In this document: positions 1 through 29,701 of the stretch, in pieces
How the letters are laid out: each line of letters starts with the position of its first letter
Position numbering within the stretch: the first letter of the stretch is position 1
NCBI GenBank assembly: GCA_041304645.1
Contig: JBFYMY010000140.1
Span: 1 to 29,701 of the forward strand
From: Thermoplasmatales archaeon
GTDB taxonomy: Archaea; Thermoplasmatota; Penumbrarchaeia; Penumbrarchaeales; Penumbrarchaeaceae
Length of the DNA: 29,701 nt
Direction of reading: 5' to 3'
Position numbers and translations under genes: made by a program
Notes under the pieces: model-generated
What the model was told of the DNA's origin: nothing
Databases searched by the model: none
Seen by the model: the letters and a program-made list of their open reading frames with translations, nothing else

Positions 1-1
1 T

Positions 2-571
2 TATGGTGGCGAAGAGATAATCTTAGAGGGATCTATTATCGAGTTTAAGTTCGACAAGGCAGGAACATACGAGGGCGAACTTACTGTTCATGATGCGTAC
101 GTTAATTCAGGAAAGGATATAATTGTGATCACGGTCATTGACACCGGTATAGTAAAGGGAACTGTCAATGACCTGAAAGGGAACCCGGTCGAAGGGGCTA
201 ATGTGAAGATAACAATATCGAACGGGCAGATATATTCAACAACAACAAAAGCCAACGGCTCGTTCTCGCTTGTGGTGTTCCACGGCAACTTCAACTGGAC
301 CATATCGAAGGAAGGTTACAAGAGCATATCCGGGAGTTCCTACGTCAAGCCCTTGGAGGTTGTGGAGCTTGACCTTACGGATCATCCGATTATAAAAGAG
401 GATGAAAAAGAGGATAATCAATACATAATTCTTATCATCGTTCTTGCGGTCATAGTGGTTCTAATACTCGGGACCGTCCTCTTCATCCTCTTTCGGAAAA
501 AAGGACTATCCCTCGAGCCTGTACCGGAGAAAGGATTGGATATGGATACGGAGTTGGAGAGAGATGAATAA
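2..571 (+). CDS. 5'-partial membrane-anchored surface protein (end of PKD domain, carboxypeptidase-regulatory-like Ig domain, C-terminal TM helix)
   Basis: The frame is open from base 2 (YGGEEIILEGSIIEFKFDKAGTYEGELTVHDAY is a PKD-like end). It continues with GTVNDLKGNPVEGANVKI...TTTKANGSF...ISKEGY (carboxypeptidase-regulatory-like pattern) and a hydrophobic helix followed by RKK. Stop TAA is at 569-571. Confidence 0.8.
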   Translation, partial: YGGEEIILEGSIIEFKFDKAGTYEGELTVHDAYVNSGKDIIVITVIDTGIVKGTVNDLKGNPVEGANVKITISNGQIYSTTTKANGSFSLVVFHGNFNWTISKEGYKSISGSSYVKPLEVVELDLTDHPIIKEDEKEDNQYIILIIVLAVIVVLILGTVLFILFRKKGLSLEPVPEKGLDMDTELERDE

Positions 572-3500
572 AGAGGCTATGATTGTAGTGTTCACCATCC
601 AGATCATCATACTTTCAATATTCCCAATAACATGGTCAATAGAAGCAGAATGTAAAGATGGTTCTTTCGGGGGGGGAAACGGAACTCTTGACAATCCTTA
701 TGTTATCGAAGATGTTTGGGACCTGCAAGCAATGAATGACGACCTTTCTGCGCATTATATTTTGAAGAACGATATCAACGCTTCAGTGACAAAGACATGG
801 AACTATGGTGGGGGGTTTAGCCCGATAGGACACTATTCAGCAGAATTCAATGGCAGTCTTGATGGTCGGGGATACAATATTACAGGACTTGTGATCAACT
901 GGCCTAATGTGTTGAATATCGGATTGATAGGATATTCTGGAACTGAGAGCAAGATAAAAAATCTGAATCTGGTCGAAATTACTTTAAATTCAGGGGATGA
1001 CATCGGTGGGCTTATCGGTTATAATAGGGGTAAGGTGATTGATTCTAATGTCTCAGGAAAAGTAACTGGAAAGCCCAGTTATCATGGAAATATCGGTGGG
1101 ATCGTTGGAACTAATGAAGGTTCAATATCCAGATCTAATTACTGCGGAAATGTGACATGGGTCGGAGAAATTGGCTTGACCAAAGGAAAGGTGGGTGGTA
1201 TTGTTGGGAATAATATAGGATTTGTGGACAATTGCACTTTCTATGGAAATGTCTTTGGGGGATGGATCGTTGGAGGAGCTATAGGAATTAACTATGGTTC
1301 AATCTTAAATATTAAGGTAGACGGGAACATTGAAGGCTATGAACAAGTTGGAGGGATAGTCGGTTCAAGTTCTGCTCTAGTATCTCGTTCCTGTTTCTCA
1401 GGAAATATCTCTGGTTGGTCCCATATCGGCGGTATAGGGGGATTCGTTTCTGGAGGCACGGTGACCAACTGCTATGCTTGGGCAAACACCACCGGTTGGA
1501 AATTTGTTGGTGGTCTGTTAGGGAGTAATTCTGGGTCGGTCATAAATTCTCAAGCCGATGGGAGGGTAAATGGACCACAGAGCGTGGGTGGACTCATTGG
1601 ACAAAATAATGAAGGTTCTTTATCCAATTGTAATGCATCGGTCATAACTATCGGAGAAGAAATCGTTGGTGGACTCGCAGGAGAGAATAATGGAGGCACG
1701 ATAGTCAATTGTCGATCCAATGGAATTACGATCGGAACTAGTTCTGAAGAGAGCTATGTCGGTGGTCTTGTTGGATATAACAATGGGTCAATCTTTAATT
1801 CCAGAGCCGATGGAACAGTGGAAGGGATAGATAGTGTTGGTGGCTTTGTTGGTATCAATAAGGAAGGCTCCATCTCCAATTGCACATCATATGTCGTCAC
1901 TATCGGTGAGGACTTCGTCGGCGGTCTAGCAGGGGAGAATCTTCGTGGCACTGTGGTCAATTGTCAATCCCATGGAGATACTATCGGGACAGGTTTTCAA
2001 TTCGGTGTAATTGGAGGTCTTGTGGGACGCAACACCGGTCCGATCTACGATTCGATTGCCACGGGAAAGGTGACTGGAGTTGTGAACTGGACCTGGTCTG
2101 TTGGAGGTCTTGTGGGCGCCAATAGCGAGTTAGGCACAATAACATCCTCATTTGCAGCAGGGGATGTCCTAGGAAGTGGAGGGGTCGGAGGCCTAGTGGG
2201 ATCGAACAACGGCATGGTTTCCAACTCATCTTCATTTGGAAATGTCAACGGGACGAGTATGGTGGGGGGGCTCGTCGGTAATAACAATGAAGGACAGGGT
2301 GGTTCAATTAATAGTTCATTTTCCCTGGGAAATGTGAGTGGTCATGCCTGGGTAGGCGGCCTTGTGGGGCATAAAGGCTATGGATTTTCGATATCAAACT
2401 CCCATTATAACGTTGAAAAGGTTCTGATAAATGGGGCACATCATGTCACTTTCGGTGGACTGTTCGACCCTCAATACAGGGATTGGATCGAGAACGAGAT
2501 GAACTTGGAAATAACTGACTATGGGTCCACTCTTAGATTGGCTGATGATCATTATGAAATTAGTGGTGTTCAGGGATTTATGGACCTTCTCGGTTTCGCG
2601 GATATTTACGAGTACAAATATCGTTTGGTCATGGATCTGGACTTCTCGCAATACTCGAATATATACATCCCGTACTTAGCTTCACAAGAGTTCGATGGCA
2701 ATGGAAAAACGATATTCAACCTTTGTATAGACCAATCTTTCTCCTCGGGAGTAGGTCTATTTGGCACCATTATCCATGGGTCGATCAATAACCTGTATCT
2801 TGAAAACGTACAAAATTCAGGATACTGGTGGGTCGGTGGGCTTATTGGACAGAACTATTATGGTAATATCATAGCCTCATCCATAGGATCAGGGAATGTG
2901 AGTGGCATCAACGATGTGGGTGGCCTGATAGGAAATAATTATTTTGGTTCGTTATCCTCCTCGTTTTCAAAAGCATGTGTCAACGGAATTGAGAACATAG
3001 GTGGGCTTGTCGGCTTTAATTGGGGTTCCATCTCAAAATCCTATTCTACCGGAAGGACCGAAGGGGACAGTAAAACCGGGGGTCTTATCGGGACAAATTT
3101 TGGTGGTTCAGTCTTTGACTCTTATTCGACGGGTTTAATCATCGGAACCGGTCAAAAGGGCGGACTAATCGGTAACAGCACTAAAGTAACAGTTTCGAAC
3201 TGCTTCTGGGATGTTCAAACCAGCGGATTAATGACCAGCGGAGGAGGGGTCGGAAAGACCACGAAGGAAATGAAGACCAAGAGCATTTATACAGATGCAG
3301 GATGGGACTTCGGGACCGTATGGACCATAATTGAAAACGGGACATACCCATTCCTGAGATGGCAGGACCGTCTGCCTCCAGTCGCGGACCCGGGTCTCAA
3401 CATTACCGTGGATGAAGGTACAATAGTAACCTTGAATGGAGAAAAAAGCTTAGATGATATGGGGATAATTAATTACACTTGGACATTCACAGATGGTGAC

Positions 3501-5204
3501 AAGGTTATGCTTCATGGTCTTAGCACATTGTATCGATTCAACAACCCTGGCTTATTCATTGTCAACCTGACCGTTGAAGATTCTATAGGCAATTTGGACA
3601 CGGATTCCATGACCGTCAAGGTCAATGATTCGGTCCCGCCCGTTGCAAAGTTGTCATTCAAGAACTCTGACGATTTCTATAGGATTAAGGCCAAGAAGTT
3701 CATTGTCAGGGTCAACGAGAACATCACGCTTTCTGCTGAGGGTTCGTTCGACCCTGTAGGGGAGATCGTCGAATACCATTGGGAAATCCCCTCCCAGATA
3801 ACCCTAATCAGCGGTTCGTTGTCAGGGGATAAGGAAGCCTCAGAGAGGATCATATTTCGATTTGATGGGAATTCCAACTACTATCATAACATAACCCTCT
3901 GGGTTAGGGACTCGTCCGGACTGGTCTCCCCCAAGGATTGGGTATCCCTTATGCCTGATTCCGCCCCCCCTTACCTTGATTCATACACCATCTATGATAA
4001 AAGATCAAAGACCTTTTTAGTGGCCCCATACATGATAGACGAGGACGTCGAGCTCGAGTTCAACGCTTCAAGGGCGAGCGATAATGGAGAGGTCATTGAT
4101 CACATCTGGTCCTTCAATGACGGCAGCGGACCGTTCAATGGGATGATAGTGGACCATTACTTCTTTGACCCTGGCAGCTACAATATCTCTCTCCTTCTCG
4201 TTGATGCAGTTGGTAACAGAATGAAATTCGAGAACAGGACCATTCTCGTCAGGGATACGACCAAACCGATACCTGTGATGGTCCTATCGGACCTGGAGAT
4301 CGATATGGGTTCGGAAGTGGTCTTGGACGGTTCCCGATCCTACGATCCAAGGACAACGGGTGATCTTTATGATGCGATATCGAGCTATACTTGGTATTTG
4401 TACAGCGTAGGTGAGAACTATACAAAACAGACGGTCATAGGTCATGGTGGTGTCATAGAGCATACCTTCTTACTACCGGGGTATTGGGTCCTCAACCTTA
4501 CCATCATCGATGAGAACGGTCTGACCGCTTGGACTGAGAAGACCCTGCTCATAGGTGGGCCCGACCTGCAAGTAGATGCTGTGATCTTCGTTGATCCCGC
4601 GATGGACAAGATCAAGGAAGGTGACCGAGCCAAAATATCCATTATCATAAAGAACACCGGTACAACCGACATCCAGAGGGATATCGAATGGGATCTCAAA
4701 GTCACCCTTGACGGAAAGACCATACAAATATACACCATCGATAGAGAGATAAGGGCGGGAGGATCCATTCATATCAATTTCTCATACACCTTCGAAAGCA
4801 GAGGTTCGAAGGAGTTGATGGTGTACCTGGACCCGACCAATGTCGTTCCGGAAATGGTCGAAAATAATAATGATTATGAAATTGACTTTAAAGTCAATAT
4901 TCTGAATGATGGTGGTTTTCCCATTTTCTGCATATCTCAACTAGTTCTTACTATCCTCTTGATCGGTCTATCCCTATCTTTGTTCCTCTATTTGAGGAAG
5001 CGAATGGAACATGGGACCTCCTCAGGTGGTCTGCAGGAGGGAACGGACCAGGCCTCCAAAAATGATGATGAGGTGCTCGGACCTAATGATATTCTAATGG
5101 GATCGGACGATAGGATGGTTAGAGACGATAGGGAAGGTGAGATTGGTCCAGGAATTAATGGGCCCACTTACGAAATGGATGATGACATCATTCCGCAAGA
5201 GTGA
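564..5204 (+). CDS. Large cell-surface protein: signal peptide, two GLUG-motif beta-helix modules, several PKD domains, CARDB, C-terminal TM anchor
   Basis: 1546-aa ORF with a hydrophobic N-terminus, a GGGNGT-DNPY cap and many VGGLVG/IGGLIG repeats. It has the closing motif CFWDVQTSG...GKTTKEMK...GWDF...W...YPFL, PKD signatures (PVADPG...TLNGEKSLDD; YTWTF; HYFFDPGSYNISL), a CARDB signature (PDLQV...VYLDPTNVVPEMVENNN) and a TM helix before RKR. It overlaps the upstream stop by 8 bp. Confidence 0.9.
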   Translation: MNKEAMIVVFTIQIIILSIFPITWSIEAECKDGSFGGGNGTLDNPYVIEDVWDLQAMNDDLSAHYILKNDINASVTKTWNYGGGFSPIGHYSAEFNGSLDGRGYNITGLVINWPNVLNIGLIGYSGTESKIKNLNLVEITLNSGDDIGGLIGYNRGKVIDSNVSGKVTGKPSYHGNIGGIVGTNEGSISRSNYCGNVTWVGEIGLTKGKVGGIVGNNIGFVDNCTFYGNVFGGWIVGGAIGINYGSILNIKVDGNIEGYEQVGGIVGSSSALVSRSCFSGNISGWSHIGGIGGFVSGGTVTNCYAWANTTGWKFVGGLLGSNSGSVINSQADGRVNGPQSVGGLIGQNNEGSLSNCNASVITIGEEIVGGLAGENNGGTIVNCRSNGITIGTSSEESYVGGLVGYNNGSIFNSRADGTVEGIDSVGGFVGINKEGSISNCTSYVVTIGEDFVGGLAGENLRGTVVNCQSHGDTIGTGFQFGVIGGLVGRNTGPIYDSIATGKVTGVVNWTWSVGGLVGANSELGTITSSFAAGDVLGSGGVGGLVGSNNGMVSNSSSFGNVNGTSMVGGLVGNNNEGQGGSINSSFSLGNVSGHAWVGGLVGHKGYGFSISNSHYNVEKVLINGAHHVTFGGLFDPQYRDWIENEMNLEITDYGSTLRLADDHYEISGVQGFMDLLGFADIYEYKYRLVMDLDFSQYSNIYIPYLASQEFDGNGKTIFNLCIDQSFSSGVGLFGTIIHGSINNLYLENVQNSGYWWVGGLIGQNYYGNIIASSIGSGNVSGINDVGGLIGNNYFGSLSSSFSKACVNGIENIGGLVGFNWGSISKSYSTGRTEGDSKTGGLIGTNFGGSVFDSYSTGLIIGTGQKGGLIGNSTKVTVSNCFWDVQTSGLMTSGGGVGKTTKEMKTKSIYTDAGWDFGTVWTIIENGTYPFLRWQDRLPPVADPGLNITVDEGTIVTLNGEKSLDDMGIINYTWTFTDGDKVMLHGLSTLYRFNNPGLFIVNLTVEDSIGNLDTDSMTVKVNDSVPPVAKLSFKNSDDFYRIKAKKFIVRVNENITLSAEGSFDPVGEIVEYHWEIPSQITLISGSLSGDKEASERIIFRFDGNSNYYHNITLWVRDSSGLVSPKDWVSLMPDSAPPYLDSYTIYDKRSKTFLVAPYMIDEDVELEFNASRASDNGEVIDHIWSFNDGSGPFNGMIVDHYFFDPGSYNISLLLVDAVGNRMKFENRTILVRDTTKPIPVMVLSDLEIDMGSEVVLDGSRSYDPRTTGDLYDAISSYTWYLYSVGENYTKQTVIGHGGVIEHTFLLPGYWVLNLTIIDENGLTAWTEKTLLIGGPDLQVDAVIFVDPAMDKIKEGDRAKISIIIKNTGTTDIQRDIEWDLKVTLDGKTIQIYTIDREIRAGGSIHINFSYTFESRGSKELMVYLDPTNVVPEMVENNNDYEIDFKVNILNDGGFPIFCISQLVLTILLIGLSLSLFLYLRKRMEHGTSSGGLQEGTDQASKNDDEVLGPNDILMGSDDRMVRDDREGEIGPGINGPTYEMDDDIIPQE

Positions 5205-5487
5205 AGAGCTGGTCGTCCTCATCGACGTCGAAGAGACCCATCCTTGCCCCGGCATCGAGCCATCCATGGGCATAGTTCACGGCCCCGTATGCAAGGACAT
5301 AGTTCCCGTCCGTAGCGAAGGCCTTGGCGTCAGAATAGTACGACATGGCCATGGCAAGGAAGTCCTCCGCAAGCTTGTTCAGATGACTTCTGCAGGGAGG
5401 CGCTATCTTCACCTTGTCTATGGCCCTCCCGGTGGTCTCGAGGTATTTCCTCATCCTCTCCTCCGAGATCTGCATTATCTTATCCAT
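5188..5487 (-). CDS. DUF357 family protein
   Basis: MAMSYYSDAKAFATDGNYVLAYGAVNYAHGWLDAGARMG matches the archaeal DUF357 pattern (Y..DA..F...G..v.A...vnYA.gwLDA). The ATG at 5487 is preferred because GTGAG lies 5 nt upstream; the GTG at 5496 is an alternative start. Confidence 0.85.
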   Translation of the reverse strand: MDKIMQISEERMRKYLETTGRAIDKVKIAPPCRSHLNKLAEDFLAMAMSYYSDAKAFATDGNYVLAYGAVNYAHGWLDAGARMGLFDVDEDDQLFTLAE

Positions 5488-5521
5488 AGGACTCACTATA
5501 CCCGCCGATGAACGGACCCCC

Positions 5522-5528
5522 TTTTATA
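5522..5528 (-). promoter_or_regulatory. Putative TATA box for DUF357
   Basis: TATAAAA on the minus strand, 35-41 nt upstream of ATG 5487, in the 48-bp gap after the HerA-like gene. Confidence 0.5.
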
Positions 5529-5544
5529 CCTATCCTTCAGATTA

Positions 5545-7113
5545 TCAAACGGCCCCATCATCATTCCGGGAATACCTGGAGGAGAGGTGTCCCAGTATGT
5601 CCACGGCCTCCCCTCCGTGCCTTGTCCTCCTGGTCCTCACCTCGACCAGGACAGGGTTTGAAATGTTCCCCCCCACGACCAGAGCCACGGACACGGGCAG
5701 GTTCTGTATCTCGTCCGCCATCCTGCTGTTCAGACCCTCCACTGAGGCCACCACCGCCTTCAGGTCGTTGGGATTGGTGACCTTGAGTATGATCTGGGTC
5801 CCGCACTGGGAGAGGACGTTCTTGTCCACCTTCGCCGGCCGCTGGGAGACGACAGCCAGGCCCAGGCCGAACTTCCTGCCCTCGGAGGCGAGTGTCTGAA
5901 GGACCTGGGAAGTGATGACTGTCGATCCCTGAGGGCAGAAATTATGCGCTTCCTCCACCACGAGCATGAAGGGGGGTATGAGCCCGTCCTTCCTGGCCTG
6001 GAAGAGCTTCTTCAAAAGCGCTGCGACACCTATCTGCTGGATGTCAAGGGGGATGTCCTTGAGCTCTATCACGGTGACCTTCCCTGGCACCACAACGCTG
6101 GAGAGGGGGGTGGGCGCCGTATTGAAGAACGGGAGCCGTTTGAGATGCTCGAGCCCGTTCAAGATAGGCCATTTGGCCGGATTGTTCTCCGATTGGAGTG
6201 CCGTCATGAGGTCGAAAAGGTCGAGATCCTCCCCGAGGACGGACCTCACCCTGTCCATGGCCACATAGAGGAGTGACGAGGAGGGGCCTATGTTCTTGAG
6301 CCCCATGACCTCCAGGAGGTCCTCCGCCTTGAAATGGCGTATGTCCAGGCCCAATGTGGGGACAGCGCCAGGCAATGCTCCCGGAGCCGACAGCGTATAT
6401 TCCAGCAATCTGTCCCCAAGCCCTTTGGGGGAGACCCCGAAGCGTTCCATGCGCTCGTATTCCTCCCCTACTATGTTCGGTGAGACCAGCGTCCTGTACT
6501 CGCCGTGGAGGTCCAAGACCACCACCGGGACGTCGAGCTTGTTAAGCTCCTCGGCGAGGACCCCGCAGGTATATGATTTCCCGGAACCGCTCTTTGCTAT
6601 GAGCGCGACATGCCTCTGGACGAGCACCGAAGGGTCCAGGACCACATCCACGTCCGAGTGGAGGACCTTCCCGAGATAGACCCCGCCGTCCCTGTCCGAT
6701 CCCATGCCCAGGGTGGAACAGATGAGCTCCCTGCTGGCCTTATATACCCTTGTCGATGGAAGTACGGGGGTCAGAGGACGGTAGAGGTTGCCCCGGTCAT
6801 CCCTCCTGCCTATCACGGACACCTTCCCGACCCTCCTGTAGGTGACCCTGCCTGGTGATCCGGCCAGGCGTCCCAGTGCCTTCTCCTGGTCCAGGTCCGA
6901 CAGGAGCTCAACGGAATCGACGATGCCCAGAACAGGTCCGTCAGTGGGATGGTCAAGCTCAACATGGTCCATCTCCCTGACTGAAGGGTCCGTCAGGACG
7001 CATCTGAACTCGGAGGACCCCACATTGCCGAAGACCATGCCGGCAGGCTCGAGGCCCGTATCGGGCCCGATATCGTCCGGAACGGTCTCCCTATCATGCG
7101 TCATGGGTCCCAT
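5545..7113 (-). CDS. HerA-like (DUF87) ATPase with N-terminal HAS barrel
   Basis: Walker A AKSGSGKS, DLHGEY, Walker B LVVEEAHNF, EGRKFGLGLAVVSQRPAKVD and SQCGTQII are HerA/FtsK-family motifs. The N-terminal beta-rich region looks like a HAS barrel. The start is 7113 or 7104. Confidence 0.9.
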   Translation of the reverse strand: MGPMTHDRETVPDDIGPDTGLEPAGMVFGNVGSSEFRCVLTDPSVREMDHVELDHPTDGPVLGIVDSVELLSDLDQEKALGRLAGSPGRVTYRRVGKVSVIGRRDDRGNLYRPLTPVLPSTRVYKASRELICSTLGMGSDRDGGVYLGKVLHSDVDVVLDPSVLVQRHVALIAKSGSGKSYTCGVLAEELNKLDVPVVVLDLHGEYRTLVSPNIVGEEYERMERFGVSPKGLGDRLLEYTLSAPGALPGAVPTLGLDIRHFKAEDLLEVMGLKNIGPSSSLLYVAMDRVRSVLGEDLDLFDLMTALQSENNPAKWPILNGLEHLKRLPFFNTAPTPLSSVVVPGKVTVIELKDIPLDIQQIGVAALLKKLFQARKDGLIPPFMLVVEEAHNFCPQGSTVITSQVLQTLASEGRKFGLGLAVVSQRPAKVDKNVLSQCGTQIILKVTNPNDLKAVVASVEGLNSRMADEIQNLPVSVALVVGGNISNPVLVEVRTRRTRHGGEAVDILGHLSSRYSRNDDGAV

Positions 7114-7208
7114 CTCATTCTATACGGGCCTTCTGATTCTCGATATTTAATCCTTTGCCGTGATGCTCCGAATGGCGGCTAGGACCTGGTTTGGGATCGC
7201 CTGATAGC

Positions 7209-7898
7209 ATGAAATATCAGGAACTGCATGGACCTTCAATGCTCGACGATAGGAGGCTTTTGTACCTTGACGGCAAGCTCTTCACCGAGGACCTGGAAGG
7301 GGGCCGTTCCGTCCACGGGGAGCAGCTCATGGTCCGTGACGGCAGGACCTGCAGGGAATGGGTCCCCTGGAGGTCCAAGATGGCGACATACATCAAGAAG
7401 AAAGGGCTCCCCCATTTCGAGGGCAGGTCCCTCCTCTACCTGGGAGCGGCCCAGGGGACCACCGTCTCACACCTTTCCGACCTGATGCCTAATGGGACCA
7501 TCTACGCCGTGGAGGTCTCCCCCACGGCCTTTTCTCCGCTTAGCTCCCTATCAAAGAGGAGGCCCAACATAGTCCCCATACTGGGGGACGCGTTCCACCC
7601 CGAGACCTACAGTATGATTGTCGGGTCGGCTGACGCCATCTATCAGGACGTCGCCCAGAAGGACCAGCTGGGCATGTTCCTCAGGAACTCCGAGATGTTG
7701 TTGAGAACGGGTGGCAGGGGCATGTTCATGCTCAAGGCTCGCTCGGTCGATGTGACGGCAGACCCCCAGAGCGTGGCCGACAGGACGGCCAGAGGGCTGA
7801 AGGAAGGCGGGTTCGAGGTCCTTGAGATCATAGAGCTTGACCCATTCCAGAAGGACCACTTCGCCCTGTATGTGGAGCGTTCACCGGGTAGGGTATAA
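7209..7898 (+). CDS. flpA: Fibrillarin-like rRNA/tRNA 2'-O-methyltransferase
   Basis: REWVPWRSKMA, LYLGAAQGTTVSHLSD, YAVEVSP, NIVPILGDA, IYQDVAQKDQ, KARSVDVT and LDPFQKDH all match archaeal fibrillarin. The ATG at 7209 is preferred over the TTG at 7191. Confidence 0.93.
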   Translation: MKYQELHGPSMLDDRRLLYLDGKLFTEDLEGGRSVHGEQLMVRDGRTCREWVPWRSKMATYIKKKGLPHFEGRSLLYLGAAQGTTVSHLSDLMPNGTIYAVEVSPTAFSPLSSLSKRRPNIVPILGDAFHPETYSMIVGSADAIYQDVAQKDQLGMFLRNSEMLLRTGGRGMFMLKARSVDVTADPQSVADRTARGLKEGGFEVLEIIELDPFQKDHFALYVERSPGRV

Positions 7899-7945
7899 AT
7901 GCTTTTCAAGAAAGATTTATGATAGGAACCATCCTACCCGGGTCC

Positions 7946-9280
7946 ATGGTCAAGGTCATTCCATTCAAAGCTTACCGCTACTCGAACGAAAAGGTCCCGA
8001 ACATGGCCAGGGTCGTTGCCCCCCCTTATGATGTCATAAAGGGGAAGAAGGTGGACGAGATCCAGGGCCTATCTCCCTTCAATATCGCCTGGATAACAAA
8101 GAACAAGCCCCAGGAGGGTGATGGTCCTGACAACAACCAGTACACCAGGGCCGGCGACCTCTGGAGGGCATGGATGGAGCAGGGCGTCCTCAAGAGGGAC
8201 GAGGATGAGCTTTTCTACGTTTACTGCCAGGACTTCGAGGTGGAAGGCAAGATGCTCTCCAGGTTCGGCTTCCTGGGGCTCCTCGGACAGGAGGAGTTCG
8301 CAACGGCCCCTCCCCCCTCTGGCAAGTTCGCAGGCATCCTGCAGCACGAGGAGACCCTTCCGAAGGACATCCAGGACAGGCTGAACCTTACCAGGGCAAC
8401 CGTCGCCCAGTTCGGCCAGATCTTCGTCATCTATCCCGACCAGGAAGGCGAGGTCGATGACATACTACGGAAGTACATGGAAAAGAAGGGCCCCGTGATG
8501 GACCTCATAGACCATGACAACATCAGGCAGAGGCTCTGGGTCGTGGACGCTAAGAAGGATATCAAGGCCATAACCAGAGCGATGAAGGACAAGTACGTGA
8601 TAATCGCAGACGGACATCACAGGTACAAGACCTCCCTTGCGATGGCCAAGGAGCACCCCGAGCTCAAGGCCGCCCAGTACACGATGATGTGCTTCGTGAA
8701 CATGGCGAACCCGGGGCTCGTGATACTGCCGACCCACAGACTGGTCCAGAACCTTGAGTTCTTCTCCAAGCAGGAGCTCATGGGCAGGCTCGCCGAGCAC
8801 TTCGAGGTCCAGGACTTCCCGGACAAGGAGCCGATGTTCGAGGCAATGGAAACCATGTTCAAGCAGGGAATGCATGCCTTCGGCCTGTTCATGAACGACG
8901 GGAAGTTCTACAGCCTGGCATTGAAGGACGTATCGGTAATGGACAAGCTCCTGCCCGAAAGGTCGCCCCATCTGAGACAGCTGGACGTCTCCATTCTCCA
9001 TGTCCTTGTCCTTGACAGGCTCCTGGGCATAGACAAGACCAAGCTCGCCCAGGGGACCATGACGGGCGGAGGCTATGTCGTATATATCAAAGGCATAGGC
9101 GACGCCGTGGACGAGGCCGTGCAGTCCGTCAAGGACGGTGCCCAGGCCTGCTTCTTCATGAACCCGACAAGGATAGGGGAAGTGGGTAGTGTGGCGACGA
9201 ATTTCGAGTGCATGCCCCAGAAGTCCACCTTCTTCCACCCGAAGGTCTGGACCGGGTTTACTATACACAAATTGGATTAA
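7946..9280 (+). CDS. DUF1015 family protein (ParB/Srx-like DGHHR core)
   Basis: Starts MVKVIPFKAYRY...VVAPPYDVI and contains HEETL...IQDRLNL, IIADGHHRY, LVILPTHR and MPQKSTFFHPK..TG, which are DUF1015 hallmarks. Start at ATG 7946. Confidence 0.88.
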   Translation: MVKVIPFKAYRYSNEKVPNMARVVAPPYDVIKGKKVDEIQGLSPFNIAWITKNKPQEGDGPDNNQYTRAGDLWRAWMEQGVLKRDEDELFYVYCQDFEVEGKMLSRFGFLGLLGQEEFATAPPPSGKFAGILQHEETLPKDIQDRLNLTRATVAQFGQIFVIYPDQEGEVDDILRKYMEKKGPVMDLIDHDNIRQRLWVVDAKKDIKAITRAMKDKYVIIADGHHRYKTSLAMAKEHPELKAAQYTMMCFVNMANPGLVILPTHRLVQNLEFFSKQELMGRLAEHFEVQDFPDKEPMFEAMETMFKQGMHAFGLFMNDGKFYSLALKDVSVMDKLLPERSPHLRQLDVSILHVLVLDRLLGIDKTKLAQGTMTGGGYVVYIKGIGDAVDEAVQSVKDGAQACFFMNPTRIGEVGSVATNFECMPQKSTFFHPKVWTGFTIHKLD

Positions 9281-9299
9281 AAAAAAAGGAGATGACACG

Positions 9300-10388
9300 A
9301 TGGCAAAGAGGGTCTATAACTTCAATGCGGGCCCCGCGACCCTTCCGGTCCCAGTACTGGAAAGGGCCAGGGATGAGATGCTTGACTGGGCGGGGACCGG
9401 CATGTCCGTCATGGAGGTCTCCCACCGGGGCAAGGAGTACGACGCGATGCACCATGAGGCGATGAGCCTTGTGAAGGAGCTCATGGGCTGGACCGACGAG
9501 TACAAGGTGCTTTGGCTCCAGGGCGGGGCCTCCATGCAGTTCCTGATGGTCCCCCAGAACCTTGCAGTTCCGGGGAAGCCTATGGAATATGTGAACACGG
9601 GAGCCTGGTCCAAGAAGGCCATCAAGGAGGCGAAGCTCTTCGGCGATGTGAAGGTCGTAGCCTCGTCAGAGGACAAGAACTTCACTTTCGTCCCCAAGGA
9701 CGTTTCGTTCTCAGAGGGTTCGGCCTTCGCTCACATGACGGGGAACAACACGATCTTCGGCTCCGAGTGGCACTACTATCCGAAGGTGCCCTCCGACGTC
9801 CCTCTGGTCGTCGATATGTCCTCGAACCTGATGGACAAGGTCATTGAGGCGAAGAGGTTCGCTCTTCTCTATGCAGGGGTCCAGAAGAACCTCGGGCCTG
9901 CCGGTGTGACGCTTGCCGTCATCAGGCAGGACCTATTGACCAGGGCGCCCGAGAAGGCCCCGACCATGCTCAAGTACAGCACCCACTCAGCCGAGGATTC
10001 GTTGTACAACACGCCGCCGTGCTGGGCCATATACATATGCAAGCTTGTCCTTGATTACATGAAGGAGAAGGGAGGCGTTGCCTACTTCGAGAGGGTCAAC
10101 AGGGAGAAGGCGAAGATCCTCTACGACGCCATAGACTCCTCCGGTGGCTTCTACAAGGGACATATAACCGATAAGGACTCGAGGTCTCTCATGAACGTGA
10201 CCTTCAGGCTACCGACAGAGGACCTGGAGAAGCAGATAGTGGATGAGGCAAAGAAGGCAGGTCTCGTCGGTCTGAAAGGCCACAGGTCCGTCGGCGGGAT
10301 GAGGGCCTCCATATACAACGCCGTTCCCATAGAGGGCGTCAAGAAGCTCGTGGAGCTCATGAAGGACTTCCAGGCGAAGCACCAGTAA
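9300..10388 (+). CDS. serC: Phosphoserine aminotransferase, bacterial-type SerC
   Basis: NFNAGPATLP, SVMEVSHR, LQGGASMQF, TGAWSKKA, NNTIFG, DMSS, YAGVQKNLGPAG (PLP lysine), YNTPP and GHRSVGGMRASIYNA. A GGAGA RBS at 9288-9292 precedes ATG 9300; the ORF-track extension to 9189 is spurious. Confidence 0.96.
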   Translation: MAKRVYNFNAGPATLPVPVLERARDEMLDWAGTGMSVMEVSHRGKEYDAMHHEAMSLVKELMGWTDEYKVLWLQGGASMQFLMVPQNLAVPGKPMEYVNTGAWSKKAIKEAKLFGDVKVVASSEDKNFTFVPKDVSFSEGSAFAHMTGNNTIFGSEWHYYPKVPSDVPLVVDMSSNLMDKVIEAKRFALLYAGVQKNLGPAGVTLAVIRQDLLTRAPEKAPTMLKYSTHSAEDSLYNTPPCWAIYICKLVLDYMKEKGGVAYFERVNREKAKILYDAIDSSGGFYKGHITDKDSRSLMNVTFRLPTEDLEKQIVDEAKKAGLVGLKGHRSVGGMRASIYNAVPIEGVKKLVELMKDFQAKHQ

Positions 10389-10407
10389 AGTGTAAGAACA
10401 GAGTCGT

Positions 10408-10443
10408 TTCGTTAACCGTGGTTAATTAACCATGGTTAACGAA
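10408..10443. repeat. 36-bp near-perfect palindrome made of two 14-bp sub-palindromes
   Basis: TTCGTTAACCGTGGTTAA|TTAACCATGGTTAACGAA has 17 of 18 positions complementary. It contains TTAACCGTGGTTAA (10412-10425) and the perfect palindrome TTAACCATGGTTAA (10426-10439). Confidence 0.9.
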
Positions 10444-10517
10444 TGTATCTGATATTGTAGGGTAGATTGATGCTATCCTATTCTGCATAAGTATGGAGCG
10501 GTTTCTAAATATTGTCC

Positions 10518-12191
10518 TCAGAGGATCCTCTGTTCATGGAACGAGGAGCTGATCACAAGGTTCCTTCCCTGGCATGAGTAATCGATCCAATCCTTGGAAA
10601 CGACCCCATGCTTGAAGCCCTTTAGCCTTAGGGAGTTCTTGCCGTCGTTCTCCCTGAACTCGGCTATGCCGTCCATCAGATACTCGACCGAGTTCGTGAT
10701 CTCTTCCGAATGTACGTTCGAGGCCATATCATAGAGCGTTGTGAAATTGTAGTTCTTAGACCGCGCTATGAGCACCTGGAGGAACTTCATAAGATCGGTC
10801 TGGTCCGTATGATTGATGAGCGGTGACAACGAGCTTATTATGACAACTCCGCCGCCGTAGGTGGATTTCATCTCCTCTATGACCATTATGAGATCGTTCT
10901 GGAACCTCAGGAAATCGGCCTTGTCATGGATATTGAATATCCTGTGGCCCTCCTTGAGCACCATATCGTTATTATGTCTAGAAAATAGGTCGAACATCCT
11001 GACCATGCCGTCGCGGTTGTACTCCTTGAAATCCGGGAGCGCCTCGGTTATTCCCCTCACGACCTCCTTCATGGCCCTGTTGGAGGATACATATATCACG
11101 GGAAGCCCCTTCCTTAAGGACGCCGCAAGGAACATTTCAACGACAAGGTCCTTCCCGCAGAACGTCGGTCCCTTTATCAGCTCCTGGCTCCCTGTCTCTA
11201 TACCGCCCTTTAAAAGCGAATCCAGCCTTTTATTGCCTAGTTCCAGGAACTTGATCCTTGACAGGTCCTCCCTTATGGTGGCATTCGCTCCCTTGCTGAG
11301 CTTCTGGAGGTAGAAGAGGGCCTCTTTATTGCTGGGAGAGGATGATAATGCCCTTGTGTAGAGCTCCCTGGCCAGGGAGATGTTGCCTCCCTTGTATGCT
11401 TCCTTGGCCATATCGAGTATCTTCCTGAGACCCTCCGGCTCCCCTCCCTCGATGACGATCTTCCCCCCGCACAGAGGGCACTTGGTCAACCCCTGGTTCG
11501 ATCTGAGCTTGATCTGGGCGTTGCAGGATGGGCACCTCCTAACGGTCCTGTCCTCCTCCTTCTGGACCAGGTCGAAGGAACGGCTCAAAGGCCTCTCGCC
11601 CCTGACGGAGGTCCTTAGAGTGATTATGTCCGACGGCCTCCCCACCGTCCCCATGTCGGGCGTGGACAACGGTTCCGGAGGTGTCGGGTCATTGATAGGT
11701 TCGGCATAGGGCGGACCTTGAGGTGGTGGGGGTGATGAGGGCCGTTCTTCGATTTTATCGGTTATGTCCCAGTCCAGATCCTCCTCATCATCGTCAGAGG
11801 GGGAGGGAGGTGAACCAACATCTTTACATCCCTTGGGACCGCATTCTATGAGTAGAACGTTGTAATCATCATCGGAAACACCAAGTTTCTTCCGGAGGAC
11901 ATCAAGGAGCCCCTGTTCGTCCTCGGTCACCTTTCCGTCCTTCCAGGCCTGTTCAAGGACGTCCTTCATAAGCTCCAGGGTGTCGGGTATGTCAACGATC
12001 TCAAGGTCGTCCCAGTTGAGCTCGTCGGTCTCCTCATCTTCCTCGGGTCCATGATCGTCTTCCGGCTCGATGTCCAGCTCCTTTCTTGCCCCGACATCTC
12101 CAGTGCCAGGGCTGGGTTCGTGAGAGTCCTCTACCAGTTCCGCTATGACGGTCCTGGTTCCGGTCCCTGCCTTCTTTTGCCCATCTCCCAT
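10518..12191 (-). CDS. Multidomain protein: acidic N-terminus, TerB-like helical hairpin, Pro-rich linker, Zn ribbon, TPR-like helices, degenerate KaiC/RAD55 ATPase domain
   Basis: Contains AWKDGKVTEDEQGLLDVLRKKLG, CPSC...CPLC, AKEAYKGGNISLARELYTRAL, LGNKRLDSLLKGGI...LIKGPTFCGKD and VEYLMDGIAEF...LRLKG. Start set at ATG 12191 (MGDGQ); the track extension to 12299 overlaps XPD. Confidence 0.8.
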   Translation of the reverse strand: MGDGQKKAGTGTRTVIAELVEDSHEPSPGTGDVGARKELDIEPEDDHGPEEDEETDELNWDDLEIVDIPDTLELMKDVLEQAWKDGKVTEDEQGLLDVLRKKLGVSDDDYNVLLIECGPKGCKDVGSPPSPSDDDEEDLDWDITDKIEERPSSPPPPQGPPYAEPINDPTPPEPLSTPDMGTVGRPSDIITLRTSVRGERPLSRSFDLVQKEEDRTVRRCPSCNAQIKLRSNQGLTKCPLCGGKIVIEGGEPEGLRKILDMAKEAYKGGNISLARELYTRALSSSPSNKEALFYLQKLSKGANATIREDLSRIKFLELGNKRLDSLLKGGIETGSQELIKGPTFCGKDLVVEMFLAASLRKGLPVIYVSSNRAMKEVVRGITEALPDFKEYNRDGMVRMFDLFSRHNNDMVLKEGHRIFNIHDKADFLRFQNDLIMVIEEMKSTYGGGVVIISSLSPLINHTDQTDLMKFLQVLIARSKNYNFTTLYDMASNVHSEEITNSVEYLMDGIAEFRENDGKNSLRLKGFKHGVVSKDWIDYSCQGRNLVISSSFHEQRIL

Positions 12192-12264
12192 ATATGTGGA
12201 CCTTCCAGTCCCGGGAATGTCCGAAAACACCCTAGGGACGTCAAATATCCAACATACTATAAGA

Positions 12265-14379
12265 TTAATCTTTCCCTGTAAAGAACCGTATGGGCGCATT
12301 AAGCTCCGGGTCCAGGACAGAGAGCTCCCCCAGTTCCTCCCTGAAATGTACCGCTCTTTTGTCCATTATCACGGAGAACCCCCGTTCCTCCTCCGACCGT
12401 ATCATCCTTCCGACGGCCTGCAGTATCTTCCTGGCCGCCGGGGCGTGGACGGTATATTCCCAGCCCTTTCCGAACCTGATATCGTAGAACGATGACAGAC
12501 TTCTCTGCCTTGCATTGGGCTTGGGGTAGGGTATCCCAACTATCAGAACGAGCTCAAGGGACCTGCCAGGATAGTCCATGCCTTCCGAAAGCCTCCCCCC
12601 CATCACCGAGCAGAGGACCCCCCCTCGGGAGGCCCTGAAATCATCCACCAGCTCCATAACATCGGACTGTGACGAGCCCCGCCTTTCCATGAAGAACGGT
12701 CTCCCTGAAAGAAGGTCCTCCTTGAGGGTCGTGCCATCCTCGAGCTCCTGGACGCCCAGTATGTCCTCCATCAGGTCGAAGGAAGGGAAGAACAGGGCGG
12801 TGTTCCTGCCCCTTACCCCGTCCAGGATCCGGAGGACCCTATCCCTGTACCTGGCCTTCATATCCGGGTCCTTCCTCAGCATCTCGTAGCTGGTGCACAG
12901 GTCCTGGGTGTAGGTCAGCATCCTGTTCCCCGGGGGGAATGGCGGAGGGAGCTTCAGAAGCTCGGTGTCCCCCGGCAGACCCAGCGTGTCCCTGTACTCC
13001 TCCAGGGGGGATAGGGTCCCGGAGAGATGGACGGAGGAGTGGACCTTGACCAGGTCACCAGTCACCTGAGAGGGGTCCATCGCGAAGGCCTCGAGATAGA
13101 GCTCTCCGGGACGCTGACCCTTTACTATGAGGGGGGAATAGGCAGTGAAATCGAGCTCGTTCCAGGCAAGGAAGAACTGTGCCGCCCTGTGGATGTACGA
13201 ACGCGGGAGCCTCCCCTGCGCCCTCCTTGTGTCCTGTATGGAGGTTCCGTACTGGAGCATCTCGGAGAAGCCCCTCTCCAATTGGGAAGAATTGGACCGG
13301 AGCTGCACCATCAGCGTATCCATCAGGGCCGCTGGTGGCACCGTGCCATCCTCGTCTATGAGGAACTCCTCGGCGACGGTCTGAAGTGCCCCTGACAGGG
13401 CATCTATGAGGAGGCTGACGGTGAACGGACCGACATCCTTGTCCCCGAAGGTCCCCGCCTCGGAGGCAGCAAGCCTGAGGGAGGTGAGCGATATGGACAG
13501 GGAGCAAAGCTCCCTAGCGAACTGAGCGACGTTGTGGGCCTCGTCGAAGATCACAATGAGGTCCTCAAGGCCGCACCCCATCCATTCCAACAGCCGCCTC
13601 CTTATGAAGGGCGACAGGAAGAATATGTAAGGTGCCGTGACAAGGACCGAATCCGAGACCATCCTCTTGGTGGTCTCGTAGGGGCATGTCCCCATGGACA
13701 GGCACTTCTGGGCCATCTCCTCGGCAGTCGGGGAACAACCCCTTGCCCAGGACCTGGCCTCGGCCCCCTCGTCGAGGAGGTAGGCGGAATAGAACCTGCA
13801 TTCACTGCCATTTACGGGCTTCCCGGACATCCTAGATAATGTGACGCGCTTCCTATCCCCGCACATCTTCGAGAGCTCCTCGGGTGTGCCCGTGAGGAAC
13901 TCCGGGTCCTCGGAGGCGAGCGGGCACATGTTTCCCCTGCCCTGGATGGCGGAGCAGACCCCCTTCCCGGGCCCGCCCTCCCAGGGCCCCGTCATTGGCC
14001 CTATCTTATGAGCGCTGCCAACGGGGGGTCGCTCGCCCCTTTCCCCGTTGAGCTCCCTGAGTATGTCATCGACGATATCCACCGGCGGACCGGAAGGGGG
14101 CGGTAGCACGCCATCGACCGAGCAGGACCTGATCCGTCTGTACTCCTCCACGACCTGCCTCTGCTGCGAGTTCGTCCTTGTGAGGTATAGGACCCTCTTC
14201 CTGTCCCTGTATGCATGGAAGAGGGCAGGGGCGAGCGAGGAGACGGTCTTCCCCGAACCCGTACCCGCTTCTATGGCTATGTGGCCCTTATGGTCCATCG
14301 ACCGGTCCATACGGTCCACCATTTCGACCTGGATAGCCCTCATCCTGTAGGGGAAGAAAGACAGCAGTTCGGACCGCAT
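12265..14379 (-). CDS. xpd: XPD/Rad3-family 5'-3' DNA helicase with Fe-S cluster
   Basis: Walker A EAGTGSGKT, RTNSQ, DEAHN, SGTLSP, GRLSEGMDY, IVGIPYP and QAVGRMIR. Four Fe-S ligand cysteines are present (GNMC, KMC, ECRFY, TCPYE). Confidence 0.93.
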   Translation of the reverse strand: MRSELLSFFPYRMRAIQVEMVDRMDRSMDHKGHIAIEAGTGSGKTVSSLAPALFHAYRDRKRVLYLTRTNSQQRQVVEEYRRIRSCSVDGVLPPPSGPPVDIVDDILRELNGERGERPPVGSAHKIGPMTGPWEGGPGKGVCSAIQGRGNMCPLASEDPEFLTGTPEELSKMCGDRKRVTLSRMSGKPVNGSECRFYSAYLLDEGAEARSWARGCSPTAEEMAQKCLSMGTCPYETTKRMVSDSVLVTAPYIFFLSPFIRRRLLEWMGCGLEDLIVIFDEAHNVAQFARELCSLSISLTSLRLAASEAGTFGDKDVGPFTVSLLIDALSGALQTVAEEFLIDEDGTVPPAALMDTLMVQLRSNSSQLERGFSEMLQYGTSIQDTRRAQGRLPRSYIHRAAQFFLAWNELDFTAYSPLIVKGQRPGELYLEAFAMDPSQVTGDLVKVHSSVHLSGTLSPLEEYRDTLGLPGDTELLKLPPPFPPGNRMLTYTQDLCTSYEMLRKDPDMKARYRDRVLRILDGVRGRNTALFFPSFDLMEDILGVQELEDGTTLKEDLLSGRPFFMERRGSSQSDVMELVDDFRASRGGVLCSVMGGRLSEGMDYPGRSLELVLIVGIPYPKPNARQRSLSSFYDIRFGKGWEYTVHAPAARKILQAVGRMIRSEEERGFSVIMDKRAVHFREELGELSVLDPELNAPIRFFTGKD

Positions 14380-14402
14380 CGTAGGCCGAGTCCCATAACC
14401 CG

Positions 14403-14410
14403 GATATATC
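14403..14410 (-). promoter_or_regulatory. Putative TATA-like element for xpd (probably a leaderless mRNA)
   Basis: GATATATC lies 24-31 nt upstream of ATG 14379 in a GC-rich divergent gap. Confidence 0.4.
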
Positions 14411-14492
14411 CCGGCTACGGGGGGGGGTTGCCGAAAGAGAAAACCGTCAGCCTTTTTAGCTAGCGAAGCAATCGCACCTTAGGCGGTATCGG

Positions 14493-14873
14493 ATGAGGAT
14501 GAAGGTCAAGTGCGGCAACGAGGACTGTCGGACGGAGTTCTTCGTTGACAGCGCGGAGCCGGTATGGACATGCACGGAGTGCGGAAGGGAGATCACCAAC
14601 CGCAACTACCCGTTCCTTACGGCAAAGTTGATGCAGGCCAGGATAGACGGACCAAGGGCGGATTGGAACAAGGCCTTCTCGGACCTGATAGAGCTATCGA
14701 AAAAGGAGATAGCGGCAAGGACGGAGGGGGGGAAGAAGGTGGCGGACCTATCGTTCCTGGATGAGGCCGCCAAGAATCTCAAGGGCAAGAAGCGTACAAA
14801 CGAGGAGTGGAAGAAGTTGCATGACGCGCTCCTGGAGCGTTCCCGGCAGGCGGTCCTTGCGCTCGAGGCATGA
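14493..14873 (+). CDS. Hypothetical Zn-ribbon protein (126 aa)
   Basis: CGNEDC...WTCTECG followed by a charged helical region. Codon usage is GC3-rich like its neighbours, and TTTTTAG lies about 35 nt upstream. Confidence 0.75.
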   Translation: MRMKVKCGNEDCRTEFFVDSAEPVWTCTECGREITNRNYPFLTAKLMQARIDGPRADWNKAFSDLIELSKKEIAARTEGGKKVADLSFLDEAAKNLKGKKRTNEEWKKLHDALLERSRQAVLALEA

Positions 14874-14878
14874 GCCCG

Positions 14879-15145
14879 TCAGTTCTCTGCGGGCGTTCTC
14901 TTGATCCTCTTCTCCTCTTCCGGCGTTATGAGGCTCGCTGATGCCATTCCCCCACCGACCCCCAGCTTATCGGGCTGGCTGATGTGGTGTGGTGCGTTGC
15001 CGGCCTTCTTTCTCTCCTCGACATAGGACAGGTATTCCTCTATCTCCCTGTCGTAGCCCTCTATCTCATCCTCTATGGACCTTACCAGGACACGCTCCTC
15101 CTGCTTGGGCGAACCCTTGATGAACTTCCTTATCGAATCGAACAT
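14879..15145 (-). CDS. Hypothetical 88-aa protein, acidic coiled-coil-like
   Basis: MFDSIRKFIKG...SIEDEIEGYDREIEEYLSYVEERKK. Start placed at ATG 15145 because the TATA-like box at 15186-15192 lies inside the longer track ORF. Confidence 0.65.
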   Translation of the reverse strand: MFDSIRKFIKGSPKQEERVLVRSIEDEIEGYDREIEEYLSYVEERKKAGNAPHHISQPDKLGVGGGMASASLITPEEEKRIKRTPAEN

Positions 15146-15185
15146 GGTGCGTATCCCCTGGAGCAACGCGTACATTCCTTTCGAA

Positions 15186-15192
15186 CATATAA
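15186..15192 (-). promoter_or_regulatory. Putative BRE/TATA for the 88-aa gene
   Basis: The minus strand reads CAAACTAG-TTATATG, 41-47 nt upstream of ATG 15145. Confidence 0.45.
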
Positions 15193-15218
15193 CTAGTTTG
15201 CGCGAGAAATGGCACACT

Positions 15219-16379
15219 TCACGTCACTATTTCGGCCAATCTATCCTCTTGAACGGCTCTGCGGACCTCCATGGCGAGCCTCCTTCCTGTGGAAACGGTC
15301 CGCCTCCAGATGGAATTCCCATAGGGATGGCCCACCCACATGTGGACGTTGGTCCCCCCGCCGATCCTTGGAGCGACATCGTAGATGAAGAAGTCCATGT
15401 CCTTGTCAACGCAGGTCTGGAGGCAGAAAGGCCCTATGATACCGGGCGGATAGTGCTCCTTTGAGGCCTTGACATAGCTCTCGGCCATCTCGAAGACCTT
15501 CTCGAGCAGCGACTCCCTCAAGGTCGCCGAGTTGTGGCCGCAGACCGTGTACTCGGGTATCATTTGTTGTTGGTTCAAGGTCATCTGCTGGGGGGCGGGC
15601 AGCCTAACATGCCCGTCGAGGGAGGTCTCGAACCTCCAGTCCACGCCCAGGAGCTCCACCGGCGACATCTCCTCTTCCAGCGGCGAGTAGAACAGGTCGA
15701 AATTGAACACGGGGCCTATCACATAACGCTCTATCCTCGCATCCTTTAAGGTCATTTCGTCTATGACACCCTGCTCCACGAGCTTCCTGGACTTGGTCAT
15801 GTACTCCTCGTAGGAAGAGGCCGTGAAGAAGCCCCTCTCCAGCTTCTTCTTCTTGTGGTGGAGCTTCACGATGACGAGCCGGTCTATGTCCCTGGGGTCC
15901 TCGACCCGCTCGGGGAAGGGGAGACCAGCCTTTTCGAGCAGCCAGTAATAGCTCTGCCGCTCCTCTCTCTCTTCCGAGCGGAGCATCCCTCTGCTGCCTA
16001 CCATGGGAACACGGAAATCGTTCTCAATGGATGCGATGTCAACGTACGAGGTGAATGACCTGTTCGGGACCCACAGAAGGGACCTCTGGCGCATCCAATC
16101 CTGCCACCGGGGCTCCATCACATCCTTGTACCTGTCAAGGACGATGGCATCGTCCACCATGCCCCTTTGCAGCTTCCCGTCCAGCCCCCTCCTGGCCTTG
16201 AAGTAATGGGAATAGGTCCTTTCCCGCCCCTTCTGGCAGAAAGCCGTGGTCCTGAACCCCTCTTCCACGGCACCGTCGCAGGCATCGAGCGCAGAATGGG
16301 ATGCTATCATCCCTATGGTGACATCGTCCCTGTCGTATCCCCTGACCATCCTCTGGACCTCTGCGCGATCGAGCATCAT
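15219..16379 (-). CDS. purP: PurP-family formate--AICAR ligase (FAICAR synthetase or close paralog; ATP-grasp)
   Basis: IGMIASHSALD...GAVEEGFRT, VPNRSFTSYV, GSRGMLRSEER, LERGFF, IGPVFNFDLFYSP, YTVCGH..ATLRESLL, IIGPFCLQ, DVAPRIGGGTN and GRRLAMEV. A GGTGA RBS is adjacent to ATG-ATG (16379/16376). Confidence 0.9.
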   Translation of the reverse strand: MMLDRAEVQRMVRGYDRDDVTIGMIASHSALDACDGAVEEGFRTTAFCQKGRERTYSHYFKARRGLDGKLQRGMVDDAIVLDRYKDVMEPRWQDWMRQRSLLWVPNRSFTSYVDIASIENDFRVPMVGSRGMLRSEEREERQSYYWLLEKAGLPFPERVEDPRDIDRLVIVKLHHKKKKLERGFFTASSYEEYMTKSRKLVEQGVIDEMTLKDARIERYVIGPVFNFDLFYSPLEEEMSPVELLGVDWRFETSLDGHVRLPAPQQMTLNQQQMIPEYTVCGHNSATLRESLLEKVFEMAESYVKASKEHYPPGIIGPFCLQTCVDKDMDFFIYDVAPRIGGGTNVHMWVGHPYGNSIWRRTVSTGRRLAMEVRRAVQEDRLAEIVT

Positions 16380-16407
16380 CTCACCGGACCGGCCAAGGGA
16401 GCGGCCC

Positions 16408-16417
16408 GATATATATC
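16408..16417 (-). promoter_or_regulatory. Putative TATA element for purP
   Basis: GATATATATC lies 29-38 nt upstream of the purP start and resembles the element upstream of xpd. Confidence 0.45.
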
Positions 16418-16505
16418 TTCGGAGGTGGCACCTACCCCGTCCGGACGCAGGAAGGGTGTGTGTACAGGAATGTATTAATACGGTTGCTGGCAGATTAAGC
16501 ACATA

Positions 16506-16512
16506 TTATAAA
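16506..16512 (+). promoter_or_regulatory. Putative TATA box for the giant-protein operon
   Basis: TTATAAA sits in the 200-bp divergent gap; a GGAGG RBS at 16569-16573 precedes ATG 16579. Confidence 0.55.
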
Positions 16513-16578
16513 CGTTCCCTCGCTGTTAACGGGTGTTGCAGGGCTTGCCCTTTGAGCGGGGGAAGCACGGAGGCGACG

Positions 16579-19500
16579 ATGCGGTTTGCTACCCTATACC
16601 GGTCCTTTGCGGTGGTCGTTGCCCTGGCGATAGCCGTCTCGGCCATTATGGACCCTATAAGGCCCTCCAACATGTTCAGCAGGGAGCAGGGCGACAATCC
16701 GTCCGGGGCGGTCCCCGGGATCGATACCGACGGTGACGGCCTCAAGGACATCTGGGAGGACCTCAACAGGAACGGGGTGCTCGAGATGGAGGAGAGGTCC
16801 CTCTCCGACCCCTACGACCCCGACAGCGACGGTGACGGTATAGAGGACGGATCGGAGTTCGACCTGCTGGCGGCCAGGGCAGGCAATTTGAGCTCCGCTC
16901 CAAACTGGCTCAGGATGTTCTCCCCATCCTTGGAGTCCATGGCGCTTGAGATAGGGGTCCTGGGCCCCAATGGGGATGTCGATAGGGACGGTTCGGTGAA
17001 CATACTGGACTCGGACAGCGACGGTGACGGGATCATGGACGGGGTGGAGCTCTCCGCCGGGACGGACCCTCTGGACCCTGACAGCGACGGTGATATGGTA
17101 CCCGACGGCAGGGATACGGCCAATGGGTTCGTGAAAGATGCCGATGGCAACGGCCTTGATGACGATCGGGAGGAATATTTCGGCCTGGAAGGCCCCGACG
17201 GCGACCCCGACGGGGATACCATGACGAACCTTGTCGAGTTCCAGAGGGGTACTGACCCGACCCATCAGGACCTTTTCGGTGGTCATGTAGGTTCTTTCAG
17301 GCCCACGGACCTGCTTGATATACGCTCGCCGTCCACCCCTATCCTCAGGGTCGAAGGTACAGGGGCAAGGTACCTCAGGGTCGCATCTTTCGACAGGTAC
17401 GTCAACGGGGAATGGCTCCGCACACCTGACCTGCCTCTCACGGCCATAGCCCCTGACGGGTCGGTCAAGGAGGCACGCATCACCCTCCAGGGTAGGTGGC
17501 GCTTCGATATGCCCGTCCATCCCTGGACCATCGAGGCCAAAGCGCTAGCCCCCTACTCTCTCTTTCCGGGTGCCGGTTCGGCCGAGATGGTGATGGAGGA
17601 ACAGATCTCATATTCATGGGTCCCTCTGCAATCTTACACCGTATCATATCTGGAGCCGTCATATGACCCGACGCTCCTTAGCGAGAGCGGTTCGAACGAT
17701 GTCGTTCCATCGAGCTACAGAGAGGTACCCTCAGGCCTCTCTGACGACGTTAAAGAGCTTGCCGAGACCTGGGCGGCAGGACCCTCATCAACATACGATA
17801 AGGCCATGGACCTGACGTTCCGTCTATGGTCCAGATGCATCTATTCCTCAGCCGGAACGACCGGTGACGCTGAGAGCCGCACGGTAAGGGACTTCCTTTT
17901 CATGACCCTAAGGGGCAACGCTCTCGACTTCTCGACCGCCTTCGCCATCATGTTGAGGGTGCAGGGGGTCCCGACGAGATTGGTGGCAGGCTATTCCCTT
18001 GGCATCGATGATGGGGGCTACCGGACCTACCTTGAGGGTCACTTCCACATCTGGGTCGAGGTCTACATCGACGGCATCGGGTGGGTGCCTTTCGAGGTCA
18101 CCCCCCATGCCATCTCAGCAAGGGGTGGGGCCGGGGTCCCGGTGGACGGGGTCGATCCCTACGTGCTCGGTCCCAACTCGGGGGACGGCGGGGGAACGCT
18201 CAGAGGGGGCGGTGACCCAGCGAGCGATCCGGACCAGGACTACGACGGGGACCTGGTCATCAACGGCCGCGAAAGGGAGTTCGGCACCAATCCCTATCTC
18301 CCGGACACGGACGGCGACGGGCTCGATGACGGACTGGAACTCGACCTCTACGGGACAGACCCCCTCTCAAAGGACACGGATTGGGACTGGTTAGGGGACG
18401 GGGAGGAGGTCACGAAGGGCAGGGACGGTTACATAACGGACCCTTTGGTCCCGGACACGGACGGAGGCGGTCTGTGGGACGGTCTGGAATCCCTCTCCAC
18501 CCCGCAGCTTGACCCTCTGGACCCCGAGGATGACAGGCGTGTCACGGACATAGACGGGGACGGGCTCGATCAGGCCCAGGAGGCGTTCTATGGTACCGAT
18601 CCTTTAAGGAACGATACGGACATGGACGGTCTGCAGGACGGGGAAGAGCTCTTCACGTACGGGTCATCCCCCCTCTCAAAGGACACGGACGGGGACGGTC
18701 TCAGCGACAAGGATGAGACCTATCCATCGTCGGGTAAACCCTTTACGAACCCCTCGGCGGCGGATACCGAATTTGATGGTCTCGATGACAGGTTCGAACT
18801 TGACAAGGGTACAGCCCCCGGCAGGTCGGATACGGACCAGGACGGCCTCAAGGACATGTTCGAGCTCGAGCTGGGGACAGACCTGAAAGGTTGGGATACC
18901 GACGGTGACGGTCTGTCCGACGGCAGGGAGGTGAAACTGGGCACAGACCCGTTGAAGGCCGATACCGATGGTGACGGAACGAATGACGGCCCCGAGGTCT
19001 GGAACGGTCTGAACCCCTTGTCGGTCGAAGGTCGGTCCGAAGGCCTTCTCGACGTTGACGGTGACGGCCTGACGGACCGGCTCGAGCTTGAGATAGGGAC
19101 CGACCCTTTCAAGAACGATACCGACGCCGATGGACTAACCGACGCCCTGGAGCATTTCGAGACAGGAACAGACCCGCATTTGAACGACACGGATGGCGAC
19201 GGTCTGTCCGACGGGGCGGAGGTCTCTCTGGGCACATCCCCCAGGCTCAACGATACTGACGGCGACGGGCTCGACGACAGGGTCGAGCTCGTTCTTGGTA
19301 CAGACCCCCTCTCAAGGGATACGGACCGGGATATGTTGTCAGACGGAGCGGAGGTCCTGTCAGGTACGAACCCCTTGACCATGGACACTGACGGGGGGGG
19401 ACTGGGCGATGGTATCGAGGTAGCTGTTCCAAGGGACCCGTTGAAGGGTTCGGATGACCTGCCTTTTCCGCCGGACACGGACGGTGACGGTCTGCCAGAT

Positions 19501-22500
19501 GTACTGGAGGCGCTTTTCGGGACCGACCCATTGGTCCGGGACACCGACGGCGACGGTCTTTCGGACGGGGAGGAGGCCATGCTTCTCAAGACCAACGGGA
19601 CCCTCTCCGATACCGATGGTGATGAGCTGTCGGACGGTGATGAGGTCCGCCGATACCTTACCGACCCCCTCGCGTGGGACACTGACGGCGACGGCCTGAC
19701 CGACGGCAGCGAGGTCATAGACTGGGGCACCGACCCTCTGTGTTCCGATACGGACGCCGATTCTCTCCCTGATAGGAACGAGACCGTCATAGGGACCGAT
19801 CCGCAGAGGTACGACACCGATGGTGACGGTCTTTCGGACGGGGGGGAGGTCATGCTTGGGACCGATCCCCTGAAGGACGACACGGACGGAGGGGGGGCCA
19901 TTGACGGCATAGAGGTCCGTTCCGGTGCCGACCCGCTCGACCCAAGGGACGACCCACCCTACAGGGACCAGGACAACGACGGATTGCTGGACCGTGAGGA
20001 GGATAAGGACCTTGACGGGAAACTGGATGATGATGAGACCGACCCGCTCGACCCCGACACCGATGGCGACGGTCTGAGCGACATGGTCGAGGTCAAAGGC
20101 CTCCTGGGGCACATCACCGATCCCAGGTCCCGGGACACTGACGGTGACGGGATAGAGGACCTGGAGGAGATGGTCCTGGGGTCTGACGGATACATCACTG
20201 ACCCTGCAAAGAGGGATACGGACGGTGACGGTCTGAACGACGGCGACGAGGTCTCCGGGCTCTACGGTCTTCCCAGCAGTCCAGAGTCCATCGACGGTGA
20301 CGGGGACAACCTGAGCGATGTCATGGAGCTGAACGTCTCCAGGACTGACCCTTTGGACCCTGACACCGACGATGACGGTCTCCCTGACGGCTGGATGGAC
20401 GGCTGGGTCGACGGGAAGGTCAACGGGGTCAAGGACCTGGGCGAGTACGAGGACCGTAACCTTGACGGCCTGGTGGAGCCGGGGGATTGGAACGGGGGGG
20501 CCGGTCCCGGTGAGTCGGACCCATTGGAACCTGATACCGATGGAGGGGGTGTGACCGACGGCAAGGAAGTCCTGCACAGGCCTCTTCCTTTCGATCCGCT
20601 GAGCCCCCACGATGACGGTTTCATACTCGACAGCGACGGAGACGGGCTCCCTGACATCGATGAGATGCTGCTTGGGACCAAATGGAACGACCCAGATACC
20701 GACAAGGACGGTCTGGTGGACGGCCCCCTGACCGTGACCATCGATGGGAAGGAGATGAAGGGCGAAAGGTCCGGACATAACGGTTTCGACCCCACGGACC
20801 CTCTTGACCCCGATTCCGACGGCGACGGCGTCAAGGACGGCCTGGAGGTATCCGACCGGACCGATCCCAACGACCCCGATACGGACGGGGACGGCCTCTG
20901 GGACGGTTATGACATCGTTGACAGACAGGGCAGGCCTCGTGAGGGGGAGCGGACCCCCAGGAACAGGCTGGACCCGTCAAGGCCTTATGCCCCGACGGAC
21001 CCGTTGAAGGCAGATACGGACGGGGACGGCCTGCTGGACGGGGGGAACCTCGAGCTGCCTTCAGGGGTTATACTTCCAGGCGAGGCCAAGCATGGGACGG
21101 ACCCGCATTCGCCCGATACGGACGGCGACGGTCTCACGGACGGGGCCGAGGTCACCATTTACTTTACTGACCCGCTGTCGCCGGACACGGACAGGGGCGG
21201 GATGCCGGACGGTCTAGAGGTCGAGAGGTCCATGGACCCTCTGGACCCGTCGGACGACGACAGATGGCTCGACAATGACGGTGACGGACTTCTGAACTTC
21301 GAAGAGAGAGAGACGTTCTACTATCCGCTCACGACCGTGGACTGGAACGGTGACGGTCTCATGGACAACAGGCCCGACCCGAACGATGCGGACACGGACG
21401 GCGACGGCATCTCCGATGGGCAGGAGGTGCTGGTGGAGGGGACCAATCCCCTCACTGCCGATACGGACAGGGATGGCCTGACGGACCTTGAGGAGCTGGT
21501 ATCATATCGCACCGACCCCAACAGGCCCGATACCGACGGTGACAGCCTGCCGGACCTGGCGGAGGTCACCCATGTCTGGGAAGATAGCTATGTTGATTGG
21601 ACCGGTGACGGGAGGTTCGACAATACCACCGACCCGAACGATAGGGACACGGACAGGGACCAGCTCACGGACGGGCGGGAGGTGACCGAGGGTACGAACC
21701 CTCTCGACCCCGGAGACCCGGGTTCGGAACCCCTCCCCGAAGAGCGACCGATAGTCCTGATCGAGACCGCCCCGCAGACCCTGGTCAAGACCACCGAAAG
21801 GAAGGACGGGGCCTTCAAGGTCGAGGGGAGGGTGACCGGCAGGGACGGAAGGCCCGTTAAGGGTGCTTTCGTTTCGGTCCTCATAGTCCCTGAAGGGATG
21901 CCCGCCGAGACCATCCTCACGCTCGAGGCGAACCCCGCATACAGGGTCGGCAGTTCGACCGGTACGGACGAGGGGGGCCGGTTCTCGGCAAGCTGCGCTC
22001 CTGTCAAGGGTACTCCCGTAGGCCCGGTGGTCCTTTACGCGGTCACCAGGGAAACGGTGCATTCCTTCAAGTTATTCACGCCCTCGGCCTCTGACCCCAT
22101 ATCCCTGACGGTCAGGTCATCTTCAGCTCTCCTGCTGGGACCTTTCCCTTCCACGTCCGTCATAGGCAGCAGGGTCCCGTTGAACGGTAGTATCGTGGAT
22201 GCAATGGGAGAGCCCCTAAGGGGCCTTGACCTTGATATATCGGTGGACGGGAAGGCCGCAGGTGCGGTACGTTCCGACGGCAAGGGCGTTTTCCTCGTTT
22301 CCCTGGAGCTCCCGAAGGAGGAGGGTGAGCATTCAGTTGAGGTCGGTTACAGGGGGGGACAGTACATAGATAGGTCGCAGGTCTCCATCACCTTCGAACT
22401 GGTCCCCGGCCCCGAGGTGAGATTGTCACCTATACCCTCCGTCCTTAGCATGGGGTCGGTCCTCTACGTCAACGGGACGGTGTCCTGGAACGGTCCCACC

Positions 22501-24177
22501 CCAGAGGGCGAGGTCATAATCATGGTCGTCAGGACCGGGGCCTCTGGGCCCGCGGCGGACATCACCGCCCCCTTGAGCGGAGGCGCGTTCACATCGAGCT
22601 TGAGGCTCGTTCCCGAGACCTTCCCTCCGGGCGCTTATATGATCTCGGTCTCCTTCACCATCGCGCCAGGGCAGACCGCGGTCAACTCCTCATTAACCTT
22701 CAGATCGCTGGACAGGACCACCCTCATGGTCCCCGACCTGGAGGTGGTCAGGGGGACCGTCCATTCACTGGATGTCCTCCTCCTCTCCTCGACGGGAGCG
22801 CCCGTGGAAGGAGGGACCGTGCGGGTCACGTTCCCCGATGCTACATGGCTCCCGTCCGGCGCTGCTGTCACCAATTCCACGGGATGGGCGGCCATAATGG
22901 TACAGGTCATCCCAGGTTCGCCCTTGGGCCCTGCAAGTATGATGGTGGAGCATGTGGCGGAAGGGTCCCAGGGGACCGTTGGCGGGACGGGGTCGTTCAC
23001 CGTTTGGGTGGTGGCGCTCTCTAAGCTGACACTTACGGACCCGCCCATGGAGCTTACGCTCCTGGACGGCATGAAGGTTGAGGGCAGGCTCGAGGATGAC
23101 AACGGGGCCGGCATAGTGGGGGAAGGGGTGATAGAGCTCCTGATGGACGGGGTCCAGGTCGAGGTAACGGACTCAAGGGAGGGCGGGTTCTTCACCATGT
23201 CCCATACGATGGACCGGTTCACAAGGACCGGCAGCGGGACCATGACCGTCAGGTTCCGCGACCTGAATGATGAGAGGGCAGGATGGTATCGACCGTCCGA
23301 GTCCTCATGGAAGGCCATTGTCCGGTCCAGGACATATCTGACGGTCGAAGGTGAGCCCCTACCGGGCAGCTTCAACATGACGGTTCGGCTTGCGGATGAG
23401 AAGGGGGCACCCGTAGGGAGCGCACCGATCCAGTTCGGCAAGGGTCTCTCCTACTCCACCAGGTTCACGGATGCTCAGGGAAATCTCACATTGTTGTTCA
23501 ACGGGACGTCCGAGGGGGATGTCCTCTTCCTGAGGTTCCCCGGCGACCCTTCGAGGTTCCTCATTGGCACCGGATACAATACGACGGTACCGGTGTCCAA
23601 AGGGACCGGTCCGCGGATGGACCTTGCCCCCTTCCTCCTTGCAGGCCTCGTTGCAGCAGTGATAGCGGCGGCTGCGGCCATGTACATCCGGGCAAGGAAG
23701 CTCAGAAGGGACTCGGAGCATGATCGTCTCGAGCGGATGGAAAGGCGAACCTTGTACCCGTTCGATCCCGCCGGGAGGACCAACAAAGCCATCTTCGAAT
23801 CATACCGCAGTGTCCAGGACCGGCTGAGGGCCGGCGGGTCAGGCAGGCCTGAGGAGATGACGGCAAGGGAATATTCCACCATAATGACATCGGAGGCCCC
23901 GGAGCTCAGGGAGCTCGACAACCTAACGAAGCTCTTCGAGGAGGCCCGTTACTCCGACCATGAGATGTCGTCCCATCTGATGGGGGTCTCCAAGGATATC
24001 GAACAGAGGCTCCTGCGGTCCGCCGAGGCTGTGGACCATGTGCGGTTGGGAAGCAGGGTATCGGTCATGGGGGCCGAGACCTCCCGGTCTGTCCCCAGAC
24101 CTCAGATGCACAGGTTGAGGATGGATCACGGGAGCGATCTTTTGGACCTCCTCGGCGAGAAGGGGGTGTCCGGTTGA
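16579..24177 (+). CDS. Giant (2532 aa) membrane-anchored protein: TSP3-like Ca-binding repeats, transglutaminase-like domain, Ig-like domains, TM helix, DUF4129
   Basis: Signal-like N-terminus MRFATLYRSFAVVVALAIAVSAIM, then YLRVASFDRYVNGEW (TgpA/DUF3488-like) and GNALDFSTAF..MLRVQGVPTRLVAGY...HIWVEVY..GIGWVPFEVTP (TGase fold). About 50 DxDGDGLxDxxE..GTDP repeats, beta-rich Ig-like segments, a TM helix at ~23623-23690, and SYRSV...EMTAREY...LTKLFEEARYS (DUF4129). The track ORF start at 16246 overlaps purP. Confidence 0.88.
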   Translation: MRFATLYRSFAVVVALAIAVSAIMDPIRPSNMFSREQGDNPSGAVPGIDTDGDGLKDIWEDLNRNGVLEMEERSLSDPYDPDSDGDGIEDGSEFDLLAARAGNLSSAPNWLRMFSPSLESMALEIGVLGPNGDVDRDGSVNILDSDSDGDGIMDGVELSAGTDPLDPDSDGDMVPDGRDTANGFVKDADGNGLDDDREEYFGLEGPDGDPDGDTMTNLVEFQRGTDPTHQDLFGGHVGSFRPTDLLDIRSPSTPILRVEGTGARYLRVASFDRYVNGEWLRTPDLPLTAIAPDGSVKEARITLQGRWRFDMPVHPWTIEAKALAPYSLFPGAGSAEMVMEEQISYSWVPLQSYTVSYLEPSYDPTLLSESGSNDVVPSSYREVPSGLSDDVKELAETWAAGPSSTYDKAMDLTFRLWSRCIYSSAGTTGDAESRTVRDFLFMTLRGNALDFSTAFAIMLRVQGVPTRLVAGYSLGIDDGGYRTYLEGHFHIWVEVYIDGIGWVPFEVTPHAISARGGAGVPVDGVDPYVLGPNSGDGGGTLRGGGDPASDPDQDYDGDLVINGREREFGTNPYLPDTDGDGLDDGLELDLYGTDPLSKDTDWDWLGDGEEVTKGRDGYITDPLVPDTDGGGLWDGLESLSTPQLDPLDPEDDRRVTDIDGDGLDQAQEAFYGTDPLRNDTDMDGLQDGEELFTYGSSPLSKDTDGDGLSDKDETYPSSGKPFTNPSAADTEFDGLDDRFELDKGTAPGRSDTDQDGLKDMFELELGTDLKGWDTDGDGLSDGREVKLGTDPLKADTDGDGTNDGPEVWNGLNPLSVEGRSEGLLDVDGDGLTDRLELEIGTDPFKNDTDADGLTDALEHFETGTDPHLNDTDGDGLSDGAEVSLGTSPRLNDTDGDGLDDRVELVLGTDPLSRDTDRDMLSDGAEVLSGTNPLTMDTDGGGLGDGIEVAVPRDPLKGSDDLPFPPDTDGDGLPDVLEALFGTDPLVRDTDGDGLSDGEEAMLLKTNGTLSDTDGDELSDGDEVRRYLTDPLAWDTDGDGLTDGSEVIDWGTDPLCSDTDADSLPDRNETVIGTDPQRYDTDGDGLSDGGEVMLGTDPLKDDTDGGGAIDGIEVRSGADPLDPRDDPPYRDQDNDGLLDREEDKDLDGKLDDDETDPLDPDTDGDGLSDMVEVKGLLGHITDPRSRDTDGDGIEDLEEMVLGSDGYITDPAKRDTDGDGLNDGDEVSGLYGLPSSPESIDGDGDNLSDVMELNVSRTDPLDPDTDDDGLPDGWMDGWVDGKVNGVKDLGEYEDRNLDGLVEPGDWNGGAGPGESDPLEPDTDGGGVTDGKEVLHRPLPFDPLSPHDDGFILDSDGDGLPDIDEMLLGTKWNDPDTDKDGLVDGPLTVTIDGKEMKGERSGHNGFDPTDPLDPDSDGDGVKDGLEVSDRTDPNDPDTDGDGLWDGYDIVDRQGRPREGERTPRNRLDPSRPYAPTDPLKADTDGDGLLDGGNLELPSGVILPGEAKHGTDPHSPDTDGDGLTDGAEVTIYFTDPLSPDTDRGGMPDGLEVERSMDPLDPSDDDRWLDNDGDGLLNFEERETFYYPLTTVDWNGDGLMDNRPDPNDADTDGDGISDGQEVLVEGTNPLTADTDRDGLTDLEELVSYRTDPNRPDTDGDSLPDLAEVTHVWEDSYVDWTGDGRFDNTTDPNDRDTDRDQLTDGREVTEGTNPLDPGDPGSEPLPEERPIVLIETAPQTLVKTTERKDGAFKVEGRVTGRDGRPVKGAFVSVLIVPEGMPAETILTLEANPAYRVGSSTGTDEGGRFSASCAPVKGTPVGPVVLYAVTRETVHSFKLFTPSASDPISLTVRSSSALLLGPFPSTSVIGSRVPLNGSIVDAMGEPLRGLDLDISVDGKAAGAVRSDGKGVFLVSLELPKEEGEHSVEVGYRGGQYIDRSQVSITFELVPGPEVRLSPIPSVLSMGSVLYVNGTVSWNGPTPEGEVIIMVVRTGASGPAADITAPLSGGAFTSSLRLVPETFPPGAYMISVSFTIAPGQTAVNSSLTFRSLDRTTLMVPDLEVVRGTVHSLDVLLLSSTGAPVEGGTVRVTFPDATWLPSGAAVTNSTGWAAIMVQVIPGSPLGPASMMVEHVAEGSQGTVGGTGSFTVWVVALSKLTLTDPPMELTLLDGMKVEGRLEDDNGAGIVGEGVIELLMDGVQVEVTDSREGGFFTMSHTMDRFTRTGSGTMTVRFRDLNDERAGWYRPSESSWKAIVRSRTYLTVEGEPLPGSFNMTVRLADEKGAPVGSAPIQFGKGLSYSTRFTDAQGNLTLLFNGTSEGDVLFLRFPGDPSRFLIGTGYNTTVPVSKGTGPRMDLAPFLLAGLVAAVIAAAAAMYIRARKLRRDSEHDRLERMERRTLYPFDPAGRTNKAIFESYRSVQDRLRAGGSGRPEEMTAREYSTIMTSEAPELRELDNLTKLFEEARYSDHEMSSHLMGVSKDIEQRLLRSAEAVDHVRLGSRVSVMGAETSRSVPRPQMHRLRMDHGSDLLDLLGEKGVSG
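16723..17271 (+). repeat. N-terminal cluster of about 7 DxDxDG repeats
   Basis: DTDGDGLKD, DSDGDGIED, DVDRDG, DSDGDGIMD, DSDGDMVPD, DADGNGLDD and DPDGDTMTN. Confidence 0.85.
18238..21720 (+). repeat. Main array of about 43 TSP3-like DxDGDGLxDxxE...T(D/N)P repeats (1161 aa)
   Basis: Counted by eye in the translation. Most units are 19-22 aa and are diverged at DNA level. Confidence 0.92.
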
Positions 24178-25400
24178 GGGTCAGTTGGGCCAGGGCGCTA
24201 TCGCTTTCGGTCATGGTGGCGGTAGCTCTTTTCATCCTCACCGCTCTGGCGGCGCCTCTTATCATAGTGGAGACAAGGTCCACCCTGTCGACCTCCGAGG
24301 AAGGTTGGATGGGAGCCTCGGAGTTCCTGAGCATCGCCAAGACCACCGGGGCGAGCGTCATGGTCCTGACCACCACGCCGACGCTGCTCCTTGAGGACGA
24401 GGACCCCGACAAGGTGCTCTTCATCTCCCTTGGCCCTCAGAGGCGGTATACGCTCACCGAGACCCTTGCCCTCAAGAAGTTCACGGAGAGAGGTGGAAGG
24501 CTCCTTGTGGCGGACGATGAGGGCATGACCTCCGGGGTCGCGGAGGACCACGGGGTAAGCTACGCAAAGGGGCAGCTCTACGACCAGGACTTCGTCGGAG
24601 ATGTCAACCACCTCAAGTTCGATGTCTCGACGAGCTTCTTCGACGGTTTCGTCCTCATGAACCGACCCGCCTCGCTGTTCTTCACCTCGGGCGTCGCCCT
24701 CATTGCATCCTCGAGCTCGGCATGGGTCGATCAGAACGGGAACGGCCTGAACGACAATCTGAGCTCCGGTTCGCCCGAGGCCCAGGGCGTGAGGTACCTC
24801 TGTGTCCTCACGGACCCCGACCTGGCGCAGACGGGCGGGGGTGGGGCGGTGTTCCTCTCGGACCCCTCCATGTTCATGAACGGGATGCTGGGTTCGGAAG
24901 GGAACGGACAGTTCGCCAAGGCCCTCATAGAGTTCCTGCTCCCCGATGGCGGTATGATGGTCATAGACGATTCTGTCCACGACCCGCCGCTCCCCTCATC
25001 CCCCGTAAGGAAAGCGGTCTATGGGGTGGCCATGTTCACGACGGACATCAACATGAAGATAGTCGTCGGGACCCTTGTGACCGTGGCCCTTCTCTCCATA
25101 GCGTACCTCTACAACCCCCTGGAAAGGCCCGAGCACGTCTGCCTCCTGGACAGGAGCGGGGTTGCCGAACTTGCGGAGCCGGAGCTCGCACCCGAGGACT
25201 TAAATGAGGCCAGGAAGGTTTTCCTGGACAGGGTCAGGCTCTTCCACGGCCTCTCGGTCGAGGCATTCTCCAGAGCGAGCTGGGAAGAGCTCGATAGGCT
25301 GATAGGCGACAAGGTGCTCTCGGCGTTCGCCCGGAGCGGGCGTTACGATGGGACCATGGAGGGCATCGTGGAGGAGGTGGGACGATGGCAGAGGAAGTGA
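24174..25400 (+). CDS. DUF4350 domain membrane protein
   Basis: N-terminal TM, STSEEGWMGASEF, FTERGGRLLVADD, VFLSDPSMFMNGML..GNGQFAKALI and a second TM helix. The TTG start overlaps the upstream TGA (TTGA). Confidence 0.78.
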   Translation: MRVSWARALSLSVMVAVALFILTALAAPLIIVETRSTLSTSEEGWMGASEFLSIAKTTGASVMVLTTTPTLLLEDEDPDKVLFISLGPQRRYTLTETLALKKFTERGGRLLVADDEGMTSGVAEDHGVSYAKGQLYDQDFVGDVNHLKFDVSTSFFDGFVLMNRPASLFFTSGVALIASSSSAWVDQNGNGLNDNLSSGSPEAQGVRYLCVLTDPDLAQTGGGGAVFLSDPSMFMNGMLGSEGNGQFAKALIEFLLPDGGMMVIDDSVHDPPLPSSPVRKAVYGVAMFTTDINMKIVVGTLVTVALLSIAYLYNPLERPEHVCLLDRSGVAELAEPELAPEDLNEARKVFLDRVRLFHGLSVEAFSRASWEELDRLIGDKVLSAFARSGRYDGTMEGIVEEVGRWQRK

Positions 25401-26638
25401 GGAACTACACTCTGAGGGCCATGGCCTACGCCGCCTCCAGCCTGACGCTTCTGGTGCTCTCCCTGGTCCTATCATCCGAGCTTCTCCTTGTCGGTTCCCT
25501 TGTCATAGGGGCCATCATGCTGCTCTCCTTGACCACCCTCCCGGGGAGGCCCAGGGTCACGGCGGAGATGGACCGGACCCAGGTGTTCGAGGAAGAGACC
25601 GTCCGGGTGGACATGGAGATAGATTCCCGGGGGAGCTGGGGCAACATAGAGGTCTTCCACAGGCTCTCTCCCAACCTCGAGCTCGACAAGGGTTCGAACC
25701 TGGCCTTGCTGCCGCCGGGCAGGAGCCGCCATTCGTTCGTCGTCAAGGCCCCCCTGCGTGGCTACCATCCGACCGGTCCTACCCTTGTCCGAAGGTGGGA
25801 CCCGCTATGGCTATGGTATCGGGAGTCCGCCTCCGGCGAGCCCCAGAACCTGACCGTGTTCCCCGCCATGCACCAAGGCAGGCAGGGGGCCGTGAAGGTG
25901 AGGCAAAACCTCCACAGGCCAGGTGAGATGAAGGTCAAGAGGATCGGGTCAGGAAAGGAGTTCCATTCCATCCGTGGTTACACGACCACGGACCCGTTCA
26001 ACACCATCAATTGGAAGGCGTTCGCAAGGACGGGTAAGCTGCAGGTCAACCAGTACGAGACCGAGACGGTCACCGATGTCATGTTCTTCATAGATGCCCG
26101 CCTTGTCGGCAGGGTCGGGCTAATGACGGACAACCCCGTCGAACGGTCCATCAGATTGTGCGCTTCGCTATCTTCCGCCCTCCTGAACAGGTCGAACAGG
26201 GTCGGTCTTGTGGTCTACGGCCGTTCTGTCAATGTAACAAAGCCTAAAGGCGGCCCAGGGGCGCTCCAGTCCATCCTTCATATACTCACGGACATCACCC
26301 CGTCGGGACAGGACACTCTGGGCTCCAGCGTCACATACGCCCTGTCGTATCTGTCCCCCAACTGCCCCATCCTCATACTCTCTTCCCTTGCTGAGGACCC
26401 CACCGTCAAGGAGGCGGTGAGACAGCTGGTCGGAAGGGGGCACCCGACCCTGGTGGTCTCCCCGTCAGGGGTGGATTTCGAAAGGATGCTCTATTCCGAT
26501 GTGACGGTCCCCAAGTACCTGCTTAAGAAGCTGTCCAGGGAGAACCTCCTAATGGAGCTCGGCTCCATGGGGGCCAGGGTCGTGGACTGGCACCCGGGCA
26601 AGGACGTACAGTGGGCCCTTATGGAGGTATGGGAATGA
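25385..26638 (+). CDS. DUF58 domain protein (vWA-like) with two N-terminal TM helices
   Basis: RGYHPTGP...DPLWL, LTVFP, GSGKEFHSIRGY...DPFNTINWKAFARTGKLQVNQYE, MFFIDAR and NRVGLVVYG match DUF58. It overlaps the upstream gene by 16 bp. Confidence 0.88.
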   Translation: MAEEVRNYTLRAMAYAASSLTLLVLSLVLSSELLLVGSLVIGAIMLLSLTTLPGRPRVTAEMDRTQVFEEETVRVDMEIDSRGSWGNIEVFHRLSPNLELDKGSNLALLPPGRSRHSFVVKAPLRGYHPTGPTLVRRWDPLWLWYRESASGEPQNLTVFPAMHQGRQGAVKVRQNLHRPGEMKVKRIGSGKEFHSIRGYTTTDPFNTINWKAFARTGKLQVNQYETETVTDVMFFIDARLVGRVGLMTDNPVERSIRLCASLSSALLNRSNRVGLVVYGRSVNVTKPKGGPGALQSILHILTDITPSGQDTLGSSVTYALSYLSPNCPILILSSLAEDPTVKEAVRQLVGRGHPTLVVSPSGVDFERMLYSDVTVPKYLLKKLSRENLLMELGSMGARVVDWHPGKDVQWALMEVWE

Positions 26639-27456
26639 GTGCGGTCCTTCAGAAGGCCCTTTTGGTCTGGCCCGTGCTCTGCCTCATCGGGGCCGCGTTC
26701 ATCCTTCCGATCGCGGTACCGGAGATAGGTACTTTCCAGGTCTTCGTATCCGGCTCGCTCGAGGGTGTCCCCGTGTTCCTCTGGTCGGTCATAGGGCTCG
26801 TCCTTGGGGCGGCCGTATCGTTCCTGAGGTCAAGGTGGCCCAGGCAGACCATCCGTTACGGGGCCAGGGCATTCTTGGGCCTGGGCGCCTGGCTCGTGTT
26901 CGGGCTTGTATTATCGCTGTTCATGGGGGAGGGGTCCTATTATGAGAGATTGAAAGGGTCGGTGGTGATAAGGTCGTGGGCCATCATCGTCTGGACCCTT
27001 GTGTGCATGGCCCCGACCATGCTGGGTGTCCACAGCGTCCTTTACCGCTCAACGATGGCTCGGGGGGGAACGGTCCTCTCGTTCCTGCTCTTGGCGCTAT
27101 CGGGCATGGTCTATGCCCAGGCCTCGGAGGTCAGGGTCGCTCATCAGGACCCGTTCCTTTCCATCATCTTCATCTGGGCCGTCCTGGGGTTCCTTGAGGG
27201 GATCAATTGGAGGAACAGGTACGCATCCCTGGATTACGAGGCGCACATGAGCGACATCCTACTTGCCAGGCAGGTGGGTTTCACCCTTGTGTTCATGGGG
27301 ATCGGCGCTGTGGTGGCGGTCGCACCGTTCCTCATAGGCGATTGGCCCAGCACCTACTATGAATCCACAACGATCCTGGGGAAGGCCCTGGTCGGGCTCA
27401 TGGCCATCTCCCCGCTTGCAGTTCTTTCACTGGTCAGGAACCTTTTCGGAAGATAG
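26635..27456 (+). CDS. Polytopic membrane protein of unknown function (about 7-8 TM helices)
   Basis: ATGA overlap with the DUF58 stop, a GGAGG at 26623-26627, and alternating long hydrophobic segments. Confidence 0.78.
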   Translation: MSAVLQKALLVWPVLCLIGAAFILPIAVPEIGTFQVFVSGSLEGVPVFLWSVIGLVLGAAVSFLRSRWPRQTIRYGARAFLGLGAWLVFGLVLSLFMGEGSYYERLKGSVVIRSWAIIVWTLVCMAPTMLGVHSVLYRSTMARGGTVLSFLLLALSGMVYAQASEVRVAHQDPFLSIIFIWAVLGFLEGINWRNRYASLDYEAHMSDILLARQVGFTLVFMGIGAVVAVAPFLIGDWPSTYYESTTILGKALVGLMAISPLAVLSLVRNLFGR

Positions 27457-27484
27457 TCCTTAGGACCATCCCGGTTCAAATCAG

Positions 27485-27492
27485 TTTAAATA
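27485..27492 (+). promoter_or_regulatory. Putative TATA box for the 27538 gene
   Basis: TTTAAATA. The ATG at 27496 is too close to be transcribed from it, which supports ATG 27538 (GGTG upstream). Confidence 0.55.
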
Positions 27493-27537
27493 ATAATGAA
27501 CCGATTAGATGCCTGCTTTGTCCGATACGGTGTTCCC

Positions 27538-28686
27538 ATGAGCGATAGGGAGGTCCTTAGAGCAGATGTCCTGGAGGGGCTTGACGGGGAGGAGACCACC
27601 GAAAGGCCCTCAAGGAGGATAACGGCCGGCCCCATCATAGCTATCATCGTGGTCCTTGTCCTCCTTACAGCCGCCGGGTTCTACTTCTTCTGGGGGACGA
27701 GCGTGACCTCGGTGAGGTTCCTCAATGCGCCTGAGGAGGTCTCCGATGATGATGGCAGGTACGGGATAGCCCTGAGCATGCTGGCGCTGAGCCGCGGTGC
27801 GCAGACGGTCGATGGGAAGGGAGCGCTCGACATCTCTTTCGATTCGGCTAGGGTCCATACCCAGCAGGTCACGGTAAAGGAGGACCGGGCGGACATCATA
27901 GTGAAGTTCTCCGATTTCGTTACCGAGAACGGAGAGTACGAGTTCACGTTCTCCATTGAAGGCAAGAAGACTACCACTGCTCACAGCATAGGCCATGTTC
28001 CTGTGAGCCTCAATCTCTCCATTACCGAAAGCCTGGACCAGGAAACGAAGCAGACCAGGAACTTTGTACTTGTGACGCCCAAGTTCGGGGCCTCATGGGC
28101 CATTGACCTGTCCCCTTACAGCAAGAGGTACAATGTCGAGATAAGCATGCTAGACCCGACCGGAAGCGACGATCCCAGGACGATGAGCCTTTACGAGCTC
28201 CTTCTGGACCCGTACTCCCCCCAGCTTGAGATAGAAGGGGACTACATGGGCTACTACACCATATCCGCCCAGATGGAGAATGCCCTTGTCAGGTCCACTT
28301 CCAGGTACAGGCAGATAACTTCGGAACCATCCACCTTGGACGTTTTCGTCAACAAGGCTCCGGTCATTGACGACTTCAACTCTCCCGAAAGGGCCAAGAA
28401 AGGGGTGGAGGTGGAGTTCAGGATATCGGCCTCGGACCCCGACCTGAACGGGGGCATAGATTATCTCCTCATAGATTGGGACGTCAATAACAACGAGGAC
28501 TTTTTCCAGGAGTTCCAGGATTATTCAGGGGGGGTATTGAGGGTCAAGCACACCTTCCAGCAGTCGAAGGTGTTCATCGTCTATTTCACGGTGGGGGATA
28601 ATGGGGATATCGAACCGGGCAACGGGGAGCCTCCACAGAAGAGGTTCGCCTACCAACAGGTCGAGGTCACTGTCTCATTGATATAG
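27538..28686 (+). CDS. Single-pass (type II-like) membrane protein with beta-rich extracellular region and PKD-like C-terminus
   Basis: Charged N-terminal tail, TM helix IIAIIVVLVLLTAAGFYFFW, then NKAPVIDDF...ISASDPD...YLLIDWD...KHTF...FTVGD (PKD-like). Confidence 0.78.
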   Translation: MSDREVLRADVLEGLDGEETTERPSRRITAGPIIAIIVVLVLLTAAGFYFFWGTSVTSVRFLNAPEEVSDDDGRYGIALSMLALSRGAQTVDGKGALDISFDSARVHTQQVTVKEDRADIIVKFSDFVTENGEYEFTFSIEGKKTTTAHSIGHVPVSLNLSITESLDQETKQTRNFVLVTPKFGASWAIDLSPYSKRYNVEISMLDPTGSDDPRTMSLYELLLDPYSPQLEIEGDYMGYYTISAQMENALVRSTSRYRQITSEPSTLDVFVNKAPVIDDFNSPERAKKGVEVEFRISASDPDLNGGIDYLLIDWDVNNNEDFFQEFQDYSGGVLRVKHTFQQSKVFIVYFTVGDNGDIEPGNGEPPQKRFAYQQVEVTVSLI

Positions 28687-28717
28687 CCTGCCACTGGTCG
28701 AGCGGCGGACGATAACG

Positions 28718-28724
28718 TTTAAAT
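28718..28724 (+). promoter_or_regulatory. TATA box of tRNA-Val
   Basis: TTTAAAT ends 44 nt before the mature tRNA 5' end. Confidence 0.6.
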
Positions 28725-28767
28725 CCGAAGTTGTGTTGATGTCCGACGGGAACGCTTAGAACCCACC

Positions 28768-28841
28768 GGGCCGATGGTCTAGCTGGTTATGACGTCACCT
28801 TGACATGGTGAAGGTCCCCGGTTCAAATCCGGGTCGGCCCA
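28768..28841 (+). tRNA. tRNA-Val(GAC), no intron, CCA not encoded
   Basis: Acceptor stem GGGCCGA/TCGGCCC plus discriminator A, D arm GGTCTAGCTGGTTATGAC, anticodon stem TCACC/GGTGA with loop TTGACAT (GAC at 28802-28804), T arm CCCGG-TTCAAAT-CCGGG. Confidence 0.97.
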
Positions 28842-29116
28842 TTTAACTTTTCTTAATATTCTTTGCATGGGCCGCCCCTCGAAAAAGATTATAGTTCAAA
28901 CGCTAGGAAAATCGTGAACAGTGAGTGATTAGAACTGCGATTTTCCTGCGCCCTTGAAGCCTTCGGCTTCTGCGGGTCCGGGTCGGCCTATTCGATATTA
29001 ATTGATTATGCAGTAGAGAGTGGGACGACCCGAAGGGATCATAGTTAAATCGTTGAGAGTGAAAAAGGAGTTAGATATCGGACTGATATTACCTTTTTTA
29101 CGAATCCGGGTCGGCC
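28826..29116 (+). repeat. Three direct copies of the tRNA-Val 3' end (att-like)
   Basis: AATCCGGGTCGGCC at 28826-28839 (in the tRNA) and 29103-29116 is an exact 14-bp match; TCCGGGTCGGCC at 28977-28988 is a 12-bp match. Confidence 0.85.
28842..28864 (+). terminator. T-rich archaeal-type terminator after the tRNA
   Basis: TTTAACTTTTCTTAATATTCTTT immediately follows the discriminator base. Confidence 0.5.
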
Positions 29117-29129
29117 TGCATATCATCGC

Positions 29130-29699
29130 TCATTTCCTCTTCATGACCTTCTCATAGGCCCTGTTCAGCCTCATGGTCTCTTCTTTGGCCTTCTCCCTCA
29201 CCCAATCCGGCCCCTTATCGAACTTATCGGGGTGGTACAGATGGATCTTCTCCCTGAACGCCCTCTCGATGGCCGCAAGGTCATCGTCCCTTCGGACACC
29301 AATTACCTTGTAGGGGTCCTCCGTTGGGTCATCCCCTCCATCATACTTGTTGTTCCCCACCTTTACGAAGACATGTCTATCGACATAGACGACCTTAGGC
29401 ATCTCGAGGTCGGGAAGCTCATCATCCTCTTCCTCCACCTTCGGGGCTTCCTTCTCCTTCTTCCTCCCATCCGGTGCGAACTGGAGAGCGGCCGTCATTG
29501 CCAGCATTACCAAAGCTGATGCCAGCATCCCCCCGTCGAACGTCCCGTAGATGTTAATATATGGCCGGACGAATGTCCATAACGTAAAAAGGCAGGGTGC
29601 CATCGCTATCAAGGGGAAGATGAGGGCCCACCCATGGAACCTCTTCCGTACCCATGCGGCCGTTATTAGGATGGAAGCGGCCAGGGTCGTTCCGACCGA
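29130..29699 (-). CDS. 5'-partial multi-pass membrane protein with C-terminal J domain
   Basis: The frame is open to the window edge (read manually). At least three hydrophobic helices, an acidic linker, and DPYKVIGV...IERAFREKIHLYHPDK...AKEETMRLNRAYE (J domain with intact HPD). Confidence 0.85.
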   Translation of the reverse strand, partial: SVGTTLAASILITAAWVRKRFHGWALIFPLIAMAPCLFTLWTFVRPYINIYGTFDGGMLASALVMLAMTAALQFAPDGRKKEKEAPKVEEEDDELPDLEMPKVVYVDRHVFVKVGNNKYDGGDDPTEDPYKVIGVRRDDDLAAIERAFREKIHLYHPDKFDKGPDWVREKAKEETMRLNRAYEKVMKRK

Positions 29700-29701
29700 G
29701 A

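Follow-up and report, generated by a model that had tools for sequence, protein, structure and literature searches.

The DUF1015 protein encoded directly upstream of serC in a Thermoplasmatales archaeon appears, on balance, to supply the SerB step of serine biosynthesis (phosphoserine to serine). This assignment, held with moderate confidence, draws on a predicted structure and on analogy with bacterial relatives, and it would place the pair in an operon on the serine/phosphoserine node. The pair lies in the window, the whole 29,701-nucleotide stretch of contig JBFYMY010000140.1 that was analysed. A sequence-only reading had proposed that DUF1015 interconverts O-phosphoserine and serine in place of phosphoserine phosphatase, possibly conserving energy. 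Its arguments from fold kinship, bacterial operons, a prior proposal and an archaeal extension have held, whereas energy conservation has not. By sequence, what is new here is an archaeal, divergent clade of DUF1015-serC, the SerBK concept itself having been proposed in bacteria.

The DUF1015-serC operon and its conservation

The features of the locus are as follows.

7946..9280, plus strand: DUF1015 / SerBK-like gene, 444 aa (open reading frame, Pfam PF06245, homolog starts, AF2 model, Foldseek)
8603..8626, plus strand: IADGHHRY motif, residues 220-227 (translation)
9212..9244, plus strand: C-terminal family signature MPQKSTFFHPK, residues 423-433 (alignment)
9281..9299, plus strand: intergenic spacer, 19 bp (sequence)
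9300..10388, plus strand: serC, 3-phosphoserine aminotransferase, 362 aa, bacterial/eukaryotic serC_1 type (NCBIfam, Pfam Aminotran_5)
10400..10450, no strand: strong hairpin in the gap where serC and the KaiC-like gene converge (fold energy)

Coordinates, translation and family matches agree with the original description of a DUF1015 gene that carries IADGHHRY and ends 19 bp before serC on the same strand. The open reading frame spans 7919..9280 (+), and the start supported by homologs is the ATG at 7946. The protein read from this codon begins MVKVIPFKAYRY, and its homologs begin MVRVIPFKAYRY; a second ATG in frame, at 7919, is improbable as the start and was rejected because the first residue of the homologs corresponds to 7946. 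The TAA stop of DUF1015 occupies 9278-9280 and the ATG of serC 9300-9302, with a GGAG ribosome-binding site in the spacer at 9288-9291, 8 nt 5' of the serC start.

Both family assignments are secure. Pfam PF06245 (DUF1015) matches the upstream protein at E = 8e-82 and 275.2 bits (cutoff 25.8), over the whole of the model (profile positions 1-325 of 325). Neither a ParBc nor a HAD-family domain appears in this protein when Pfam is scanned at E = 10, and NCBIfam is also without a match. Among the best 150 family representatives there are no gene fusions, and lengths fall between 400 and 460 aa, bar one 198-aa fragment. The downstream protein scores 493 bits against the NCBIfam equivalog NF003764 (cutoff 253) and 476 bits against TIGR01364 serC_1 (equivalog cutoff 443.6), and it also matches Pfam Aminotran_5. 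These matches identify SerC, by sequence, as a standard phosphoserine aminotransferase, predicted to interconvert 3-phosphohydroxypyruvate and O-phosphoserine.

Metatranscriptome contigs from a lake (runs X12 and X20) cover 7977-10443, with both genes at similar depth, and exclude the region past 10456 as well as the fibrillarin gene that lies upstream of the pair on the same strand (7154-7915). No metatranscriptome contig spans the DUF1015/serC junction at 9233-9296. The X12 contig ends at 10443, inside the hairpin at 10400..10450 (-25.9 kcal/mol, z = -7.1; 0/200 shuffles equally stable), which likely marks the end of the transcript after serC. DUF1015 and serC thus read as a single two-gene operon on the serine/O-phosphoserine node.

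The arrangement recurs in related archaea; species-level genomes of Thermoplasmatota and Thorarchaeota/Promethearchaeota supplied 54 homologous loci for comparison. In 51/54 of these, serC is the next gene downstream in the same orientation, usually at a spacing of 10-25 bp; in the other three the pair is cut by a contig end or only a C-terminal fragment is present, so that the pairing is found in all 51 informative loci. The adjacency is not chance. The archaeal proteins are 59-92% identical to the DUF1015 protein of the window across two phyla, and the expectation that an archaeal case would extend the bacterial serine role is borne out at the family level by a large clade, more than one case. 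Over 741 pairs, the pairwise distances of DUF1015 and SerC are correlated (r = 0.86), and their trees agree in topology, both splitting Thermoplasmatota from Thorarchaeota alike; the two proteins behave as a unit.

Neighbour-gene clustering over the 54 loci returns conserved neighbours of non-metabolic kinds only: Thermoplasmatota have fibrillarin and HerA, and Thorarchaeota have subtilase-like and hypothetical proteins. Fibrillarin is also upstream on the same strand in 15 related loci. Searches by tblastn of the window and of 756 kb of flanking DNA (+/-10 kb per genome) find neither serA nor serB close to DUF1015-serC, be it in the window or at any of the 54 loci, and a local three-gene operon including either gene was rejected for lack of such matches. 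The queries were Bacteroides and Enterococcus SerA and E. coli SerB, which distant archaeal SerB types could escape, and flanks of this extent say little on the serB content of whole genomes. The literature yielded no usable statements on the serine pathway of Thorarchaeota or Thermoplasmatota, and an exact search for the window protein among assemblies returns no record.

Fold, motifs and kinship with SerBK

AF2 gives a confident model of the DUF1015 protein (pLDDT 82.5, pTM 0.80), whose predicted core fold matches that of SerK and SbnI, free-serine kinases of the ParB/Srx type. In a Foldseek search of the PDB, the seven best matches are all SerK, P. furiosus PF0380 or SbnI (E = 5.5e-5 to 1.9e-3, target-normalised TM 0.48-0.54), and the only significant ones are 1vk1 (PF0380), 5x0j/g/b/k/e (SerK) and 5uje/6nr6 (SbnI), at E = 5.5e-5 to 6e-3. 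Their probabilities are 0.99-1.00 and their target-normalised TM scores ~0.5, and the next, unrelated matches reach at most 0.15 in probability. The superpositions are loose, with RMSD values of 6.6-11.8 Å, about half of the 444 residues covered and a query-normalised TM of ~0.3. The kinship with SerK and SbnI that the motif had first suggested is therefore real at the level of the fold. It is drawn from predicted structure only, because sequence searches of all PDB entries (phmmer and a 47-sequence profile) return no SerK or SbnI match even at E = 10.

The best structural matches are SerK of Thermococcus kodakarensis (TK0378, ADP-dependent; PDB 5X0B and others) and PF0380 (1VK1). SerK shares with the DUF1015 protein a ParB/Srx-type core, a GxxR-type motif, an archaeal host and the same metabolite node, and serK of Desulfurococcales neighbours dehydrogenase and aminotransferase genes in a manner reminiscent of DUF1015-serC (PMC5120207). 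SerK differs in its length (~240 aa as against 444 aa), in a TM of ~0.5 that holds on the SerK length only, and in the absence of sequence similarity. SbnI, the ATP-dependent serine kinase of staphyloferrin B synthesis (5UJE, 6NR6), is likewise a significant fold match and provides the phosphoserine used by a PLP enzyme whose gene is close by (cited in PMC12704722), but it belongs to a siderophore context, is shorter and has no sequence similarity to DUF1015. SerB, the HAD phosphoserine phosphatase, has an unrelated fold, and its net reaction would be that of DUF1015 should the biosynthetic assignment be right.

All of 47 archaeal homologs and 6 divergent bacterial ones carry IADGHHR unchanged, and in the AF2 model IADGHHRY sits at a strand-to-helix junction (E217-222 to H224-236). 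GxxR is the phosphate-binding P-motif of the ParB-CTPase fold (PMC12704722), and G223-H-H-R226, which fits this published pattern, is a candidate for the equivalent motif of the ParB/Srx fold. An alignment of 8 sequences from archaea, Bacillota, Bacteroidota, Pseudomonadota and Actinomycetota has 33 invariant columns, all present in the window protein, including PYD 27-29, H134-E135, R145, IADGHHR 220-226 and R265. The invariant D29, E135 and D222 are candidates for a catalytic acidic residue equivalent to Glu30 of SerK. At the C-terminus, archaeal and bacterial DUF1015 proteins alike keep P424, K426, T428, F430, P432 and K433 without exception; the signature to which these residues belong, MPQKSTFFHPK, has no described counterpart in SerK or SbnI (~240 aa).

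A role for bacterial DUF1015 at serine and phosphoserine, which the sequence-only reading had half remembered, was indeed proposed by Hofmann 2018 (PMC6110889), and a GapMind 2026 preprint has since named the family SerBK (bioRxiv 10.1101/2024.10.14.618325). According to the latter work, C. botulinum CBO1128, the only member so tested, rescues an E. coli serB::kan mutant, 47/50 genomes with a serA-linked DUF1015 are without SerB, BT1151 is required for the use of serine as nitrogen source, and SbnI is the top structural match of bacterial SerBK, with confident docking of ATP (bioRxiv 10.1101/2024.10.14.618325). The presence of DUF1015 beside serA and serC in bacteria is confirmed by serC-serA-DUF1015 operons in Bacteroides, Enterococcus and Listeria. 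The window protein aligns over its full length with DUF1015 members of these operons, at identities of 28-29% (B. finegoldii), 26-27% (Enterococcus) and 24% (Listeria) and tblastn scores of 89-134 bits; homology is clear but remote. These proteins serve as proxies for CDIF630erm_01132, CBO1128 and BT1151, B. finegoldii belonging to the genus of B. thetaiotaomicron and having the same serC-serA-DUF1015 order as at BT1151.

The window protein shares with SerBK (CDIF630erm_01132, CBO1128, BT1151) the Pfam family, linkage to serC, a single domain and a similar length. In contrast to the bacterial operon members, it falls in a longer subfamily of ~440 aa that has additional segments, APPPSGKFAG around residue 120 and GGGYVVY around 375, and the archaeal order is DUF1015-serC, with serC alone, where the bacterial order is serC-serA-DUF1015. 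Serine-gene adjacency, a criterion for SerBK, takes the form of serC in 51/51 informative archaeal loci and of serA in none. Sequence comparison thus points to a distant, archaeal member of the SerBK family. The closest bacterial match, a Monoglobus DUF1015 of 34-36% identity, lies beside hom-thrB-ask. Other DUF1015 genes adjoin enzymes of phospho-amino acids, as with cobD (threonine-phosphate decarboxylase) in Thiodictyon, and in Streptomyces the neighbour is an SbnA-like gene of the cysteine-synthase family.

Direction and substrate of the predicted reaction

In the favoured, biosynthetic assignment, DUF1015 would bind a nucleotide through the G223-H-H-R226 P-motif and catalyse phosphoryl transfer at the serine hydroxyl, and would therefore act directly before or after SerC. 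SerA, encoded elsewhere, would together with SerC and DUF1015 convert 3-phosphoglycerate to serine. Net dephosphorylation of phosphoserine would most likely end in hydrolysis, with release of phosphate and without energy conservation, because formation of ATP from phosphoserine is strongly unfavourable. When serine is abundant, DUF1015 could also run as a serine kinase, feeding 3-phosphoglycerate or supplying phosphoserine.

A dedicated catabolic or assimilatory serine kinase is a possible but unlikely alternative. Such an enzyme would form O-phosphoserine from serine and a nucleotide, and its product would proceed through SerC to 3-phosphohydroxypyruvate and via SerA to 3-phosphoglycerate, or from phosphoserine to cysteine synthesis. 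Free-serine kinases are the only fold matches, the gene order, DUF1015 then serC, is the order of steps in the kinase direction, and the Streptomyces DUF1015 beside a cysteine-synthase-family gene resembles SbnI with SbnA. T. kodakarensis SerK serves both serine assimilation and cysteine synthesis (PMC5120207). The kinase direction is also thermodynamically favoured, the equilibrium constant of the reversed reaction being estimated at ~4e-4, and the need for BT1151 during growth on serine nitrogen fits it (bioRxiv 10.1101/2024.10.14.618325). Rescue of a serB mutant by CBO1128 and the anticorrelation of serA-linked DUF1015 with SerB (bioRxiv 10.1101/2024.10.14.618325) argue for the opposite direction, however, and across the 54 archaeal loci neither cysteine synthase, SepRS/SepCysS nor serA is linked to the pair.

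Little probability attaches to a broader scheme in which the phosphoryl group of phosphoserine passes to AMP, ADP or another acceptor, which would give a phosphate- or energy-conserving, SerB-independent pathway in Thermoplasmatota and Asgard (Thor) archaea, carried on a cassette whose trees suggest inter-phylum exchange. It is similarly doubtful that DUF1015 acts on another hydroxy compound (threonine, homoserine, 4-hydroxythreonine or a phospho-hydroxy acid), with SerC handling the matching keto acid. The placement of DUF1015 beside cobD in Thiodictyon and hom-thrB-ask in Monoglobus would suit such a substrate, and this SerC type also accepts phosphohydroxythreonine, as the name of NCBIfam NF003764 records. 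Yet every archaeal locus has as partner gene a serC of equivalog level, and pdxA/pdxJ, cob and thr genes are unlinked to the pair across these loci.

Strict reversal of the kinase reaction, in which phosphoserine and ADP (or AMP) yield serine and ATP (or ADP), is very improbable. The SerA step is itself unfavourable, and the serine pathway therefore needs an exergonic last step. A kinase-like fold and a GxxR motif are consistent with it, as is the replacement of SerB by bacterial members in vivo (bioRxiv 10.1101/2024.10.14.618325). The suggestion that the pathway possibly conserves energy nevertheless conflicts with the estimated K of ~4e-4, and the cellular ATP/ADP ratio pushes the reaction further toward phosphoserine (bioRxiv 10.1101/2024.10.14.618325). 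Least probable of all is a ParB-like nucleic-acid-binding protein or nuclease that merely sits beside serC: 1vk1 of P. furiosus initially entered the literature as a ParB-like nuclease (cited in PMC5120207) and fibrillarin lies upstream in the window and the 15 related loci, but serC adjacency is kept across two archaeal phyla with both proteins co-varying, bacterial members occur in serine operons and rescue serB (bioRxiv 10.1101/2024.10.14.618325), and Pfam detects no HTH or DNA-binding domain in the DUF1015 protein.

Implications for archaeal serine metabolism

The central idea has been published for bacteria, and the gain here is therefore an extension and a new test system, with no new concept. 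In the archaeal clade the two genes form a clean unit that is expressed and highly conserved, a good target for the biochemistry of the family, namely kinase activity, phosphatase activity or both, and the nucleotide used. Metabolic reconstructions repeatedly come up short of serB; should DUF1015 close this gap, many uncultured archaea, including the Asgard Thorarchaeota, would have been mis-scored as serine auxotrophs.

The DUF1015-serC pair and its probable transcript

The open reading frames as called, and the signals read from the sequence between them, are:

7919..9280, + strand: first open reading frame (DUF1015)
9189..10388, + strand: second open reading frame (serC)
9278-9280, + strand: DUF1015 stop codon, TAA
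9288-9291, + strand: GGAG in the spacer
9300, + strand: serC start codon, ATG (MAKRVYNFNAGPATL)

Because homologs of the DUF1015 protein begin with MVRVIPFKAYRY, the ATG at 7946 is the true start of this gene, as the sequence-only reading had it; the 19-bp same-strand gap between TAA and ATG and the IADGHHRY motif (encoded at 8603-8626), both reported there, are likewise present. Pfam DUF1015 spans the protein end to end (E = 8e-82). The second protein clears the equivalog thresholds that NCBIfam sets for phosphoserine aminotransferase in NF003764 and TIGR01364, and the downstream partner is, by sequence, a bona fide SerC.

Contigs 90-99% identical to the window are found in two lake-water metatranscriptome runs. 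They span 7977-10443 and cover both genes at similar depth, a rough expression measure only; none covers fibrillarin (7154-7915) or anything past 10456. A near-perfect palindrome, CGTTAACCGTGGTTAAT/TAACCATGGTTAACG, lies at 10400-10450, where serC and the KaiC-like gene converge, and forms a very stable hairpin (-25.9 kcal/mol, z = -7.1), with which the 3' limit of RNA coverage coincides, one RNA contig stopping at 10443. Co-transcription of DUF1015 and serC is likely rather than proven, because none of the metatranscriptome contigs bridges the junction at 9233-9296.

Genes for fibrillarin, a HerA-like ATPase, a KaiC-like ATPase, XPD helicase and PurP surround the pair, and the closest relatives carry Thermoplasmatota MAG annotation, which makes the host an uncultured member of the Thermoplasmatota. 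In a cluster of 16 sources (the window, at 7191-7898, and 15 related Thermoplasmatota loci), fibrillarin is the gene directly 5' of DUF1015, in the same orientation and with a median gap of ~49 bp. GC content is 43-46% in the first 4 kb and 58-63% elsewhere; positions 1-5204, encoding a 1546-aa GLUG/PKD/CARDB surface protein, are possibly acquired DNA. The 2643-aa ORF at 16246-26638 combines 11 bacterial TSP3 repeats with a transglutaminase core; DUF4350 and DUF58 genes come after it. The 593-aa protein encoded at 10518-12299 (- strand) has a C-terminal KaiC-like ATPase domain and a long, acidic, proline-rich, low-complexity N-terminal half with a zinc-ribbon-like CxxC...CxxC segment.

Conservation of the pair in archaea

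A single scan of species-representative genomes yielded 54 loci, every one from Thermoplasmatota or Thorarchaeota/Promethearchaeota, with DUF1015 proteins 59-92% identical to that of the window. By tblastn, 51 of these loci carry serC immediately 3' in the same orientation; the remaining three are ended by a contig edge or present as a fragment only. Pairwise distances of DUF1015 and SerC are correlated (r = 0.86, 741 pairs) and neighbour-joining trees of both proteins split monophyletic Thermoplasmatota from the Thorarchaeota groups alike; the pair has therefore been inherited as a unit, and was perhaps exchanged once, as a unit, between the two phyla. One discordant locus (L008, 10001-12428), with a serC 87% identical to the window's and an adjoining DUF1015 only 67% identical, suggests recombination or replacement within the pair. 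Neither the window nor any of the 54 loci (+/-10 kb each, 756 kb) contains a SerA or SerB homolog, and neighbour clustering of the loci linked no cysteine, threonine or cobalamin genes to the pair.

Predicted fold and family relationships

Neither the window protein nor a 47-sequence profile retrieved a characterised relative from the PDB by sequence, and Pfam searches of the protein at E = 10 gave no ParBc or HAD match. A confident AlphaFold2 model (mean pLDDT 82.5, pTM 0.80) was built on 47 homologs, and its top seven Foldseek matches in the PDB are the free-serine kinase SerK of Thermococcus kodakarensis (5x0j/g/b/k/e), its Pyrococcus furiosus homolog (1vk1) and SbnI (5uje), bearing out the proposed SerK/SbnI relationship at the level of the fold; further SbnI entries (6nr6, 5ujd) rank 9 and 16. 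The SerK/SbnI matches have probabilities of 0.92-1.00 and a target-normalised TM of ~0.5 but are limited to a kinase-sized core of ~240 residues (query-normalised TM ~0.3, RMSD 6.6-11.8 Å); all others, including EF-G and homing endonucleases, have probabilities of at most 0.15. In the model, the invariant G223-H-H-R226 sits at a strand-helix junction and fits, as a candidate, the GxxR P-motif through which proteins of the ParB-CTPase fold contact the phosphates of a nucleotide (PMC12704722). For bacterial DUF1015, SbnI is the top Foldseek match and ATP docks confidently (GapMind 2026, bioRxiv 10.1101/2024.10.14.618325).

Searches of PLSDB records by tblastn found 18 bacterial homologs (24-34% identity). 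The members encoded in serC-serA-DUF1015 operons of Bacteroides finegoldii, Enterococcus gilvus and Listeria monocytogenes align with the window protein over its full length (24-29% identity). All 33 residues invariant across eight divergent members are kept in the window protein, among them P6/F7/R11, PYD 27-29, H134/E135, R145, IADGHHR 220-226, R265 and P424/K426/T428/F430/P432/K433. The family comprises 8033 representatives at 50% clustering, 1794 with E <= 1e-30; the best 150 of the 8033 are ~400-460 aa, bar one 198-aa fragment, and include no gene fusions. The nearest relatives beyond the archaeal clade (35-47% identity) include proteins of Aenigmatarchaeota, Planctomycetota and Latescibacteria.

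Proposed function of the archaeal unit

Established for the pair are conserved, expressed genes, a SerC bona fide by sequence, and a SerK/SbnI-like core with a GxxR motif in the predicted DUF1015 structure. The DUF1015 protein would act next to SerC, transferring a phosphoryl group at the hydroxyl of serine in a nucleotide-dependent reaction. Its most likely role, which we favour with some reserve, is to substitute for SerB, with kinase capability in reserve. The Clostridioides difficile DUF1015, encoded with serA and serC, was proposed as the missing phosphoserine phosphatase (Hofmann et al. 2018, PMC6110889); SerB is absent from 47 of 50 genomes with serA-linked DUF1015, and CBO1128 of C. 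botulinum complements E. coli serB::kan (GapMind 2026). The latter study, which named the family SerBK, still calls for biochemistry.

The main rival, that the protein is a serine kinase dedicated to assimilation or to supplying phosphoserine, is a real though lesser possibility: growth of B. thetaiotaomicron on serine as nitrogen source requires BT1151 (GapMind 2026). Gene neighbourhoods in three bacteria favour the view that kinase chemistry on hydroxy-amino acids unites the family. In Candidatus Thiodictyon syntrophicum (pTs485; L059, 3977-5266), DUF1015 adjoins cobD (threonine-phosphate decarboxylase), bluB and cobyrinate a,c-diamide synthase and, by analogy with PduX, could act as the threonine kinase that feeds CobD. 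On a Streptomyces longwoodensis plasmid (L061, 1439-5182), genes for a cysteine-synthase-family PLP enzyme, an MFS transporter and DUF1015 stand in a row on one strand, an arrangement like that of SbnA and SbnI, where a PLP enzyme receives phosphoserine. Monoglobus pectinilyticus (L055, 3107-7927) has the nearest match among bacteria (34-36% identity), and what follows it there is homoserine dehydrogenase, homoserine kinase and aspartate kinase (hom-thrB-ask) rather than serine genes. That the archaeal protein, adjoining serC, acts on another substrate is improbable.

The SerB-substitute role had been anticipated by the sequence-only reading, which was largely right and reproduces the published bacterial proposal; its extension to energy conservation via phosphoserine is very unlikely, the reversed kinase reaction being thermodynamically unfavourable (K ~4e-4; GapMind 2026). 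A non-metabolic ParB-like role is the least credible reading.

The Bacteroides, Enterococcus and Listeria members occur in serC-serA-DUF1015 operons, whereas the archaeal loci hold DUF1015-serC only, in archaeal hosts, and encode a remote, longer subfamily. The window pair is a real feature and a new, divergent archaeal case of the SerBK idea already proposed for bacteria; it is useful above all as a clean system in which to settle what SerBK enzymes do.

Follow-up and report, generated by a model that had tools for sequence, protein, structure and literature searches.

A conserved giant protein with EF-hand-type repeats and a transglutaminase-like domain without catalytic cysteine: a probable Ca2+-binding surface scaffold or adhesin of uncultured Thermoplasmatota

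The stretch of DNA analysed here, hereafter referred to as the window (29,701 nucleotides), carries, at 16579-24177, one intact gene for a protein of 2,532 residues. The protein is conserved in a group of uncultured Thermoplasmatota from sediments, and we consider, with a probability of roughly 0.55, that it is anchored in the membrane and acts outside the cell as a Ca2+-binding scaffold or adhesin. Because its transglutaminase-like domain lacks the catalytic cysteine, it is most likely not an enzyme but a structural or adhesive protein that calcium stiffens. Almost nothing is known about how uncultured Thermoplasmatota build their cell envelopes. The gene is large, is located in a syntenic position beside housekeeping genes and is present in at least 14 species-level genomes, all of which make its product a strong candidate for a main constituent of the cell surface.

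The enclosing open reading frame opens upstream, at GTG 16246. We nevertheless preferred ATG 16579 as the start codon because a GGAGG motif is located 5 nt upstream of it; this ATG also begins the MRF(S/A)T... N-terminus that is conserved in the orthologues. Further upstream lies a TATA-like box, read directly from the sequence, that recurs unchanged in L001 and L002, the closest two loci, and may represent a promoter element. The features of the gene and its product are as follows.

16503-16512, forward strand: A+T-rich, TATA-like box ATATTATAAA between the divergent PurP and giant genes, about 70 nt before the start codon
16569-16573, forward strand: GGAGG motif resembling a ribosome-binding site
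16579-24177, forward strand: gene for the giant TgpA-like/TSP3-repeat/DUF4129 membrane protein, delimited by end-to-end alignment with complete orthologues
16579-16662, forward strand: predicted signal peptide or signal anchor, residues 1-28 (MRFATLYR, 16 hydrophobic residues and a conserved Ser-Asn/Ala), from hydropathy and orthologue conservation
16699-17232, forward strand: N-terminal DxDxDG/TSP3-type block of 5-7 loops, residues 41-218, from motif counts and the repeat HMM
17266-18222, forward strand: TgpA-like module, predicted to be extracytoplasmic, residues 230-548, with a beta-sandwich, a transglutaminase/papain-like core and a GDGGGTL end, from Pfam, phmmer and AF2/Foldseek
17920-17922, forward strand: codon of A448, where TgpA has its catalytic Cys, from alignment to 6G49, the family alignment and 14 genome loci
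18046-18048, forward strand: codon of H490, the retained catalytic His, from alignment to 6G49
18094-18096, forward strand: codon of E506, in place of the catalytic Asp, from alignment to 6G49
18232-21711, forward strand: main TSP3/EF-hand-like array, residues 552-1711, about 40 repeats of 22-23 residues each, from Pfam, the repeat HMM, AF2 and Foldseek
20338-20598, forward strand: irregular insert in the array, residues 1254-1340 (...DGLPDGWxDGW...GEYEDRNLDG...GPGE(S/T)DP...DTDGGG), the most conserved segment of the protein
21748-23598, forward strand: six membrane-proximal Ig-like/MG-like beta-sandwich domains of about 100 residues each, residues 1724-2340, from Pfam and profile matches
23614-23694, forward strand: C-terminal transmembrane helix, residues 2346-2372, followed by RARKLRR, from hydropathy
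23695-24174, forward strand: predicted cytoplasmic tail with DUF4129 (residues 2409-2464), the LTKLFEEARYSDH motif and a conserved C-terminal D(L)xxLLGxKG, from Pfam

The order of domains is thus an N-terminal hydrophobic segment, DxDxDG loops, the TgpA-like module, the TSP3 array, six Ig-like domains, a transmembrane helix and DUF4129. Overall, the protein has a mass of 271 kDa, a pI of 4.05, a net charge of about -320, 14% Asp and only 3 Cys. This organization had been outlined in a preliminary description of the same DNA, and it was recovered when Pfam, hydropathy and a repeat HMM were applied. Approximately 50 repeats were reported there; we counted approximately 46 relaxed EF-hand-type loops, or approximately 47 repeat-HMM units.

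A scan with a 5-sequence core alignment identified orthologues with shared synteny in 14 Thermoplasmatota species genomes. The family was found by an exhaustive HMMER search, while word-indexed searches gave hardly any useful matches (1 with the TGase region, 2 with the C-terminal region and 14 with the family profile). Complete orthologues are 2,489-2,552 residues long and 41-46% identical end-to-end in a single HSP with 32-134 gaps, and they contain 35-42 HMM repeats. The preliminary description knew of no protein with this architecture. This view holds with respect to the literature, where searches on the family, its domains and its lineage retrieved no describing paper, but the architecture is not unique, as it belongs to a conserved orthologous Thermoplasmatota family that has already been deposited under the automatic names 'transglutaminase domain-containing protein' or 'hypothetical protein'. 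Shorter paralogues of the P0087 and P0110 types also occur. An enrichment of Ca. Penumbrarchaeia/EX4484-6, a possible carrier lineage, has been described (PMC12220078).

A long repetitive gene in metagenomic sequence may raise the suspicion of a chimeric or repeat-collapsed open reading frame, and an exact-sequence look-up of the giant protein in a gene index found no match. We assign an almost negligible probability to such an artefact. The gene is intact, and the same gene and synteny were found in 14 independent MAGs from different studies, where the complete genes are nearly equal in length and align throughout. The protein of L002 is 80.6% identical over 2,531 residues with 2 gaps, and another family member (P0152) is 85% identical over 1,321 residues without any gap. 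Moreover, the DNA repeats of the gene are mutually only 60-85% identical, which makes a collapse of repeats unlikely.

Pfam TSP3_bac (PF18884) matched with an E-value of 4e-88 (289 bits, 15 independently significant stretches) and, together with the conserved ligand positions, this identifies the TSP3-type repeats noted previously as bona fide bacterial-type TSP3/EF-hand-like loops. A repeat HMM trained on the protein's own repeats detected 5 units in residues 41-198 and about 42 units in residues 568-1711. The whole protein contains 43 DxDxDG motifs, and its 12-residue EF-hand-type loops number 28 by strict and 46 by relaxed counting, with a modal spacing of 22-23 residues. These numbers far exceed what the composition would yield: 34 DxDxDG motifs were observed in residues 560-1720, as compared to 1.67 +/- 1.31 (maximum 9) in 2,000 composition-preserving shuffles. 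Residues 560-1735 consist of 21.6% Asp and have a net charge of -251. The main array also includes five conserved DTDGGG...DPLDPxDD junctions, the loops of which start at residues 626, 936, 1101, 1319 and 1536.

Nine orthologues with an overall identity of 41-46% were compared, and their loop positions 1, 3, 5, 9 and 12 are identical at 97, 97, 98, 94 and 96%, respectively. Most non-ligand loop positions are 18-46% identical, with values of up to 0.85 for the T/D/P preceding the loop and for positions 2, 6 and 7. The invariant columns of the repeat blocks are nearly all Asp or Glu at positions 1, 3, 5, 9 and 12. This pattern indicates very strong purifying selection on the ligand positions. 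Repeat proteins normally differ in copy number. The position-by-position conservation of about 46 loops at 41-46% identity is therefore unusual, and it points to a function that depends on the length or the geometry of the array.

The irregular insert of the array shows the highest conservation among the orthologues (0.78 for residues 1251-1300, with invariant columns), and parts of it were modelled with an AF2 confidence below 50 (residues 1273-1301 and 1306-1311). For residues 900-1450 as a whole, an AF2 model computed from 8 input sequences and run without ions had a pLDDT of 82.5, with values above 90 for residues ~990-1139, and a pTM of 0.50. Each modelled repeat consists of a loop and a helix of 6-8 residues. 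Foldseek matched this model to Bap of Staphylococcus aureus (7C7U; rmsd of 0.5 Å and 50% identity over 44-45 residues) and to thrombospondin-2 (1YO8; E-value of 4e-6, 283 columns, 25% identity). The matched Bap stretch contains two DxDxDG loops, and we take it by its position to be EF-hands 2-3, for which mutation showed that loop positions 1, 3 and 12 confer the Ca2+ response (PMC7785521). Conservation and model together give strong, though indirect, support for Ca2+ binding by the TSP3-type repeats of the giant protein, although the ligand may instead be Mg2+ or another cation. The array can reasonably be read as a Ca2+-dependent stalk outside the cell.

Some differences to the known proteins should be mentioned. 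The two-repeat unit of Bap (7C7R/7C7U) resembles the model closely, but in Bap two loops form an amyloid-like aggregation switch, whereas about 46 tandem loops make up the bulk of the giant ectodomain. Thrombospondin and COMP type 3 repeats (1YO8, 3FBY) share the serial Asp-rich loops of a Ca2+-binding type. The type 3 repeats of eukaryotic thrombospondins are locked by disulfides and wrapped around a C-terminal lectin-like domain. Unlike these, the repeats of the giant protein contain no Cys and each closes with a short helix, and their number is 3-4 times higher.

An acidic array of this kind could also serve to buffer or concentrate Ca2+ or Mg2+ at the cell surface, or to template carbonate or phosphate minerals. 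The strongly negative net charge, the Asp content and the tens of potential sites would fit such a role, and the names of the MAGs that carry the gene hint at sediment, cold-seep and spring sources. However, selection appears to act on exact EF-hand geometry and on the order and number of repeats, which goes beyond acidity; the residues between the ligands vary freely while their spacing is fixed, and mineralisation genes are absent nearby. We therefore regard a cation reservoir or a mineral nucleator as quite improbable.

The TgpA-like module was examined by alignment and by modelling. Pfam Transglut_core (PF01841) matched residues 393-506 with an E-value of 9e-17 (61.8 bits, as compared to a cut-off of 23), and a phmmer search matched TgpA (6G49). 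The AF2 model of the module (pLDDT 77.5, pTM 0.84) had TgpA 6G4H/6G49 as its best Foldseek match (E-value of 2e-16, 289 columns). The GDGGGTL motif that closes the module is specific to the family. Accordingly, the TgpA-like transglutaminase domain named in the preliminary description stands as far as the fold is concerned, but its catalytic Cys is missing. The Cys-His-Asp triad is incomplete in the window protein (A448, H490 and E506), and the nucleophile position is occupied by Ala in nine of the 14 genome loci, by Ser in the other five and by Cys in none. One further family member (P0017) has Pro, and Cys is retained only in distant relatives (P0072, P0116, P0091 and P0088). As the position is Ala, Ser or Pro across the family, it shows no constraint of a nucleophile type. 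The absence of the nucleophile makes transglutaminase chemistry unlikely, and the domain is probably a pseudoenzyme, which makes this locus a clear case of a TgpA-family protein that has lost its enzymatic character. Neither the His nor the acidic residue varies in the family alignment, and the strong conservation of His490 and Glu506 suggests that the former active-site cleft retains some role.

It could be argued that the module still cross-links or cleaves envelope proteins by means of another nucleophile or a Ser-His-Glu triad, with the repeats serving to position it. The retained fold, the invariant His and acidic residue and the Ser in five of the 14 genomes are in line with this possibility, and TgpA itself is a proven transglutaminase (PMC3507681). 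Nonetheless, the Ala of the window protein, the Ala, Ser or Pro of the others and the confinement of Cys to distant relatives argue against an active enzyme. The weak fold matches of the module include erythrocyte protein 4.2, which we take to be a transglutaminase-fold scaffold without the active-site Cys and which we count as a further argument against activity. Enzymatic function thus appears hardly probable, although Ser-based catalysis retains a small chance in the five orthologues with Ser at the nucleophile position.

As compared to TgpA of Pseudomonas aeruginosa (PA2873; 6G49/6G4H), the giant protein has the same predicted succession of an extracytoplasmic beta-sandwich and TGase core, a transmembrane helix and a cytoplasmic DUF4129, and both show a genomic link to a DUF58 protein. 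In contrast to TgpA, it has Ala for the catalytic Cys and Glu for the Asp, and one N-terminal hydrophobic segment instead of the polytopic DUF3488 (no PF11992 match was found in the giant protein); its bacterial relatives have 5-7 N-terminal hydrophobic segments. Some 46 TSP3 loops and the six Ig-like domains come in addition and make it 3-4 times longer than TgpA. It also differs in its archaeal host, in the presence of DUF4350 and in the lack of an adjacent MoxR. In agreement with the earlier statement that TGase/DUF4129 proteins of MoxR-type clusters are usually much shorter, ordinary TgpA/DUF4129 proteins in complete metagenome loci have 634-923 residues.

Hydropathy revealed two hydrophobic segments, at residues ~5-28 and 2346-2372. 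According to the positive-inside rule, the DUF4129 tail would be cytoplasmic. Cleavage of the N-terminal segment would leave the TGase module as a distal head; with the segment retained, the protein would form a doubly anchored loop with this module near the membrane. The stretch of about 630 residues previously thought to be Ig-like indeed exceeds the Pfam cut-offs when residues 1712-2345 are scanned alone (Big_1 42.7, CarboxypepD_reg 36.6, MG4 31.6). Such Pfam matches were obtained for this region in 9 of the 10 family members scanned, and one member (P0153) bears many Ig-family Pfam domains. In the PDB, a profile of the region matched invasin and the MG domains of alpha2-macroglobulin, while single-sequence PDB searches with the Ig region and with the DUF4129 tail gave no meaningful match. 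The tail scanned alone matched DUF4129 with an E-value of 1.3e-7 (32 bits, as compared to a cut-off of 24.8), and its motif is also present in the orthologues.

This topology raises the question of whether the protein senses Ca2+, as proposed in the preliminary description, such that occupancy of the ectodomain causes a conformational change that is passed through the transmembrane helix to DUF4129, which would relay it to DUF58 or other partners. A single-pass helix indeed joins a Ca2+-binding-type ectodomain to a conserved cytoplasmic domain (LFEEARYSDH motif, conserved C-terminal tail), the DUF58 gene is next in the same operon, and the EF-hands of Bap are a Ca2+ switch (PMC7785521). We consider a sensor unlikely since about 46 sites and 2,300 extracellular residues far exceed the needs of sensing. 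In addition, the cytoplasmic part is, apart from one motif, the least conserved region of the protein (0.37-0.52 among orthologues), and no output domain, kinase or MoxR was found nearby. To our knowledge, DUF4129 has no known signalling function.

The preferred reading as a scaffold or adhesin is also consistent with the genes downstream, which form a five-gene unit with the giant gene.

24174-25400, forward strand: DUF4350 (arCOG01314, GldG-like) protein, Pfam E-value of 4.2e-19
25385-26638, forward strand: DUF58 (vWA-like) protein whose N-terminus carries a long hydrophobic stretch, encoded in overlap with the DUF4350 gene, Pfam E-value of 7.7e-13
26611-27456, forward strand: polytopic membrane protein with ~7 transmembrane segments and without a family, overlapping the end of the DUF58 gene, from topology and conservation
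27496-28686, forward strand: bitopic membrane protein with a transmembrane helix at residues 47-65 and a weakly PKD/Ig-like ectodomain, the fifth and final gene, from topology and conservation in the loci

The DUF4350 start and the giant-gene stop overlap by 4 nt (TTGA). The gene order is conserved in all loci long enough to show it, with overlaps of 4 nt or more. The DUF4350 gene follows the giant gene in every sufficiently long locus (L002, L003, L006, L009, L010, L014, L099 and L100), and its product has hydrophobic segments at residues 8-26 (signal or transmembrane) and 294-312 (transmembrane) before a cytoplasmic tail of about 95 residues. The DUF58 gene is kept in L002, L003, L009, L010, L014, L099 and L100; an exact-sequence match for its product was found only in a 2.9-kb contig. 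The ~7-TM protein is 37-78% identical in L002, L009 and L014, and L099/L100 have a gene in the equivalent position. The last protein of the unit has one transmembrane helix and a PKD_4 match (E-value of 0.0045) that is weak and below the cut-off.

Neighbourhoods of arCOG01314/DUF4350 with vWA and Ig-like membrane proteins have been predicted to encode a secretion or membrane-remodelling complex, and DUF4350 is related to GldG of the gliding/T9SS apparatus (PMC5898192; Makarova et al. 2015). The text of that paper does not contain the word 'transglutaminase' and does not mention a giant TgpA-like first gene. The present operon shares with this module a DUF4350 protein that has a signal peptide and, further on, a transmembrane helix, and a vWA-type DUF58 protein encoded together with membrane proteins; the bitopic protein, with its weakly PKD/Ig-like ectodomain, may be the counterpart of the Ig-like membrane proteins. 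It differs in having a giant TgpA-like first gene and in that a COG0714 (MoxR) ATPase was not found in the neighbourhood. The preliminary description had thought of a MoxR-type cluster, of which the DUF58 partner was recovered but not the ATPase: neither the window nor 14 related loci (L001-L014) contain a MoxR gene, and none lies up to 10 kb away in a 154-kb orthologous contig (L099/L100). Another part of the genome may encode MoxR. In bacterial loci, the arrangement is MoxR-DUF58-TgpA. A metagenome scan with the Cys-retaining relatives yielded for the most part TgpA operons of the ordinary bacterial type and a single giant (L016), and among the loci listed a MoxR-signature gene was present in seven and the MoxR-DUF58-TgpA order in three.

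The translational coupling of the giant gene to those for DUF4350, DUF58 and two membrane proteins, the secretion-system prediction and the similarity to GldG (PMC5898192) might also mean that the giant protein is a cargo exported or mounted by this machine, like the giant adhesins of the gliding/T9SS apparatus. We regard this as rather unlikely, because the protein has its own Sec-type N-terminus and a stop-transfer helix, because the distant giant P0091/L016 has no DUF4350 or DUF58 neighbours at its locus, and because ordinary TgpA proteins are partners of MoxR and DUF58 rather than cargo (PMC3507681). The cargo explanation largely overlaps with that of a scaffold or adhesin and is compatible with it. 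The locus ties a giant surface protein to the DUF4350/DUF58 module, which makes the published prediction of archaeal secretion or remodelling more testable.

If the protein is indeed a scaffold or adhesin, the N-terminal hydrophobic segment would direct its export and the C-terminal helix would anchor it, leaving DUF4129 in the cytoplasm. The chain without Ca2+ would be expanded and export-competent. Outside the cell, each repeat of 22-23 residues would then form an EF-hand-like loop and a short helix around a divalent cation, with ligands at loop positions 1, 3, 5, 9 and 12, so that roughly 46 ions could be bound per molecule and the very acidic chain would be converted into an ordered stalk of fixed length carried by the six Ig-like domains. 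The TgpA-like module would serve as a binding or docking module, being neither a cross-linking enzyme nor a protease. The giant protein would work with, or be handled by, the DUF4350, DUF58, ~7-TM and Ig-like bitopic proteins, and the operon would represent the arCOG01314 envelope, secretion or membrane-remodelling module (Makarova et al. 2015) without an adjacent MoxR ATPase. A more far-reaching version is tentative and rather doubtful: the protein would be a fixed-length, Ca2+-loaded 'molecular ruler' or the principal surface coat, its pseudo-transglutaminase head would dock an envelope or substrate partner, DUF4350 and DUF58 would mount it independently of MoxR, and Ca2+-triggered folding would drive or ratchet the export of the 271-kDa chain. 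If true, this would represent a previously undescribed type of archaeal envelope system in a class-level Thermoplasmatota lineage.

Lastly, the giant protein was compared with bacterial surface proteins. CglD (NF033765) and MtsD of Myxococcus are cell-surface proteins with arrays of DxDxDG bacterial TSP3 repeats, and the function of CglD is Ca2+-dependent. CglD has 12 repeats and many disulfides, as opposed to the 3 Cys of the giant protein, in which no VWA/MIDAS or EGF Pfam match and no lipoprotein signal were found. The NCBIfam score for CglD was 413, above the cut-off of 400, but it stemmed solely from 14 stretches of repeats, the best of which lay on model positions 154-316, and we therefore rejected membership in this family. 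Salmonella SiiE (PMC7785521) and RTX adhesins, which are T1SS-secreted, bacterial and built from BIg or RTX repeats instead of TSP3/EF-hand loops, may be compared as a functional analogy only, in that the giant protein may resemble them in being long, surface-anchored and stiffened along its repeats by Ca2+.

A gene so rich in repeats might be an assembly artefact, and the preliminary description had itself left room for a chimeric assembly. However, a scan of one genome per GTDB species recovered the giant gene at 14 loci; all of them lie in MAGs of Thermoplasmatota that were produced by independent studies. The upstream order (KaiC-like, XPD helicase, a small conserved ORF and the divergent PurP) is identical in every locus (n=14) and, where the contig reaches, DUF4350, DUF58 and two more genes follow downstream. 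Complete orthologues (2,489-2,552 aa) align with the giant protein end to end in a single HSP of ~2,550 residues, with 41-46% identity and only 32-134 gaps; the orthologue at locus L002, a close relative, is 80.6% identical with 2 gaps. The DNA repeats of the gene are only 60-85% identical in pairwise comparison. The giant gene is therefore not an artefact, an explanation to which we attach practically no probability, and fibrillarin, PurP, XPD and HerA genes in the window confirm an archaeal host. At one locus (L014:8693-16327), the orthologous gene is split over three frames, with 2,236 aa in the first and further segments after it, which could reflect sequencing indels or a pseudogene.

10518-12299 (-): KaiC-like ATPase of 593 aa with a long N-terminal extension (weak TPR match); it ends 35 nt within the gene for the XPD helicase, and both genes are kept together in all loci reaching that far
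14493-14873 (+): 126-aa ORF between XPD and PurP, no credible Pfam match; kept in place at 13 of the 14 Thermoplasmatota loci with 51-85% identity (the L008 contig ends inside PurP)
15219-16502 (-): PurP, listed as a 427-aa ORF with a GTG start
16579-24177 (+): giant gene
24103-24174 (+): conserved, cytoplasmic C-terminal tail motif of the giant protein (aa 2509-2532)
26611-27456 (+): ~7-TM protein
27496-28686 (+): bitopic protein

The + strand ORF containing the giant gene opens at GTG 16246, but the biologically sensible start is ATG 16579, which is preceded by a GGAGG at 5 nt and an A+T-rich TATA-like box at ~70 nt and gives the N-terminus MRF(S/A)T... common to all orthologues. The listed PurP ORF is probably too long: alignments with most orthologues do not begin before residue ~37-43, and one orthologue as called has 385 aa; with a start near 16390, the divergent intergenic region would measure about 190 nt.

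The giant protein (2,532 aa, 271 kDa, pI 4.05) has the domains that were initially described, at the coordinates then given: TSP3 loops, TGase, Ig-like units, TM helix and DUF4129 were all located. Pfam detects TSP3_bac (4e-88, 15 stretches independently significant), Transglut_core (aa 393-506, 9e-17) and DUF4129 (aa 2409-2464), and the only strongly hydrophobic segments are aa ~5-28 and aa 2346-2372. The region aa 560-1735 has a net charge of -251 and 21.6% Asp. The 634 residues N-terminal to the TM helix comprise six Ig-like units of ~100 aa each; scanned alone, they score above the Pfam cut-offs for Big_1, CarboxypepD_reg and MG4, are matched in 9 of 10 scanned family members, and give profile matches to alpha2-macroglobulin MG domains and invasin in the PDB. 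The extreme C-terminal motif, (K/R)(M/V)D(H/P)xxDLxxLLGxKG, is common to close orthologues and absent in the outgroup giants that retain Cys; it may serve as a tail that binds a partner.

An HMM built from the giant protein itself delineated 5 repeat units between aa 41 and 198 and about 42 more between aa 568 and 1711, approximating x-G-T-D-P-L-x-x-D-T-D-G-D-G-L-x-D-G-x-E-V-x-x, with a loop spacing of 22-23 aa in most cases. DxDxDG occurs 43 times in the whole protein, and aa 560-1720 hold 34 such motifs compared to 1.67 +/- 1.31 expected from 2,000 composition-preserving shuffles. The strict 12-residue pattern D-x-D-x-D-G-x-x-D-x-x-[DE] is fitted by 28 loops and its relaxed version by 46. 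When 9 orthologues (41-46% identical overall) were compared with the giant protein, the mean identity over 39 loops was 0.97, 0.97, 0.98, 0.94 and 0.96 at loop positions 1, 3, 5, 9 and 12, versus 0.17-0.45 at positions 4, 8, 10, 11 and 13-15. The invariant columns of aa 900-1450 are almost exclusively Asp/Glu at the former five positions, which are the side-chain ligand positions of an EF-hand/DxDxDG loop.

In an AF2 model of aa 900-1450 (8 sequences; pLDDT 82.5, > 90 for aa ~990-1139), every repeat is a loop followed by a 6-8-residue helix. Foldseek matched this model to the type 3 repeats of thrombospondin-2 (1YO8; E 4e-6, 283 columns). Further matches were anthrax PA and iota Ib, in their Ca-binding domain, and, with 50% identity and an rmsd of 0.5 Å over 44-45 residues, a two-repeat unit of S. 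aureus Bap (7C7U/7C7R). Bap was matched by sequence search as well, over two DxDxDG loops that we equate, by position, with EF-hands 2-3. The Ca2+ response was abolished when positions 1, 3 and 12 of these EF-hands were mutated (PMC7785521). The Ca2+ binding initially proposed for the repeats is thus strongly supported, though not proven, by the conservation of the ligand positions and the structural matches to Bap and thrombospondin-2. That the array serves as a cation reservoir or mineral nucleator is very unlikely. Eukaryotic type 3 repeats and CglD are disulfide-rich, whereas the giant protein contains only 3 Cys; an identity with CglD was rejected, as the NCBIfam score of 413 bits (cut-off 400) is due to the repeats alone and the VWA and EGF parts are absent. 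Five junction loops (DTDGGG, then DPLDPxDD; loop starts at aa 626, 936, 1101, 1319 and 1536) are conserved in position and so imply a structure of higher order. The segment aa 1254-1340 (DGWxDGW...EYEDRNLDG...GPGE(S/T)DP) is the most conserved of the whole protein, and the only part of the modelled block with poor AF2 confidence.

The region of the TGase module (aa 217-548) was modelled from an 11-sequence alignment (pLDDT 77.5, pTM 0.84). In the PDB it is matched best by TgpA of P. aeruginosa, in the periplasmic domain (6G4H/6G49; E 2e-16, 289 columns), which is also its sole PDB match by sequence. TgpA is a demonstrated transglutaminase, co-transcribed with PA2875 and PA2874 (PMC3507681). 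Its nucleophilic Cys (GFCAHYA) aligns with A448 of the giant protein (GNALDFS); the catalytic His is retained (H490), and the catalytic Asp is replaced by a Glu (E506) that is invariant in the family. Across the 14 genomes, the nucleophile position is Ala in nine, Ser in five and Cys in none, and it is Pro in one further orthologue (P0017). Cys is retained in P0072, P0116, P0091 and P0088 (1,797 aa), more distant relatives of the same overall layout. Because of this replacement, the giant protein is best seen as a TgpA-family pseudoenzyme, and an active enzyme is very unlikely. The retained His and Glu suggest that the cleft is still in use, probably for binding.

The stop of the giant gene overlaps the TTG start of the DUF4350 gene (TTGA), whose product has a signal peptide or TM segment and a TM helix at aa 294-312. 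Next come the genes of DUF58, the ~7-TM protein and the bitopic protein, whose ectodomain is weakly PKD-like; they overlap or are separated by short gaps. The latter two are conserved proteins with no family assigned, and their genes accompany giant-DUF4350-DUF58 in L002, L009, L014 and the further orthologous loci L099 and L100. On a 154-kb contig with an orthologue, the five-gene unit is kept: each of its first three junctions is a 4-nt overlap, and opposite-strand genes flank it. A MoxR signature was found neither in the window nor at any of the 14 loci, and there is none within 10 kb of the orthologue on the 154-kb contig. Bacterial TgpA genes of the ordinary type from metagenomes encode 634-923 aa where complete, in line with the earlier remark that TGase/DUF4129 proteins of MoxR clusters are usually much shorter; seven of the listed loci have a MoxR-signature gene and three the full MoxR-DUF58-TgpA order. 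PA2875 and PA2874 code for a MoxR ATPase and a DUF58 protein, in agreement with this order.

In neighbourhoods of arCOG01314 (DUF4350, GldG-like) described by Makarova, Galperin and Koonin (PMC5898192), a vWA protein and a MoxR ATPase occur together with Ig-like membrane proteins; these authors predicted a novel complex for secretion or membrane remodelling. The operon looks like a variant of this module, but it is headed by the giant protein and has no adjacent ATPase. It is quite unlikely, albeit compatible with a scaffold or adhesin, that the giant protein is the cargo of a DUF4350/DUF58 machine. A 2,356-aa Cys-retaining relative of the P0091 type with 28 TSP3 repeats, from a lower-GC organism (metagenome locus L016:8675-15745), has no DUF4350/DUF58 downstream, which implies that the operon link is specific to the Cys-lost clade.

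We give a probability of roughly 55% to the giant protein being a membrane-anchored, Ca2+-loaded scaffold or adhesin that would act together with the four co-operonic membrane proteins. The Ig-like domains would form its membrane-proximal part, followed by a Ca-dependent repeat stalk of fixed length and then by a catalytically dead TgpA-like docking module. The giant architecture first described thus stands, and the filament and adhesion proposal survives in part, with a scaffold or adhesin as its most likely form. The N-terminal segment has a conserved Ser at the likely -1 position and an aliphatic residue at -3, which fits signal-peptidase cleavage; after cleavage, the TGase-like module would form the distal tip. 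An anchor that stays uncleaved is favoured by the homology to TgpA, and the chain would then be a doubly anchored loop. Plausibly, the acidic chain would stay unfolded in the low-Ca cytoplasm and fold upon export. A Ca sensor is an unlikely alternative. Giant Ca-binding surface proteins are common in prokaryotes; what deserves attention is the rigid conservation of about 46 loops together with a pseudoenzyme head, and the tie to an archaeal envelope module that is uncharacterised, in a lineage with no cultured members.

An exhaustive search among 50%-identity cluster representatives returned giant relatives of the same layout (P0002, P0003, P0005, P0009, P0011, P0017, P0072, P0091, P0116) and shorter ones with 0-10 repeats (P0087, 1,153 aa; P0110, 1,270 aa; P0038; P0088). 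Since the shorter relatives keep the frame of N-terminal TM, TGase, C-terminal TM and FEEARYS, the giant protein represents the expanded end of an archaeal TgpA-like family: it belongs to the TgpA/DUF4129 family, has lost the nucleophile and carries a massive, fixed array of TSP3 repeats. The literature on DUF4129/DUF4350, PF18884, and Thermoplasmatota with transglutaminase yielded no description of this family, consistent with the initial remark that no described protein of this architecture was known to its author, but conserved members are already deposited under automatic names ('transglutaminase domain-containing protein', MDG6225458.1; 'hypothetical protein MUC62_09935'). One carrier MAG is labelled EX4484-6, a class recently named Ca. 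Penumbrarchaeia, and the paper on this class does not mention adhesins, S-layers or calcium. The same search returned a separate family without TSP3 repeats (P0006-P0036 and others), made up of many giants of 1,500-3,300 aa. These begin with about five TM helices and have 3-6 TGase domains in tandem, some copies bearing Cys (GTCGxFSSAF) and alternating with others that have Ser or Ala.

Lastly, the G+C content is 43-47% in the first 5.2 kb of the window (1-5204) versus 56-64% for most of the remainder, with dips to 49-53% further on, in one 1-kb bin at about 10-11 kb and another at 28-29 kb. The first 5.2 kb, which could be a horizontally acquired island, contain a small CarboxypepD_reg ORF (125-571) and, after it, the gene for a surface protein of 1,546 aa (564-5204) that has PKD and CARDB domains and 17 GLUG motifs. 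The low-GC/high-GC junction recurs at 98.9% identity in the independent NCBI assembly GCA_041304585.1 (locus L096, corresponding to window 4452-10769).

Follow-up and report, generated by a model that had tools for sequence, protein, structure and literature searches.

Few uncharacterised membrane gene neighbourhoods of bacteria and archaea are as widespread as that of the genes for DUF58, DUF4129, DUF4350 and MoxR proteins, and one of its members is essential in P. aeruginosa. In archaea, a complex of DUF4350 (arCOG01314), MoxR and Ig/vWA (DUF58) proteins was predicted from comparative genomics by Makarova, Galperin and Koonin in 2015 as a putative secretion or membrane-remodelling complex, with the ATPase present in only 'the majority' of the operons (PMC5898192). 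In P. aeruginosa, MoxR, DUF58 and TgpA are encoded by the co-transcribed genes PA2875-PA2874-PA2873, and TgpA is a true transglutaminase with measurable activity (PMC3507681).

The window analysed here is an entire 29.7-kb contig of an incomplete MAG, and its operon is a MoxR-less variant of the predicted archaeal complex, joined to a TgpA-like transglutaminase/DUF4129 protein. The preliminary description ranked it as the strongest candidate for an undescribed system, which is not tenable because the neighbourhood of DUF4350, MoxR, Ig-vWA and surface-protein genes had already been modelled (PMC5898192). The module corresponds to this arCOG01314 system and to the bacterial MoxR-DUF58-TgpA operons. 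It shares with the former a membrane-anchored DUF4350 protein with an N-terminal signal, an extracellular GldG-like flavodoxin/GIFT domain and a C-terminal TM helix, a neighbouring Ig and vWA protein (arCOG02742/02747, DUF58), and Ig-like surface proteins and small polytopic membrane proteins, which in the window belong to families outside Table 2 of that paper; both are archaeal, operonic and experimentally uncharacterised. The arCOG01314 complex, however, has MoxR/COG0714 (GvpN-type AAA+) as one of its three core components, and its surface component is an arCOG02884-type S-layer-like protein, whereas the window encodes no MoxR in the operon and a 2532-aa TgpA-like/TSP3/DUF4129 fusion. Its polytopic and 396-aa proteins also differ in being clade-restricted families.

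The P. aeruginosa operon and the Bacillales MoxR-DUF58-(TGase/DUF4129, ~740 aa) clusters likewise encode DUF58 together with a membrane protein composed of a transglutaminase-like core outside the cytoplasm, a TM helix and a cytoplasmic DUF4129 tail. Compared with TgpA, in which the Cys-His-Asp triad is intact, the window protein has Ala-His-Glu, and its core and TM helix are separated by an insertion of ~1850 aa made up of TSP3 and Ig-like repeats; moreover, its gene comes first, the DUF4350 gene is interposed and MoxR is absent. Actinobacterial and Chloroflexi clusters of the type DUF4129-(DUF4350 or ~200-aa protein)-MoxR-DUF58 (loci L032, L036, L037 and many of L114-L191) keep the three retained genes in the same order, and their DUF58 proteins are the nearest non-archaeal relatives (27-36% identity). 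These clusters differ from the window in having MoxR between the second gene and DUF58 and a small DUF4129 protein (275-350 aa) without a transglutaminase or TSP3 ectodomain. The Bifidobacterium PFNA cluster (pkb2-fn3-aaa/MoxR-duf58-tgm) similarly combines a large repeat surface/adhesion protein with DUF58 and a transglutaminase-like membrane protein, but it is bacterial and host-associated, includes MoxR and a Ser/Thr kinase, and encodes the surface protein and the transglutaminase as separate genes (PMC8430577). A Bat (Bacteroides aerotolerance) operon, in which MoxR-DUF58 is followed by genes for the TM-vWA proteins BatA/BatB and the TPR protein BatC, can be dismissed, as Pfam finds no VWA/BatA, TPR or MoxR genes in the cluster.

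Layout of the locus

The genes and domains are listed below with the evidence for each.

16505..16572, + strand: putative archaeal promoter/leader, with TATA-like tattataaa at 16505-16513 and a GGAGG Shine-Dalgarno at 16568-16572 (inferred from sequence)
16579..24177, + strand: giant TgpA-like surface protein, 2532 aa (Pfam, hydropathy, motif count, orthologues)
17755..18096, + strand: transglutaminase-like core, aa 393-506, catalytically degenerate by its residues (Pfam, phmmer to 6g49, orthologue alignment)
18256..21783, + strand: main thrombospondin type-3 (TSP3) Ca-binding repeat array, aa ~560-1735 (Pfam TSP3_bac, motif count)
21811..23538, + strand: Ig-like/CarboxypepD_reg/Big_1-like beta-sandwich stalk, aa ~1745-2320 (Pfam, sub-threshold to threshold)
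23632..23970, + strand: C-terminal TM helix, aa 2352-2370, strongly basic flank and DUF4129, aa 2409-2464, predicted cytoplasmic (hydropathy, KR counts, Pfam)
24174..25400, + strand: DUF4350/arCOG01314 protein, 408 aa (Pfam DUF4350, 70 bits)
25385..26638, + strand: DUF58 protein, 417 aa (Pfam DUF58, 48.6 bits)
26635..27456, + strand: polytopic membrane protein, 273 aa, ~7-8 predicted TM helices (hydropathy)
27496..28686, + strand: fifth module gene, 396 aa, type-II membrane anchor (TM 47-65) with an ectodomain of ~330 aa (Pfam PKD_4 E 0.0045, hydropathy, synteny)

Our main reading, to which we assign a probability of roughly 0.55, is that these five genes (giant TgpA-like, DUF4350, DUF58, polytopic and PKD-like anchor) form an operon coding for a membrane-spanning envelope complex, a derived MoxR-less version of the module. 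The first four genes overlap at every junction, as the preliminary description had read them, and direct reading of the sequence confirmed this: a TTG start overlaps the TGA stop of the giant gene at 24174-24177, the DUF58 gene starts with ATG at 25385 upstream of the DUF4350 stop at 25398-25400 (a 16-nt overlap), and DUF58 and the polytopic gene share ATGA at 26635-26638. The domains that it had named (TGase-like/DUF4129, DUF4350, DUF58, membrane protein) were likewise recovered with Pfam and hydropathy. The clade's orthologous loci, whose DUF4350 proteins show 41-85% identity, keep the gene order and the overlaps; the -4 overlap of the giant/DUF4350 junction recurs, and that of DUF4350/DUF58 is -4, -13 or -16. 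This recurrence indicates that the overlaps are not due to chance. All five genes are present in loci L033 and L034, where the flanking genes differ.

The gene of 396 aa, beyond the four originally named, belongs to the module as its fifth member, since no complete orthologous locus, L033/L034 included, has the first four without it. It is preceded by a gap of 39 nt with a TATA-like tttaaata, and may thus have its own promoter. Its ectodomain shows weak PKD/Ig similarity only.

Several features favour ATG 16579 over GTG 16246, which lies upstream, as the start of the giant gene: the TATA-like tattataaa at ~16505, the GGAGG standing 7 nt before the ATG, the signal/anchor N-terminus and the lengths of the orthologues. 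The putative promoter/leader sits in the divergent intergenic region between the giant gene and purP. A scan for sigma-70 promoters and intrinsic terminators, which is not applicable to archaea, returned nothing useful inside the operon.

Absence of MoxR and the DUF58 protein

No AAA_3/MoxR was detected in any ORF of the 29.7-kb contig, either with Pfam or with a MoxR profile against six-frame ORFs, and the 16-nt overlap leaves no room for a gene between DUF4350 and DUF58; both parts of the original claim, an operon without MoxR in cis and without space for it, are thus borne out. Of 69 distinct Thermoplasmatota DUF58 loci, 63, including those of ~50 Marine Group II genomes, were without MoxR within 8-10 kb, and the DUF4350 end lies no more than 150 nt from the DUF58 start in 88 of 95 MoxR-less locus records. 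The placement of MoxR just before DUF58, which the preliminary description had taken as canonical, also proved correct: the order is DUF4350-MoxR-DUF58 in Haloarcula and DUF4129-X-MoxR-DUF58 in Chloroflexi, MoxR stands directly upstream of DUF58 (after DUF4350 where present) in three Thermoplasmatota MAGs, and DUF58 directly follows MoxR in most of 80 MoxR-anchored loci (roughly 60, read from the table). Canonical relatives on both sides therefore keep MoxR upstream of DUF58, so its loss is the derived state. MoxR-linked and MoxR-less DUF58 lineages are interleaved in a neighbour-joining tree, with weak support, a pattern that suggests repeated loss.

The best-surviving alternative, which deserves serious weight although we hold it to be somewhat short of an even chance, is a split cluster, in which the complex still needs a MoxR AAA+ ATPase encoded elsewhere, for example in a paralogous canonical cluster, that would remodel the DUF58 vWA protein in trans; the preliminary description had itself raised MoxR in trans as an option. 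In the Poseidoniaceae MAG ME_XS_2211_1_bin_35, one cluster is MoxR-less (L085, contig JBMYVD010000008) and another has the canonical order DUF4350-MoxR-DUF58 (L115, contig JBMYVD010000006), which makes MoxR in trans plausible in a related order. MoxR abounds in Marine Group II, to which nearly all of the best 120 of 7997 profile matches belong; none of the matches listed lay on a contig equal in length to one from the window's clade. The MoxR-linked DUF58 proteins of Marine Group II are sister to the MoxR-less ones (bootstrap 68), as would be expected if a duplication was followed by loss of a redundant ATPase gene. On the other hand, no MoxR occurs within 8-10 kb in any of the orthologous loci of the window's clade, some of which are on contigs of 60-204 kb. 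No MAG of this clade had a second DUF58 locus among the best 80 genome matches, a weak argument because the known Marine Group II paralogue was missed likewise. Furthermore, MoxR-vWA pairs are usually adjacent, as the MoxR-anchored loci illustrate, so that a dedicated pair would seldom stay unlinked over a long time. In P. aeruginosa, PA2875, the gene for MoxR, is itself non-essential, whereas the co-transcribed tgpA is essential (PMC3507681). We regard MoxR as most likely dispensable for the core function, and the MoxR of a paralogous cluster would be at most a helper.

The DUF58 protein is the best-conserved subunit and retains every motif of its MoxR-linked homologues, a property that would be expected just as much if an ATPase still served it. 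It comprises an N-terminal TM hairpin, an Ig-like sandwich (~57-160), a highly conserved linker motif (~166-228) and a vWA-like domain (~230-417), and its AF2 model (pLDDT 80) matches the vWA domains of Rpn10, TFIIH p44 and CMG2 in Foldseek. Its body is predicted to be cytoplasmic (N-in, C-in), whereas the prediction of Makarova et al. for the vWA protein was secretion rather than a cytoplasmic location (PMC5898192). A degenerate MIDAS as a sign of ATPase independence was considered and found uninformative: the window has IDARLV at this position and MoxR-linked relatives of the same DUF58 subfamily have ILDARQ and LVDHRE, DxSxS being present in none.

Surface and membrane subunits

The topology of all subunits was predicted with hydropathy and the positive-inside rule only. 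The DUF4350 protein is predicted to have an N-terminal anchor (TM 13-31), an extracellular GIFT-type domain, a second TM helix (294-312) and a helical, conserved cytoplasmic tail of ~95 aa. Its AF2 model (pLDDT 79) matches IFT52 (1.6e-7) and OST48 (7.9e-7) in Foldseek, and the ectodomain is accordingly predicted to adopt a GIFT-type (GldG/IFT52/OST48-like) fold. Weak Pfam matches to ABC_transp_aux and IFT52_GIFT were also seen. For the tail, a second DUF4129 domain was rejected with an hhalign probability of 0.5%. An origin from the lid domain of a deleted MoxR, left behind in frame, was likewise rejected (0.3%); the tail also has homologues in DUF4350 proteins that still adjoin MoxR (E ~1e-10), which speaks against this reading as well.

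The GIFT fold, common to GldG, would fit a second alternative, in which the operon codes for a machine dedicated to secreting or exporting the giant protein, modelled on GldG and type IX secretion. Such a machine has been proposed in the literature for the archaeal complex (PMC5898192), and the leading gene of the operon specifies a very large surface protein. We nevertheless consider it improbable. The operon has no ATPase, channel-forming family or ABC permease, and a secretion motor is difficult to envisage when no energy source is encoded in cis; the giant protein's own N-terminal signal/anchor and C-terminal TM helix are compatible with Sec-dependent insertion; and the polytopic protein has no detectable relatives outside the clade. 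The latter shows no known domain in Pfam or NCBIfam, and no Pfam match at E<5 was obtained in 10 orthologues. An exhaustive search of 1.84 billion proteins found 18 representatives of this clade-restricted family, and with no Pfam/NCBIfam match a SpoIIM-, ABC-2- or GldF-like permease was rejected.

The giant protein consists, in order, of an N-terminal signal/anchor, TSP3 repeats, the transglutaminase-like core, the long TSP3 array, an Ig-like array, the TM helix and the cytoplasmic DUF4129 tail. Its orthologues are 2236-2653 aa long, and the Ig-like/CarboxypepD_reg/Big_1-like domains are also found in them. TSP3 repeats dominate the protein (TSP3_bac E 4e-88, 15 stretches), with 29 strict DxDxDGxxDxxE motifs and 21.6% Asp in the main array, in line with the giant Ca-binding subunit originally proposed. 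Long TSP3 Ca-binding arrays on a cell-surface protein are likewise known from Myxococcus CglD/MtsD (NCBIfam NF033765, NF047639), and the giant protein scores 413 bits against the CglD model (cutoff 400). Membership of CglD (NF033765) was rejected, as the match is repeat-driven and not collinear (14 repeat stretches, the best at model positions 154-316 of 1124) and the giant protein has neither a lipobox nor a vWA domain; unlike in CglD, the vWA domain of the window is on a separate protein, DUF58. The C-terminal part scores 27.3 bits for DUF4129 (cutoff 24.8), the TM helix is followed by 6 K/R residues, and a profile of the tail retrieves the DUF4129 partners of bacterial MoxR-DUF58 operons. 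Across loci the ectodomain of this subunit ranges from 275 aa to 2650 aa, and the TM helix and DUF4129 tail are constant.

The transglutaminase-like core (Transglut_core, 61.8 bits vs cutoff 23) matches the P. aeruginosa TgpA structure 6g49 in phmmer (E 3.4e-8), the sole solved structure matched by this region. The catalytic Cys of TgpA aligns to Ala448 (codon GCT at 17920), in agreement with the earlier claim that it had been lost, and the window triad is Ala448, His490 and Glu506 in place of Cys-His-Asp. The Cys is absent in 11 of 12 orthologues (Ala in the window and five others, Ser in four and Asp in L033), and the domain is predicted to be catalytically dead. A correlated loss of MoxR and the catalytic Cys, which the preliminary description had envisaged, did not hold across relatives: L031 lacks MoxR but retains the Cys, so the two losses are uncoupled.

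These residues also bear on a third alternative, which we regard as no less improbable than a secretion machine, namely that the TgpA-like domain is still an enzyme with another nucleophile, or a glycan- or peptide-binding module, and that the operon serves to modify the envelope enzymatically and not to build a structural complex. His490 is invariant and Glu stands at the third triad position in all orthologues, which, together with the Ser-containing orthologues, the Cys of L031 and the known activity of TgpA (PMC3507681), would fit an enzyme; however, the Ala of the window and five other orthologues cannot serve as a nucleophile, L033 has Asp, and the domain is wholly missing from the homologous DUF4129 subunits of L053 and L023.

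Proposed complex and its meaning

In the envelope complex that we favour, the subunit contacts and the 'anchor' role are proposed from topology and co-occurrence. The C-terminal helix would hold the giant protein in the membrane, and an inner platform would be formed by its cytoplasmic DUF4129 tail, the DUF4350 cytoplasmic tail and the cytoplasmic Ig-vWA body of DUF58. On the outside, the DUF4350 GIFT domain and the PKD-like protein could touch the ectodomain or its glycans, and the polytopic protein with ~7-8 TM helices might scaffold assembly. The complex would thereby anchor a surface fibre or adhesin stiffened by Ca2+ and organise it on the cell of a wall-less archaeon. The ancestral ATP-driven MoxR step is not encoded in cis, and the DUF4129-tailed subunit would have expanded into a 2532-aa surface protein rich in calcium-binding repeats.

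A broader and distinctly more tentative proposal, to which we give less credence than to its being wrong, is that a Thermoplasmatota radiation (the window's clade, the '551-aa type' lineages and the second cluster of Marine Group II) made the MoxR-vWA-DUF4129 chaperone module a truly ATPase-independent structural envelope complex, in which the former TgpA enzyme is a giant Ca2+-dependent fibre tied to the cytoplasm via DUF4129-DUF58. If true, this would be the first indication of the role of the DUF4129/DUF58/DUF4350 core without its ATPase, and would identify a candidate major envelope component of wall-less archaea.

The locus belongs to a natural variant without a cis ATPase that extends over a deep divergence, covering dozens of species including the abundant marine Group II archaea. 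The variant marks the DUF4129-tailed membrane protein, DUF4350 and DUF58 as the conserved core, and MoxR, the transglutaminase chemistry and the size of the ectodomain as the variable parts of the module. It makes testable the question of whether the vWA protein cannot do without MoxR or uses it only as an optional aid to assembly. Moreover, the 2532-aa Ca-binding protein is likely to be a major surface structure of these uncultured, wall-less archaea.

Gene content and junctions of the operon

The module consists of the four genes of the operon and a fifth gene downstream, with the following features:

16579-24177, + strand: giant TgpA-like protein of 2532 aa, from the ATG at 16579, with TSP3_bac (Pfam E 4e-88, 15 stretches), Transglut_core at aa 393-506 (Pfam, 61.8 bits), CarboxypepD_reg/Big_1-like Ig domains (Pfam) and DUF4129 at aa 2409-2464 (Pfam)
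24174-25400, + strand: DUF4350 protein, second gene (Pfam, 70 bits)
25385-26638, + strand: DUF58 protein, third gene (Pfam, 48.6 bits)
25880-26068, within the DUF58 gene: linker motif, aa ~166-228, G.G.EF..IR.Y...D....INWKA.AR...L.VN.YE.E
26635-27456, + strand: polytopic membrane protein, fourth gene
27496-28686: fifth gene, type-II anchor and ~330-aa ectodomain with weak PKD similarity

The preliminary description had reported three overlapping junctions, all of which could be read from the sequence: TTGA at 24174-24177 between the giant and DUF4350 genes, a 16-nt overlap between DUF4350 and DUF58 (DUF58 ATG at 25385, DUF4350 stop ending at 25400), and ATGA at 26635-26638 between DUF58 and the polytopic gene. 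Its domain assignments (TGase-like, DUF4129, DUF4350, and DUF58) agree with Pfam, and the lack of a gene for the AAA+ ATPase MoxR, noted there for the operon, extends to the whole window by both Pfam and a MoxR profile. The profile had zero matches among all six-frame ORFs of the window, and none of the remaining window genes surveyed with Pfam encodes a MoxR ATPase; these specify a GLUG/PKD/CARDB surface protein, a HerA-like ATPase, fibrillarin, DUF1015, an aminotransferase, a KaiC/TPR protein, an XPD helicase, and PurP. The start of the giant ORF at 16579 is indicated by a TATA-like element and GGAGG upstream, a hydrophobic N-terminus, and orthologue lengths, all in agreement.

The window is a complete contig of 29,701 bp, and several other features of it were observed. 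The longest purP ORF (15219-16502, − strand) has 427 aa from a GTG start, ~42 aa beyond its 385-aa orthologues; the real start is probably an internal Met near 16376, which would leave a wider divergent promoter region common to purP and the giant gene. The gene for the GLUG/PKD/CARDB protein, another large surface protein (1546 aa; 564-5204), has, together with positions 125-571, a GC content of 43-47%, compared to ~57-63% in most of the remaining contig, suggesting recent horizontal acquisition. The 3' end of tRNA-Val(GAC) at 28768-28841, TCCGGGTCGGCC, recurs in two extra direct copies at 28977-28992 and 29105-29120, which look like attachment sites left by integration and excision; a phage-type integrase gene lies at the equivalent position in a related locus (L004).

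Relatives with and without MoxR

Homologous loci were collected from one genome per GTDB species by scanning with DUF4350 and DUF58 profiles, complemented by contig look-ups. The window clade is represented in ~19 Thermoplasmatota species-level MAGs, including ex4484_6, with a common gene order of XPD, two small genes, PurP, giant, DUF4350, DUF58, polytopic (~7-8 TM), and a 390-aa protein. Identities within this clade are 41-85% for DUF4350 and 51-94% for DUF58, and overlaps of −4 and of −4/−13/−16 are found again. The identical five-gene set adjoins a proteasome gene in two further loci (L033/L034; DUF58 35% identical); the five module genes move as one unit.

A second type of MoxR-less locus (L021, L022, L031/L050, L035, L051, L052, and L053, the last on the closed 3.58-Mb chromosome CP070629.1) has DUF4350-DUF58, with a giant gene upstream in some, followed by a gene for an uncharacterised protein of ~504-573 aa; L053 has the giant gene, and its last protein measures 556 aa. 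In this sister group, the uncharacterised protein stands in for the polytopic and PKD-like proteins; it has a basic N-terminus, no Pfam family, and marginal matches to the polytopic-protein profile (E 0.002-0.3). The third group comprises ~50 Poseidoniales MAGs of Marine Group II with CDC48, DUF4350 (~550 aa), DUF58, and a ~380-420-aa protein. In 45 Marine Group II loci (within L054-L111), the MoxR-less cluster is directly preceded, in the same orientation, by a CDC48-type double AAA+ gene (~743 aa; for example, 3748-5979 in L085), which the window lacks. The adjacency could be inherited housekeeping synteny or reflect another AAA+ partner. Across all these loci, MoxR is absent within 8-10 kb for 63 of 69 distinct DUF58 sequences, and the DUF4350 end lies ≤150 nt from the DUF58 start in 88 of 95 MoxR-less locus records. 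Three contigs with the archaeal cluster (L017, L095, and L101) belong to MAGs with bacterial names, Salinibacter sp., Phycisphaerae bacterium, and Pseudobdellovibrionaceae bacterium, respectively, probably by binning contamination rather than transfer into bacteria.

Canonical clusters served as controls. Haloarcula and other Halobacteria encode DUF4350, then directly MoxR (Pfam AAA_3, 4e-60), then DUF58; Haloferax also possesses the canonical system. In bacteria, the closest relatives by DUF58 (Anaerolineales and similar) have DUF4129, a ~200-aa protein, MoxR, and DUF58. Among 80 MoxR-anchored loci, DUF58 is directly downstream in most (roughly 60, by reading of the table), with DUF4129 two genes upstream or within a downstream TgpA-like protein of ~740 aa. 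Three Thermoplasmatota MAGs also have MoxR directly before DUF58: L064 and L104 as DUF4350-MoxR-DUF58, and L105, whose locus starts within MoxR at a contig end. In a neighbour-joining tree of DUF58, all Thermoplasmatota sequences separate from the bacterial ones (bootstrap 90), and MoxR-less and MoxR-linked lineages are interleaved on a backbone of weak support (21-68). The controls and this interleaving point to MoxR in cis as the ancestral state and to its loss either repeatedly or following duplications.

The canonical Thermoplasmatota MoxRs are extended at the N-terminus by ~70-200 aa of low-complexity sequence, either charged or rich in Pro and Ala (L104 6467-7915, L064 6401-7915, L113 2152-3759, and L115 5755-6942); those of Haloarcula and Chloroflexi have no such extension. 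In MAG PL23a_bin.42 (L105), purP at 7047-8201 is ~5 kb from the canonical MoxR-DUF58 cluster, and in the window clade it directly adjoins the MoxR-less operon, which may be a trace of a common ancestral locus or coincidence.

A dedicated MoxR encoded elsewhere and acting in trans is a possibility of some weight, short of an even chance. Among the matches listed, one Poseidoniaceae MAG holds a canonical DUF4350-MoxR-DUF58-304aa cluster on JBMYVD010000006 (L115) as well as a MoxR-less cluster on JBMYVD010000008 (L085), and the DUF58 proteins of the two types are sisters in the tree (bootstrap 68). The Marine Group II MoxR-less cluster is a paralogue beside a complete MoxR-bearing cluster, so that trans-action is possible in that group. 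For the window clade, neither MoxR nor a MoxR-bearing paralogue was found in the loci, contigs, and matches listed, Marine Group II sequences dominating the listed matches of the MoxR protein search.

Architecture of the subunits

Hydropathy and charge bias predict for the giant protein an N-terminal signal or anchor, a ~2320-aa ectodomain, and a TM helix at 2352-2370; six K/R come after this helix, and the predicted cytoplasmic tail of ~160 aa contains DUF4129. The ectodomain has 29 strict DxDxDGxxDxxE thrombospondin type-3 Ca-binding motifs, and Asp makes up 21.6% of the protein between aa 560 and 1735. Among solved structures, aa 380-520 match a single one, that of the P. aeruginosa TgpA transglutaminase domain (6g49, E 3.4e-8), whose G-F-C pairs with G-N-A of the giant protein. 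The catalytic Cys is thus replaced by Ala448 and the Asp of the triad by Glu506, and the His is conserved (H490), from which the TGase-like domain is predicted to be catalytically dead. Twelve orthologues have Ala (6), Ser (4), Asp (1), or Cys (1) at the Cys position. The single Cys is that of L031. A still-active enzyme is an improbable reading of the operon. Since L031 lacks MoxR, it speaks against the correlated loss of MoxR and catalytic Cys considered earlier: loss of the ATPase gene and of the nucleophile are uncoupled. Distant relatives have a DUF4129 subunit without the TGase core (1240 aa in L053, 684 aa in L023), and that of bacterial relatives has 275-350 aa; in all, the TM and DUF4129 tail are constant and the ectodomain varies. 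In L003/L008/L042 (CAWEDU010000011.1, 2363-10004), gene prediction divides the giant gene into three ORFs, one of 2236 aa (TGase/TSP3), one of 111-116 aa, and one of 182-191 aa (TM and DUF4129). Either the DUF4129 tail is genuinely separate from the ectodomain there, or frameshift errors in a long-read assembly have broken the gene.

The DUF4350 protein is predicted by the same criteria to have an N-terminal anchor, an ectodomain, TM 294-312, and a ~95-aa tail. Its AlphaFold2 model, computed with an orthologue alignment (pLDDT 79), contains a GIFT-type domain and a helical bundle after the TM; Foldseek matches include IFT52 (1.6e-7), the OST-B chain 6s7t_G (7.9e-7), which we take to be the OST48 subunit, and GH42 beta-galactosidases. 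The GH42 trimerisation domain was linked to the DUF4350 family by Makarova et al. (PMC5898192). Two candidate identities of the tail were rejected: a DUF4129-like domain, and a MoxR-derived remnant, the tail being present also in MoxR-linked homologues.

DUF58 has a TM hairpin at its N-terminus, again from hydropathy and charge bias; an N-in/C-in topology is inferred, which would place its body in the cytoplasm. The AlphaFold2 model with an orthologue alignment (pLDDT 80) shows an Ig sandwich together with a vWA domain similar to those of Rpn10, TFIIH p44, and CMG2 (Foldseek). The linker between them has the highest sequence conservation and is the only low-confidence region of the model; it may fold only when a partner is bound. 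The fourth protein, with ~7-8 TM helices predicted from hydropathy, belongs to no Pfam family and has only 18 representatives among 1.84 billion proteins.

A candidate complex and its relation to known systems

In the arrangement that we favour, three subunits would reach into the cytoplasm with conserved modules (the giant protein with its DUF4129 tail, DUF4350 with its helical tail, and DUF58 with its Ig-vWA body), and outside would lie the Ca-binding ectodomain of the giant protein, the GIFT domain of DUF4350, and the PKD-like protein. Such a trans-envelope complex could anchor and organise a surface fibre or adhesin stiffened by Ca2+, and would derive from the MoxR-vWA-DUF4129 module, the ATPase having formerly been an assembly helper outside the working core. 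This role of the ATPase fits P. aeruginosa, in which the MoxR gene PA2875, co-transcribed with tgpA, can be disrupted and tgpA is essential (PMC3507681). The secretion machine that Makarova et al. (PMC5898192) put forward is improbable here.

The archaeal neighbourhood of DUF4350, MoxR, Ig-vWA, and surface or membrane proteins was described in 2015 (PMC5898192), and TGase/DUF4129 has known links to DUF58 and MoxR through TgpA and, in bifidobacteria, the PFNA cluster (PMC8430577). The window operon differs from the former in having no MoxR and from TgpA in that its giant protein has no catalytic Cys; because one defining feature of each is missing, it should not simply be assigned to either. 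The operon clearly derives from a known module and is not a new kind of system. What the preliminary description observed is confirmed; its interpretation is upheld in part, but not in seeing here the strongest candidate for an undescribed system. New are the wide occurrence and great age of the MoxR-less form, a TgpA-like protein fused to TSP3 and Ig repeats of ~1850 aa, and two clade-restricted accessory proteins, the polytopic protein of ~7-8 TM helices and the 396-aa PKD-like protein.
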